From assembly GCA_965644295.1 (NCBI GenBank), contig CBFFRP010000577.1, forward strand, positions 1-64,000: DNA of 64,000 nt, read 5' to 3'. A model generated the notes under the pieces. The model saw only the letters and a list, made by a program, of their open reading frames with translations. It ran no database searches and had not been told where the DNA came from. Positions 1-64,000 of this stretch are shown in pieces. Each line of letters opens with the position of its first letter. The first letter of the stretch is position 1. This stretch comes from Paraphysomonas bandaiensis. Lineage: Eukaryota > Protista > Chrysophyceae. A program made the translations under genes and the position numbers.

Positions 1-2150
1 ATTATTTATTATAATCCCTTCTCTGTGTGCTGCTCTCCAGTATTTGCTGGTAGACATCTTATACAACTGGGCAGCATGATAAGTAGAACCCGATCAAAGA
101 TCATCAATAGGATCTGTGTCTCCCTGGTCCTCTTGTTCTCGCACAAGCATTCGCACATCCCCTTTCTCGTTTCCTAGTTTCCTCTGGTACCAAGGAACAC
201 TCTCTTTCGGAGTCCTTTGTTGAGGCCAAGGCGAAGTCCTAGTAGGCATTTCCTTAATTCCAAACCTGGCATTCATAGCTCGAAGTGTCTCTTTAAGAAT
301 CTCCTTATCATGAGAAAATTTGCAACTCTTGTCCTTGCACCCACCCTCTACATTCATTTCCTTAAAGCATGGACTCTTCTTGTAAACTTCTGTAGCCATC
401 ACATCCTCATTCACACTCTTAAGGTCATCATCCTTTGCATCATTGTTACTTTCCTTAGTCTGTTTCTCATTCTCATCCGAATCATCTTCTTCCTCCATCA
501 TAGCCAATATTGCAGCATTCAATTGAGGCTTTGTTTGGAAATTAAACCTGCCCTTGAATTGTTGATACTTCTCAGAAAGCTCCCTTGTTACTCTTAGATG
601 TTCGAAAAACTCTTCAAAGAATGATTCCACTGAGTTGAAATTCTCTGTTCTCAATAATCTCTTACTGGTGTCTCTCATACAAGGTGGTATCAAACTCATC
701 CAGACTTCCAGTGACCCACCTCGTTTGGTGGTAGTTAGAGGTATACTCAAAGTCAAGTGATTTACTTTTGCTGCATCCACCAAGAAGTCATATCTCTGAA
801 TAAACTTAGTTTCGAGAATACATATATCTTCATCAGCTTTCCTGAAATCCTCCAGCCTCTCCATATTAACCTTGTATGCTTTGCAAGATTTGTACAATAT
901 TTTGTTGAATGCCATTACGTCCAAGGGTTTAAATAAACGTTTAACTGCCTCAATGATATGTGTGATCCTAGCATCAGTACACTCCAAGTATGTAGGGAAT
1001 TCTGTTGGATTCATGCGTCGCAGGGTATGACGAACCATGTCCCTTGCTCGATCTTTAAGCAAACTGTACACTGAAGGCACCGCTCTATTATAATTCCGTT
1101 TTTCATACTCAGCAATCTTCTCCATAAATGTCATGAAGCCGTCTAAAGTAATTTCCGTCAATTGGATCTTCAAGTATGAATTATCCTGTTGAGTCAATAC
1201 GACCTGACTAGTCCTGTCTTCGTCGGCCTGCCTTAGCGCTTCTTGAATAGTCTGTCTCCTAACATTCCTCCTCCTAGGCTGCTCTTCCTCTCTCAATACC
1301 TGTGTTGCGTTGAGTACGGCCTGTTGGACTGCGTCCTCGATTCTGGTCTGAAGTAGATCTGGGTCTATATATTGCTGTTCATGTACTGGTCCTTCAGCTT
1401 GTTCTTCTTGCTGTTGAACCTCTTCAATTTGATTCGTTGCCTCTTCATCAATCTGGGATATACCCCCTCCAAAATCTACTTCCGAATTAGCTGGAGTGGC
1501 TTGTCTTGAGGAACGTCGAGACTCCAGCTGCTGCATCCTTTGTTCGAACATTTCGAAATGAAGATCAATAGACTCAAAGCGTTTGTTCAGCTGCTCTTGC
1601 TGTTCAGCATACTGCTGCTGTTGTTGAGCAAACTGTTCATTCTGTTCAGCAAACCGCTGCTGAAGGAACTCCATAATGTTCGGAATCTCTTCTTCCGAAC
1701 TCATAGTCGACAACAATATAAATAAACAATGTTTCTTTCTATCCGACTAAAGTATTAATACTGTAATCTTTCTGATGAGAAAGACCGTGTTTACAACGTT
1801 TTATATGAATTTAAAGTGCTTCCCAAACCGAGAATACACTGTCCAGAACACCAAACCGGTGAAACTGCCTCCTAACACAAGCAAACCGCGAGTATAGAAT
1901 GAATTAAATTACGTTAAAACGTGTAAAGAAAGAAAGTGAAATCATACAACACTCTATCTTGCTGTGAATCATCTACAGTTTACAGTATCATACTTGTACA
2001 TATACGGGACTTATATCCCTTCAAGAATACAGTAACCGCAATGTATACTAAATAAACTGAAAATGAAAGTACAACAGCATGCTACCTAGAGTACCGCAGT
2101 ATAACACCGTATAACTCCACGTATAACAGTAACTGCAGGTATGCGTGACA
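1..2150 (-). mobile_element. 5' part of an LTR retrotransposon inserted in the PLV major capsid gene; putative 5' LTR about 1840-2150
   Basis: The minus strand begins TGTCACGC at 2150, exactly where capsid-like sequence stops. A possible LTR end ...GGACA lies at 1840. Base composition shifts from the AT-rich viral DNA. The second LTR is outside the window and no canonical tRNA PBS was seen. Confidence 0.6.
94..1716 (-). CDS. Gag-like protein of an LTR retrotransposon (N-terminal coiled coil, C-terminal CCCH-type zinc knuckle)
   Basis: Intronless 540-aa ORF with a Q/E-rich coiled-coil N-terminus and CFKEMNVEGGCKDKSCKFSH near the C-terminus. It lies directly behind an LTR-like segment. The same frame stays open for 31 codons past the stop to the window edge (possible pol start). 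Gag identity is inferred from architecture. Confidence 0.7.
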   Translation of the reverse strand: MLSTMSSEEEIPNIMEFLQQRFAEQNEQFAQQQQQYAEQQEQLNKRFESIDLHFEMFEQRMQQLESRRSSRQATPANSEVDFGGGISQIDEEATNQIEEVQQQEEQAEGPVHEQQYIDPDLLQTRIEDAVQQAVLNATQVLREEEQPRRRNVRRQTIQEALRQADEDRTSQVVLTQQDNSYLKIQLTEITLDGFMTFMEKIAEYEKRNYNRAVPSVYSLLKDRARDMVRHTLRRMNPTEFPTYLECTDARITHIIEAVKRLFKPLDVMAFNKILYKSCKAYKVNMERLEDFRKADEDICILETKFIQRYDFLVDAAKVNHLTLSIPLTTTKRGGSLEVWMSLIPPCMRDTSKRLLRTENFNSVESFFEEFFEHLRVTRELSEKYQQFKGRFNFQTKPQLNAAILAMMEEEDDSDENEKQTKESNNDAKDDDLKSVNEDVMATEVYKKSPCFKEMNVEGGCKDKSCKFSHDKEILKETLRAMNARFGIKEMPTRTSPWPQQRTPKESVPWYQRKLGNEKGDVRMLVREQEDQGDTDPIDDL

Positions 2151-2368
2151 ACAGCTCCCGCTGAATTTTTAGCAATCAAGCTTAATTTTAAAAGTGAATC
2201 AGCACCAGACATTACGATATTACGACCGGTAGGAATATTAATAATTATTGTTTCTCCTGGTCCATAAGGACCTAAACCATTCTGAGGAGCTATATTATTC
2301 TGGTAATTACGTGCGTAACTTGAATTTATATTATTTGTGTATAATACGTTTTTTGGTAATCCTGACAT
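2151..2368 (-). pseudogene. N-terminus of PLV major capsid protein (double jelly-roll), interrupted by retroelement
   Basis: MSGLPKNVLYTNNINSSYARNYQNNIAPQNGLGPYGPGETIIINIPTGRNIVMSGADSLLKL fits the PLV MCP N-terminal pattern (LP..L.Y...S..AR.Y...I.PQNG...Y..G.TI.I.IP...S.LK). The ORF tail at 2048-2150 is read-through into LTR DNA. Confidence 0.75.
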
Positions 2369-2416
2369 ATATACTATAAATAGATAAATATTTTTTATAG
2401 TATAATAAAATATAAT

Positions 2417-2857
2417 TTATATAAATGTGCTATCATCTTGTGTTAACTTAACTAAAGCCTTTCTTGTGTTGTGTTTTTCTAATTTATTACCTGCGTTATG
2501 TGCTTTTTTAAATGCTTTTTTGCTGTGTTTATCGGCTTTATTATGTAGCTTATGGAGCTTATGCACACCTTTATGACCTTCGTGTAATCCTGCTTCCAGT
2601 AATCGGGATGCTGATCCAACAACGGGCATTGTATTTAATCCTGCTTCATTAATAGCATGTATAGTTTTATCGCCAACACCTAATATTTTATCTGCTATGT
2701 TAATTGCATTTGCCGATTTATCAAGACCTTTATTTACTCCATGTTGGACCTTGTCTAATACGTCGTGTGTTTTTTGTCCTAGTTTATGTATTCTGTGATC
2801 GGCCTTGCGACCTAGTTTGCGAAATTTACGATTTAGCTTTTTGCCTAGTTTTGACAT
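2417..2857 (-). CDS. Basic Lys/His-rich viral protein, putative genome-condensing core protein
   Basis: 146 aa with strongly basic ends (KLGKKLNRKFRKLGRK; HKGVHKLHKLHNK). It sits between the minor and major capsid genes. Function is inferred. Confidence 0.6.
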   Translation of the reverse strand: MSKLGKKLNRKFRKLGRKADHRIHKLGQKTHDVLDKVQHGVNKGLDKSANAINIADKILGVGDKTIHAINEAGLNTMPVVGSASRLLEAGLHEGHKGVHKLHKLHNKADKHSKKAFKKAHNAGNKLEKHNTRKALVKLTQDDSTFI

Positions 2858-2887
2858 GTATATATACTATATTGAGAGAAATATTTT

Positions 2888-3619
2888 TTATTCAATAGTT
2901 AATAATAAATTTAAAGACCAATGTAAACCGTTTAATTCTAATATATCTGCGTCTTGATCTAATAATTGGACATGTAGAGTATTTATATTATGTATATCAT
3001 GTACTAAGCTCTTAATATTATTAATATTTTTATAATTAATAATAGATCCTGCGTTAACATCAACAGGTACAGAAGTAATAATAGAAGCTTTATTAGGTGT
3101 GGCACTATTTATATTATTTAAAACAAAATTAGACGATGCTATTAAAACGTTTCTTACTGTAAATAGATTTATACCAATTGTTGATAATAATATTAATGAA
3201 TCTGAATAATAGGTTGTATTATCTTCAAATCCTAATAATTCAAAACAGGTTGAAGTATTTGAAAAAGAAAAATCATAAGTACTGTGGGTAAATAATAATT
3301 TATTAGTTGATGAGTTATAATTTATTGTAAATCCTGGCTCTAAATTGGACTGTAAATAACTTATTAATGTTCTAATATTATAATTGGCTTTTGTTATTGT
3401 AAGTGAATATGAGATACTATTTAATGTATAATTCAGTGTGTTATTGGTTGAATTAACATTATAAAAAGAGTACGGTATAGAGGCATCAATTACTGATATA
3501 TAGGCTTTATGGCGTCGTTTAACATCTATCTTTGGTAATATAAAAATACAATCAGTAGTTTTATTATTTAGGTATTGGTTTGCTGTCTTGCTGTTTAGTA
3601 CAATCTGTATTTTCTCCAT
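2888..3619 (-). CDS. PLV minor capsid (penton, single jelly-roll) protein
   Basis: About 243 aa, beta-rich, with motifs typical of PLV minor capsids: IVLNSK, ASIPYSFYNVNSTNN, LLGF, and C-terminal VQLLDQDADILELNGLHWSLNL. Close to the MCP gene. Confidence 0.75.
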   Translation of the reverse strand: MEKIQIVLNSKTANQYLNNKTTDCIFILPKIDVKRRHKAYISVIDASIPYSFYNVNSTNNTLNYTLNSISYSLTITKANYNIRTLISYLQSNLEPGFTINYNSSTNKLLFTHSTYDFSFSNTSTCFELLGFEDNTTYYSDSLILLSTIGINLFTVRNVLIASSNFVLNNINSATPNKASIITSVPVDVNAGSIINYKNINNIKSLVHDIHNINTLHVQLLDQDADILELNGLHWSLNLLLTIE

Positions 3620-3809
3620 TAACATTATCAGATATATTTATATTTGCAAAATCATAGGTTAACATGTCTGTATCTATATTGTTATTTCTATTTAATTTTG
3701 GTATGTCTAATTTTATTACTCTGTCTAAGTCTATAACATTTTTCTTTGGAAATTCATAATAATTATAATCTATTTCCCATTCTAGGCTGTCCATATATAA
3801 GTATATCAC
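3564..3809 (-). CDS. Small hypothetical viral protein
   Basis: Short ORF in the viral gene array, overlapping the minor capsid start; likely start MDSLEW. Confidence 0.4.
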   Translation of the reverse strand: MIYLYMDSLEWEIDYNYYEFPKKNVIDLDRVIKLDIPKLNRNNNIDTDMLTYDFANINISDNVNGENTDCTKQQDSKPIPK

Positions 3810-3879
3810 ATAATATATTTATATATTTTACATCTAAGGGATAATTTTGCGAACTATTATCGCGTTTTTATCCCTTAAT

Positions 3880-4293
3880 TTATCTCATCAAATTATCAAT
3901 AACATTTAATGAGTATTTCCATTTTTTTGTTTTCATTTTCTTCTCATTTCCGTCGTTTTCCGCTACATAGTCAACAGCATTCCAGAGCTTTTTCCATAAA
4001 TAACCATCTTTAAAAATATTTTCGTTCTTTCTTTCTTTTAAACCATTTTCAATAATGTATTGCTCATATGTTTCAACTGTGTAAGGGCGATTTAATATAA
4101 CAGAACAAAAAGAACTTTTAAAACGTTTATATATTATATCCTGAACTTCATCAGCTGATTTACTTAATTTATGCTTTCGGCAGTCAGAAGAACTGCAATG
4201 ATTATATATATCGTTATCATCATCCACGCAGTCACCGTTTAATTCATTATCAACATTTTCACAACAACTAAAATATTTAATTCCGTATCCCAT
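3880..4293 (-). CDS. Hypothetical viral protein, paralogue of 4685-5116
   Basis: Shares IKYFSCCENVD, SDC.KHKL...ADEV.DII.KRFK, ENDGN..KM and KW.YS.NV.D with 4685-5116. Confidence 0.75.
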   Translation of the reverse strand: MGYGIKYFSCCENVDNELNGDCVDDDNDIYNHCSSSDCRKHKLSKSADEVQDIIYKRFKSSFCSVILNRPYTVETYEQYIIENGLKERKNENIFKDGYLWKKLWNAVDYVAENDGNEKKMKTKKWKYSLNVIDNLMR

Positions 4294-4331
4294 TATAATA
4301 TATAACTATATATTTTATTTATTATAATATT

Positions 4332-4616
4332 TTATTTCCATCCTACAGAATCACTGCGATATTCACCGTGTAGAAAATCATATTTTCTTAATAATTCAGT
4401 CCTTTTATCTTCGTCTTTATTTTCATATATGATTAATTGCCGATCATTTAATAGCTCTACTTGTAACTCTTTCTTTTGTTTCTGAAGTTCTGATAATGTA
4501 ATTTTCATGTCTTCTATTTCTCTATCTAAATTCCTTATCTCTTCCTGAATTTTAGGCATATGTGTTTTTCTAATGCAGTATACTTCACCTTTTAACTTTA
4601 ATAAATACTCACTCAT
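4332..4616 (-). CDS. Hypothetical viral coiled-coil protein
   Basis: 94-aa ORF with a heptad pattern, preceded by the shared upstream motif. Confidence 0.65.
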   Translation of the reverse strand: MSEYLLKLKGEVYCIRKTHMPKIQEEIRNLDREIEDMKITLSELQKQKKELQVELLNDRQLIIYENKDEDKRTELLRKYDFLHGEYRSDSVGWK

Positions 4617-4684
4617 TATAATATATAACTATATATTTTTTTTAATTATTTTATATTTTTACATATGTAATAATTGAAATAAAT

Positions 4685-5116
4685 TTAAAAAATTATTTTA
4701 TCAACGACATTCATTGAATATGTCCACTTATCCGCTTCCATTTTCTCTTTATTGCCGTCATTTTCAATAATATAAACAACTGATTCCCAAAACTTATTTT
4801 TAAGATAAAATTCATCTTGAATATCATCGCCTTCATTTTCTCTTAAACCTGAATCAATAATAAATTTATCATGCCATTCGTAACATTCAGGTGAATTGTT
4901 ACATGGTACAAAACTAAGGAGACTACTATATATAGCATCCTTTTTAAACCGTTTGCTTATTATATCATTGACTTCATCAGCTGGCCTATTTAACTTGTGT
5001 TTTAGACAGTCAGAAGGATTTTTATGAACATATTTTTTATGTTTGTAATAGTACTTACCGTTACGCTCGGAATCAACATTTTCACAACAACTGAAATATT
5101 TTATTTCTTTTGACAT
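4685..5116 (-). CDS. Hypothetical viral protein, paralogue of 3880-4293
   Basis: Clear paralogy and the shared upstream motif. Confidence 0.75.
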   Translation of the reverse strand: MSKEIKYFSCCENVDSERNGKYYYKHKKYVHKNPSDCLKHKLNRPADEVNDIISKRFKKDAIYSSLLSFVPCNNSPECYEWHDKFIIDSGLRENEGDDIQDEFYLKNKFWESVVYIIENDGNKEKMEADKWTYSMNVVDKIIF

Positions 5117-5329
5117 TATAATATAACTATATATTTTTTTTTAATTATTTTATATTTTTACATATGTAAAATAGGGAGTAAAATACGGCATGTCTATATA
5201 TAGTGTTAAACAGGTCTATTGTTCCGTCTATCTGTTGTAGTTGTTCGGTGTTTAAGTTTGGTTTCTGTCCGTCAATGTAATATATGTAGTGTTGTATTAT
5301 TGTATTTATAGTGTTTTGTGTATTTTGAG

Positions 5330-5642
5330 TGGACGTTTTTGTGGACATTTTTTGTTAAATTTTATATTCACAACATTTTTTTTGTGTTTTTTTTATATTT
5401 TTGTTAAAAATGTCCTTGAAAATGTCCATCAAAGTGTCCATATATAAGTATATACAGTTACAATATTGTAATAATATATATTTGTATTAAAATAATATGT
5501 CCTTGAAAGTGTCCTTCAAAGTGTCCATTATTATTGTAAGTGATAAAGAGTAATACCATAGGGGCAATGTTGGTGTATATTAATAGTTTTCATGGTCACG
5601 GTTAACACTGTACAGGGGGTGAAATCCCCCTCTCCTCTCTCT
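5330..5642. repeat. Putative PLV terminal region with TGTCC iteron-like repeats and a terminal hairpin
   Basis: Repeated (A/G)TGTCC units at about 12-bp spacing (5406-5440, 5496-5528), inverted GGAC copies (5331-5351), hairpin AGGGGG-TGAAAT-CCCCCT (5614-5631), then TCTCCTCTCTCT. Confidence 0.55.
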
Positions 5643-6489
5643 TTTTTTTATATTCCAGCTTCACTACTATGATTGATATACTATGATTGATATCATGACA
5701 TTAGTTTTCATAATACAGTTACCGCTTCTGTATTCTTCAATTAATAGTCATAGTTCAAATATCTTTGAAAACTCACTTCCTTTGTAACTATATTCACCCA
5801 TTGCACTAATGAGTTGATTTCACTTATTGCAACTATTAACTATTTCCTATTAACTATACATCTATACACTATATAATATCATACAGCAGATTTAAAGATG
5901 ATCAATAGGGTATACCTAGTTATCGTAAGTCCTACAGTGAGAGAATTTCCTGAAAGGAAATTCAAGACGTATGTGCCCCTTTCCGAAGTGTAGTGTAGGC
6001 TGGCTGGTACACCACTTCTAGCACCGAGATATAGAACTGATTCTACCACCCGCCTACCTGTGTACCAACGTAGCTGACCGCATAGATCACGCGCAGTATT
6101 AATTTATGCTTTTAGTTAGTGCTATATTGACGGATTGATATTATAGGAGATATAGTAAGTTTATGATGTTGTAGTATTGTGAGTTAGGAACCACGTCAGT
6201 CACCAACATCAACATTCTTTTCTACAAATCATATCTTTAACAGCCACTATATTTTCAGTTTCTTTGTATACTTGTAATAGCTACTCCTATACTGTAGTCA
6301 TGTATATTCTGTATTCATTGCTACATAGAATACAGGATAACTACTAGCGATTGGCTTTACCAAACTTCAAGTACGCACGTAGGAGTTGGTTGTAGTTCAA
6401 TACGCAGATTCTGTTGTCGCCCCACCCGTGTTCACTTTCGCTAAGATTACGCGGGATATCTCACAAATACGCATGAATTTATGCATGAC

Positions 6490-6660
6490 TTTTACTCAGA
6501 TTCTATTAGGACCAAGCAATATGCGTTTGAGAGCCTGAACCAGCTCAGTAGCTACATGAATACTAGTCAAGCTAGATAAGCGTTTACCATAACATAACTA
6601 ATGCATACTCTAATATCCTACTATTTAACGCTACGAAAGTTGCTTGTGCCGCACGTAAGA
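6490..6660 (-). repeat. Diverged 3' fragment of the ribozyme-headed retroposon family
   Basis: Aligns by eye with 9005-9160 (agtagcta.atgaat.ctag...atcctact.tttaacgctacg.aag.tgcttgtgc). Confidence 0.65.
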
Positions 6661-6879
6661 TTATAAGGTTTATAGGTGCAAGGTAGGATTATAGCCTAGG
6701 TAGCACAAACTTATTTGCAACAAGCAAGTGATAAAAACTAGAAAAATAGTACTGTTTATTCAGGACTGCTGCTGTAGTTTAGCGTTTTCGATTTATATTT
6801 TTAAGTTACTAATACAGTAGATAAATTCTACTTTTTGTAACGCTAACTAGGCAGAGTAAGTCATCAGACATACTCACGC

Positions 6880-7015
6880 CAGGGCTGCGTATCTGTATAC
6901 CAATAAACTGTTAATTAATTGATGCAGATCGTAGTCAATTATGATTGTAAAGTATTACTTGGTGTCTCATTGAGTTGCAATTAATTGAAAATTAATTAAT
7001 TGATACATAGTCCTG
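6880..7015. mobile_element. hAT-type MITE
   Basis: Imperfect TIRs CAGGGCTGCGTATC / GATACATAGTCCTG. The TIR and subterminal sequence match the end of the hAT relic at 37421. Confidence 0.65.
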
Positions 7016-7223
7016 ATACACACTGTGTGTTCGATAGAAATCGCTGATTTTTATAAGTTCCTATAGCACTAGATTTCAGAGGTCGACTTACGCAGAGTCC
7101 ATACTGAAGTAACAGGCGCGTTCTTGAGATGAAAGCGGCACAATACAAGAGATTTCGTACTCATGTACGACCACTACTTCAACACATACAAGACTACAGT
7201 TTCATTTGAGCAAAAGTTTAGAT

Positions 7224-7538
7224 GTTGCATAGTCACACCTACTAGAAACTTCGCCACTGTAGTCGGCGATTTCGAGATCTTTGGCTTTCTTCACTCTCAC
7301 CATCAGTTTCATACATTGGGTTGCTCTGGCAAATAAAGCCAAGCTTTTCATATGATGATAAGTGCAATAGCGGCATCCTTTAATCCAACCACAGTCCAGT
7401 GTCCCTGACATACTCCTCACTGCCAGAGCAACCCAATGTATGAAACAGATGATGAGAGTGATAGCGAAGAGAGTCAGAGATCTCGAGATCCCCGACTATG
7501 CGTGGCGAAGATTCTAGCTGACAGTGTGACTCAGCAAC
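7224..7538. repeat. Long inverted repeat (about 110-bp arms, 89-bp spacer)
   Basis: 7306-7331 is the exact reverse complement of 7421-7446; imperfect pairing extends to 7224/7538. Confidence 0.85.
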
Positions 7539-8029
7539 ACGAACAGTTGAAGTTTGCTTGAAGTCATCAGAAGAACACACAGATCGGATTGTTCTTTCCA
7601 AGAAAAATCTCATATCGCTGGGGGGTTTTATGGGTGATGTTTTTCTTCAGTGGTATTCTAATAAAAACAGGGGTTTCCAACAACCTTGTAAACTGAATTG
7701 CACAACCTAAACAAAAAAAACCATGGTTTTCCACTTAAATATGTCACAAAACTACACATTTTCAAGATAATAATCGGCAAATTGTCCACAGAATCCAGAG
7801 ACAGATGTCTGTTAGCTTCACATACAGGATACGATGCGATACTTTTACAGTAATAAGAGGAACACAGGCTGATATGATCATAACCTCACTGGGAATACAT
7901 GAGCTCATAGTTCTTTCATGCCACATGCTGCTGGTTGTTGATTTAGCTGGTGAAAGGTATGGTTAAGTGGCAATCATACAGGAGAGTTGGTCTATTTCAA
8001 AGACAGAGATAGCAGAGTTGATTCTATGA

Positions 8030-8590
8030 CCATAACACCAGAGGGCTCTCAGGTAATACGATCGGATGATATTGTAATATATTCAATTTAGTGGTTCGAA
8101 ACAGAGCATATGAGTATACTCATACTGCAGAGCTGATCATCAGAGACTCACATAAGAATAACTCCACTTGAGTGTCATTCTCCTCTCTGATTTGAAGGTA
8201 TATACTAATATGACTGTATCATTTGTAGATACTTTCTCATAGTGTCCTGTGCGTATTGATGTATATGAGGATAATGTGTTGGAGCATGTGAATCATTGTT
8301 GACGTGCAGTATACTCTGCGGAGCCGTGTGAATTGTCATATAACACCAGCGGAGTCTTAGGGCAACGTTCTTGAATTATGTTGTAAAAATATTTAATTTA
8401 GATTCTATGATACAGAGCATATGAAGAAAATGACGCTTCAGAGTTCGATAATGGTGACCGAGGCAAGAATAACTTCAATGGAGTATGTATATACTAATAT
8501 GCACGTAAGATATATTTCTCTCTCACTGTGCCCTATACGTATTGATGTAAATGAGGACGTTGTATTGAAGCATGTCAATCATTGTCACCT
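8030..8590. repeat. Diverged direct duplication, period about 310 bp
   Basis: Shared blocks ataacaccag, acagagcatatga, gtatatactaatatg, cgtattgatgta.atgagga and agcatgt.aatcattgt occur twice in the same order. Confidence 0.7.
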
Positions 8591-8999
8591 AGATATAGGC
8601 TGTTTTTTATCTTGATATTAACAATCTAGCTAGAACTACTTTGTAGCTAATTCGCATACATAACAATCACACGGTTAGTTGAGCCCATATTATACTGCAA
8701 ACAATTTTAACTTGAAATATTAGTCAATAATATCCATACAAATGCAGAAAACTATTTATTAGCACTCTAGCAACTCAGTATAGGTCTAGTGTGACATTCG
8801 CCGCTGCCCTAGAATGCGCGGGGTTGCTTGTAATCTCATAGAGGCTATATGCAAGTATAGTGTAGATCTAGCTAGAGCTTTCTTGGTGCCGACACAAGAA
8901 AAATACGCGGATATTTTTATTAACTATCCACACGTTACTTAGTTTAGTCGACACTACGCTCTCGGAATGGGACAGTATGTAGTACAAGAATATGATATA

Positions 9000-9503
9000 T
9001 ATTGAAACTCTTATTATTAGCAATAGGCGCTAAAAACCTGCAACAACTTAGTAGCTAGATGAATGCTAGACAAACTAGTTAGACCTCTACCTGTAACTAA
9101 TCAGTACACACTTTCTTTATCCTACTGTTTAACGCTACGGAAGCTGCTTGTGCGTCGCCGCAAGCACCAAGGTGCGACCACTCACGTTCTGAGTCCTTAA
9201 GGTGAACATCCTGGATGCTTGACTTCAGCAGGCAGCCCAATATCCCGGTTACCCTTCAGGTTGGCCCTGTCCCGGATGCCCTTGAGGTGGGGCCATTCCC
9301 GGATGCCTGTTTATTCGTCACGGCCCAAAGACGTCTACACAAGTGACACTTATTGGTGTCCCTTGTACCACACAAGCATTCGGCTATGAGTGGGCAGAAG
9401 ACTAATATCTGCTGACTATGTTTGCGGCTCACGTTAGTTTCCCAGAGAGGTACTTATCCCCCAGAACACCACGAAAAGGTATGACTCCGACTTTGTTGAG
9501 GGT
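9000..9503 (-). mobile_element. Non-autonomous retroposon (SINE/SIDE-like), copy 1
   Basis: Highly similar to 24969-25494 over its full length. Flanked by an imperfect 14-bp duplication, AAGAATATGATATA (8986-8999) / AAGAGTATGATATA (9504-9517). Confidence 0.8.
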
Positions 9504-9904
9504 AAGAGTATGATATACAAGTTTTAATGCAGTCTACAGGAACGGCTTACTCAGCATAACTTTTGTTTCAACGTTTCAATTTCAGGTACGATATCACGAA
9601 TACTCTTTCCTGAATTATGAATTACTACCCTTATAAATACTTCCTGATAACTTACATACACCATTACAATATCCACTAATGACTAATGCTCTACAAATGC
9701 ACTTAGCACATATAACTCAGTGTGTTTATTCGCTCGTTTTAAGTTTAATAAACGTAGTAGATCGTTGCCGTACAGCTTAAGTAAAAAATAAAGGCAAAAA
9801 CACTATATGATTATTACATAAGGTCTGATAGACAGTCCATATAACAACAACGTGATAATGCCATGCAATTAATCCACTTCTTGCGAATGAGTCTACAGAG
9901 ACAC

Positions 9905-11074
9905 TTAAGAAGACTTGGAGGCAAGGGTGCCAAGGAACTTGTTCTTCTCCTCCAGGGTCTGGAAGCGTCCGTGACCGTACTTGGATGAGGTGTCGATGAA
10001 CTTGACGTTGAGGGGCTCCAAGTGGCTTCTCTTGGTAGCAGCAACAATGCTCTTCCTGAGGGTGATGGGCCTCTTGCGAGCACCACCAACACACCCCTTG
10101 ATCATAACCCAATCCTCATTCACCTCTCCGTAGTGGGGGAATCCACCAACAGGTGTAATAGACTTCTCGGTGAGATCGATCTCGGTGGTGCAGCTCTTTT
10201 GGTCGCCCTTCTTGCCGATGCGGAGCACTCTCTTGTTGATTTCCGTGCGGTGGTGGTAGCCCTTCTGACCGGCACGGGCAACAGTGGTGCTGACGCGGGC
10301 AGGATGCCAGGATCCGATACAGGCAACCTTACGAAGACCACGGTGAGTCTTGCGAGGAAGACGAGTAACACCCCAACGGCTGACAACACCCTGAGTACCA
10401 TGACCGCGGGTGGCGGAGCAGATATCAAGAACTTCACCCTCACTGAAAACGGTGTCCACTGCCACCTCCTGCTCGAAGAGGTTCTTCGCGAAGTCAACCT
10501 TCTCGGAGACCTCTCCACCGTTGAGCTGAATCTCAAGAAGGTTAGCAACCTTCTGGCGGAGCTTCAACTTGCGGATCTGGGTGTGGGCAAGGACGCGCAC
10601 AACCTGGCAGTACTTCTTAATGCGCTCAAGTTCGAATTCGATATCCTGGGGCTTCTCGGCACACTTCTTAGCGTACTTGGTGAAGGCCTTTCTCTTGGAG
10701 CGGTACCAGTTCTTGTAGAATCTGCGCTTGACCTCATCAGACAAGTGACCAGCCCACACAGTGGTGAGGGAACGAAGACCATTAGGAGTCTCAACATATC
10801 CGACAACACCGACAACAGTCATAGGAGGGGTCTCAAGGATGGTAACAGCCTCAACAGCGTCCTTCTTGTGGAGCTTAGAGCCAGGGCGCTCGATCTCACG
10901 GACAACGTGAGTCATACCGGCCTTGTATCCCATGAAGGCAGTCATGTGGACAGGAGCCTTGGAGTCTGTGTCCTTGGGGAAGGAGCGGATGCGACCGCGA
11001 TGGTGCTTTGTTCTCTTCTTGGGAAGATACTGCAGAGAACCGCATCTAGGATGTTCGAACTTACGGTGAGACAT
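9905..11074 (-). CDS. RPL3: 60S ribosomal protein L3 (uL3)
   Basis: [14 protein letters not shown]..., [34 protein letters not shown]; intronless with strong codon bias. Confidence 0.99.
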
Positions 11075-11648
11075 GTTTATATATATAGGCAGTGAAGTGG
11101 ATTACTGCAATTAATGTGATGGTCAAGTAGCTTTCCGTATCTCTCTCTCAGGTGCGAACAGCAAGCAATGGATTGCAATGCAGCTCATATGCAGCGGCAG
11201 CCATCCATCCAACAGCCGTATAGATGTACGTGTATACGTATACAGATCAGAATACATACACAGCATCTTGAATGGTCACAGTTCTCATCTAGGGAATACA
11301 GTGGGAATACCGTCTTTAATTATACACAGTATTATAGAATTCTGTATTCCGGTATATAGAGTATACACAATACATGTACATACAGCAGCAGAGCAGTCCA
11401 TATGCCTGTATATGCACTCGTATCGGCAATAAATTGAAGCAAAACTATTCTATATTACTGAAGTGAAACTACGGCTGGAATACATATAATTGTTGTCTCA
11501 ATAATAGAGGCATCTTGGAACAAAAACATACAAAGAATGCCGGTAGAAGGAGCATGTGGCATGTATATATATATGGCCCTCTTCATAAGAACATGCTGTG
11601 GACTGCACCCACAAGATAATCCTCTCACTCGGCTTAACTTCCGTTACC

Positions 11649-12273
11649 ATGGGTAGTTCTGTTAGTAAACAAAGTAAACCAATTAGTAGAGCAGCTCCTG
11701 AGGTAGTGCAGAGTGCACTGTCAAAGAGAGCGCCTGTACATAGAGGACCCCCGCGTATGGGACCGAGTAAAGGCATAGGGGCAGTTCAACCAAAAGATAA
11801 GCCGATATTTGCTAATTATAATGAAAATGCGATGAATGAAATGTCGAAAGTGTTGAAAATAACGACTAAACCTTACCCTAATGTGAGACTATACAGCATT
11901 GTTCATTGCTCGTGTTTATATCACTACTTTCAACTGTAGAAAGCTAATCTCGACCCAGAAAACAATGCTGCATTGATAAGATTTCATAAAGACAATAAGA
12001 TTGAAGATGATAGGAAAAAAGGAATAGTTCGAGGGCGCGCGCAGTTAAGAGAAGCAGAGTTAATGGCTTTACTTGACCAATGCCGGTATGATTGCGTTGT
12101 AGTTGTACTAATATCGTAATGCTCCTTGCGTGTTACATAGTGATGGTGAAGAATGGGAGCCGACAAAGATCGCCAAGGAGCTAAATGTAACCACAGATGA
12201 GGTACTGGCGTTAGTAAAGTCTGCCCGACTTCCGTGGTTCAAGAGAGAGCGTGGTGATATCGTGGGGTTTTAG
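11649..12273 (+). CDS. Small 3-exon protein, possibly NDUFAF4-like complex I assembly factor
   Basis: MGSSVSK start (myristoylation-like) and two short GT-AG introns (~11883-11939, ~12086-12140). The C-terminal ELMALLDQCR/DGEEWEPTKIAKELNVTTDEVLALVK resembles the NDUFAF4 C-terminal helices. Confidence 0.5.
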
Positions 12274-12778
12274 TTTACTGAGTATTATTTCGTACGCTGT
12301 TCGAGTGTATGTTGTAAATATTTTTATTCTAATAATAGTTTCGTACAATCTAACCCTAATCGACCTATCGATATATTGTTACCTAACCCTTATCTGGAAT
12401 CTGGAAGCTAAGTAGAAACGTAGAAACTGCTGTTCTATGAGAACTGTAGCATATTAGGACAGATATGTTCCTGATTTCATAAATATGGAACTGATCAAGC
12501 AAGCGCAGTCGTATGTTTGTAAGCCTGTAGGGGCAGTCCACAAGATAATGACACCATATGCAGCAGGATTGAATAGCCATGATAAAAATCATACGATTTG
12601 ACGCCGTAAGATATTTATTACAGAATGATAACGACTACATATATGATACACCGACCATATAAACTTGATATGAGCTCAAACTGTTAAGATATTATATAAT
12701 ACTTGATACAACAACGACAACCCAATCTACCATACCCTACTATCTGATATGAGTATATGTTATTACACACTAGCTCTT

Positions 12779-13863
12779 CTATTCATACCAGACGCACCTA
12801 CCCCGCATATGGGGCAGATTATCTCCTGATGTACTTTTTACCTCAAATGTTGAGTTGTGCTTCTTGGCCGAAGACTGGACACCTTCGTCCCGAATTATTT
12901 GCTCCACTGTGGTGTCAGCAGAAAGTACTACTTCAGAGGGTAGGAAGAGAGGAGTCTTGAACTCAGTGTAAATCTGGGCCATCGGCTCGCCTTCATTGGT
13001 GGAGGGCTGAATGGAATCAGGAGGTGGGAGGAGAGCAGCTACAGCTCGGGCTTTAGTCCACATCCCATGAACAATAGCACCCTGTGTGAATCCGAAAAGA
13101 CGGGCTGACAAAGAAGACAGATGGATAGGGTTATAGTCGCCGGATACAGCCGCATACCGTCTACCCTGATCACTTGGTACTGTCCATCGCTCCATTTCCT
13201 TAAGACCCTGTACGTCGTCCTGTTTAATTTGGCTGTCATAAATTTCTTTTTCACTGTCGGCACTTTTGTCTCTCTTTTGGTGCTTAAAGAGAGTCTGAGT
13301 TGTGCACCACAGTAGGCGCCCTGTGTCATGAGCAAACACTTTACACACAATGTCACAGACATAGCCTTTGTCGTGCAGGAGCAATTTTTCTCCTAGAGAC
13401 ACTTCGATTGATACAGCACTACTTTTGCGCAGCGGTTCGAACTGCTCTATTTTATTCGCCAAATGAACTAATCCCATAACTGGGAATGGAAAGTCCTTGT
13501 TTACAAGTACTTGCATCTAAAAACATTATATTAATTCAAAAAAACAATGTCGATGAAGACAAAACCTGTAAAGGCAAGCACATCATTGCCGGATACATTA
13601 TCGGCACGCTGTCACCAATGTCCTTAAACCCACAGACATCTATGTCATATGTCATGTCAGGTATTGCTATAAAGATGCAAGAGAATCAATGCACCTGCGT
13701 ATTCCTTGATATGACCGAGATCAAACGGTATGTTATTCCTCACAAAAGATATCTTAGGGAGCTGCTGCTGTGCTTTTAGCAACGCATCTGCATTTCTAGC
13801 CTGAAAAAGCTGTTTCTTAAGAATCGGAAGAATAGAAGAACTGTAGTTTGATAGGCGTGACAT
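12779..13863 (-). CDS. MaoC-like (hot-dog fold) acyl dehydratase
   Basis: FPFPVMGLVHLANKIEQ and hydratase motif YAAVSGDYNPIH...AIVHGMW; upstream exons from ATG 13863. Confidence 0.88.
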
Positions 13864-14386
13864 ACTGCTTGTATGAGAGTAGTGATATCTGAGCACGATC
13901 AAGTAAGAGGATAGGACGATGCTATTGTTATTGCAATCACAGTTACAGAGCACAGCCTGAGCTGATAAGATATGAAGATCAACGTACTGTGTGTGTGCTC
14001 TGTATGCAACGCGTACAGGATGACAAAAACAGGTACATGGGATATAAACCACTACTTTCTAGCACTATTCTCAATTTAGATGTCAAAATACTCCATATTT
14101 AACTTCACAAAATCCATTTCACTAAAACACACAAAATGCCCCACCAGCCTCCGTGTAGCCGGTCCATCTATCCCGTTACCCGTGTCACTACCCGTCTATA
14201 TATCATCTGCCGGATCTGAAAACTGCTTATATATACACACCCAATTAACACACACATACATACATAGCATCACATCTCACTCATACCTCTCATCACATCA
14301 CACTGTACACCAGATCATGCTTCTACAATGAAAACAAGAGTAAACCACACATAGCGTGATATCAAACACAGTCTCTGGTCATTGAA

Positions 14387-17300
14387 ATGAACCGTATAGT
14401 GAATCAATTATTAAAAACAGCACTCAGTGAGCTGTTTGTGGGGTCCGCTAAAGATACGGTGCAGATAAACATCGGCTCTGATTTATTTTCATCTAGTAAT
14501 GTTAATTTAAAGAACCTCACGATAAGACCGGATATATTTGATGCCTGTTTGCATCCTCTTAAACTTGTTTCAGGGCATCTCGGACAGCTTAAGATTGAAG
14601 GGGTGGCAGAGGCCGCTCTTGGAGCACCCATTAAAGTATTTGTAGAGAATGTCTTTTTGCTTTTTACATTATCTCGATGTGATGATCCTGAGCATGTCCA
14701 AACTGTTAAAAAGATTTTGCTTGAATTAATATCCAACACGGTGTCGTATGCCATTATTGATAACATGCTGAGAAAAATACTTGGTATGGCTACCGATAAA
14801 TCATCTGATACAAACAAACAGCGGAAGATGATATACATGGCCATGAAACACGTGTTCAAGATATTGCAGGTTTCTGTGAAGAAGATTCACGTCAGGATTG
14901 AATTCGATTCCTGTGCAGTGAATGGGTCGGAGAGTACCACCAGTGCATCTTATTCCGCTCTAGGCCTCACGTTACCCTCCCTTCGGGTTGGCCAAAACCT
15001 CAAATTATCTCATGTTAGGGATGGTATCGGAGTGGACAATGCGCTGGGCATGGAATCAGACCCATCCATCTGCCTGATTCTGAAGTCTCTACAGGTGTAC
15101 TGCGACTATGACTGCGAACCCTACGCACCCCCTACAGAGAAGGGATCTACCTTGCGCACTACCATCTTACGACGCTTTACAGAAGGGTGGTCGAGTGAGG
15201 TTCACACTGCAGTGCTACTTCCCTTTGATCTGGAGGTTCTTTGCACTGTTGCTGTGGATGTGCTATCAGGGCACCTATCGCCGAAGCTGGCGGTAGCCAT
15301 TCCAAGACTAAGGTTTGCGTTAGATCCACGACAAGTTATGGTTTTTAAAGATCTTGTTGAAGCCTTCACAGCTGTTTTTAAACGTTCAGAAAACCTCTAT
15401 CGGCTCACAGGAATATTTAATGACATCAACCCACCACCCCGTGTGTTGCATGAAAAAGGTATCCATATATTACCTCAGCTTTTAATAGGCCGACAAGATC
15501 TTCACTTTCCGAAGGATATATCAGTGCCACGTGATCAAAGCAAGGGAATAGCTCACCTCTTGCAAACACGCAGTGCAGGTGATGCGGACATGGGGGGATG
15601 GGCGCGACATATGTGGAGATATGCGATTGATATGGTAATTCGGGATCTCCGTCGCGCTATGCCACTCGGGAAGTGGAAGAATCTCATTCGGCTCTGCTGG
15701 GCACGAAAGGAATATGCATTTCTTTACGGAAAGTATTTGCGCGTAAGTATCTCGTGATGATATAGCTATAATTTTGTAATTAACTTCTGGACAGCATGTT
15801 GCTATGTTAAATGCCAAGAATAAGTCACCCTCGCCACTCAGCCCTGCTGACGTTATTCGCCTGCATGAATTTGAGATGATTTATCCTATTGGCGTTATTA
15901 TACAGTTCAGGGAGGTGGCTGTTACTGCATTTTCTGCCCAGGAAATATTTCTCAAGAAGAAGAAACGCAGAGAAAGTGCAAAGAAGCGAAAATCTACAGG
16001 TCCTTCCGCTCAGATATCCGCCGAAAAAGATTTTCAACAAGCTCTATCATGGAGGGATGTAGTTCATATGATAACCATTCTCAAGGAAGAACAGAGGGGG
16101 ATTGTGTCTTATGTGGGACACAAGAGTGTTATGGACCGTGAAGACAAACGAGATGAGAAAAAAATGCATACTGAACGCACTGAAGATCCAGCAACAGTAG
16201 AAGCGGTAGTGGAGCATGATTGCCTTGAATCTGTTCCCATGAGCCCTTTGATTCCCAATGTAGACGACACGCTCGATGTTAGTGAAAAAGGAAATACTCA
16301 CGCAAGTGTGAGTGCTAATGATAACACTGCGGAGAGTGAGGCTCCGAACACCATAGATTCTCCTGAAGTTCCCGTGGAGCCGAGCACTCCAGGTAGCGTT
16401 GTGACAGCAGAGAAAGATTCCCAGCCTCCCCTTTCGGCCGGAAAAAAGTCGAGGATGTCATTTTTAAAGAGACAGTCGTTATCTCCATCGTCCTCCCCGT
16501 CTTCATCTGAGGGTGGAAAGATTTCTTCAACAGCATCTAAATTCTTGTCTTCTATGAGACATGGTCTGCACCACCACTCTGATGAGCCGCCTTCTGCTAC
16601 TGGCGATACAGGAGTGAGTAAAGCAGGAAAATCTGGAAGCACAACTCCATCTAGTGCGAAGAAAACAGCTTCACTTTTAACACTGAGTGCACCGTCGTCT
16701 ATCAAAGCAGCCACTGGAAAGCATAGAGATTCGATAGATATATCCGAGGATGGGCACGAAGATAATTCACGGCCACCATCTGTCGGAGACATGTCACGCT
16801 TCAATTCACTCCTTGCTCGCTCCCTTCGCCTCACGGTAGATGACGACTGTTCAGGTGCTTTCATGAAATTTATTGAACTGAGTTTCTGATCTATTTTCAG
16901 ATACCCTATCTGTAGACCTGTCTAGTGGGAGTGAGGATGATGAAGAGTACAGCATGGGTGCACCGGATTACTTTGACGGTGAGACCAACAATATTATTGA
17001 TGATTACTCGGCTATGGTCGACGCTGCCCGTTGGGTTATTAGAAAGTGAGTTCTGTGTTGTGTGCTGTTGCTGTGGGAATTAACGATAAAATGCTAGGCA
17101 TCAAAGCCCAGTTTCAGTTATGTTGCCGAATGCTCAACTACATGTGGATGAGGTGCGTGTATGGGTGGGTTTATTGTTTGGAATAATGATTGTCATTCAG
17201 ATCGAATTAAGTCTTCGGCTTCCTGTTGAAAACCGGTCCCGTCGCATGGTAGTTTCCGTAGAAGTAATGAACACGGACGCCATACTGTCGGCTTCGTCGA

Positions 17301-19727
17301 CCACGGGAGAGTCAAACAACAATATGGGTACAGACTCAGTTGATGTCGTTAAGAAAAAAGTGATGGCTGGACTTCTAATAATCTTGAAGTTATCAATAGA
17401 TCACTTACTTGTCAAGGTACATGGACAGAAGCGCAGACATGAAAAAGGGCCCCATGACTTATCTCCTCGTCGCTCGTCTGTTTCGTTGTCGGCTCAGAAG
17501 TCCGACGTAAAGGACGATGCATCGTCGAATCCTATAGATATTGGAATGGAAGCGTCTAATAGTTTGGAGGTCACGTATTCGGTTCTGACAAGTGATAAAT
17601 CAGATCAATTTCTGAGTGCATGTATCTTAGTGGATATTCCCCCAGGAAGTGGGGATGTGGACAAGGCTGTGGATGTACAAGCTAGTATTGCACCTTTAGA
17701 CATATCCATGAAGAAAGATGCGTTTGTGGTGTTCATCGACCCTGTAGTACGTGCCAATTTGTCGCAGTGCATATATGCTATGAAGCGAATGAAACTACAT
17801 TTAGCGATGTTAGCCGACAAGAACCTGGTACTGGAATACGATGCTGATTGTCTAGGTGTTCCATCGGTCCTTCTTCGGAATGTAAATTCCGGAAACAAAC
17901 GACGGAGAGGAACTACCTTTGGCAACTCGAACGCAGATGATAAGCTGCATATCATGGAAATGCATAAGAAAGCTGTGACGGATTACTTGAATAGTCGAAG
18001 GTGGTATCGGGTGCTATCGAAACTACTTCCTAAAGGAGTAATATCAGTATTAGTTCGGCTCTCGAAAATTAATGTTGATATATTATCGGCTTCATCAATG
18101 CGATCTTTCATGATTATATGGACCCAAGAACTGAAGGAGAGAGCTATTTCGGACCCCACAGCTGCGGAATCACTATATTTACAAAATGCTCTAAATGCCT
18201 ATTTGAAACAAGCTTCTCGGCAGAAGCGAAAAAGCACGAAGATTGGTCAGCGTATGTCTATGTCGATGCTGGGAGCAATTAAGGGTTTGGAGTCAGGTGG
18301 TGGGAAATCTCATGTTCCTGCTGCTGCTGTCATTGACCCCGTGGTCATTGAACTGAAAAAGTCCACTGATCCGATTCCTCTTATTTCTGTCAACTGTCCA
18401 GGACTTGTATTCACGTTGCCTATGGATGACGATACTATTAGTAGGGCCCTGTCGTTTGTGCTAGGTACGCTTCTCCCTTTCTATCATATACGCGCGGCCC
18501 CTCCTCCGAAATCAATTTACGAGGTAGATGAGGTGGAAGACGAGGCCAATGAAGCAGACGCTGATATGGAGGGGGAAAGAGTTGCTGAAACAATCGATGG
18601 AGATGTAATAGATACGATAGAGTCTGCGAATCCTGCACCTGTACCAGAGGAGGAGAGAAGGGCGCGCACACTCAGCACCAGTACTCATTCTTCTGAGATT
18701 TTTGTCACTCCAGGTTTTTTTTTGTGTTGCGTATCATTCGCTGATAGAGCTGATATTACAGAGAATGGAAGAGTATCTGAGTCAAAGTTGCCTATTGCAA
18801 GTTCACCTGTCCATACATGGCGAAAATGCGATTTTAGTAGCTTTGAGTTGCGCGTCTCATCATCTTTGTTCAAGAAGGAGTTACGCCCTTCGGGAAGACC
18901 GCTGTACACTCCTATTGCCGTACACACCTATAGGTATATATTAAAGGATGCTGGTGTGTATGCAGTCAGCGTCTATATGCAGGGTTCCGCAGCAAGTCGA
19001 CAACATCGCCAGTCATCTCCCGGTACCAGATGATTCGTCCGCAAGTGATACCTCCTCCCTGAGGGGCGGCTGTTTCATTCCTCCAATGCTGGTTGTTCAG
19101 CTTCAAATGCCTGATGAGCCAACTTCTCTCATGCACACGATGCAAAGGAAGAAGGATGGGCCTGGGAGAGCCGTCGTAATGTACTTTACTCTCTCAAAGG
19201 TGTTTAAGTGTTACTTCACCTAAACTGGTTGACGCTGCTGTGTACAGAGCGTTCGCAAAGAAATGCAGGACTTGCTGACAGCATCACCATCTGTGAAACT
19301 CTTCAATGAGTATTGTAAGCACTCATATAAGGAGCACGCATGGCAAAGTAGACTTAAGGTAGTCCAGTGTAAATGTTACAGGCCGTTTTGGTTAATTATT
19401 CTACAGATGATTACTAATTTGGTCAATGTTGATAACAAGGAACTGCCGTCACTTCTTGCTTCTTATGACAAGAAGCCCGTATTAATGAGTAAAACTGGTG
19501 TTGTCCATAAAGGGCCGAACTACCTTGAAATTGATATCAACATTCCATCTCTCACAATTATAGCCAACCATGGCCCGCAGGTGTTGTTTCCTCATATGCA
19601 TGACATGCACATGCAACTAGGCTTTGCAGTGGAAGGACATGGTGATAGTGAGTTTCCAGAGACTTTGTGTGCTTGCCTTGGGCTTCACAAACTTGTTGAA
19701 AGTAGATTTCAAGCAATGGATGTATAG
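14387..19727 (+). CDS. Large multi-exon protein: Chorein-N (VPS13-like) N-terminus and EDR2_C (DUF1336)-like C-terminus
   Basis: The N-terminus (VNLKNLTIRPDIF..LKLVSGHLGQLKI; WRYAI..V) is VPS13-like. The C-terminal exons (W..CD.SSFELR, LVVQLQMP, YDKKPVL, GPNYLEIDINI, LGFAVEG..DSEFPETL) are EDR2_C-like. ORFs are linked by short GT-AG gaps; the single-gene model is inferred. Confidence 0.7.
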
Positions 19728-20902
19728 TAGCTTCGTCAGTATTGGTGAGATTTCGTTGGGGAATAGTTTTATTATTAGAGCATTCATTGATTGCCATTTC
19801 AATTTTGGCAGCTTAAAGTAATTCTGTACTGTGTAGTGAAACTGCTTGTATACTTGAATTACGATAAATCTTCGATAAAGTATTTTTCGTCTGAATTTTG
19901 ATATGATGGAGTCGAATGGCATTTATTTTGGTAACAGAGTAATACCTAAAATTCTATCGTTATTTCTAATACCAATTGCGGCATTGTTAATAACGTGTTA
20001 TGGCATCCCGGATTCCATTGTCCATTGCAGACTATAGAACGATATATTGGTGATAGGTAAAGGTTTGAGTATATTGTGAAATAGAAGTAAAGTCACTTCG
20101 CGCTCTATCCAACCTTTAACTGAAATATATAATATATATGTATGTATCATCACAGAATTGAACGTATAAGCAAGCAAAGGTTCATCTTCCGAATCGATTC
20201 TTGTTTTCTCAACACACGGTAACTAACTTCCTTCCACACCAGTCGTGTAATGTATGACAAAAATCAAGTATTTGCACTACAGTGTCGAGATTTGAAATAT
20301 TTATGGTGGTTTAAGGTTATCAACTCAATGATTTTTGCTTGTTATGAGTAATTAACTCAATTATGAGTGATTAACCCCCTTCATGTTATCTCAACTACCT
20401 AATATTTTCATACGATCTTATATAGAATATAGACACGACCATATACAGTCAATATATTTTAGTTTCACTACTATTATTCCTATCACCTCAATAGTGCATT
20501 TCATACTGTTACTCTGTTAATCACAACTGCATTCTTCATGTAAAGGTCATAATTCAAATACCTTAGAGCTACATCATTTAATTGCTCTCAAACAGCAGAA
20601 CTCAACAGTCTAACTGATGTGATCAACTGCTACCCACTTATAATCAATCATCATGCCATCATGGGTATCATTATCGTGTTACTTGGACACAGAATCGATA
20701 CCATGGGCGATAAGCCCACCATTGACTATATTGTCAAACTCGTAACAAAAAAGATATTAACATCCTAAAAATGATAAGCATATATTAACATTATGTTTTA
20801 TGGTTATCAATCGTAAGTTGTATCAAAATACACAAGCAAAATAAACTACAAAATATAACACAGCAGCTTCGTCCCATAATAGCATAGACAGAACGCTAGA
20901 AA

Positions 20903-22232
20903 TTACTCTCTTCCCGAAACTAGCATGGGCGCTAGCTGTGGGACAGGTCTATTAAGTGACGCGGCCCCAATGAGAGTCTCAGGCATCTCACTGTCCTCCC
21001 TATACATATTAGTGTATGTAAAGTTACCGCACCAGACAGTCTCGCATAGTAGTACTCACCTACTCTCAATACAAAAACCCACATCGATCATCATGCTTTC
21101 AAACCTGTAATACATCACCACACACTAAGTCAAGCAATAAGAACGCTATTCCCAGACACACATACCGCGATATCAGGGTTTCAAGTGCCTTCTTAGGCAT
21201 GCTACCAAATTTATGCACATTGATATCCATCTCTGCGTAACACGACCCTCTGATTCACCAGAATATCACAAGAAGTTGAGCTAGAACAGAAGAGTAGTGA
21301 TGCCTCACCTAATATAAGTGCCTGTGTTACGAATCAACACGGGCTTCGCATTGTAAGATGTGATAAAAGATGGCAGACCAAACTCCTCCAAGTTGCTGCA
21401 ATAAAGTACTACTTTGAATCTGTAGATATGTCATACAACATATACTTAATTCTGAACAAAGCTTACCGGCCGCGAAAAGGATCGTTCTTAGCGGCGCTCG
21501 AGTCTCCAGGCCCTGAAACAGACTCCATGCAATACCGGACAAAAAGCCGTATAGCTGGTACATTAGCTCGGCACTCCTCCTGACCAACAGACATTCCGTC
21601 TCCACCGGAGAGCAGGTCACCAATAACAGCAGATGTATGCTATAGCAATAAGCGACTAAATTTAAGGGAGTGTCTGGGCAAAACAACCCACCTCCGTCAT
21701 TTTGAATATGAATACAAGAGACCACCCAGGTCCATTATCAACAGTAGTAAAGAACGAGGTTGAAAAGTCCTCAGGAATCTATCAATAAGTACATCATAAG
21801 CAGCTTATATACGTCTACCGGTAAGGTACGTACCTGTACATTGACCACAAAGACGGGCGGGATGAGAGGGTGGTGGGTCTCCACAGCAGTCCACTCTGGA
21901 TGAAGCTGCACCTTAGCAGCGATATCGTCGACTCTAGACTGACATCTGACGATCTCCACCGCAACAATCTGCATGATAGATGGGGCAGATGGACTCTTCT
22001 TGCCAGTGTCCGCATATCCTCCTGTACGCAGATGAAACACATCACTGCGACACTCTCTCCATGTGTGTTGAGAGGAGGGGGCATGTGAGGGGTCATGAGG
22101 GATAGTGTGACCCAATAGATCGTTGAATGTAACCATAGGATGATGCATGCTATCAGCAGACTGTACGATAGGAGGGACTGATCCGCTTAATGACGAAGAG
22201 AACTGCCGGCAGAGATACACGCACATACACAC
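20903..22232 (-). CDS. EDR2_C (DUF1336) domain protein, multi-exon
   Basis: WRECRSDVFHLRTGGY..GKKSPS, PPVFVVNVQ, YNAKPVLIR, EMDINVHKF, EMPETLIGA; start uncertain. Confidence 0.85.
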
Positions 22233-22337
22233 ACACTACTCGTATATAGATACTACACACACAGCTGTGTACCGCATACCGCTATACAGTACCAGGAATT
22301 CCCATATATACGTACCACTTTTTTGTGTATAAGGCTC

Positions 22338-22849
22338 TATGTATGTATGTATGTATGTATGTATGTATGTATGTATGTATGTATGTATGTATGTATGTAT
22401 GTATGTATGTATGTATGTATGTATGTATGTATGTATGTATGTATGTATGTATGTATGTATGTATGTATGTATGTATGTATGTATGTATGTATGTATGTAT
22501 GTATGTATGTATGTATGTATGTATGTATGTATGTATGTATGTATGTATGTATGTATGTATGTATGTATGTATGTATGTATGTATGTATGTATGTATGTAT
22601 GTATGTATGTATGTATGTATGTATATAGAGGTATGTATGTATGTATGTATGTATGTATGTATGTATGTATGTATGTATGTATGTATGTATGTATGTATGT
22701 ATGTATGTATGTATGTATGTATGTATGTATGTATGTATGTATGTATGTATGTATGTATGTATGTATGTATGTATGTATGTATGTATGTATGTATGTATGT
22801 ATGTATGTATGTATGTATGTATGTATGTATATAGAGGTATGTATGTATG
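22338..22849. repeat. (TATG)n microsatellite, about 510 bp
   Basis: Pure tetranucleotide array with two identical ATAGAG interruptions (~22625, ~22831). Confidence 0.98.
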
Positions 22850-22957
22850 GCGTGTGTATGTATGTACAGTGAGCTCTTCTCTATGTTAGTATGGTGTGCA
22901 TGTGTATGTATGTATAGCCTGCATGTATCTGGAGTAGACCTCATATGAGATATCAAC

Positions 22958-24560
22958 ATGCAGACCTCATCCTCCCCTAACCCCATCCGCTACCTCTCCG
23001 ACAACGATCTCCCTCTCCATCGTCCTCATCCATTACGTCCATCAGCTCATACACACACACACTCGTCCTCTCACAACTCTCATCATCACACTCTTAACAG
23101 ACCATCTAAACGACTCAAATCATCACTATTCAAGAGCAAACACAGTCCTCTATCCCTCACACACTCTCATAGCTATCGTCATGTTCGTCATGAGGAGTGG
23201 GACTTTGAAGACGACAGATACTCTGATGAGAACTCACAGTCGTCGGATGATAACGATATGCGACCAAACTATAGTGATAAAGTCATATTAACGGGTACAT
23301 TCACACTCATTGTGTTGAGGATTGAACTAATTGAGTTGCTATAGGTAGAATGCGTAAGAAACAAGCAGCCCGATCAAAGGGTGGTGAGCTGCGTGCTCGA
23401 GGAGAGAAACACCGCCTATACAGCTGTTGTGTCAGCTCAGAGATTAACATACAGCAGCTGCATCTTCACTTTCAGCGGCAAATTTATGCGTCCTCTCGAG
23501 CACGTTGGGCGGTGCGGCTCTGTGGTGACGTGCTGCTTGTCTCGTCTTCTCGACAAGGTGTTGATAAAATGCGTGACACAGTCGATATGACAGGGGGGCG
23601 CAATCAAGTGGCCTTCGTATTTGAGTTTGGGGCAGCTGTTTTCTGGGGATTCTCAAGTGCAGAAGAGAAAAGTGTGTTAGCGACGATTACCAAGTTTGCT
23701 CAGGTGGGTATTGTGCTCTTCCTTATAGTTTTGTGTGATTTCTTCGGGTAACAGACACACAATGTGTATCTGGCGAAAGAATTCGCTGTGGCAGAAGACG
23801 ATATGGCATATGTTACATCGCGAGATACAGATAGGGTCCTTGTGGCTGGGGATGTTATAACGCTTCCCGAGGCCACTTGCTCACAGGAGCTTTTACTCTC
23901 CGTCAGTTACGCTGTCGCACAATCCTCAGTAGTGTCTGTATTTGAACACCGCATTGAGCTGAAGGTTGCTGAATATAAGTACATACCAGAGTACTTATCT
24001 AGAGGAGAAAAAATAAATCTATCGCCAGCAACCATCGGTATGATGATCGGTATGGTATCTATATCGTAGTGCTACTTTGTTTCTTACTTGAACTGTAGGT
24101 GACATTTTCGTTATTCGACATGATCTCAACCTTCATTCAGATATATTAGGTATGTCTACGTGGCTGAATCTGTGATTATACATACCGTTTTATGATTTTT
24201 TTCAGTCAGTCAGTTGTATCATTTTTAAAAGATCAACTACTTCTGTACATATGATAAATATATGTTTGTCTTTTTCCTTAAAGTCTTCCTTTGTCATATG
24301 TAGACATTCCTGACGTCTTGTGGGAACGAGATACACACGCCAAAGAGTACGACAAACTTTCCCGGTATCTTGAAGTTAATGGTCGCGTAGAGGTTATCAA
24401 CAAGCGTCTGGAACTGCTAAAGGAGCTTCTAGACATGCTACAGCAACAGATGGAGAGTGACCACATTAACAATCTCGATTGTATCATAATATGGCTGATT
24501 GTAATAGAAGTTGTTGTTCAAGTGTTTGGTGGAGGAGGAATGTTGCTAGGTTTTTGGTAG
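22958..24560 (+). CDS. RMD1/DUF155-family protein
   Basis: AFVFEFGAAVFWGFS, SVSYAVAQSSVVSVFE, YLEVNGRVEVINKRLE, LDCIIIWLIVIEV; multi-exon. Confidence 0.9.
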
Positions 24561-24968
24561 AACTGTATCATATTACTTCTGCGGGCAAAGGCCTGTGAAA
24601 CATTTTATAACTACTATTCGAATGTTATATAAATATAAAGAACCAAGCTGGTCTAGCTTTCGCGTTTTACAACTTGTGGTAGGTAACAGTTAAAGTACCT
24701 AGGAACTAGGAACGATGATGGACTCTTGGTCGTGGCTTGTTGAGGTAGTTCTTAGTGAGTAATTTACATTGAACTACCCTCAAGTTAGTAATAAAATGTA
24801 GGTATAAATGTGAAAATCATAGGAATTTAAATACTCTATTGTATGTTATGTTCAGTATCATTACTTGATGGCCCATACGTATTTAGTATTTAGTCAAGTG
24901 AAGGTCATTGCTAGCATGGTTCCGCCAGGATTCTATTATTCTGATAATAACTAGATGCCATAAACTAT

Positions 24969-25494
24969 ATTGAAACTCTTATTATTAGCAATAGGCGCTA
25001 AAAAAATAGATCCCTTAAAAACCTGCACCAAATTAGTAGCTAGATGAATGCTAGACAAACTAGTTAGACCTCTACCTGTAACTAATCAGTACACTCTTTT
25101 TTTATCCTACTACTGAACGCTACGGAAGCTGCTTGTGCGTCGCCGCAAGTACCAAGGTGCGACCACTTCCGCTCTTAGTTCTTAAGGTGAACATCCTGGA
25201 TGCTTGACTTCAGCAGGCAGCCCAATACCCCGGTTACCCTTCAGGTTGGCCCTGTCCCGGATGCCCTTGAGGTGGGCCCATTCCCGGATGCCTGTTTATT
25301 CGTCAGGGCCCAAAGACGTCTACACAAGTGACACTTATTGGTGTCTCTTGTACCACACAAGCATTCGGCTATGAGTGGGCAGAAGAATATCTGCTTCTAT
25401 GTTTGCGGCTCACGTTAGTTTCCCAGAGAGAATCTCTCCGGTACTTATCCCCCAGAACACCACGAAAAGGTGCGAGTCCGACTTTGTTGAGGGT
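24969..25494 (-). mobile_element. Non-autonomous retroposon (SINE/SIDE-like), copy 2, best preserved
   Basis: Perfect 12-bp target-site duplication GCCATAAACTAT (24957-24968 and 25495-25506). No ORF, no TIRs, same boundaries as copy 1. Confidence 0.85.
25407..25494 (-). ncRNA. Putative HDV-like self-cleaving ribozyme at the retroposon 5' end
   Basis: Minus strand: P2 CUCGC, P3 ACC, L3 UUUUCGU, P3' GGU, P1' GUUCUGGG, P4 hairpin CCGGAGAG-AUU-CUCUCUGG, J4/2 CUAA, P2' GUGAG. P1 and P1.1 are non-canonical. Confidence 0.55.
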
Positions 25495-26283
25495 GCCATA
25501 AACTATGATGAAAGTAACGCGTACTCTTTGTATTATTAGTTCGCAGAGAATCTACTGGTGTTTCGAATGAACAGCAGAGATAGCAAATGGCGTAGCTAGG
25601 CGGGTGGCAGACTGCGTTCAATCAGCGCAAACTACACTTTTCTTGAGCGGGGGGAGATAACTACAAACTACAATGTATACAAACTACTGAAGGTGATTTG
25701 AGTAGTGGTACCGTACCCAGCCCTTTCAGGGATTGGGTCACGTCATGCTTATCAGAATTCTGTGCCTCATATCATAGGAATAGCATTCGAGTATGTTACA
25801 CGAGCAGATGTTTAGCGTGGTGTATATAAACGTGATGATATGCCAATGACAATATACCGCGTCGTGTGACTACAAATTGCAATACCTCGCTGTAGCTATT
25901 CCATCGGTACTCTTCTGTTGTAGAGGAACATTTGTTGGAGCTATCATGGAATGCGGGAATTGTTTGAGTTGAGTTAATACAACTGTCATACCCATATGTA
26001 TATGCTTTGATTTGAAACAATACTTGATTTTTTATTTGTTTTTGTTATGCTAATCAGGGAACTTTGAGAAGCACCCCAGAAGGTAGCATTATACTTCAGT
26101 TTCTCAAAAACCGTTCACCAATATTGACTACTATAAAGGACCAGCATTCTTGATTGGATAAAAAATAAGGAAATGTTAGACTACGGCGTTTACTCCAACA
26201 AATACACAGGGCCACTCATAATAATTACACCAAAAGCATAATGAAATCGAAAAAACCATATTTCAAAGACCTCAAACATTCAG

Positions 26284-29200
26284 CTATACCATCCCATTAG
26301 ATGGATTATACGGTCCACTTGAGGGTGAAAACATCCCGGGACTTCTATGTTTACTCTCATTTCTAGAAGACATTGCATGAATATCTCTCGGTGTTCCAAC
26401 AAGAAACGATTCTACGTCAGTTCCATCATCCACATGCTCGTGATGAGTCCACAGGTCTCCATTCTGCCCAGTCCCGTCCTCACCAAATATCTCAAGGGTG
26501 GCCTGACGCATGGAGTGATGTAACTGCTCTACTTCCCTGTTATAAGCTTCAAACGACCTGTAGTAAATATTATCACAATATATTGGCAATCACACACAAG
26601 CGTACTCTGCACGAGTCATGTAGTCCTCCAGGGACTGCTTCATTTCGAGACATCTATTTCTCCATATCACGGCCTCCTGTAAAGTCTATTATAAGCCAAC
26701 ATTACACATAAACAAATGTTTTACCTCTTTGAGTTTCCTAGACTGCTTGAAGTGTCGCAGTCTCGAGCGTTCTAAGTGTTCTATTCGTTCAAAGGCCTTC
26801 TCCTTTGCTTCCTCTGCCCCCTTCCACTGTTTCTCTATTGATTCAATGCGTTCGTTTTCCTCAATGCGATCACGGGTTCCTTCGGCAAATGACGCGATGG
26901 ACTGCGCAAGGGCACTAATGACAACACCCATCTGTATAGCTGTCGCGAGGTCGACACCGATATCCACGCACATTTCATACAACTGAGACACCATAGGCGG
27001 GGCATCTTGTACAGTCCAACCGGCGAAGGCGTTCAATTGGGAAGACGAATGATTCGATGCTGCCTCAACTGACGACCCAACGCCCATCGAAATGTTAGCA
27101 GCGCCAGTGAGCTGCAAAACACCATACAACCGTCCACCCCATATAAGAGGGAGAACAGCGCTTGCAATAGAGTCATCGTATGAATTCAACCCTGCCTGTC
27201 GGGACACACTAAATTCAGCAGTCTTAGCGCATGACCCGACAACACCCCGCCCAACAATGACAGTAACAGTACCAACTGACGATGGTACGATATCACTGTT
27301 GACAGATTTATACGTGACAGATGGAGAACGTGGATGTAATTTGGATTGATAAGGAGACCCTCTTGAAAGTGGAGATGAGATTTGTATGGACTCATTCTCA
27401 TAGGAACCACCCGGACCACGCCCTGAAAACATTGACCCGTAACTGTCAAGTGGAACCAGGGCGCGCAATAGAGACGGTGACTGGAGTACATACACCTCAG
27501 GCGTGAAAGATGGAAGCGTTGCTTGGATGGCCCGTGTTGCCTCGAGTAAGAGGTCATCTACATAATGGGAGCGACCCGCAAATATACTGTACATCATACC
27601 AGCCAGAGGCATCGCATCCATCACTGAGGATAATGAGGTTGCGCCGTGTCTGCGGATGTCCCTAAATGTCACTCGTCGCCACTCAGTAAATACCGTGCGT
27701 AAATCTTTTGTTATAATTTGACGGCGGAACTTTATCGATTGCTGCCTCGACAGTTTCGATCGCACAGATTTCGAAAACGCATGAAGTTTCCATTTACTAA
27801 AGGCGTTAGCCTCTGCGAATATGGCACGTCGATACCACGCAGTGATAATAGATTTCATCTTTTCTTCGCGATGTTTCATGCGAGCAGTAGACGTCACCCA
27901 CGCCTCCCACGCTTCTGCCACAACTCCGCGAAGCCATCGAGAAATACAGAATTTCAAGCGCCGCATATTTCTGCAGTGGCGTACTACATATTTCCATCTG
28001 CCAATACAATATTAATCGAAAAGTAGTACAAGATATTATCATACTTAGCCATTGCCATATGTTGATCTCTGTGTTGCATTTTTAATATAAGTCGCCTGCA
28101 TGTGGTTTTCACACTCACTTGCTCCCGCATCCAGGCCTTCCACTGAGACAAAATAAGTACATTAACAAATATAGCAACGTCGCTCACCCTTTGGAAGCAG
28201 TGCTCAAACGTACTCATTGTCATAACATTCATAACTCGCATTGATGCCTTATTGTGCAATGCGATACTCATTTCTTCCATCTGAATTATTAGAGTAGCAG
28301 TTTTCCACTTGTTGAAGGCAACTCTATAAAATTGAAACTTCCATCTTCGAATAGTGTTGTTAATTGTGCGATGTTTAAGAACGACATAAGACACCATACT
28401 CCTCCATTTATCGAAAGCGAATCCCAGTGATGCAGTAGTCGACTTTACCGCCCATCGTCTTAATGTTTTCTTCACCTGCCGCTTTCCTATCAGGCGCCGT
28501 TCCCGTATAACCTTCAACACTTCAAAACATTTGCGAGTTAACCGTCTTTCAACATTTAAATCTAGAACTTTTACAATTCTATCCTCTTGCATACTAGTGA
28601 CGAGAGCCAATGACTGTGCCTTCATCGATAGGTGATCTATCATATCCAGGGACGATGCATGTTCACACCGCGCACGTCGCAATTCTTCCTTCACAGCTTC
28701 CAGTGTGCGGACCAGTCCTTCAGCTTCGACCTCACGACATGATCTAACAAACATCACCCAGTTTCTAAATGAACGCATCATACTGAACGCAACAACATGT
28801 CGAAACGCTCTTCTCAATACACGACATCCATTGAAAACGAAATTGGTTTTAATGTAAAAATCTTTCCACATAAGGAACCCTCTATGCATCTTCTGGTGCA
28901 TGTTGCGTTTGACTACAATTAGGACAGTTTTCTTCACTTCTATCGCACGGCGAACATACAACTTCCACTTCACAAAGAACTTCTGCGCAGATCTTCTCAT
29001 TAATCCAAGGAATACTACTCTCAATCGAGTTTCTGAAGAAGATTGGGAACGAGATAGGCGGGTTCGAGCTAAACGAAGCTCATTGAATATCGTCGCACCT
29101 CTCCATGTGCTCAGAGCCCCACGCAGAAGAGTGCATCTGCATCTTCGCACTAGACGGTGCAAAGCAACAATCATTTCCGCAGAATAGGAGTTGACATGCT

Positions 29201-31195
29201 TCCACTTCATCCACGCTCGTAGAACCACACATCTACGCCAATTTTCTATTACTAAACGCATCCGATATATCGCCAGTTTTCCCTCCGCATTTTCTATCTC
29301 GTTTGTAAGAGAGACTTCGTGCCAAAGGTTAAAGGCAGTCCTAATACTTCGTCTTGCTGATGCTCGCAGCATCTTTAATGCAATTGCCCTCCGCTGATGA
29401 TACCTCGCCACATGATCCCTCCATAAACCAAATGCTATGAACTGCTTGTGGAGGAAGGTCTTGTTAAGAGCGATGCGTAGTCGATCCAGGTAGTCATCTC
29501 GGTAAGCGTCATGCAAGCTTTGAACAGTTTGCAGCGTCCACTTCCATCGACTAAACGCCAGGCGCATATGTAGCTTTTTATACTTGTTACACGCTACAGA
29601 CTTAATTGCCCGTAGTAAAAGAGTAGTATTGGCCACTGCAGTCCGTCTAATATGTTCGTTTTTACGTTGCAGCGCAGCATAGGCTTTTCTATACTTGGCT
29701 CTACGAATATCCGCCTTTTCTTCTACTACACGTAGTGCGCGGCGTTCATCCGCTCGACATATTTCCTTCACCGCAAGCCGCCATCTTACTAACGCCATCC
29801 GCCTATTAAGATCACAGCAGCGGGTGTAAAGGAGACCCAGGCGCAGGCATACAATATCCACTTTTCTGCCGCGCTCTGTGTCTTCTTGCCAACGCCTGAA
29901 TGCAGCATATTTCTTTCTTCCACGCATGCGTGCAACAGCTCTTGTGAGAATTTTTTGTCTAACACAATGCCAGTTGCAAAACGATTTCCACTCAGCAAAG
30001 GCACCTTGTACTTGGTTATGTTTGCGTAACGCTCCCCTGTGGGTAAGAGCCCGCAGAACTCGGATCTTAAGGGGATATTGGACAAAAGCTAAGTGTTTCC
30101 ACTTCTGAAAACAGTTATACGCTCTGCTACTCTTAACCATCCGAAGCATGAAATAGTAAAGCTTCTTCTGCCCCCGGGCAGCCTGCATTAGCCGAGTCCA
30201 CCTGCGTAGAGCTGTCGCCTTCCAGGCCCTATCTGATGCCCCTTGCAAACGGGTAGCCATGCCCAAAAGCACTGACCTAATCCTATATTTACCCTGCCAC
30301 ACCCTCAAAACACGTCTACATGTAGTTCGCTTGTGTTGCCCGCTAAGAAAGGCCCCCATAGACTCAAGTCGGGCAGTAGGCCGGGGTGAAAACCGGGTCC
30401 ATCGTGTGAATGCAACTCGGATACTGCGCATACAGGCCCTCCGGATAATGAATCGAAAAGAGACCAAAACAGACCTTCTTAGCCGTCGGGAAAGCATCCG
30501 CTCTCTCTCAATCCAGCCCCTGTGTTCGCCTGCCCAGTACTCTTCGCATCGCTCTACCATCAGTGCACTTTGCTCACGACTAATTTCCACCCATACCCGA
30601 AAAGATTTGTGTAACTGGCACCCAATATCAACAAGCGACATTATTGACACACAATTCATACCTTGCAGCGGCGATGATGCTTCATGAGATGACGAAGAGT
30701 CGTAGGTAGGTGCTTCTGCTTCAGTCGAACAGTTGCGGCACTCAAACGACTGTTTTCTGTCCGAAGCTGATGCACTTTGTCTTTCTGTGCATTGAGCTCA
30801 GACTGCAGCTCTCGCAGCCTCCTCTGATAATCAATTTTTTCTTGAAAACTAGAATTAATAATAGCATGCATGGAATGAAAACTAGTACTAGAATTTGACA
30901 TGACAGACTGCTTCTTCTCCTCGAAATCATTCTTATCGAAGTATCCTGAAGGGCTACTTGGACTCACGTGTATATTAGAAATCTCCAGCATACTTCCCGG
31001 ATCATAAGACACACTGTAGTCTCTGGACCTCTCCTGTAAGGGAGAAGAGACTGAGCGGTCAATGAGAGGCGAGGGAGATGTGACTGTAGAGGAATTTCGT
31101 CGTCTCTCTTCTCGTTTCATACGAAGAAATGCTTTTAACGCCAGAGACTCATTCAATGGACCGGATAATGAATCATCGACATCTATGCTATCCAT
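26284..31195 (-). CDS. Large Sfi1-like repeat (centrin-binding type) coiled-coil protein
   Basis: Many (A/C)F..W(K/R) repeats spaced about 23-35 aa across ORFs 27984-30659 and 26689-27966. A possible GAF-like segment (VGRGVVGSCA...AVLPL..GGRLYGVLQL) lies near the C-terminus. ORFs are joined by short introns. Confidence 0.7.
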
Positions 31196-31796
31196 GGGAT
31201 AGGGATGAGGTCGATCAGAGAGGGGATGGAATGGAATGGAATGATGTGTAGAGATCTGCCTGTTTACTGTGTGTATGTATATGTTGCTGTTAACTATGTG
31301 ACGGCTCTATATGTACGTACACACACATATATACACATACATGCATATGAAGATATGTGTAAATACATACATACATACATACATGTACGCACTACAATAC
31401 CCTACAGACACCACCAGCAGCAGTATAATAATCGCTAAACCAGTGCACATCACCAGCAGCAGTCCACAACTGTATACCCCCCCCCTACTGCTATGTATAC
31501 CAAGACCGTTAATTACAATTCAAATAAAAATACAGTTGTATACAGCTGTGATACAGTGTATACCTGTCAACTGCTCTGTGTGTGTGTACGTATGTATGTA
31601 TAGGCAGCCATCGCTCAGCCATATGAATGAACGCCTCATATGAGCATATACATACATACCGAGCTGCAGTGAGCTATAGTCAAGCTACAGGTAGAACGAT
31701 AGGCCACCCTCCCCTCTGAGGCTGTTTCAGTTCATCTGTCTACACCGTGTCCCTCATAGATTATATCCCAAGGCTCCATGTATCGTGTATAGCGTC

Positions 31797-34700
31797 ATGT
31801 GGTTACGTCACCTCTGCAGTGTGCTGCTACTGCTATACAGCACTATAAACTCAGTGAAGTCTTCATCTGTCACTCTTACGAAGACTTATATAGAGGTGTG
31901 TGTGATGCGACCCTATCGATGATCTCTTAACGCCTTCACAGGACAGCAGTGCGGTGTGTGTGGACGGCTCACAGGCCTCTTATTATGTGCGTCGTAATGT
32001 CAGTAGTTCGAGGTGGGTAATATATGTAGAGGACGGTTATATAGGCTGTCTCGGAGATAAAGATAATTGTTTGGAATCATTGTCGGAGTGGCCGTACTTT
32101 TCTACATCTGATGACGAGTATCACCCGCAAAATGTGGAAGCAACAACCATATTCTCCGATGACCCTGTTGTCAGTCCCTGGCCAGGGTACAACTATATGT
32201 ACATAAACTATTGTTCTCAAGATGGGTGGCTCGGAAGATCTGAATCTCTTGTTCATGGAGTTTATGTTCGAGGGTCTTCGATTTTGAAGGCTGCGCTATC
32301 GGAGGCACTCAACGGTACAAATAGAATTGGAGCTGATCTCGTGGTGGTGGGAAGTGGTGCTGGTGCTTTAGGGGTGTTCAACCATCAAGAATGGCTGGTT
32401 AATTCACTCGGGTTTAATGTGGATCAGCTAAGCATTGTGCTGGACAGCTATCTTTCTCCAGTTACTCAGACTCAGCCCTCTAAGGTATACCCTGCAAAAT
32501 CTCACTAATGATTGTAGCTGACGGATCGTATAGGTGCTAGTGGACACCCTTCCTGTCGTTGCAGTGGACTACGAGCCTGCCACTGTGTTGTGGGTTGATG
32601 GGCAGCCTTGCGCTCTTGTATACCATTGTATGCGCAGTGTGGGGCGTATCCCGACAGGAGTCAAGACTCTGATCATCTCCTCTGCATTCGATGCTCCTGT
32701 TTTCGCCTTCCCATCATCTGCTTACACAGGTGATGCCTTCTGTTCCCATTACTATTACTTAGATGCATAACTTGATCTTACAGACATAACGCTAGAGGTT
32801 AAGGATATTGAAAGTATAACAGAGCTGGTGGCACAGTACGTGGCGTACGCGGGGTCCCTTGTACAGGCTGCCACGAATTTACACTATGATCGAGTCAGAT
32901 CGAATTGTACAGTGTTTATTGCAGGGTGCTTGCACCACGCCTATATAACTCCTATCGATCCGTCCCGCCGAAATTCTAGGCCTAAAACTGTCCCAGCAGG
33001 GCTGGGGAGATGGAAGCGATCGACAGACTTGGACAGGTTTGCCAGGGTGAGTAGCGTCGCCGGGCCGTTTCGGTGGTTCAGAGCGAACTTTCCAGGATCA
33101 AGCTCTGAGTACGGTGCGCGAATGAATCCTGTTCAGTACCCTTCTGGCGCCACGTTAGGAGAGATGGTAGGTATATGGGCGCGAAGTAGCATACCGGATA
33201 TAGCAGGAGACCTCTGTGCTGACACCCTTCAGTGCGGAGAGTACTGTAACAACGAGGAACTGACTGCAGCACGGGTTCCAATGAGGGAACAGTTTTTCAG
33301 GCGACTCGGGTACGCATCTGCTTCAGTGTTTGTAGTCGTACTTGTTGTGGTCGCGCTACTGCTATTGACGGATGGGGTGCATCGACGTTGTGATGAACAT
33401 GAGAGACGTGATGATGACAAATACGACCTACTGCATACGTATGTGGCACAGCGTAGGGCCAAGCGTTTACTGGAAGAGAACGACGATGATTTAGCCGGAG
33501 ATGTGGATGCGTCTACTGGAATACGACGTACTAGGAGTAGTGGAATTTTATTGGCTCGCGAAGCGATGACCAACACCTTTGGGAAGAAGAAATTTACAAA
33601 GCACCAGACCCATTCGGGGTCGAATGAAAACAAGAAGTGGGTTCTGCTGTCGTTTTATTTTCGTGGTGTTTTTATGCGCACACTACTTAGGTTGATGAAC
33701 CTTCTCCAAAAAATGGATGGACACAGTGCGCTGTGTTGGAGCGGCCTGAGGTACCATTCTACTATTGGAGGTCCAGCGATTATCAGTGGTAGTTGGGGCC
33801 GCCTACGCTATGGCCGTGTCACAGGAATTTTGGTGAGATAAGATTCTATATCTATATTTTATGTCATCAAGTGTATTTAGGGACCTTCTGGCTGTGGTAT
33901 GATGGTACGGGGTATACCTTGATGTGCTCATAGTAGATGTAGGGAAGTCAGCTCTCTTGAAGGTGTTATCAGGGAGAATGAAATCGGGCATGCTCTTAGG
34001 TCTTATAATTCGTGGTCACTAAATTTAACTAACTTGTACGATATAGCCTCGCGTTATATCAAGCACTTACTCCTCGGAAGCTTAGAGCTAGTATCAGAGA
34101 CGGTATCTATATCTTGTGTCGCTATTGAACTCTCTTTATTACTTTCTCTGCTCAGGGACGGGGTATTGCACTGGTTCAACGGGAGGGGGAAACAGCCCTA
34201 GTCCCACATATGACAGCCGAGGATAACCTCTATTATAGAGCATCACTATTCGCTTCTCTGCGGCACTCCGCTGAAACGATTCATAAGCATGTGGACTCCG
34301 TACTGGAAAGGTGTGGACTGTTCTCTTGCAAGTACACACAGGTCTATACATCTCCCACTATTGTACCCGACAAAGTTACTGACAAGAATATACAGGTTAC
34401 AAGACTTACTGATGGACAGCGCAGACGGTTGCTGATAGGTAATAAATACGCTTCTAATCGCATGTACTCAATATCATCGTCATTGAATTAGGACTTGAAC
34501 TGTTAGCCAATGATTCGATTTTGTTTCTGGTATGATGAATGCACTGTGGTTGTAGTGTATCAATTGAGGTGCTTATTAACAGGATGACCCGACCGGAGGT
34601 CTCGATGCTTCGGCGTCTCTAGAAGGTAGGAATATGACAAGGGAATTAATAATACACTGATTGTGTATGCACAGTGATGACGGTGGTACAGAACGAAGCA

Positions 34701-37074
34701 ATGATGCAAGGGAAATGTGTAGTGGTGGCAATGCACCAACCTCGAAATGAGTTGTTCGAACTTCTTGATGACCTCCTCCTCATGAAGGTGAACTAAATAT
34801 TAGTGTGTTCCGTAGTTAACATGACTTTACTTATAGGGTGGGAAAACGATGTTCTGTGGGAGTGCGTTTGACTTCAAAGCCTTCATATATGACCAATTGG
34901 AGGAGTCTGCGTATGATTCCACGAGTGACCGTATCGTTGATCACCTTGAAGTCCATCGTGATCTGTTTGTCCCCAACTATTGGAATGAAGAATCTATCAC
35001 TGTGAAGATGGTAAAAGTGGACGTCGTGTCCAAGATAGATCGCTCGTCACAGCTTGTAGTGCCAAGAAATGACAAAGATTACTTGGACAAACATGGAGAT
35101 AGTATTCAATTCGACAGAATATCAGATATGTTTGTCCAGTTTTGTAGCGCTATCAAGGACAACAACGGAGAATATGAGTTCATTCCTTCTGAAATTGTCT
35201 GTGAGCTTTATGCTGATGCTTTGCAAAGAGTGACAGCGCTGGATATTGTTCGTCAGGTTAATTTTGTTCTTACGCAGCACAAAAGCAGCGACGACGAATA
35301 TGTACGAGTTGGAGTGAATGTAGTACAAAGAGGTGCATTATATCTGTTTCGGCGGTGGTTGATGAAGATTGCTGTTATAATTCGACGGCTGTGGCTCGCG
35401 CATGATAGCGTGTTCTATTTAGGCACATTTGGCTTGACAGTTCTAGTGTATCCACTTATGGCCCTTCTATTGATGGATGGTATCGGTGTCAACGATCTCT
35501 TCCTTGGACTATGTTTCATTTCTTTCTTTCCTTTTTTCATTCTTACTTTGGTTATACCGTCGTATATGACGGATAGTTATAGGCGAATTAGTGGTGAGTT
35601 GGGTGAAGGTGTATATGGAGCCATTGCTACACAATTTTCATTCGTTGGATTTTATACTTTCATCTCAATATGTGTCGCTCTTGCGGTAAACTTTTCAATA
35701 TTTATTGTTCGTGAGCACACTGGATTCTGGGAGGTCTATAAAGGGTTCATGATACTGTACGTTTATCACTGGAATTTTCTGTCATCTCAAACGTTTTTGT
35801 AGGAATATGGATATGTTTTTCGCTGCGAGTCTGATGTACCTTTGCACACTGATATTCAATGCCGACTCTAAGACGGTGAGTGTATATACACACATATATA
35901 ATTTTGCGTCATATTTACTTAGGTATTTTTCGTCAGTACTATGATTCTTGTCGTACAAACTCTGTTGAGTGGCTTATTTATTAGAATTCACAAATTTCCT
36001 GACGCATTAAAGGCTGTGATGCAAATCAACCCAATGTTTATTACAATTGCTTCATTCCAACAATTTTACATAGGATCATGTGGCATGGATTATGGGGACG
36101 AAAAATTCTGTAGAAATGCTATACTTTTGTTGTTTGGGTATGAGCCATACAACGAGCCGTCTTACGGTCTTTTTCTTCTCATAATCTGGGCTGTACTAGT
36201 GAATATATTGTCATTATTGATAGCCGCACTTCGCCGCTGCGCTTCTCCAGGAGTATACGTGTCAGGGTTAGAGAGTTCGCACCACTCTCCTTCGTCTTCC
36301 ACCCGCTCAAAATCGATGAATTATAATCCTGATTCTCAATATAGGGAGGATGACCCAGACTACCAGAGTAACAGTACCAATAATATGGTAAATGGTATGC
36401 GCAACTCAGAGCTTGAAAATGGTCTAACTCCTGTACAAGAGGAGGAAAGTTTGGTACAAGAAGATTCAATCCATGAAGAAAACCAGAATTTTCAAAAAAC
36501 GATGGATGGAGAAAGCCAGAATGAGGATGACTGTAAGATGCCTGACTCATACGAATACGGAAATGAAGTTCACCTTGGTGATTCTAGATCTGGACTGGAA
36601 ATGATAAATGGCGGCATGGAACCTAGTCTAAGCGATACCTGTAGTGAAGTGGGTAATGATCACGATGATATGTCACCTCTCAGTAGTCAAGATAACCCAT
36701 CACCTAAAAGCGAGGCTTCCCTGCTTACACATGATAGTGTCGCTATGTTTGACGCCATAGAAGCGTCTCAAAATGATGAGGACGCAGTTGTAATTGAAAA
36801 CGACCTTTTTACGTGTACGCAGACAGTTCATTCAACTGGGCACGGTTTTGCAGAATTATGCATCCTTATAAGATTTCACCAAACGGTTGAGTCCAAGAAA
36901 GATATTGTGCTTGGTTTGTCTGAGTCTCAGATGAGTATGAGTATCAGTCTTGTTCAGTCACCGGAGGAGGAAGAAACGCTTACTTTGATTCATATGATCG
37001 ATAGCGGAACCATCAAGTCTAAGTTTTCAAATTCCACTTTGAAAGTTTGTGCCGCGACTATATCTTTTCATTGA
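31797..37074 (+). CDS. Fusion: signal peptide + pectinacetylesterase/Notum-like domain + TM + ABCG-type NBD and TMD
   Basis: Esterase motifs: CVDGSQASYYVR, WVIYVEDG, YMYINYCSQDGWLG, RGSSILKA, GCLHH. ABC motifs: spliced Walker A GPSGCGKS, LTDGQRRRL, LFLDDPTGGLD, AMHQPR. ABC2-type membrane domain (QTLLSGLFIR...P). Confidence 0.78.
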
Positions 37075-37420
37075 TAGTATATACTTAGGATTAATCTATA
37101 GCTGTTATTTGTAATTATATATCTCTTTTATACATTTTTTTTACTAATATACTATTCTATGCAAGCTACTGCTATTTTTAGAAGCTACGGTAAGATAAGT
37201 AGTCTAACTGCTTTTCTAAATATATGAAACCTTTGCTGTTGTAATAATACTAGTATGTCTATCTCGTGAGATTTCTGCTGCTTATCAACATTTGCTATGG
37301 ATAGTGCTATGTCCTGCTAGATATGGCTAGTTCTTGTTAATAGAAGTCAAACGTTTATGAGCTAGTCAGAAATGTTGTTTGCCTGTAGTCTGTAGTGAAT
37401 GTCTGATTATTAACAATAGG

Positions 37421-38340
37421 CAGGGCTGCGTATCAATTAATAGTCAATTATTATTGAAATTGCAATAATTGAAATTGGGACATCAAATCATAATTGCGAT
37501 TATAATTGACTCCAACTTGCTTCAATTAATTACAATTATGTGATAAAGAATATCACCTTTTAATACTAAAAATTCTTTTATAAACGCCATTTTTATTGCA
37601 AAAATCCAATTTTTAGTATAAAAATCGAAGATTGGTGAAAGACTAATATCCACAGGATTATCTCACATACTAATTCAATTAACTAATTAGCAATATGAGC
37701 AATAAACAGGTACCAGAAATCATTGCACGAGTGTTCTTTGAGCGAGAAAATAAATTTTAATAGCGAAGAGAGGTTGCAATAATAGTGACTTTTGGCAGTG
37801 TAGGGAGTGTCCTGTAGGAAAAGGGGCTCCAGATTAGCCATGATTGACCGCTACTTGCTTCTATATAATCATTTGCCATCATGAGAGTTTGATTCCGACG
37901 TGATAAGTCTAATACCAAGTAAAACTCGTGCAATTACATCAACTAGTGTCCTTACAATTACAGAAGTAAGAGGTGAACACGAGCTTGACCTCCACGACGT
38001 TTGTACATTGTTTGACGAACTCATCTTAAGGTACCCACTTGTCGAGCGTCTTCTAAACAACAACGCTTCTATTATTCATAGCGCTGCTTTCAAAAAGACA
38101 GTCGTGAAGATTCAATGTGGCAACAAAGCCGTACTAAATCGGACAGAAAAGGATAAAAATAAATATTTTTGCTCGATGAGGATGAAGAAGATGATTACAG
38201 TGCGAGCTTTGTTCCAATTGATTGACGGTAGCAGGCAGCGGAGAAGCGAGCAAGATTTAACCCGCAAACTCGTTGTTACCGCAGCATGAAGCACTTGCAT
38301 GCCACAATAAATAAGTTTGGAAGGTTATTCAGTACATGGG
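37421..38340 (+). pseudogene. Decayed hAT-superfamily DNA transposon (one TIR plus transposase remnants)
   Basis: TIR CAGGGCTGCGTATC at 37421. Remnant LHDVCTLFDELILRYP...ASIIHSAAFKKTVVKIQ and degenerate hATC motif HATINKFGRLFS near 38298-38333; frameshifts and stops. Confidence 0.7.
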
Positions 38341-38343
38341 GGT

Positions 38344-38396
38344 GTACTTACCCCCAGAACATCACGAAACAGTACGAGTTCGACATTGTTTAGGGC
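38344..38396 (-). repeat. Diverged 5' (ribozyme-head) fragment of the retroposon family
   Basis: gtacttacccccagaacatcacgaaacagtacgagttcgacattgtttagggc aligns with 25441-25494. Confidence 0.75.
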
Positions 38397-38760
38397 TAGT
38401 TGGAAATGCTGTAGTGTAAGGTTTTCCAATTGTAGCAGCTATTTATGAATTCAGTATAGATAAACATTATATTTTTTGAATTTGATGAAATTGTATGAAA
38501 TATATATCAGAAATATACCAGTAATCAGCAAAGTTGTTGTGACTTGTTGGCGACTGTGACTAATTCCTACATACTTACAATAACCTATTATATCCTGTAT
38601 TTCATTTTCTTGTTTCTTATTATTTATTGCATCTACAATCTACACTACACATTATACTTCTCTCTTATCACCATGAGGGTTTTATGCTACATGCCACACA
38701 TATTTCTTACATAGTACCTTATGGAAACATGAGTACAAGTTAAAGGCAGCTAAGAGTATC

Positions 38761-40119
38761 TTACGGCTTATTTTTACTGCAAATTTTTGAACATTTTTTC
38801 TTGTGCTTACCCCAATGTGCTTTCTGACAAGTCGCGCCACAGTAGAATACACTTAGACATTTTCCACATTTCTTTAACTCTTTTTTCGTGCCACGATTAA
38901 GACAGGTGGGATTAGCACACACTGTCTCTCCAGGAGGAGCCGTCGCAGAAGGAGTATTCATATAGTTGTATAAAAGAGTAGGCCCCAATGACACAGCTCT
39001 GAGCACCATATCATACATTGCTTGATATCCTTCATCGAGATCTTGCAGCAGTGGCTTATATTTCTCTAGGAGCTTATTGACGTAGGCGAAATGGTTTACA
39101 ACAATGAAATTTAATCTCTTCAGTGATTCAGCAGGAAGGCGAAATCCCAATGCTTCAGGGGAGCGAGAAAACTCTAGTAGAAAGGGAAAGTAGCTGGGAT
39201 AGCAGCCCAGCTTCAGCAACCACTTTAGACTCTCTGTGTCATCGGGACCCTCCTGTCCTTGCTTATCAGGGCAAGGGCATCCCAGCGGCACAGTACAGTT
39301 AAAATAATTCAAGACAGAGAAGACATGATCAACAGCGAGATGCTTGGCAAAGTCTGTGTCAGATATAATATCGACTACATCCCGGAAGGTCCGGTGTATC
39401 AGACTTAGCATAGACGGAGTTAGGGATGCACAGGCTTCGGGTTGGTTATAAGCCAGAGACGCGCTGAGTAGAGCATACGCCCATCCTAGAAATGAAGTTT
39501 GTTGTCCTTCAGTGTCTATCCTCAAGTGATATAAGTCGTAGTACTGTAGCAGCGTTTCAATGCCATTCTCTGTTTGGACAATAGTTCGACTGGTGCTGGT
39601 GTCTCGAGCAATGCACTTATACAAGGCACCGATAGCAACCTCACCAGTGTACTCTCCATCACAAGTGCGTATGATGTGCAATAATCTGGGAATAACCTCT
39701 GGATATGTGTTAATAATGGTGTGTTGTCTCGTGTCGCTACCAGCAGCTGTGGAGGCTATCAAATGACTGGCCATAAAACAATACTTCTGCTGCTCATGAC
39801 TGCACTCAGAGTACGGAAGAGACGTATTCTCGACTAGAATATTGACAATCCTTGAGAAGTTCTCTGGTCTTATCATGATATCTCTCTCTGTCTCTCTGTA
39901 GTTCAGCATAGAGACGATCTCGATACACTGCTGCTCCTTTACGTCCATACTCACTGATGATGAACACAGAGATGTAAGGAACGAATCATATGTCTGAGGA
40001 TTGCTTCGTTTGGACATGTTTCTCTTCTGGTCTGATGTCTGATGTGTTGTATCTGATATGTGGATCATGTACTTGCGCCATGCCTCTGAGACGGACGCAA
40101 GCAGTCTAAATATCCCCAC
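38761..40119 (-). CDS. MYND zinc-finger protein with helical (ARM-like) N-terminal region
   Basis: C-terminal CANPTC...CGKCLSVFYCGATCQKAHWGKHKKKC; intronless; true start probably a downstream Met. Confidence 0.9.
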   Translation of the reverse strand: MGIFRLLASVSEAWRKYMIHISDTTHQTSDQKRNMSKRSNPQTYDSFLTSLCSSSVSMDVKEQQCIEIVSMLNYRETERDIMIRPENFSRIVNILVENTSLPYSECSHEQQKYCFMASHLIASTAAGSDTRQHTIINTYPEVIPRLLHIIRTCDGEYTGEVAIGALYKCIARDTSTSRTIVQTENGIETLLQYYDLYHLRIDTEGQQTSFLGWAYALLSASLAYNQPEACASLTPSMLSLIHRTFRDVVDIISDTDFAKHLAVDHVFSVLNYFNCTVPLGCPCPDKQGQEGPDDTESLKWLLKLGCYPSYFPFLLEFSRSPEALGFRLPAESLKRLNFIVVNHFAYVNKLLEKYKPLLQDLDEGYQAMYDMVLRAVSLGPTLLYNYMNTPSATAPPGETVCANPTCLNRGTKKELKKCGKCLSVFYCGATCQKAHWGKHKKKCSKICSKNKP

Positions 40120-40381
40120 TTTATAGATCCTAAAATCTTGGGAATCTAAATTTCATGTACAGAGTACAACTGATTTTTCATATAGCACTATACAGGTGTA
40201 CGTTTCGTGCAGTATCCAAGACGCTGTTCTCCCTATTTTATACACATAGTCGAGTACTTCAAACTCATATTTCTCGGATTTTGTTGTTGTGTGTGCAATA
40301 AAGTCGAGTTATTTCATACACTGCCCTGCTGTATGAACATTCTCGTCCAGAACATTGCATTAATCCACACATATCTCTCTC

Positions 40382-41854
40382 ATGCGAAACTCTAACCCCT
40401 TCGACGGCATAACCTATGGTTCAATCCCTCCCCCGGAGGACTGCTCCCCCTCAGGGTCTGGAGTATCGTCTTCTAAAGGCTCTTGTTCCCAATTAGAGTC
40501 AGCCAGTAACCTCATTGCAGTGGTTACTGGAGCAGGCATGCTTTCTCTTCCATTTGCTGCGGCTTCAATGGGATGGAGTGCAATGGTACTCCTCGCCGTG
40601 ATTACAGCATGTTTCGTGTATTCATATGTGCTGCTGGCGCTCAGTATTGAATACATACTCTTACGACGAGGGAACGAGTATGACATCGTCGACTATGTGG
40701 TACTCGGTAAAGAGGCATTTGGAAGTGGTGGCGATAAGATTGTTTTGGTGATATTAATATCTGAACTCTTTCTAGCACTAGTGTCTTTTTTTATCAATAT
40801 TGGAATCAACATCAATGCTATTAACCATGGATTTGGAATACCTGAGGCCATTGTTTTGTCCAGTGTTATTGCAGCAGTTTTGGCATGCTTAGACATGAAA
40901 GTCATTTCTCGGTTCACTGCAGGTGGCAACATCATGACAGGTATGTTTGTGTTGATGATGTATGGGCTGTGTGTTTCTAACTGGGCTGCAGGGCTTACTA
41001 TTGCCTCTCTGGCATTGAGTGGTGCTTTCCTTCCTGCAGATGGGAGTACCGAGGTGCACTATAAGGGTCTTGATATACGGGGTTTGCCGTTATCTCTTGG
41101 AGTGATGGCATACTGCTTCGGCGGCCACGGGGCTTTGTGAGTAGTGTCATATCATAGCGTCGTTCCTTGTCTTACATCATTGCAGCCCCAAGATTTATCA
41201 ATCGATGGCAGAGCGTCACCGCTATCCTGTCGCTATTAGCACTGTCGCTGCTGTAGTATTTTCATTATATGCAGTCATTATATCTATTGGGTATGCCTAC
41301 TACGGCTCCCATACTAAGATACCTGTTACTATCAACATTGGTCGAGATCTCCAAGGAATGGAACTTCCCAACGCTAGACTTTTGTCTATTTTTGCCTCCC
41401 TGGGTTTGATATGTAACATACAGGTAGTGGAGTCTGCATGGTGTATAGTTTTGGATAGTAATTCGAAATGCAGGCTACATGTCCTATCATTGTCCTGACA
41501 ATCGGTGACATGTATACGACGGCCCTTGGACGGGAACACAGCAACGGCCGCTATGTCAGCCTAATTGTTATATTATTTGCCATGCTGATTGCTGTATTTC
41601 TACGAGAAGATTTTCTACAAGTTTGCGGAATAGTGGGTTCTTTTTCCACTATAACGTCCTCAATATTCTTGCCCATTATATTCTATCACCAGCTCTTCAA
41701 ATACGCAGAAATACCGAAAACAACTTACGCTATACATATCGCTGTGGTATGCCTTGCAGCATGTGCGATGTTTGTTGGAGTTACTAGTAGTGTATGTGGT
41801 ATTACTGGTTCGGAATCCGCGCTCTGTACATTAACACAGCCATCCAACGACTAA
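40382..41854 (+). CDS. Amino acid transporter (Aa_trans/AVT family)
   Basis: NLIAVVTGAGMLSLPFAAASMGW, AYCFGGHGALP, GIVGS...IFLPIIFY; multi-exon with many TM segments. Confidence 0.92.
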
Positions 41855-42602
41855 TTGTAGCTTTTTTGACCACGTAAGTATTCATTTCATTTGGTATGGT
41901 TGTTTGACAAATGAAATACATCGTGAAAGTGATATCAGTTTTTCTATTGTAAGCTAATAAGATAATATGTCTTTTGTAACAGTTGAATCATCAACAGCAC
42001 TACCTCATTTTGTTATATCTTATATCTAATATTTGGTGTACAACACTGTGTAGATAAGATACTACTAGTGCTATATGCATTGGCTCTTGAACATTTTTAC
42101 TATTTTATATCGTTAGACTAGGTAGATGATTACTATTGCATAGGAATTTTATATTTTACAGTTCTATCTTAGGTAAACATACGTATTCCAACAATGTGTA
42201 GTCATGCATTCATAACCATATAAAAATGATCACAATTTTCTGCACATTTATCAGTAGATTCATAAATATCCTCTACAGCTAACCCGAAAAATGAATAACG
42301 TTAAACACTTCCACGTTGTACATTTATACGACAATGATTTAGTTTGTCACTAACATTCCGCGTAGTCATAGCTACAGCGTAGAGGCAACGCATCGGAATC
42401 TCCAGGTAGAATGAACATATGAAAGCTCTATTATTATTAGGTTGTAATATCTTGTCGTGTTCAAAATTAAATTTCTAAACTTCTATAACTTTAACATCGG
42501 TGCATTTAGCTTCCAGTAACTTGTGAACAACACTCATGTAGCACAAAACACTCTAACTTAAGGTCCAAGGAAATATAGCAAAGGGAAACTATCACTACAG
42601 AA

Positions 42603-43268
42603 CTATAGACATGAGTTCTCGTAATTTATCATAATCTTGTTCGCGTGAAATGCAGCTCGTTCGTATGCAACATTATCATCAATATCGCTTGTTGAGCATT
42701 CCTCTTCTGGGCATCCGATACTTAACGCTCTGCTCAGAAGTGAAAAACTGTTTGACGTGCTATCGACAAAATTTAAACTGTTAACACTGTCACAGTCTGA
42801 GGAAGTTGGGGTCGACGGGTGTTCTTGTTCGTTTTTTTCCCCTAATGTGGTCAGACCGGTTGAAACATGGCTACTCCTCAGAGCCCGACAACAAGAAGTC
42901 ACACTTCCATATATTAATAATACAGAGACACCAACAGTAATGATCGGCATGGCGGCAGATTTAGTGACCGCCCGATGAAATGTGGTTTGTCCCCACATCG
43001 GATGCTTCCATGTGCCACGTGCACGACACATCACCCCTCCATCACATCTCTCAGCCATTTGTTTGCACCGCCAACAGAACTCATAATTACAACACGAGCA
43101 GCAGACATAACTCCCAATATCTGGTCCCCTTATATACTTTCTACATGATGGGCATCTCTTGTGTCCTCCGGATGGATGGCTATGCCTGTGTATATCAGAG
43201 CTGGAGTTTTCAGAGGAAGGGGGGTCCGTCTCCGCCCCGTGATCCATGGGAGGAAAATTCAGAGTCAT
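42603..43268 (-). CDS. IBR/Rcat-like zinc-finger protein with a hydrophobic segment
   Basis: KRCPSCRKYI...CCSCCNYEFCWRC resembles RBR ligase RING2, followed by a TM-like stretch as in RNF144/217-type proteins. Confidence 0.6.
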   Translation of the reverse strand: MTLNFPPMDHGAETDPPSSENSSSDIHRHSHPSGGHKRCPSCRKYIRGPDIGSYVCCSCCNYEFCWRCKQMAERCDGGVMCRARGTWKHPMWGQTTFHRAVTKSAAMPIITVGVSVLLIYGSVTSCCRALRSSHVSTGLTTLGEKNEQEHPSTPTSSDCDSVNSLNFVDSTSNSFSLLSRALSIGCPEEECSTSDIDDNVAYERAAFHANKIMINYENSCL

Positions 43269-46200
43269 CTCGTTGACAATCTACAAGTGATGCTCATATG
43301 GCGTGTGTAGTTCTCCTTATCGCATATGTATGATCTACATTCTTAAGCAAGTACACACGTGCAAATGGAGTTCCAATATAAACCACACGACGACATCCTC
43401 TGACGAATAAGAAGCATGTATTAGGGTATAGAGTGATTTGATTAGATAACAGTTGTTGTCAGGAGCAGCAGCAACCATGCGGGGGTGTTCGTACCACAGG
43501 GATTGGACAGTCATCCAACACGTACATGAGTACTGTATACCCTTTACCAGAATATACGTACAATTTACCCTAAATTTTCATTTATCATTCGCAATAAAAT
43601 GAGAGGTTTTTGGCACAATTGCTGTTTTTTATACAAATACGGTAATTTTGCATCTCATAATGCATATTTTTACTGTGGCCATCTCTGGATCTGTGGAGCA
43701 ACACTACGAGCGATTCGTATCATGGACAGACAGTATTAAGATCACGCACATATATATGCAGAACTACACTCCAAGTCGTAGAAAGATGAAATCTGAAAAG
43801 GAGAAAAAGTATGTTGATGATATCATTGATTTAACAGGAGAGGTTGACTTGAACGACTCAGGTGGTGCCGTTAAGAGTATTGACACTCCTTCCTCAGATA
43901 ACTCAATGGGAAATAAGATGAGATAAAGAGATTGCCCGCATCATGCCCTTGATGTCGACTACTCATATATCTTTCTTCTGGAAAGCTCATCGACTTGGTC
44001 AATATGGGAGCGTGTGACGTCAAGGGTCTGAAAGTGATATCAGTATCTTTATCGCGTGCTAATCATACATGTCTTTTGCTACGATTGAAACATCTACAAA
44101 ACTATCTCATCTTCTTATATCTTATGTGGCGAAGCAGATATATGCGGTGTAACACTGTGTGAATAGGTGATTTGTATTGTATCGTGTTGTCATGCATTTA
44201 TAAGCCTATTGGTGGATTGCGGATCAACTTACGCAAGTGCTGGCAAGGCCTCCCCAACGTTAAGATATACTCTGACCTTGGTCTGAGAAAGGAAAAAGGT
44301 GACGAGTTTCACCACATGCATATCATACTCGCAGAACTGCAGTAGAACTAGTATTATAGTACATCCCTCTTGAAGAGTTCCGCATTGTGTATATTTCTTT
44401 GTAATATTCCACGGTGTAAGAGATTCTTCATTATACATCACCTAACGAAACAAATTGCAATACTATTGTTAGAGAGCGTACCATCAATACTATTGATGGA
44501 GAGTGGAGAGTGCGATTTTAAACAGGCCCAACAATACAATTACAAGTACTACTCAAGATATAGACATATTATTTTAGTACTTAGTATTAGTATTATATCA
44601 CGAAACTGTTGCCATGATTTTTGAGTTTTAACGCTTTGGATTATAACCATTAATTTATAATTACAGTATTTAATTTAGTATTATATGAAATTAATGAAAA
44701 TGCATGTGGTTTTGCGATTGCTAGTTATTAATGACTGCTGTAGCTGTAGTACAAACGTCACACCGTATGATTAGGCTCGCTGATACACCATATGCAACGC
44801 TATGTTGCACTGATTTTTCGCAGTCATCTACCCGCCAACCCGTTCATCATCTTGGCTGATTATATAGAGGTGCCCCAGTGCTCCACTTATAGCTTACACT
44901 TTGAGTACACATCACTAGGACACGCCTTACTTCTTACTTTGCTAGTTACTCTTATCCGAATCATGTACATACTTTTGGTTCTCAACTATTTGCACAGGCA
45001 ACATTACTCATCTACAACTCTGCGGTTATACGACATACATTTCTTATTAGCATTTAGAACACACGTTAATTCTACGAACACAAAAGTCAATTAACGATTG
45101 GTAGTGCTAGCGATATAAGTCACAACAACTTTCCACACAAATATTGTTTCTTATTACACCTAGACTAAATTGCTATGTACTCGAAATAATATCACTCCAT
45201 GCATTAGGACGCAACTGACCTTCATTACCAAATAATTATGCAGTAGCAAAGAGGCATATTCCCATCTGGCCAACGTAAAAATAAATGAATTTTGAAGCTT
45301 CGTGGGTGACAAAGCATCCGAAGTTGCGACCAATAAAGCAATGCCACCTAAAAAAAATATCACGAGCATCCGTACCACGAAAAAAATAAAACATACACTG
45401 AGGGGTACTGCTGTTCAAATTTCTCTTTAATCGACGATGCAATCTCTTGTTCAGTTGTATAGTTGGCTATAGCTTCCTGCGCAGATGTAAAATCATACTG
45501 CTGACAACAACATGACGCTTAATTATAAAACCTGAGCAGTGCTAATGGCAAACTCCTGCATTTGCGCATTCATAAATGTCGTCTTAACAACAGGCCTCGC
45601 ACTCATTATTACAAGACACAGTATATCTAAGTAAGATTGCTCGTTAACTATACGCTAATGTGGATGATATGTTGCTATATAAGCATGCTGGTGTTACGAC
45701 TACGTGTGTATAGTATACAATGAAACGGTCATTGGTCACAGCAAGCACAAGAGCATTGTGTAGTATACTGCTGTAGTGTGGACTACACCACCCCATATTG
45801 CATTGTGCTGCTGCTCGTGATGATATGCACTATAATACTGTACTGTATATCCGTGCCATGTAAGATGCTGATCATCAGATCATGGATCCATGCGCGCGTG
45901 ATACCTCATCAGACCAAACTAGGGTCTCTATCTCCTCACCCTCGTATCTTGATCTCCTTATCATCATGGCTTGTACTGTACTATCTGCTTGAGGCATGCT
46001 GAGTGATGACCCTCTTTACGGGCTATTTCTTTGCCGTATCGTTATGGCATACTCCTCGTATAATATAGTACCGTTGTGTTACTCATCACCAAACAAGAGC
46101 CCCTGCATTGCCTGTCATGTAGTGTATTCACCTGCTGCTTCTGTACCCACACTTCTGCTGATGTACCCATCTCATCTCTGTCTACCTCCCGTTTAGTGGT

Positions 46201-47267
46201 CACGCTGCCGCCTTTCCTCCTTACATCACTGTCTCATTCTCTATTCTCATTCTCCGGACCCAAAACACAATCCATATCTTCTTCCCTGCTGCTCAACTTT
46301 CCATCCTCTATGCCTCTACTCCTGCTCGTCCTTTTGTGCTTTGAGTCTATCAAGAGCCTTTCACCCCCAGTCATCCCTTATCTCGATGTTCTCATCTTAT
46401 GAGGATAGCTCTATCTGAAATTGTTCCATCAGATTGTCGGCGGTTCATGATTAAGTCGATCACTCGTTGTCGTTGCATTCAACTACTATTCACCAATTGT
46501 TGTGACCAGAGTTTTTGAGCGTCATCATGAGTGATATTGTTCGTCGAATTTTCCGATTCTATGTACACAGGAAGTATTGGGTGAGGAGTACATCAAAACT
46601 TCGTTACATCACTTTAAACTAAATTGTAATGAATACTCTTAAATTCTGCTCTATCTAAAAATTCATATCTGCTGTACCTCTTTCCCCATACATGATGCTA
46701 TATGATAGGCACCTAGCCAGTTTTTTTCTCAGTAAATATATGCTGAGAGAGGAAAATCTATAGTATACTAACTATCTCGACCATACATAATACATAATCC
46801 AGCTGTAATACTATACGGACTATTGTGATGACCACTGGCCGTGGTAGACACAGAACAATCCTGCTCATAATCAGGCATGATTTTCGATATTAATTTGACT
46901 CTACCTTCTAACACACTAACTGCTAACACAACTAGCTACTTCCTTCCCCGTGCCGCTATCTTTCTCATGCTTCTCTTATAGTTCACATATCTTAATGCTA
47001 TATATTGCTTTGAAAGTTGGGCCTAATGATTCCATTACATGGTGCCTTCGCTATGAGCATCTTGCCCTGGTAGCTGGTTATTACATTTCATACGTGTGGG
47101 GACATAGACGCATAAACAACAGACTACCTAGAGACATATATCTATTGTACGATTACAGCACAAGGAGGCAATGTATTTACAGTGATTTGATATCAGCAAT
47201 ATTTCCAGATATCTACTTATATTCTTCTCTACAATAACCATGACTTATCGAATTCACATTTATGGCA

Positions 47268-49382
47268 TTATTTACTTTTCCGTGTTTGTGAATTGTTTTG
47301 GCTTTCCTGTTCATCTACTAATTCATATTCAGTACACTCGCTTTCGAAGAGAACAATTGCCTGTAACAAAAGCATTATTCATGGAGGACATCATTGGTAG
47401 AGTATAGCCATTCAAAAATAGACATACAGACAATTTGAGGAGGTGGGCTTCACATACATAACGTACCGATAGCACCCACGCACTCAAAAGTACTATGGCG
47501 CAAGTAGTTGAATATAATATTAGTGGTAAAAAGGGGAGATGTATATCGCCGCTACTGGACCGGAACACCAAAGGATGAATGACTTCTGCATAGAAATAGA
47601 CGGCGAGTAGGACAGTAATTGTAACCAAATTCAACCTGACAATATAACACGAAAACAAATAACTTGCATTACAAACATATTCAAATGCATAGCTCATATG
47701 ACACATACCTCGAATATCCAGATTTTGCTACCGGGGAGAGAATCAAGTGTACCACGAGCAGGAAGCCGAAACAGAGCAAACCTGAAACAGTGATGTTATC
47801 AACAACGGCGAAGTATATACTCAAGTAGCATCACCCAGTACCCTCACCTTTGAGTACTAACTCCTGCACACCGTGAAATAGAGGCAACAGACCCACAAGA
47901 CCTCCAGCGGCACATTGCATGTATAGTGCATTTCTTCGGGCCTGGTTTCTCACATCATATCCCAATATCGGCGGATCAGCAGATACTAACAATGTAGCTG
48001 GCAACAACGGCACAAGTATTGCTTTCTCATGCACATGATACCCGAGCATAAACGAAGTAAAGGAAGCGAAAACTACTGCACGTAATAGCAGTGTGCTAGG
48101 TGGTTTCTTGCTCGTCCCACCCTGGCTCTTACGGAGCAAGAGCAAGACAAGTGCAGGTGAAATGAACACGACGACCAGAAGTAACGAAACAGCTGGTGTG
48201 ATCTTCGGTAAAAAATGAAATGCAAAATCTCCAACCAAACCACTCGTCGACGAGTTTCCTTCCGTATCTGTAATATGAGCGAACCCTATCCTCCTGTTAA
48301 GTGCATACAAAGCCTTGTCGAGGGCCATGTACAAAGCCCACACGTTCGGCGCCCAATAGGCATGAATCAATCCTCTCCCAAAAGGAAAAAGGCGGGTAAA
48401 TATCTGGATCAATGGTGAAGCACATATATACGTCGATGAAAACAGACTCGGGAGCAGGGGGATACATAAACCTAAAGTACTATCCTGGGCTAAAACAAAC
48501 GGGAGAAAGGCCACGGCAAGGGCGATGACGGCAATGAATGCCAAATTCAAAAACCTCCATACAAAGCGCAGTACCACGTCGATAGTAGGTATAGATGATT
48601 TCTTTGAACTTGTAAGAGGTAAACAGAACGTATTCAAGAGGTATGCCCCAAAAACTAAAGCCAGAGGTGCAAACAAATGCTTCATCAGCACTAACACAGA
48701 GAACAGCGCTGTCAGAGTAAGGTGCTTGTTCTGTGAATGCATATTGGTTAGTGCAAGAATGGGTAGCATAGCAAACGATATAGAGTTCTATTTCAAACTG
48801 CCTGTTTCTACGAATAACTTACTCTATTGGCGCAATCCAAACAGAGAATCAGTATTCCTAACAGTATCCCATTGTATTGAAAGTGGACATTATCTACCAA
48901 GATAATCCCTGCATTGAACACAACCAGAGCAAAGATAATTCTGCTCCGGCCTATTGACATTTTGCTAGATTGAAGAAATCTATAAGTGGCATAATACAAC
49001 ACCAACTCGGTAGCAATAACGGAAGTACGTTGAAACAGTATCGTCTCCATGCTTGCGTAATGTAAGTTTGACACCTAAAATAACATGATATCAATAAGAA
49101 AAAACAAACAACAATATCACTCACCTGAACCATTTTATTATCAATGATGTTAGCAACTAGAGATAATATATACTCAAAATACGCAAAAAAAGGTGGATAA
49201 TCTAACGTCCACTCTGAGGTGGACTCATAGTACCACTGCTGCAGTGGAACAGAGTGGGTGATGGCAAGCCAGTTGCGATGAACCTCAAAATCCGAACTCC
49301 GATAGCACGGAAACATTAATACTTTAATGGCAATCGCTGCCAGTGCAGTCAATACAGAGGATTTGATGATGGAGGTGCTCAT
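47268..49382 (-). CDS. ALG8: Dolichyl-P-Glc alpha-1,3-glucosyltransferase
   Basis: [18 protein letters not shown]...[57 protein letters not shown]; multi-exon; 3' exon structure approximate. Confidence 0.95.
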
Positions 49383-49654
49383 GCTGCTACAGAGACAGAC
49401 AGTCTATACAATCCAATCACACAAGTGCTCTGTCAACAATAACTTGTAGGCATTGATATCAAGGCACAAGATCACCTCATGTGTGTGTATATATATATAT
49501 ATGGAGGATTCGACGATACGAGTTGTGGTATACCGTATACCTCATTGCCGTATTCCATGACTATACGGCGGCGTAGTGTATCTGGAGATGAGATGAGTCT
49601 TGTGGATGTCACTCTGGATACAGTTACCCACAGAGTGTATAGACCGCAGTGTTC

Positions 49655-49787
49655 AATAGAAGTGAAGTGAAGTGCTCACATTGCAATAGAAGTGAAGTGA
49701 AGTGTGTCTCACATTGCAATAGAAGTGAAGTGAAGTGAAGTGTGTCTCACATTGCAATAGAAGTGAAGTGAAGTGAAGTGCTCACAT
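49655..49787. repeat. Minisatellite, four units of about 30-37 bp
   Basis: caatagaagtgaagtgaagtg(tgt)ctcacattg repeated with a variable GAAGT count. Confidence 0.9.
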
Positions 49788-49948
49788 AGGAGAGACGTGT
49801 ATTCAAGCAAGTTGTCTACTGTATTCAAGTACTTTGACTCGAATTTATATTAATAGTCGACGTACATTAATATCCTGAATTGCATCTGATATAATGGCAA
49901 ATAAGTGCACCCTCCGGACCCCTCACGAGTCCAACTGGATAGTGAGCG

Positions 49949-52900
49949 ATGAAACTGTATCAATGCATGTGCTGGTGGGCTGTTCTCAATCTTGTAAACT
50001 GTTTCAAGTTAAGCGGGAGGACTTGGATGAGACGATCGGATAAATCAGATGAATTGAAGTTTGTTAGCATAGCTTCCAACCCACAGCTGAGAGATCACTT
50101 TGAGTCTGCTGTTGAGAGCAGTGATCCACTTGATAATGACAAACCACAGCAGCCAGCAGGTGTGGAGTCTGGGGCACACAGCTTATCTAATCAAAACCAA
50201 ACTGCGTCGCCTACACTGGACACAGCACTCCCAACGGTTACTCCCACAGCTTCCTTTATTTATATACTGGTGCCACGACCAACCTACAATAAACCTTTAA
50301 TGCAGAAGAATGCAAAGAAGTCACCCAAACAATCTGGTAAACGAAAGAGACATAGCAAAAGAAGACCCAGAAAAAAGAAACGGCACCACCACCACCACAA
50401 GAAGAAACGCACCACAAAACCGACAAACATAATAACTGAGTTTCCCACGAGTGTGAATACTTCGTTGTTTCCTTCAACGACTCCATCCGTCACACTACCT
50501 AGTACAGGTCCCTCAGTGAGTGAGCCAACGTCGACGACAACTGTGTTTCCCACGAGTGTGAATACTTCGTTGTTTCCTTCAACGACTCCATCCGTCACAC
50601 TACCTAGTACAGGTCCCTCAGTGAGTGAGCCAACGTCGACGACAACTGTGTTTCCCACGAGTGTGAATACTTCGTTGTTTCCTTCAACGACTCCATCCGT
50701 CACACTACCTAGTACAGGTCCCTCAGTGAGTGAGCCAACGTCGACGACAACTGTGTTTCCCACGAGTGTGAATACTTCGTTGTTTCCTTCAACAACTCCA
50801 TCCGTCACACTACCTAGTACAGGTCCCTCAGTGAGTGAGCCAACGTCGACGACAACTGTGTTTCCCACGAGTGTGAATACTTCGTTGTTTCCTTCAACGA
50901 CTCCATCCGTCACACTACCTAGTACAGGTCCCTCAGTGAGTGAGCCAACGTCGACGACAACTGTGTTTCCCACGAGTGTGAATACTTCGTTGTTTCCTTC
51001 AACGACTCCATCCGTCACACTACCTAGTACAGGTCCCTCAGTGAGTGAGCCAACGTCGACGACAACTGTGTTTCCCACGAGTGTGAATACTTCGTTGTTT
51101 CCTTCAACAACTCCATCCGTCACACTACCTAGTACAGGTCCCTCAGTGAGTGAGCCAACGTCGACGACAACTGTGTTTCCCACGAGTGTGAATACTTCGT
51201 TGTTTCCTTCAACGACTCCATCCGTCACACTACCTAGTACAGGTCCCTCAGTGAGTGAGCCAACGTCGACGACAACTGTGTTTCCCACGAGTGTGAATAC
51301 TTCGTTGTTTCCTTCAACGACTCCATCCGTCACACTACCTAGTACAGGTCCCTCAGTGAGTGAGCCAACGTCGACGACAACTGTGTTTCCCACGAGTGTG
51401 AATACTTCGTTGTTTCCTTCAACAACTCCATCCGTCACACTACCTAGTACAGGTCCCTCAGTGAGTGAGCCAACGTCGACGACAACTGTGTTTCCCACGA
51501 GTGTGAATACTTCGTTGTTTCCTTCAACGACTCCATCCGTCACACTACCTAGTACAGGTCCCTCAGTGAGTGAGCCAACGTCGACGACAACTGTGTTTCC
51601 CACGAGTGTGAATACTTCGTTGTTTCCTTCAACGACTCCATCCGTCACATTACCTAGTACAGGTCCCTCAGTGAGTGAGCCAACGTCGACGACAACTGTG
51701 TTTCCCACGAGTGTGAATACTTCGTTGTTTCCTTCAACGACTCCATCCGTCACACTACCTAGTACAGGTCCCTCAGTGAGTGAGCCAACGTCGACGACAA
51801 CTGTGTTTCCCACGAGTGTGAATACTTCGTTGTTTCCTTCAACGACTCCATCCGTCACACTACCTAGTACAGGTCCCTCAGTGAGTGAGCCAACGTCGAC
51901 GACAACTGTGTTTCCCACGAGTGTGAATACTTCGTTGTTTCCTTCAACGACTCCATCCGTCACACTACCTAGTACAGGTCCCTCAGTGAGTGAGCCAACG
52001 TCGACGACAACTGTGTTTCCCACGAGTGTGAATACTTCGTTGTTTCCTTCAACGACTCCATCCGTCACACTACCTAGTACAGGTCCCTCAGTGAGTGAGC
52101 CAACGTCGACGACAACTGTGTTTCCCACGAGTGTGAATACTTCGTTGTTTCCTTCAACGACTCCATCCGTCACACTACCTAGTACAGGTCCCTCAGTGAG
52201 TGAGCCAACGTCGACGACAACTGTGTTTCCCACGAGTGTGAATACTTCGTTGTTTCCTTCAACAACTCCATCCGTCACACTACCTAGTACAGGTCCCTCA
52301 GTGAGTGAGCCAACGTCGACGACAACTGTGTTTCCCACGAGTGTGAATACTTCGTTGTTTCCTTCAACGACTCCATCCGTCACACTACCTAGTACAGGTC
52401 CCTCAGTGAGTGAGCCAACGTCGACGACAACTGTGTTTCCCACGAGTGTGAATACTTCGTTGTTTCCTTCAACGACTCCATCCGTCACACTACCTAGTAC
52501 AGGTCCCTCAGTGAGTGAGCCAACGTCGACGACAACTGTGTTTCCCACGAGTGTGAATACTTCGTTGTTTCCTTCAACAACTCCATCCGTCACACTACCT
52601 AGTACAGGTCCCTCAGTGAGTGAGCCAACGTCGACGACAACTGTGTTTCCCACGAGTGTGAATACTTCGTTGTTTCCTTCAACGACTCCATCCGTCACAC
52701 TACCTAGTACAGGTCCCTCAGTGAGTGAGCCAACGTCGACGACAACTGTGTTTCCCACGAGTGTGAATACTTCGTTGTTTCCTTCAACGACTCCATCCGT
52801 CACATTACCTAGTACAGGTCCCTCAGTGAGTGAGCCAACGTCGACGACAACTGTGTTTCCCACGAGTGTGAATACTTCGTTGTTTCCTTCAACGACTCCA

Positions 52901-55900
52901 TCCGTCACACTACCTAGTACAGGTCCCTCAGTGAGTGAGCCAACGTCGACGACAACTGTGTTTCCCACGAGTGTGAATACTTCGTTGTTTCCTTCAACGA
53001 CTCCATCCGTCACACTACCTAGTACAGGTCCCTCAGTGAGTGAGCCAACGTCGACGACAACTGTGTTTCCCACGAGTGTGAATACTTCGTTGTTTCCTTC
53101 AACGACTCCATCCGTCACACTACCTAGTACAGGTCCCTCAGTGAGTGAGCCAACGTCGACGACAACTGTGTTTCCCACGAGTGTGAATACTTCGTTGTTT
53201 CCTTCAACAACTCCATCCGTCACACTACCTAGTACAGGTCCCTCACCAACGACTCCATCCGTCACACTACCTAGTACAGGTCCCTCAGTGAGTGAGCCAA
53301 CGTCGACGACAACTGTGTTTCCCACGAGTGTGAATACTTCGTTGTTTCCTTCAACGACTCCATCCGTCACACTACCTAGTACAGGTCCCTCAGTGAGTGA
53401 GCCAACGTCGACGACAACTGTGTTTCCCACGAGTGTGAATACTTCGTTGTTTCCTTCAACGACTCCATCCGTCACACTACCTAGTACAGGTCCCTCAGTG
53501 AGTGAGCCAACGTCGACGACAACTGTGTTTCCCACGAGTGTGAATACTTCGTTGTTTCCTTCAACGACTCCATCCGTCACACTACCTAGTACAGGTCCCT
53601 CAGTGAGTGAGCCAACGTCGACGACAACTGTGTTTCCCACGAGTGTGAATACTTCGTTGTTTCCTTCAACGACTCCATCCGTCACACTACCTAGTACAGG
53701 TCCCTCAGTGAGTGAGCCAACGTCGACGACAACTGTGTTTCCCACGAGTGTGAATACTTCGTTGTTTCCTTCAACAACTCCATCCGTCACACTACCTAGT
53801 ACAGGTCCCTCAGTGAGTGAGCCAACGTCGACGACAACTGTGTTTCCCACGAGTGTGAATACTTCGTTGTTTCCTTCAACGACTCCATCCGTCACACTAC
53901 CTAGTACAGGTCCCTCAGTGAGTGAGCCAACGTCGACGACAACTGTGTTTCCCACGAGTGTGAATACTTCGTTGTTTCCTTCAACGACTCCATCCGTCAC
54001 ACTACCTAGTACAGGTCCCTCAGTGAGTGAGCCAACGTCGACGACAACTGTGTTTCCCACGAGTGTGAATACTTCGTTGTTTCCTTCAACAACTCCATCC
54101 GTCACACTACCTAGTACAGGTCCCTCAGTGAGTGAGCCAACGTCGACGACAACTGTGTTTCCCACGAGTGTGAATACTTCGTTGTTTCCTTCAACGACTC
54201 CATCCGTCACACTACCTAGTACAGGTCCCTCAGTGAGTGAGCCAACGTCGACGACAACTGTGTTTCCCACGAGTGTGAATACTTCGTTGTTTCCTTCAAC
54301 GACTCCATCCGTCACATTACCTAGTACAGGTCCCTCAGTGAGTGAGCCAACGTCGACGACAACTGTGTTTCCCACGAGTGTGAATACTTCGTTGTTTCCT
54401 TCAACGACTCCATCCGTCACACTACCTAGTACAGGTCCCTCAGTGAGTGAGCCAACGTCGACGACAACTGTGTTTCCCACGAGTGTGAATACTTCGTTGT
54501 TTCCTTCAACGACTCCATCCGTCACACTACCTAGTACAGGTCCCTCAGTGAGTGAGCCAACGTCGACGACAACTGTGTTTCCCACGAGTGTGAATACTTC
54601 GTTGTTTCCTTCAACGACTCCATCCGTCACACTACCTAGTACAGGTCCCTCAGTGAGTGAGCCAACGTCGACGACAACTGTGTTTCCCACGAGTGTGAAT
54701 ACTTCGTTGTTTCCTTCAACAACTCCATCCGTCACACTACCTAGTACAGGTCCCTCAGTGAGTGAGCCAACGTCGACGACAACTGTGTTTCCCACGAGTG
54801 TGAATACTTCGTTGTTTCCTTCAACGACTCCATCCGTCACACTACCTAGTACAGGTCCCTCAGTGAGTGAGCCAACGTCGACGACAACTGTGTTTCCCAC
54901 GAGTGTGAATACTTCGTTGTTTCCTTCAACGACTCCATCCGTCACACTACCTAGTACAGGTCCCTCAGTGAGTGAGCCAACGTCGACGACAACTGTGTTT
55001 CCCACGAGTGTGAATACTTCGTTGTTTCCTTCAACGACTCCATCCGTCACACTACCTAGTACAGGTCCCTCAGTGAGTGAGCCAACGTCGACGACAACTG
55101 TGTTTCCCACGAGTGTGAATACTTCGTTGTTTCCTTCAACGACTCCATCCGTCACACTACCTAGTACAGGTCCCTCAGTGAGTGAGCCAACGTCGACGAC
55201 AACTGTGTTTCCCACGAGTGTGAATACTTCGTTGTTTCCTTCAACGACTCCATCCGTCACACTACCTAGTACAGGTCCCTCAGTGAGTGAGCCAACGTCG
55301 ACGACAACTGTGTTTCCCACGAGTGTGAATACTTCGTTGTTTCCTTCAACAACTCCATCCGTCACACTACCTAGTACAGGTCCCTCAGTGAGTGAGCCAA
55401 CGTCGACGACAACTGTGTTTCCCACGAGTGTGAATACTTCGTTGTTTCCTTCAACGACTCCATCCGTCACACTACCTAGTACAGGTCCCTCAGTGAGTGA
55501 GCCAACGTCGACGACAACTGTGTTTCCCACGAGTGTGAATACTTCGTTGTTTCCTTCAACGACTCCATCCGTCACACTACCTAGTACAGGTCCCTCAGTG
55601 AGTGAGCCAACGTCGACGACAACTGTGTTTCCCACGAGTGTGAATACTTCGTTGTTTCCTTCAACGACTCCATCCGTCACACTACCTAGTACAGGTCCCT
55701 CAGTGAGTGAGCCAACGTCGACGACAACTGTGTTTCCCACGAGTGTGAATACTTCGTTGTTTCCTTCAACAACTCCATCCGTCACACTACCTAGTACAGG
55801 TCCCTCAGTGAGTGAGCCAACGTCGACGACAACTGTGTTTCCCACGAGTGTGAATACTTCGTTGTTTCCTTCAACGACTCCATCCGTCACACTACCTAGT

Positions 55901-58900
55901 ACAGGTCCCTCAGTGAGTGAGCCAACGTCGACGACAACTGTGTTTCCCACGAGTGTGAATACTTCGTTGTTTCCTTCAACGACTCCATCCGTCACACTAC
56001 CTAGTACAGGTCCCTCAGTGAGTGAGCCAACGTCGACGACAACTGTGTTTCCCACGAGTGTGAATACTTCGTTGTTTCCTTCAACAACTCCATCCGTCAC
56101 ACTACCTAGTACAGGTCCCTCAGTGAGTGAGCCAACGTCGACGACAACTGTGTTTCCCACGAGTGTGAATACTTCGTTGTTTCCTTCAACGACTCCATCC
56201 GTCACACTACCTAGTACAGGTCCCTCAGTGAGTGAGCCAACGTCGACGACAACTGTGTTTCCCACGAGTGTGAATACTTCGTTGTTTCCTTCAACGACTC
56301 CATCCGTCACACTACCTAGTACAGGTCCCTCAGTGAGTGAGCCAACGTCGACGACAACTGTGTTTCCCACGAGTGTGAATACTTCGTTGTTTCCTTCAAC
56401 AACTCCATCCGTCACACTACCTAGTACAGGTCCCTCAGTGAGTGAGCCAACGTCGACGACAACTGTGTTTCCCACGAGTGTGAATACTTCGTTGTTTCCT
56501 TCAACGACTCCATCCGTCACACTACCTAGTACAGGTCCCTCAGTGAGTGAGCCAACGTCGACGACAACTGTGTTTCCCACGAGTGTGAATACTTCGTTGT
56601 TTCCTTCAACGACTCCATCCGTCACACTACCTAGTACAGGTCCCTCAGTGAGTGAGCCAACGTCGACGACAACTGTGTTTCCCACGAGTGTGAATACTTC
56701 GTTGTTTCCTTCAACAACTCCATCCGTCACACTACCTAGTACAGGTCCCTCAGTGAGTGAGCCAACGTCGACGACAACTGTGTTTCCCACGAGTGTGAAT
56801 ACTTCGTTGTTTCCTTCAACGACTCCATCCGTCACACTACCTAGTACAGGTCCCTCAGTGAGTGAGCCAACGTCGACGACAACTGTGTTTCCCACGAGTG
56901 TGAATACTTCGTTGTTTCCTTCAACGACTCCATCCGTCACACAACCTAGTACAGGTCCCTCAGTGAGTGAGCCAACGTCGACGACAACTGTGTTTCCCAC
57001 GAGTGTGAATACTTCGTTGTTTCCTTCAACGACTCCATCCGTCACACTACCTAGTACAGGTCCCTCAGTGAGTGAGCCAACGTCGACGACAACTGTGTTT
57101 CCCACGAGTGTGAATACTTCGTTGTTTCCTTCAACAACTCCATCCGTCACACTACCTAGTACAGGTCCCTCAGTGAGTGAGCCAACGTCGACGACAACTG
57201 TGTTTCCCACGAGTGTGAATACTTCGTTGTTTCCTTCAACGACTCCATCCGTCACACTACCTAGTACAGGTCCCTCAGTGAGTGAGCCAACGTCGACGAC
57301 AACTGTGTTTCCCACGAGTGTGAATACTTCGTTGTTTCCTTCAACGACTCCATCCGTCACACTACCTAGTACAGGTCCCTCAGTGAGTGAGCCAACGTCG
57401 ACAACAACTGTGTTTCCCACGAGTGTGAATACTTCGTTGTTTCCTTCAACGACTCCATCCGTCACACTACCTAGTACAGGTCCCTCAGTGAGTGAGCCAA
57501 CGTCGACGACAACTGTGTTTCCCACGAGTGTGAATACTTCGTTGTTTCCTTCAACGACTCCATCCGTCACACTACCTAGTACAGGTCCCTCAGTGAGTGA
57601 GCCAACGTCGACGACAACTGTGTTTCCCACGAGTGTGAATACTTCGTTGTTTCCTTCAACGACTCCATCCGTCACACTACCTAGTACAGGTCCCTCAGTG
57701 AGTGAGCCAACGTCGACGACAACTGTGTTTCCCACGAGTGTGAATACTTCGTTGTTTCCTTCAACGACTCCATCCGTCACACTACCTAGTACAGGTCCCT
57801 CAGTGAGTGAGCCAACGTCGACGACAACTGTGTTTCCCACGAGTGTGAATACTTCGTTGTTTCCTTCAACGACTCCATCCGTCACACTACCTAGTACAGG
57901 TCCCTCAGTGAGTGAGCCAACGTCGACAACAACTGTGTTTCCCACGAGTGTGAATACTTCGTTGTTTCCTTCAACGACTCCATCCGTCACACTACCTAGT
58001 ACAGGTCCCTCAGTGAGTGAGCCAACGTCGACGACAACTGTGTTTCCCACGAGTGTGAATACTTCGTTGTTTCCTTCAACGACTCCATCCGTCACACTAC
58101 CTAGTACAGGTCCCTCAGTGAGTGAGCCAACGTCGACGACAACTGTGTTTCCCACGAGTGTGAATACTTCGTTGTTTCCTTCAACGACTCCATCCGTCAC
58201 ACTACCTAGTACAGGTCCCTCAGTGAGTGAGCCAACGTCGACGACAACTGTGTTTCCCACGAGTGTGAATACTTCGTTGTTTCCTTCAACGACTCCATCC
58301 GTCACACTACCTAGTACAGGTCCCTCAGTGAGTGAGCCAACGTCGACGACAACTGTGTTTCCCACGAGTGTGAATACTTCGTTGTTTCCTTCAACGACTC
58401 CATCCGTCACACTACCTAGTACAGGTCCCTCAGTGAGTGAGCCAACGTCGACGACAACTGTGTTTCCCACGAGTGTGAATACTTCGTTGTTTCCTTCAAC
58501 GACTCCATCCGTCACACTACCTAGTACAGGTCCCTCAGTGAGTGAGCCAACGTCGACGACAACTGTGTTTCCCACGAGTGTGAATACTTCGTTGTTTCCT
58601 TCAACGACTCCATCCGTCACACTACCTAGTACAGGTCCCTCAGTGAGTGAGCCAACGTCGACAACAACTGTGTTTCCCACGAGTGTGAATACTTCGTTGT
58701 TTCCTTCAACGACTCCATCCGTCACACTACCTAGTACAGGTCCCTCAGTGAGTGAGCCAACGTCGACGACAACTGTGTTTCCCACGAGTGTGAATACTTC
58801 GTTGTTTCCTTCAACGACTCCATCCGTCACACTACCTAGTACAGGTCCCTCAGTGAGTGAGCCAACGTCGACGACAACTGTGTTTCCCACGAGTGTGAAT

Positions 58901-61900
58901 ACTTCGTTGTTTCCTTCAACGACTCCATCCGTCACACTACCTAGTACAGGTCCCTCAGTGAGTGAGCCAACGTCGACGACAACTGTGTTTCCCACGAGTG
59001 TGAATACTTCGTTGTTTCCTTCAACGACTCCATCCGTCACACTACCTAGTACAGGTCCCTCAGTGAGTGAGCCAACGTCGACGACAACTGTGTTTCCCAC
59101 GAGTGTGAATACTTCGTTGTTTCCTTCAACGACTCCATCCGTCACACTACCTAGTACAGGTCCCTCAGTGAGTGAGCCAACGTCGACGACAACTGTGTTT
59201 CCCACGAGTGTGAATACTTCGTTGTTTCCTTCAACGACTCCATCCGTCACACTACCTAGTACAGGTCCCTCAGTGAGTGAGCCAACGTCGACGACAACTG
59301 TGTTTCCCACGAGTGTGAATACTTCGTTGTTTCCTTCAACGACTCCATCCGTCACACTACCTAGTACAGGTCCCTCAGTGAGTGAGCCAACGTCGACGAC
59401 AACTGTGTTTCCCACGAGTGTGAATACTTCGTTGTTTCCTTCAACGACTCCATCCGTCACACTACCTAGTACAGGTCCCTCAGTGAGTGAGCCAACGTCG
59501 ACGACAACTGTGTTTCCCACGAGTGTGAATACTTCGTTGTTTCCTTCAACGACTCCATCCGTCACACTACCTAGTACAGGTCCCTCAGTGAGTGAGCCAA
59601 CGTCGACGACAACTGTGTTTCCCACGAGTGTGAATACTTCGTTGTTTCCTTCAACGACTCCATCCGTCACACTACCTAGTACAGGTCCCTCAGTGAGTGA
59701 GCCAACGTCGACGACAACTGTGTTTCCCACGAGTGTGAATACTTCGTTGTTTCCTTCAACGACTCCATCCGTCACACTACCTAGTACAGGTCCCTCAGTG
59801 AGTGAGCCAATGTCGACGACAACTGTGTTTCCCACGAGTGTGAATACTTCGTTGTTTCCTTCAACGACTCCATCCGTCACACTACCTAGTACAGGTCCCT
59901 CAGTGAGTGAGCCAACGTCGACGACAACTGTGTTTCCCACGAGTGTGAATACTTCGTTGTTTCCTTCAACGACTCCATCCGTCACACTACCTAGTACAGG
60001 TCCCTCAGTGAGTGAGCCAACGTCGACGACAACTGTGTTACCCACGAGTGTGAATACTTCGTTGTTTCCTTCAACGACTCCATCCGTCACACTACCTAGT
60101 ACAGGTCCCTCAGTGAGTGAGCCAACGTCGACGACAACTGTGTTTCCCACGAGTGTGAATACTTCGTTGTTTCCTTCAACGACTCCATCCGTCACACTAC
60201 CTAGTACAGGTCCCTCAGTAAGTGAGCCAATGTCGACGACAACTGTGTTTCCCACGAGTGTGAATACTTCGTTGTTTCCTTCAACGACTCCATCCGTCAC
60301 ACTACCTAGTACAGGTCCCTCAGTGAGTGAGCCAACGTCGACAACAACTGTGTTTCCCACGAGTGTGAATACTTCGTTGTTTCCTTCAACGACTCCATCC
60401 GTCACACTACCTAGTACAGGTCCCTCAGTGAGTGAGCCAACGTCGACGACAACTGTGTTACCCACGAGTGTGAATACTTCGTTGTTTCCTTCAACGACTC
60501 CATCCGTCACACTACCTAGTACAGGTCCCTCAGTGAGTGAGCCAACGTCGACGACAACTGTGTTTCCCACGAGTGTGAATACTTCGTTGTTTCCTTCAAC
60601 GACTCCATCCGTCACACTACCTAGTACAGGTCCCTCAGTAAGTGAGCCAATGTCGACGACAACTGTGTTTCCCACGAGTGTGAATACTTCGTTGTTTCCT
60701 TCAACGACTCCATCCGTCACACTACCTAGTACAGGTCCCTCAGTGAGTGAGCCAACGTCGACGACAACTGTGTTTCCCACGAGTGTGAATACTTCGTTGT
60801 TTCCTTCAACGACTCCATCCGTCACACTACCTAGTACAGGTCCCTCAGTGAGTGAGCCAACGTCGACGACAACTGTGTTACCCACGAGTGTGAATACTTC
60901 GTTGTTTCCTTCAACGACTCCATCCGTCACACTACCTAGTACAGGTCCCTCAGTGAGTGAGCCAACGTCGACGACAACTGTGTTTCCCACGAGTGTGAAT
61001 ACTTCGTTGTTTCCTTCAACGACTCCATCCGTCACACAACCTAGTACAGGTCCCTCAGTGAGTGAGCCAACGTCGACGACAACTGTGTTTCCCACGAGTG
61101 TGAATACTTCGTTGTTTCCTTCAACGACTCCATCCGTCACACTACCTAGTACAGGTCCCTCAGTGAGTGAGCCAACGTCGACGACAACTGTGTTACCCAC
61201 GAGTGTGAATACTTCGTTGTTTCCTTCAACGACTCCATCCGTCACACTACCTAGTACAGGTCCCTCAGTGAGTGAGCCAACGTCGACGACAACTGTGTTT
61301 CCCACGAGTGTGAATACTTCGTTGTTTCCTTCAACGACTCCATCCGTCACACTACCTAGTACAGGTCCCTCAGTAAGTGAGCCAATGTCGACGACAACTG
61401 TGTTTCCCACGAGTGTGAATACTTCGTTGTTTCCTTCAACGACTCCATCCGTCACACTACCTAGTACAGGTCCCTCAGTGAGTGAGCCAACGTCGACGAC
61501 AACTGTGTTTCCCACGAGTGTGAATACTTCGTTGTTTCCTTCAACGACTCCATCCGTCACACTACCTAGTACAGGTCCCTCAGTGAGTGAGCCAACGTCG
61601 ACGACAACTGTGTTACCCACGAGTGTGAATACTTCGTTGTTTCCTTCAACGACTCCATCCGTCACACTACCTAGTACAGGTCCCTCAGTGAGTGAGCCAA
61701 CGTCGACGACAACTGTGTTTCCCACGAGTGTGAATACTTCGTTGTTTCCTTCAACGACTCCATCCGTCACACTACCTAGTACAGGTCCCTCAGTAAGTGA
61801 GCCAATGTCGACGACAACTGTGTTTCCCACGAGTGTGAATACTTCGTTGTTTCCTTCAACGACTCCATCCGTCACACTACCTAGTACAGGTCCCTCAGTG

Positions 61901-64000
61901 AGTGAGCCAACGTCGACGACAACTGTGTTTCCCACGAGTGTGAATACTTCGTTGTTTCCTTCAACGACTCCATCCGTCACACTACCTAGTACAGGTCCCT
62001 CAGTGAGTGAGCCAACGTCGACGACAACTGTGTTACCCACGAGTGTGAATACTTCGTTGTTTCCTTCAACGACTCCATCCGTCACACTACCTAGTACAGG
62101 TCCCTCAGTGAGTGAGCCAACGTCGACGACAACTGTGTTTCCCACGAGTGTGAATACTTCGTTGTTTCCTTCAACGACTCCATCCGTCACACTACCTAGT
62201 ACAGGTCCCTCAGTGAGTGAGCCAATGTCGACGACAACTGTGTTTCCCACGAGTGTGAATACTTCGTTGTTTCCTTCAACGACTCCATCCGTCACACTAC
62301 CTAGTACAGGTCCCTCAGTGAGTGAGCCAACGTCGACGACAACTGTGTTTCCCACGAGTGTGAATACTTCGTTGTTTCCTTCAACGACTCCATCCGTCAC
62401 ACTACCTAGTACAGGTCCCTCAGTGAGTGAGCCAACGTCGACGACAACTGTGTTACCCACGAGTGTGAATACTTCGTTGTTTCCTTCAACGACTCCATCC
62501 GTCACACTACCTAGTACAGGTCCCTCAGTGAGTGAGCCAACGTCGACGACAACTGTGTTTCCCACGAGTGTGAATACTTCGTTGTTTCCTTCAACGACTC
62601 CATCCGTCACACTACCTAGTACAGGTCCCTCAGTAAGTGAGCCAATGTCGACGACAACTGTGTTTCCCACGAGTGTGAATACTTCGTTGTTTCCTTCAAC
62701 GACTCCATCCGTCACACTACCTAGTACAGGTCCCTCAGTGAGTGAGCCAACGTCGACGACAACTGTGTTTCCCACGAGTGTGAATACTTCGTTGTTTCCT
62801 TCAACGACTCCATCCGTCACACTACCTAGTACAGGTCCCTCAGTGAGTGAGCCAACGTCGACGACAACTGTGTTACCCACGAGTGTGAATACTTCGTTGT
62901 TTCCTTCAACGACTCCATCCGTCACACTACCTAGTACAGGTCCCTCAGTGAGTGAGCCAACGTCGACGACAACTGTGTTTCCCACGAGTGTGAATACTTC
63001 GTTGTTTCCTTCAACGACTCCATCCGTCACACTACCTAGTACAGGTCCCTCAGTGAGTGAGCCAACGTCGACGACAACTGTGTTTCCCACGAGTGTGAAT
63101 ACTTCGTTGTTTCCTTCAACAACTCCATCCGTCACACTACCTAGTACAGGTCCCTCAGTGAGTGAGCCAACGTCGACGACAACTGTGTTTCCCACGAGTG
63201 TGAATACTTCGTTGTTTCCTTCAACGACTCCATCCGTCACACTACCTAGTACAGGTCCCTCAGTGAGTGAGCCAACGTCGACGACAACTGTGTTTCCCAC
63301 GAGTGTGAATACTTCGTTGTTTCCTTCAACGACTCCATCCGTCACACTACCTAGTACAGGTCCCTCAGTGAGTGAGCCAACGTCGACAACAACTGTGTTT
63401 CCCACGAGTGTGAATACTTCGTTGTTTCCTTCAACGACTCCATCCGTCACACTACCTAGTACAGGTCCCTCAGTGAGTGAGCCAACGTCGACGACAACTG
63501 TGTTTCCCACGAGTGTGAATACTTCGTTGTTTCCTTCAACGACTCCATCCGTCACACTACCTAGTACAGGTCCCTCAGTAAGTGAGCCAACGTCGACGAC
63601 AACTGTGTTTCCCACGAGTGTGAATACTTCGTTGTTTCCTTCAACAACTCCATCCGTCACACTACCTAGTACAGGTCCCTCAGTGAGTGAGCCAACGTCG
63701 ACGACAACTGTGTTTCCCACGAGTGTGAATACTTCGTTGTTTCCTTCAACGACTCCATCCGTCACACTACCTAGTACAGGTCCCTCAGTGAGTGAGCCAA
63801 CGTCGACGACAACTGTGTTTCCCACGAGTGTGAATACTTCGTTGTTTCCTTCAACGACTCCATCCGTCACACTACCTAGTACAGGTCCCTCAGTGAGTGA
63901 GCCAACGTCGACAACAACTGTGTTTCCCACGAGTGTGAATACTTCGTTGTTTCCTTCAACGACTCCATCCGTCACACTACCTAGTACAGGTCCCTCAGTG
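49949..64000 (+). CDS. Giant secreted mucin-like Pro/Ser/Thr repeat protein (3' incomplete)
   Basis: Frame read by hand. After TGA at 49943, ATG 49949 gives MKLYQCMCWWAVLNLVNC (signal-like), about 100 unique aa and KKSPKQSGKRKRHSKRRPRKKKRHHHHHKKKR. It then repeats FPTSVNTSLFPSTTPSVTLPSTGPSVSEPTSTTTV with no stop to the window end. Confidence 0.8.
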   Translation, partial: MKLYQCMCWWAVLNLVNCFKLSGRTWMRRSDKSDELKFVSIASNPQLRDHFESAVESSDPLDNDKPQQPAGVESGAHSLSNQNQTASPTLDTALPTVTPTASFIYILVPRPTYNKPLMQKNAKKSPKQSGKRKRHSKRRPRKKKRHHHHHKKKRTTKPTNIITEFPTSVNTSLFPSTTPSVTLPSTGPSVSEPTSTTTVFPTSVNTSLFPSTTPSVTLPSTGPSVSEPTSTTTVFPTSVNTSLFPSTTPSVTLPSTGPSVSEPTSTTTVFPTSVNTSLFPSTTPSVTLPSTGPSVSEPTSTTTVFPTSVNTSLFPSTTPSVTLPSTGPSVSEPTSTTTVFPTSVNTSLFPSTTPSVTLPSTGPSVSEPTSTTTVFPTSVNTSLFPSTTPSVTLPSTGPSVSEPTSTTTVFPTSVNTSLFPSTTPSVTLPSTGPSVSEPTSTTTVFPTSVNTSLFPSTTPSVTLPSTGPSVSEPTSTTTVFPTSVNTSLFPSTTPSVTLPSTGPSVSEPTSTTTVFPTSVNTSLFPSTTPSVTLPSTGPSVSEPTSTTTVFPTSVNTSLFPSTTPSVTLPSTGPSVSEPTSTTTVFPTSVNTSLFPSTTPSVTLPSTGPSVSEPTSTTTVFPTSVNTSLFPSTTPSVTLPSTGPSVSEPTSTTTVFPTSVNTSLFPSTTPSVTLPSTGPSVSEPTSTTTVFPTSVNTSLFPSTTPSVTLPSTGPSVSEPTSTTTVFPTSVNTSLFPSTTPSVTLPSTGPSVSEPTSTTTVFPTSVNTSLFPSTTPSVTLPSTGPSVSEPTSTTTVFPTSVNTSLFPSTTPSVTLPSTGPSVSEPTSTTTVFPTSVNTSLFPSTTPSVTLPSTGPSVSEPTSTTTVFPTSVNTSLFPSTTPSVTLPSTGPSVSEPTSTTTVFPTSVNTSLFPSTTPSVTLPSTGPSVSEPTSTTTVFPTSVNTSLFPSTTPSVTLPSTGPSVSEPTSTTTVFPTSVNTSLFPSTTPSVTLPSTGPSVSEPTSTTTVFPTSVNTSLFPSTTPSVTLPSTGPSVSEPTSTTTVFPTSVNTSLFPSTTPSVTLPSTGPSVSEPTSTTTVFPTSVNTSLFPSTTPSVTLPSTGPSPTTPSVTLPSTGPSVSEPTSTTTVFPTSVNTSLFPSTTPSVTLPSTGPSVSEPTSTTTVFPTSVNTSLFPSTTPSVTLPSTGPSVSEPTSTTTVFPTSVNTSLFPSTTPSVTLPSTGPSVSEPTSTTTVFPTSVNTSLFPSTTPSVTLPSTGPSVSEPTSTTTVFPTSVNTSLFPSTTPSVTLPSTGPSVSEPTSTTTVFPTSVNTSLFPSTTPSVTLPSTGPSVSEPTSTTTVFPTSVNTSLFPSTTPSVTLPSTGPSVSEPTSTTTVFPTSVNTSLFPSTTPSVTLPSTGPSVSEPTSTTTVFPTSVNTSLFPSTTPSVTLPSTGPSVSEPTSTTTVFPTSVNTSLFPSTTPSVTLPSTGPSVSEPTSTTTVFPTSVNTSLFPSTTPSVTLPSTGPSVSEPTSTTTVFPTSVNTSLFPSTTPSVTLPSTGPSVSEPTSTTTVFPTSVNTSLFPSTTPSVTLPSTGPSVSEPTSTTTVFPTSVNTSLFPSTTPSVTLPSTGPSVSEPTSTTTVFPTSVNTSLFPSTTPSVTLPSTGPSVSEPTSTTTVFPTSVNTSLFPSTTPSVTLPSTGPSVSEPTSTTTVFPTSVNTSLFPSTTPSVTLPSTGPSVSEPTSTTTVFPTSVNTSLFPSTTPSVTLPSTGPSVSEPTSTTTVFPTSVNTSLFPSTTPSVTLPSTGPSVSEPTSTTTVFPTSVNTSLFPSTTPSVTLPSTGPSVSEPTSTTTVFPTSVNTSLFPSTTPSVTLPSTGPSVSEPTSTTTVFPTSVNTSLFPSTTPSVTLPSTGPSVSEPTSTTTVFPTSVNTSLFPSTTPSVTLPSTGPSVSEPTSTTTVFPTSVNTSLFPSTTPSVTLPSTGPSVSEPTSTTTVFPTSVNTSLFPSTTPSVTLPSTGPSVSEPTSTTTVFPTSVNTSLFPSTTPSVTLPSTGPSVSEPTSTTTVFPTSVNTSLFPSTTPSVTLPSTGPSVSEPTSTTTVFPTSVNTSLFPSTTPSVTLPSTGPSVSEPTSTTTVFPTSVNTSLFPSTTPSVTLPSTGPSVSEPTSTTTVFPTSVNTSLFPSTTPSVTLPSTGPSVSEPTSTTTVFPTSVNTSLFPSTTPSVTLPSTGPSVSEPTSTTTVFPTSVNTSLFPSTTPSVTLPSTGPSVSEPTSTTTVFPTSVNTSLFPSTTPSVTLPSTGPSVSEPTSTTTVFPTSVNTSLFPSTTPSVTLPSTGPSVSEPTSTTTVFPTSVNTSLFPSTTPSVTQPSTGPSVSEPTSTTTVFPTSVNTSLFPSTTPSVTLPSTGPSVSEPTSTTTVFPTSVNTSLFPSTTPSVTLPSTGPSVSEPTSTTTVFPTSVNTSLFPSTTPSVTLPSTGPSVSEPTSTTTVFPTSVNTSLFPSTTPSVTLPSTGPSVSEPTSTTTVFPTSVNTSLFPSTTPSVTLPSTGPSVSEPTSTTTVFPTSVNTSLFPSTTPSVTLPSTGPSVSEPTSTTTVFPTSVNTSLFPSTTPSVTLPSTGPSVSEPTSTTTVFPTSVNTSLFPSTTPSVTLPSTGPSVSEPTSTTTVFPTSVNTSLFPSTTPSVTLPSTGPSVSEPTSTTTVFPTSVNTSLFPSTTPSVTLPSTGPSVSEPTSTTTVFPTSVNTSLFPSTTPSVTLPSTGPSVSEPTSTTTVFPTSVNTSLFPSTTPSVTLPSTGPSVSEPTSTTTVFPTSVNTSLFPSTTPSVTLPSTGPSVSEPTSTTTVFPTSVNTSLFPSTTPSVTLPSTGPSVSEPTSTTTVFPTSVNTSLFPSTTPSVTLPSTGPSVSEPTSTTTVFPTSVNTSLFPSTTPSVTLPSTGPSVSEPTSTTTVFPTSVNTSLFPSTTPSVTLPSTGPSVSEPTSTTTVFPTSVNTSLFPSTTPSVTLPSTGPSVSEPTSTTTVFPTSVNTSLFPSTTPSVTLPSTGPSVSEPTSTTTVFPTSVNTSLFPSTTPSVTLPSTGPSVSEPTSTTTVFPTSVNTSLFPSTTPSVTLPSTGPSVSEPTSTTTVFPTSVNTSLFPSTTPSVTLPSTGPSVSEPTSTTTVFPTSVNTSLFPSTTPSVTLPSTGPSVSEPTSTTTVFPTSVNTSLFPSTTPSVTLPSTGPSVSEPTSTTTVFPTSVNTSLFPSTTPSVTLPSTGPSVSEPTSTTTVFPTSVNTSLFPSTTPSVTLPSTGPSVSEPTSTTTVFPTSVNTSLFPSTTPSVTLPSTGPSVSEPMSTTTVFPTSVNTSLFPSTTPSVTLPSTGPSVSEPTSTTTVFPTSVNTSLFPSTTPSVTLPSTGPSVSEPTSTTTVLPTSVNTSLFPSTTPSVTLPSTGPSVSEPTSTTTVFPTSVNTSLFPSTTPSVTLPSTGPSVSEPMSTTTVFPTSVNTSLFPSTTPSVTLPSTGPSVSEPTSTTTVFPTSVNTSLFPSTTPSVTLPSTGPSVSEPTSTTTVLPTSVNTSLFPSTTPSVTLPSTGPSVSEPTSTTTVFPTSVNTSLFPSTTPSVTLPSTGPSVSEPMSTTTVFPTSVNTSLFPSTTPSVTLPSTGPSVSEPTSTTTVFPTSVNTSLFPSTTPSVTLPSTGPSVSEPTSTTTVLPTSVNTSLFPSTTPSVTLPSTGPSVSEPTSTTTVFPTSVNTSLFPSTTPSVTQPSTGPSVSEPTSTTTVFPTSVNTSLFPSTTPSVTLPSTGPSVSEPTSTTTVLPTSVNTSLFPSTTPSVTLPSTGPSVSEPTSTTTVFPTSVNTSLFPSTTPSVTLPSTGPSVSEPMSTTTVFPTSVNTSLFPSTTPSVTLPSTGPSVSEPTSTTTVFPTSVNTSLFPSTTPSVTLPSTGPSVSEPTSTTTVLPTSVNTSLFPSTTPSVTLPSTGPSVSEPTSTTTVFPTSVNTSLFPSTTPSVTLPSTGPSVSEPMSTTTVFPTSVNTSLFPSTTPSVTLPSTGPSVSEPTSTTTVFPTSVNTSLFPSTTPSVTLPSTGPSVSEPTSTTTVLPTSVNTSLFPSTTPSVTLPSTGPSVSEPTSTTTVFPTSVNTSLFPSTTPSVTLPSTGPSVSEPMSTTTVFPTSVNTSLFPSTTPSVTLPSTGPSVSEPTSTTTVFPTSVNTSLFPSTTPSVTLPSTGPSVSEPTSTTTVLPTSVNTSLFPSTTPSVTLPSTGPSVSEPTSTTTVFPTSVNTSLFPSTTPSVTLPSTGPSVSEPMSTTTVFPTSVNTSLFPSTTPSVTLPSTGPSVSEPTSTTTVFPTSVNTSLFPSTTPSVTLPSTGPSVSEPTSTTTVLPTSVNTSLFPSTTPSVTLPSTGPSVSEPTSTTTVFPTSVNTSLFPSTTPSVTLPSTGPSVSEPTSTTTVFPTSVNTSLFPSTTPSVTLPSTGPSVSEPTSTTTVFPTSVNTSLFPSTTPSVTLPSTGPSVSEPTSTTTVFPTSVNTSLFPSTTPSVTLPSTGPSVSEPTSTTTVFPTSVNTSLFPSTTPSVTLPSTGPSVSEPTSTTTVFPTSVNTSLFPSTTPSVTLPSTGPSVSEPTSTTTVFPTSVNTSLFPSTTPSVTLPSTGPSVSEPTSTTTVFPTSVNTSLFPSTTPSVTLPSTGPSVSEPTSTTTVFPTSVNTSLFPSTTPSVTLPSTGPSVSEPTSTTTVFPTSVNTSLFPSTTPSVTLPSTGPSV
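50441..64000 (+). repeat. 105-bp tandem array, about 129 copies in window
   Basis: Near-identical 105-bp units, with one 42-bp truncated unit at about 53246-53287. Confidence 0.99.

What the first reader, a model, noticed from the sequence alone, without database searches (positions are those of the whole stretch)
1..5642. Nested parasites: LTR retroelement inserted into the major capsid gene of an endogenous Polinton-like virus
Seen: an MCP-like ORF breaks after about 73 codons (…NSAGAV), exactly where a TGTCAC-starting non-coding segment and a gag-like ORF begin in the same orientation. Known: integrated virophages and PLVs are common in protists, and Cafeteria EMALEs are often interrupted by Ngaro (tyrosine recombinase) retrotransposons. 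Inferred: here the invader is LTR-type and hits the capsid gene. That would either inactivate the provirus or let the retroelement hitchhike if capsids are supplied in trans.
Basis: partly seen in the sequence, partly recalled or inferred. Interest (0 to 1): 0.8.

Follow-up and report, generated by a model that had tools for sequence, protein, structure and literature searches.

The report
Retrotransposon breaks integrated virus capsid gene
A jumping gene with long terminal repeats, likely of the Gypsy type, begins exactly inside the main capsid gene of a small DNA virus integrated in the genome of what is likely a marine protist, and this likely disables one of many viral copies by chance, a kind of nested parasitism that is already on record.

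Summary
The capsid gene (2151-2368, minus strand) breaks after 72 codons and 2 bases, exactly where a multi-copy LTR begins. The LTR is 1762-2150 (389 bp, TG...CA), not 1840-2150. A 451-aa relative (95% identical over 65 residues) folds as a double jelly roll, and the upstream gene folds like a virophage penton. The gag's relatives are fused to protease-RT-RNase H-integrase, the Ty3/Gypsy order. Public runs hold uninterrupted capsid alleles, many virus copies and many retroelement copies whose listed flanks are GC-rich, unlike this AT-rich virus. The best reading is a passive hit that disables one copy. The far end, second LTR and target duplication of this copy lie outside the window, and no listed contig bridged the junction. 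Side features: a palindrome in place of the tRNA primer site (this scan noted it before in this genome and at least 7 genomes in all), a CCCH finger in gag, and a family-wide in-frame stop before pol. A word search found no earlier scan note on a capsid-gene insertion.

The parts
1..93 (-). Start of pol, in the same frame as gag after a TGA; runs off the window just before the protease motif
   Evidence: 10 of 15 residues identical to P0078 613-627, which precedes its protease motif at 642; tblastn of P0078 485-627 spans window 462-10 across the stop
94..1704 (-). gag, 536 aa, coiled-coil N-terminus, CCCH finger at residues 446-465
   Evidence: ORF; cluster of 25 near-identical proteins; 47 relatives at E<=0.001, among them gag-pol fusions P0078 and P0112; finger pattern
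1705..1750 (-). Short AT-rich leader between primer site and gag start
   Evidence: sequence; 26% GC for 1705-1761
1751..1762 (.). Perfect 12-nt palindrome (10 nt after the LTR plus the LTR's last base and one more) where a tRNA primer site is expected
   Evidence: identical in L049
1762..2150 (-). 5' LTR, 389 bp, TGTCA...TTACA
   Evidence: contig ends, depth steps and loose ends at both borders; 384 of 387 aligned bases identical to the L049 copy
2151..2368 (-). 5' 16% of the major capsid gene, cut by the LTR
   Evidence: relative P0002 folds as double jelly roll
2417..2857 (-). Small basic protein (146 aa) between penton and capsid genes; DNA-binding core role is a guess
   Evidence: ORF with the shared upstream motif; no family at cut-off
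2888..3625 (-). Minor capsid (penton) gene, 245 aa, intact
   Evidence: model pLDDT 85.5; best fold matches mavirus penton E 2.7e-9 and Sputnik minor capsid E 7.4e-7; homologue upstream of the capsid gene in 45 of 48 viral loci
3564..5147 (-). Four small viral ORFs of unknown function; 3880-4293 and 4685-5116 are paralogues (45% identical)
   Evidence: no family at cut-off
5148..5642 (.). Terminal non-coding region of the virus with 12-bp and ~50-bp repeats and an AG-rich end; likely one terminal inverted repeat
   Evidence: repeats; AT-rich block 2151-5642 is 27% GC against 42-43% for host stretches; beyond 5656 contigs fall to single-copy depth

Best explanation
A multi-copy LTR retrotransposon, likely Ty3/Gypsy, begins inside codon 73 of the major capsid gene of an integrated Polinton-like virus, likely placed there by its own integrase without aiming at viruses, so this viral copy can no longer encode a whole capsid protein and likely persists as a passenger while sister copies keep intact genes. 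Shown: the exact join of the LTR's first base to capsid codon 73, both LTR borders, a polypurine tract before other copies of the LTR, the capsid and penton folds, uninterrupted capsid alleles in two runs. Inferred: integrase-made insertion (by kinship to gag-pol relatives), a full ~6 kb element with a second LTR and the rest of the capsid gene beyond position 1, lack of targeting, and survival of the insertion because a silent, redundant viral copy costs the host little to lose. The element itself likely makes Gag-Pol by reading through a conserved TGA and likely primes reverse transcription without a tRNA 3' end, at the palindrome; both untested.
For: Join at the LTR's first base, defined independently by L049 and by contig ends. 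TG...CA ends. Polypurine tract before the LTR in L049 and as loose ends at 2150 in X3 (7 contigs) and X15. Gag relatives P0078 (32% identity, E 1e-28) and P0112 (28%, E 8e-6) carry RT, RNase H, then integrase. Loose end before 2152 in X3 and X8 reads on in frame as capsid sequence, and one before 2170 in X8 matches the P0002 allele (read by hand against the alignment). Single-contig depth over host-flank depth: gag 14x and 20-22x, LTR 39-44x and 73-86x, virus 7-10x and 18x in X11 and X8; virus 11-23x in X3 (rough, see full report). The 6 listed non-tract flanks at the LTR borders hold 93 G+C in 175 letters (53%, counted by hand) against 27% for the virus here and 25-31% for three related viruses. 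0 of 48 related viral loci hold a Gypsy pol.
Against: No listed contig bridges the junction (tables cut). The far side of this copy is unseen. The uninterrupted allele seen differs from the window at the last base before the LTR, so it is a sister allele and not the exact pre-insertion state. Under assumed numbers (20-40 insertions, 15 viral copies of 18 kb, genome 50-200 Mb) a random hit in this virus family has a chance of 3-20% and in its capsid gene 0.2-1.6%, so some bias towards viral DNA is not excluded, although the case was picked after the fact from many element pairs. Pol of this exact family was not retrieved. Six flanks are a small, tool-selected sample.
Confidence: 0.8

Rival explanations
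1. Targeted nesting with hitchhiking: the family prefers AT-rich viral DNA, and the composite genome is excised and packaged in capsids made by sister copies, carrying the retrotransposon to new hosts.
For: Intact capsid alleles and many sister copies are in the same runs. The penton gene and the viral end are intact. Low random chance for a hit in the capsid gene under assumed numbers. Ngaro types 1 and 2a do prefer virophage DNA in Cafeteria (PMC8547959, passages).
Against: The 6 listed other flanks are 53% GC. 0 of 48 related viral loci carry Gypsy pol; scans of the viral collection with the gag alignment, an LTR pattern and P0078 found no copy (with 33, 76; these scans reach close relatives only). 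An added ~6 kb on a genome of ~18-20 kb (sizes inferred from relatives) would strain packaging. A carrier gains more from a harmless site than from the capsid gene.
Confidence: 0.07
2. The join is real but is not a simple insertion any more: recombination between LTR copies or a deletion has removed or moved the rest of the virus, leaving a 3.5-kb viral end next to a retrotransposon.
For: LTR depth is about three to four times gag depth, more than the twofold of full elements, so solo LTRs or derivatives exist; a deletion derivative is seen in L049 and as loose ends in X3 and X8. The far side is unseen.
Against: Gag is intact and 98-99% identical to four family members, and the LTR differs from the L049 copy at 3 of 387 bases plus one 2-base gap, which suggests a young insertion with little time for rearrangement.
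Confidence: 0.08
3. Assembly chimera of two multi-copy repeats.
For: Both sides are multi-copy, the window starts inside the element, and no listed contig bridges the join.
Against: The join falls on the LTR's first base with no shared sequence between LTR and capsid gene to mislead an assembler; the virus copy and its host flank match X1 and X3 contigs without differences at single-copy depth, though those runs may be the window's own source.
Confidence: 0.05

Closest known systems
Ty3/Gypsy retrotransposon embedded in a Polinton-like virus of the chrysophyte Hydrurus foetidus (PMC10120064, passages seen)
   Same: Gypsy element inside an integrated Polinton-like virus of an ochrophyte; Gypsy elements often near viral insertions.
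   Different: The passage does not say which gene was hit; here it is the major capsid gene.
Nested retroelements in cryptophyte and ochrophyte PLVs (PMC12220804, passages and Conclusions seen; supplement not seen) and in Tyrannomonas regina PLV-27 and PLV-155 (PMC12747079, passages seen)
   Same: GC-richer reverse-transcriptase elements with direct repeats of a few hundred bases disrupt viral genes; immobilisation, shuttle and supply in trans are all discussed; PLV-27 is judged a target and not a vehicle because an essential gene is hit and a copy lies outside the virus.
   Different: Genes named as hit are integrase and tail fibre; the text read names no capsid-gene case (its Fig. S7 may show one).
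Copia-like LTR element in the recombinase gene of a Guillardia theta PLV (PMC4642659, passages seen)
   Same: LTR element breaks an essential PLV gene; immobilisation or supply in trans proposed.
   Different: Copia, not Gypsy; recombinase, not capsid.
Ngaro retrotransposons in Cafeteria virophages (PMC8547959, passages seen)
   Same: Retrotransposon nested in an integrated small DNA virus of a marine stramenopile flagellate.
   Different: Ngaro has split direct repeats and a tyrosine recombinase, and a counted preference for viral DNA; the 7 genic hits listed there are primase/helicase, pPolB, MV12 and MV19. No preference is shown here.
Conserved Hairpin Site of fungal GalEa Copia elements (PMC5445492, passages seen)
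   Same: A palindrome that includes the LTR's last A stands where the tRNA primer site should be.
   Different: Copia, with a second complementary site 12-41 bp on; here no significant fold (z -0.57 and -1.73).
Tj1, Tosmo and Tcry1 Gypsy elements of fission yeasts (10.1101/2022.12.06.519325, passages seen)
   Same: In-frame TGA between gag and pol.
   Different: There TGA is followed by CT and priming is Tf1-type; here TGA is followed by TCG and no Tf1-type complement longer than 6 nt lies in the LTR.

Membership tests
Polinton-like viruses | Double jelly-roll major capsid protein | tested here: met
   P0002 (95% identical over 65 residues) modelled at pLDDT 80.6; best matches iridovirus and PBCV-1 major capsids, E 1e-17 to 1e-16; Pfam Capsid_N in 17 of 24 aligned members, not in P0002 or the window piece itself
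Polinton-like viruses | Single jelly-roll minor capsid (penton) | tested here: met
Polinton-like viruses | A32-type packaging ATPase | tested here: inconclusive
   Not in the 3.5 kb held; present upstream of the capsid pair in 3 of 3 relatives scanned (L043, L004, L007; about 38-40% capsid identity)
Polinton-like viruses | Integrase or recombinase and a replication gene | tested here: inconclusive
   Outside the window; L043 has an rve integrase and a D5-type gene, L007 a DUF5906 helicase-like gene (26 of the 45 long ORFs of three loci scanned)
Polinton-like viruses | 15-40 kb element with terminal inverted repeats and a target duplication | not testable with these tools
   Only one end is in the window; no genome held
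Polinton-like viruses | Integrated, AT-rich island in eukaryotic host DNA | tested here: met
   27% GC against 42-43%; ribosomal protein L3 gene 4.3 kb away; single-copy flank
Virophages (Lavidaviridae) | Virophage-type major capsid and maturation protease | tested here: inconclusive
   Sputnik capsid ranks 48th, below giant-virus-type capsids; no protease test run; not filed here
Ty3/Gypsy LTR retrotransposons | LTR with TG...CA ends | tested here: met
   1762-2150
Ty3/Gypsy LTR retrotransposons | Second LTR preceded by a polypurine tract | tested here: inconclusive
   Met for the family (L049; loose ends in X3 and X15); unseen for this copy
Ty3/Gypsy LTR retrotransposons | Pol order protease, RT, RNase H, integrase | tested here: inconclusive
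   Met in 2 of 2 full-length gag-pol relatives among 20 scanned; the window ends just before the protease; this family's own pol not retrieved
Ty3/Gypsy LTR retrotransposons | Primer site directly after the 5' LTR (tRNA-type in most members, self-priming in some) | tested here: inconclusive
   No TGG start and no Tf1-type complement; a perfect palindrome instead; internal tRNA pairing not testable, no tRNA in the window
Ty3/Gypsy LTR retrotransposons | 4-6 bp target site duplication | not testable with these tools
   Far end outside the window; in X11 one left flank ends and one right flank starts with the same 4 letters, which would mean 4 bp only if they are one locus
Ngaro/DIRS retrotransposons | Tyrosine recombinase and split direct repeats | tested here: not met
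   Relatives carry an integrase zinc-binding or rve domain and no recombinase hit; tract-LTR and LTR-gag joins fit ordinary LTRs
Ty1/Copia | Integrase before RT | tested here: not met
   Integrase follows RNase H in P0078 and P0112

The most novel reading that the evidence does not exclude
This Gypsy lineage, with a CCCH gag and a primer site that needs no host tRNA, rides Polinton-like viruses between hosts: the capsid-less composite is packaged by capsids from its ten or more intact sister copies, and the strain holding it offers a direct test of virus-borne transfer of an LTR retrotransposon in protists.
Probability: 0.05. Interest if true: 0.75.

Novelty: new member of a known kind. Interest (0 to 1): 0.3.

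Why it matters
As it most likely stands, it is one more case of a transposon knocking out a copy of an integrated protist virus; it adds a capsid-gene example to cases in integrase, recombinase and fibre genes. Its use is practical: a capsid-less copy with a unique junction and a single-copy marker segment, beside many intact sisters, is a ready marker for the open question whether broken integrated viruses are packaged in trans and carry passengers.

Tried and rejected
No whole genome held, so upstream sequence and genome-wide counts could not be had. LTR end at 1840: rejected. Virus inserted into the retrotransposon: rejected, the join is at the LTR's end and inside a viral gene. Ngaro or Copia identity: rejected. 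Pfam finds nothing on the window's gag or capsid piece; PDB sequence search with the capsid profile found only one chance match at E 0.72; PHROGs gave only weak matches at E 0.013-0.035. Gag alignment found no locus in metagenome or viral contigs; P0078 none in viral contigs; two viral contigs matching a 17-nt LTR pattern were chance. Search for this family's pol with the 42 residues around the stop found nothing (weak search). Penton and capsid scans of prokaryote genomes gave none and one short distant locus. ESM Atlas on the gag core gave 0.90 at best, clusters with CCCH fingers and, lower, retrotransposon gag: a lead only. No stable RNA fold at the primer site or after the gag stop (z -1.73 to +1.01). 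Run X15 (probably DNA by the tool's label) covers the LTR but not 2170-2289; a hole proves nothing, so no expression claim is made. Of 24 runs listed 5 were laid; the small-share RNA runs were not. The look-up of the host's L3 protein gave no name, so the host rests on one gag relative (about 48% identical family) from a record labelled Paraphysomonas and on marine metagenome holders. Paper searches for a CCCH gag in stramenopile Gypsy elements and for Paraphysomonas with Polinton and retrotransposon returned 0 papers; two searches returned no title on a capsid-gene insertion; subscription journals and Repbase are not covered.
Full report
Setting. The window is eukaryotic host DNA of 42-43% GC with a ribosomal protein L3 gene at 9905-11074. 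No genome is held. The stretch is held by 20 of 24 listed runs, among them cultured organisms under four coded names and marine metagenomes. A gag relative comes from a record labelled with the taxon number of Paraphysomonas, a chrysophyte genus. The host is therefore likely a marine chrysophyte or kin; this is a lead, not a proof.

The virus. 2151-5642 is 27% GC and carries six minus-strand ORFs, most with a shared AT-rich upstream motif. The ORF at 2368 matches ~450-aa proteins (26 hits among 67 candidates), the closest at 95% over 65 residues. Pfam's major capsid N-terminus family hits 17 of 24 aligned members, and the model of P0002 matches iridovirus and PBCV-1 double jelly-roll capsids at E 1e-17 to 1e-16. 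The ORF 2888-3625 models at pLDDT 85.5 and matches the mavirus penton best (E 2.7e-9); a homologue lies upstream of the capsid gene in 45 of 48 viral loci, the other 3 starting too close to the capsid gene to hold it. Three relatives scanned carry an A32-type ATPase, one an rve integrase (26 of 45 long ORFs scanned). The right end near 5642 is AG-rich and is followed by single-copy DNA. This is one end of a Polinton-like virus; its ATPase, integrase and other end are not in the window.

The retroelement. An exact 19-nt pattern found one metagenome contig, L049, which matches the window from exactly 2150 down into gag and has a polypurine tract where the window has capsid sequence. Laid contigs fix both borders: pieces end at 2150 and start at 1762, depth halves below 1762, unrelated flanks appear at 1762-1764 and 2151, and the tract appears as a loose end at 2150 in X3 (7 contigs) and X15. 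The gag has 47 relatives at E<=0.001. Of 20 scanned, two are whole polyproteins with RT, RNase H and integrase in Gypsy order, one more has a protease hit. The 31 codons after the gag stop continue in frame and match the stretch just before the protease of P0078. So pol starts at the window's edge, and the element is likely Ty3/Gypsy; its own pol was not retrieved.

The join. Viral sequence ends after 72 codons and 2 bases; the frame reads 33 codons into the LTR and stops. About 84% of the capsid gene is missing from this side. A loose end before 2152 in X3 and X8 reads on in frame as capsid sequence, and one before 2170 in X8 matches the P0002 allele (read by hand), so uninterrupted alleles exist. 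The first differs from the window at the last base before the LTR, so it is a sister allele. No listed piece bridges 2150/2151, but 1336 pieces were not shown. X1 and X3 match the window's flank and the segment 3818-4277 without differences at single-copy depth and may be the window's own source, so they are not independent.

How many copies, and where. The tool warns that summed depth is no copy number, so I used single listed contigs over a single-copy flank, which can still be off twofold if the flank is heterozygous: gag 14x (X11) and 20-22x (X8), LTR 39-44x and 73-86x, virus 7-10x (X11), 18x (X8), 11-23x (X3). Both families are multi-copy. The 6 listed flanks at the LTR borders other than the tract hold 53% G+C by hand count (93 of 175 letters; 10 loose-end rows not shown; loose ends inside the LTR left out), against 27% for the virus here and 25-31% for three relatives. 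None of 48 related viral loci holds a Gypsy pol. Against this, a rough sum with assumed genome sizes gives a random hit in this virus family 3-20% and in its capsid gene 0.2-1.6%; the case was chosen after the fact, and silent redundant DNA tolerates insertions better than host genes (established reasoning), so I take this as no evidence of targeting but not as proof against it.

Mechanism. Best reading (0.8): a young copy of a Gypsy family (gag 98-99% identical to four family members; LTR 384 of 387 bases identical to L049) was integrated into one viral copy, which lost its capsid gene and stays as a passenger. Rivals: later rearrangement (0.08), targeted nesting with packaging in trans (0.07), assembly chimera (0.05).

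Features of the element. (1) A perfect palindrome follows the LTR at once; chance for 5-6 pairs at a fixed site is about 0.001-0.0003 (three other perfect palindromes of 10-12 nt lie elsewhere in 1-2150). I tested presence and position in one family only, not covariation. (2) Gag has a CCCH finger, as do 13 of 15 relatives checked, and none of the 15 has CCHC; one paper search found nothing on it. (3) 39 of 45 listed members of three gag clusters, about 50% apart, end at the same site, so the stop is family-wide; read-through is the likely route, as for Tj1 (10.1101/2022.12.06.519325, passages), but the context is not the favoured TGA-C and no fold follows.

Known cases. A Ty3/Gypsy element inside a Hydrurus PLV (PMC10120064, passages); a Copia-like element in a Guillardia PLV recombinase, with supply in trans proposed (PMC4642659, passages); many nested elements with direct repeats that disrupt PLV genes, with immobilisation, shuttle and unlikely trans supply discussed (PMC12220804, passages and Conclusions; supplement not seen and may hold a capsid case); two cases in Tyrannomonas, the gene-breaking one judged a target and not a vehicle (PMC12747079, passages); Ngaro in Cafeteria virophages (PMC8547959, passages); MULE and LINE in Halocafeteria (10.64898/2026.07.28.741278, passages); Copia near Oxyrrhis PLVs (PMC12721341, passages). 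In the passages read none names the major capsid gene as the target, and searches listed no such title; that is a small difference.

Verdict. Real, well supported, and a new member of a known kind. Interest 0.3.

Noticed in passing
window 6092-6407: A 306-bp element (6097-6402) with TATT...AATA ends between two copies of a 5-bp sequence; contigs of all four runs skip it (joint 6091 to 6403) and depth there is high, so it is a multi-copy miniature element or solo repeat.
   Followed up: partly
window 6607-6649 and 9118-9153: A short repeat end with many loose ends sharing one continuation in all four runs (23-126 contigs per row); likely the end of another abundant mobile element.
   Followed up: no
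window 49946-64000: One open frame of over 4600 codons made of a 105-bp unit in about 130 near-identical copies, rich in Ser, Thr and Pro after a signal-like start; mucin-like surface protein or array.
   Followed up: no
window 3818-4300: The second copy of a duplicated small viral gene lies at single-copy depth in X1 and X3 and is skipped or replaced in other viral copies: a marker unique to this or few copies.
   Followed up: partly
L049 103-1166: A derivative with the same LTR and 5' gag, a deletion and then unrelated sequence; its joins also show as loose ends in X3 and X8: likely a non-autonomous family. The tract before its LTR means a tandem or a collapsed assembly.
   Followed up: partly
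window 94-96 and 1-93: Family-wide in-frame TGA between gag and pol, while distant relatives have one fused frame.
   Followed up: partly
window 310-369 (gag residues 446-465): CCCH zinc finger in place of the usual CCHC knuckle, shared by 13 of 15 relatives checked.
   Followed up: partly
window 7260-7498: Inverted repeat with arms of 41-46 nt, up to 95% complementary; possibly a miniature inverted-repeat element.
   Followed up: no
window 9243-9307 and 25229-25292: The same 27-bp tandem unit at two distant places.
   Followed up: no
L043 1366-1941: A SET-domain gene in a related Polinton-like virus (Pfam E 4.5e-7).
   Followed up: no
window 22338-22866: A (TATG)n microsatellite of about 133 units.
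   Followed up: no
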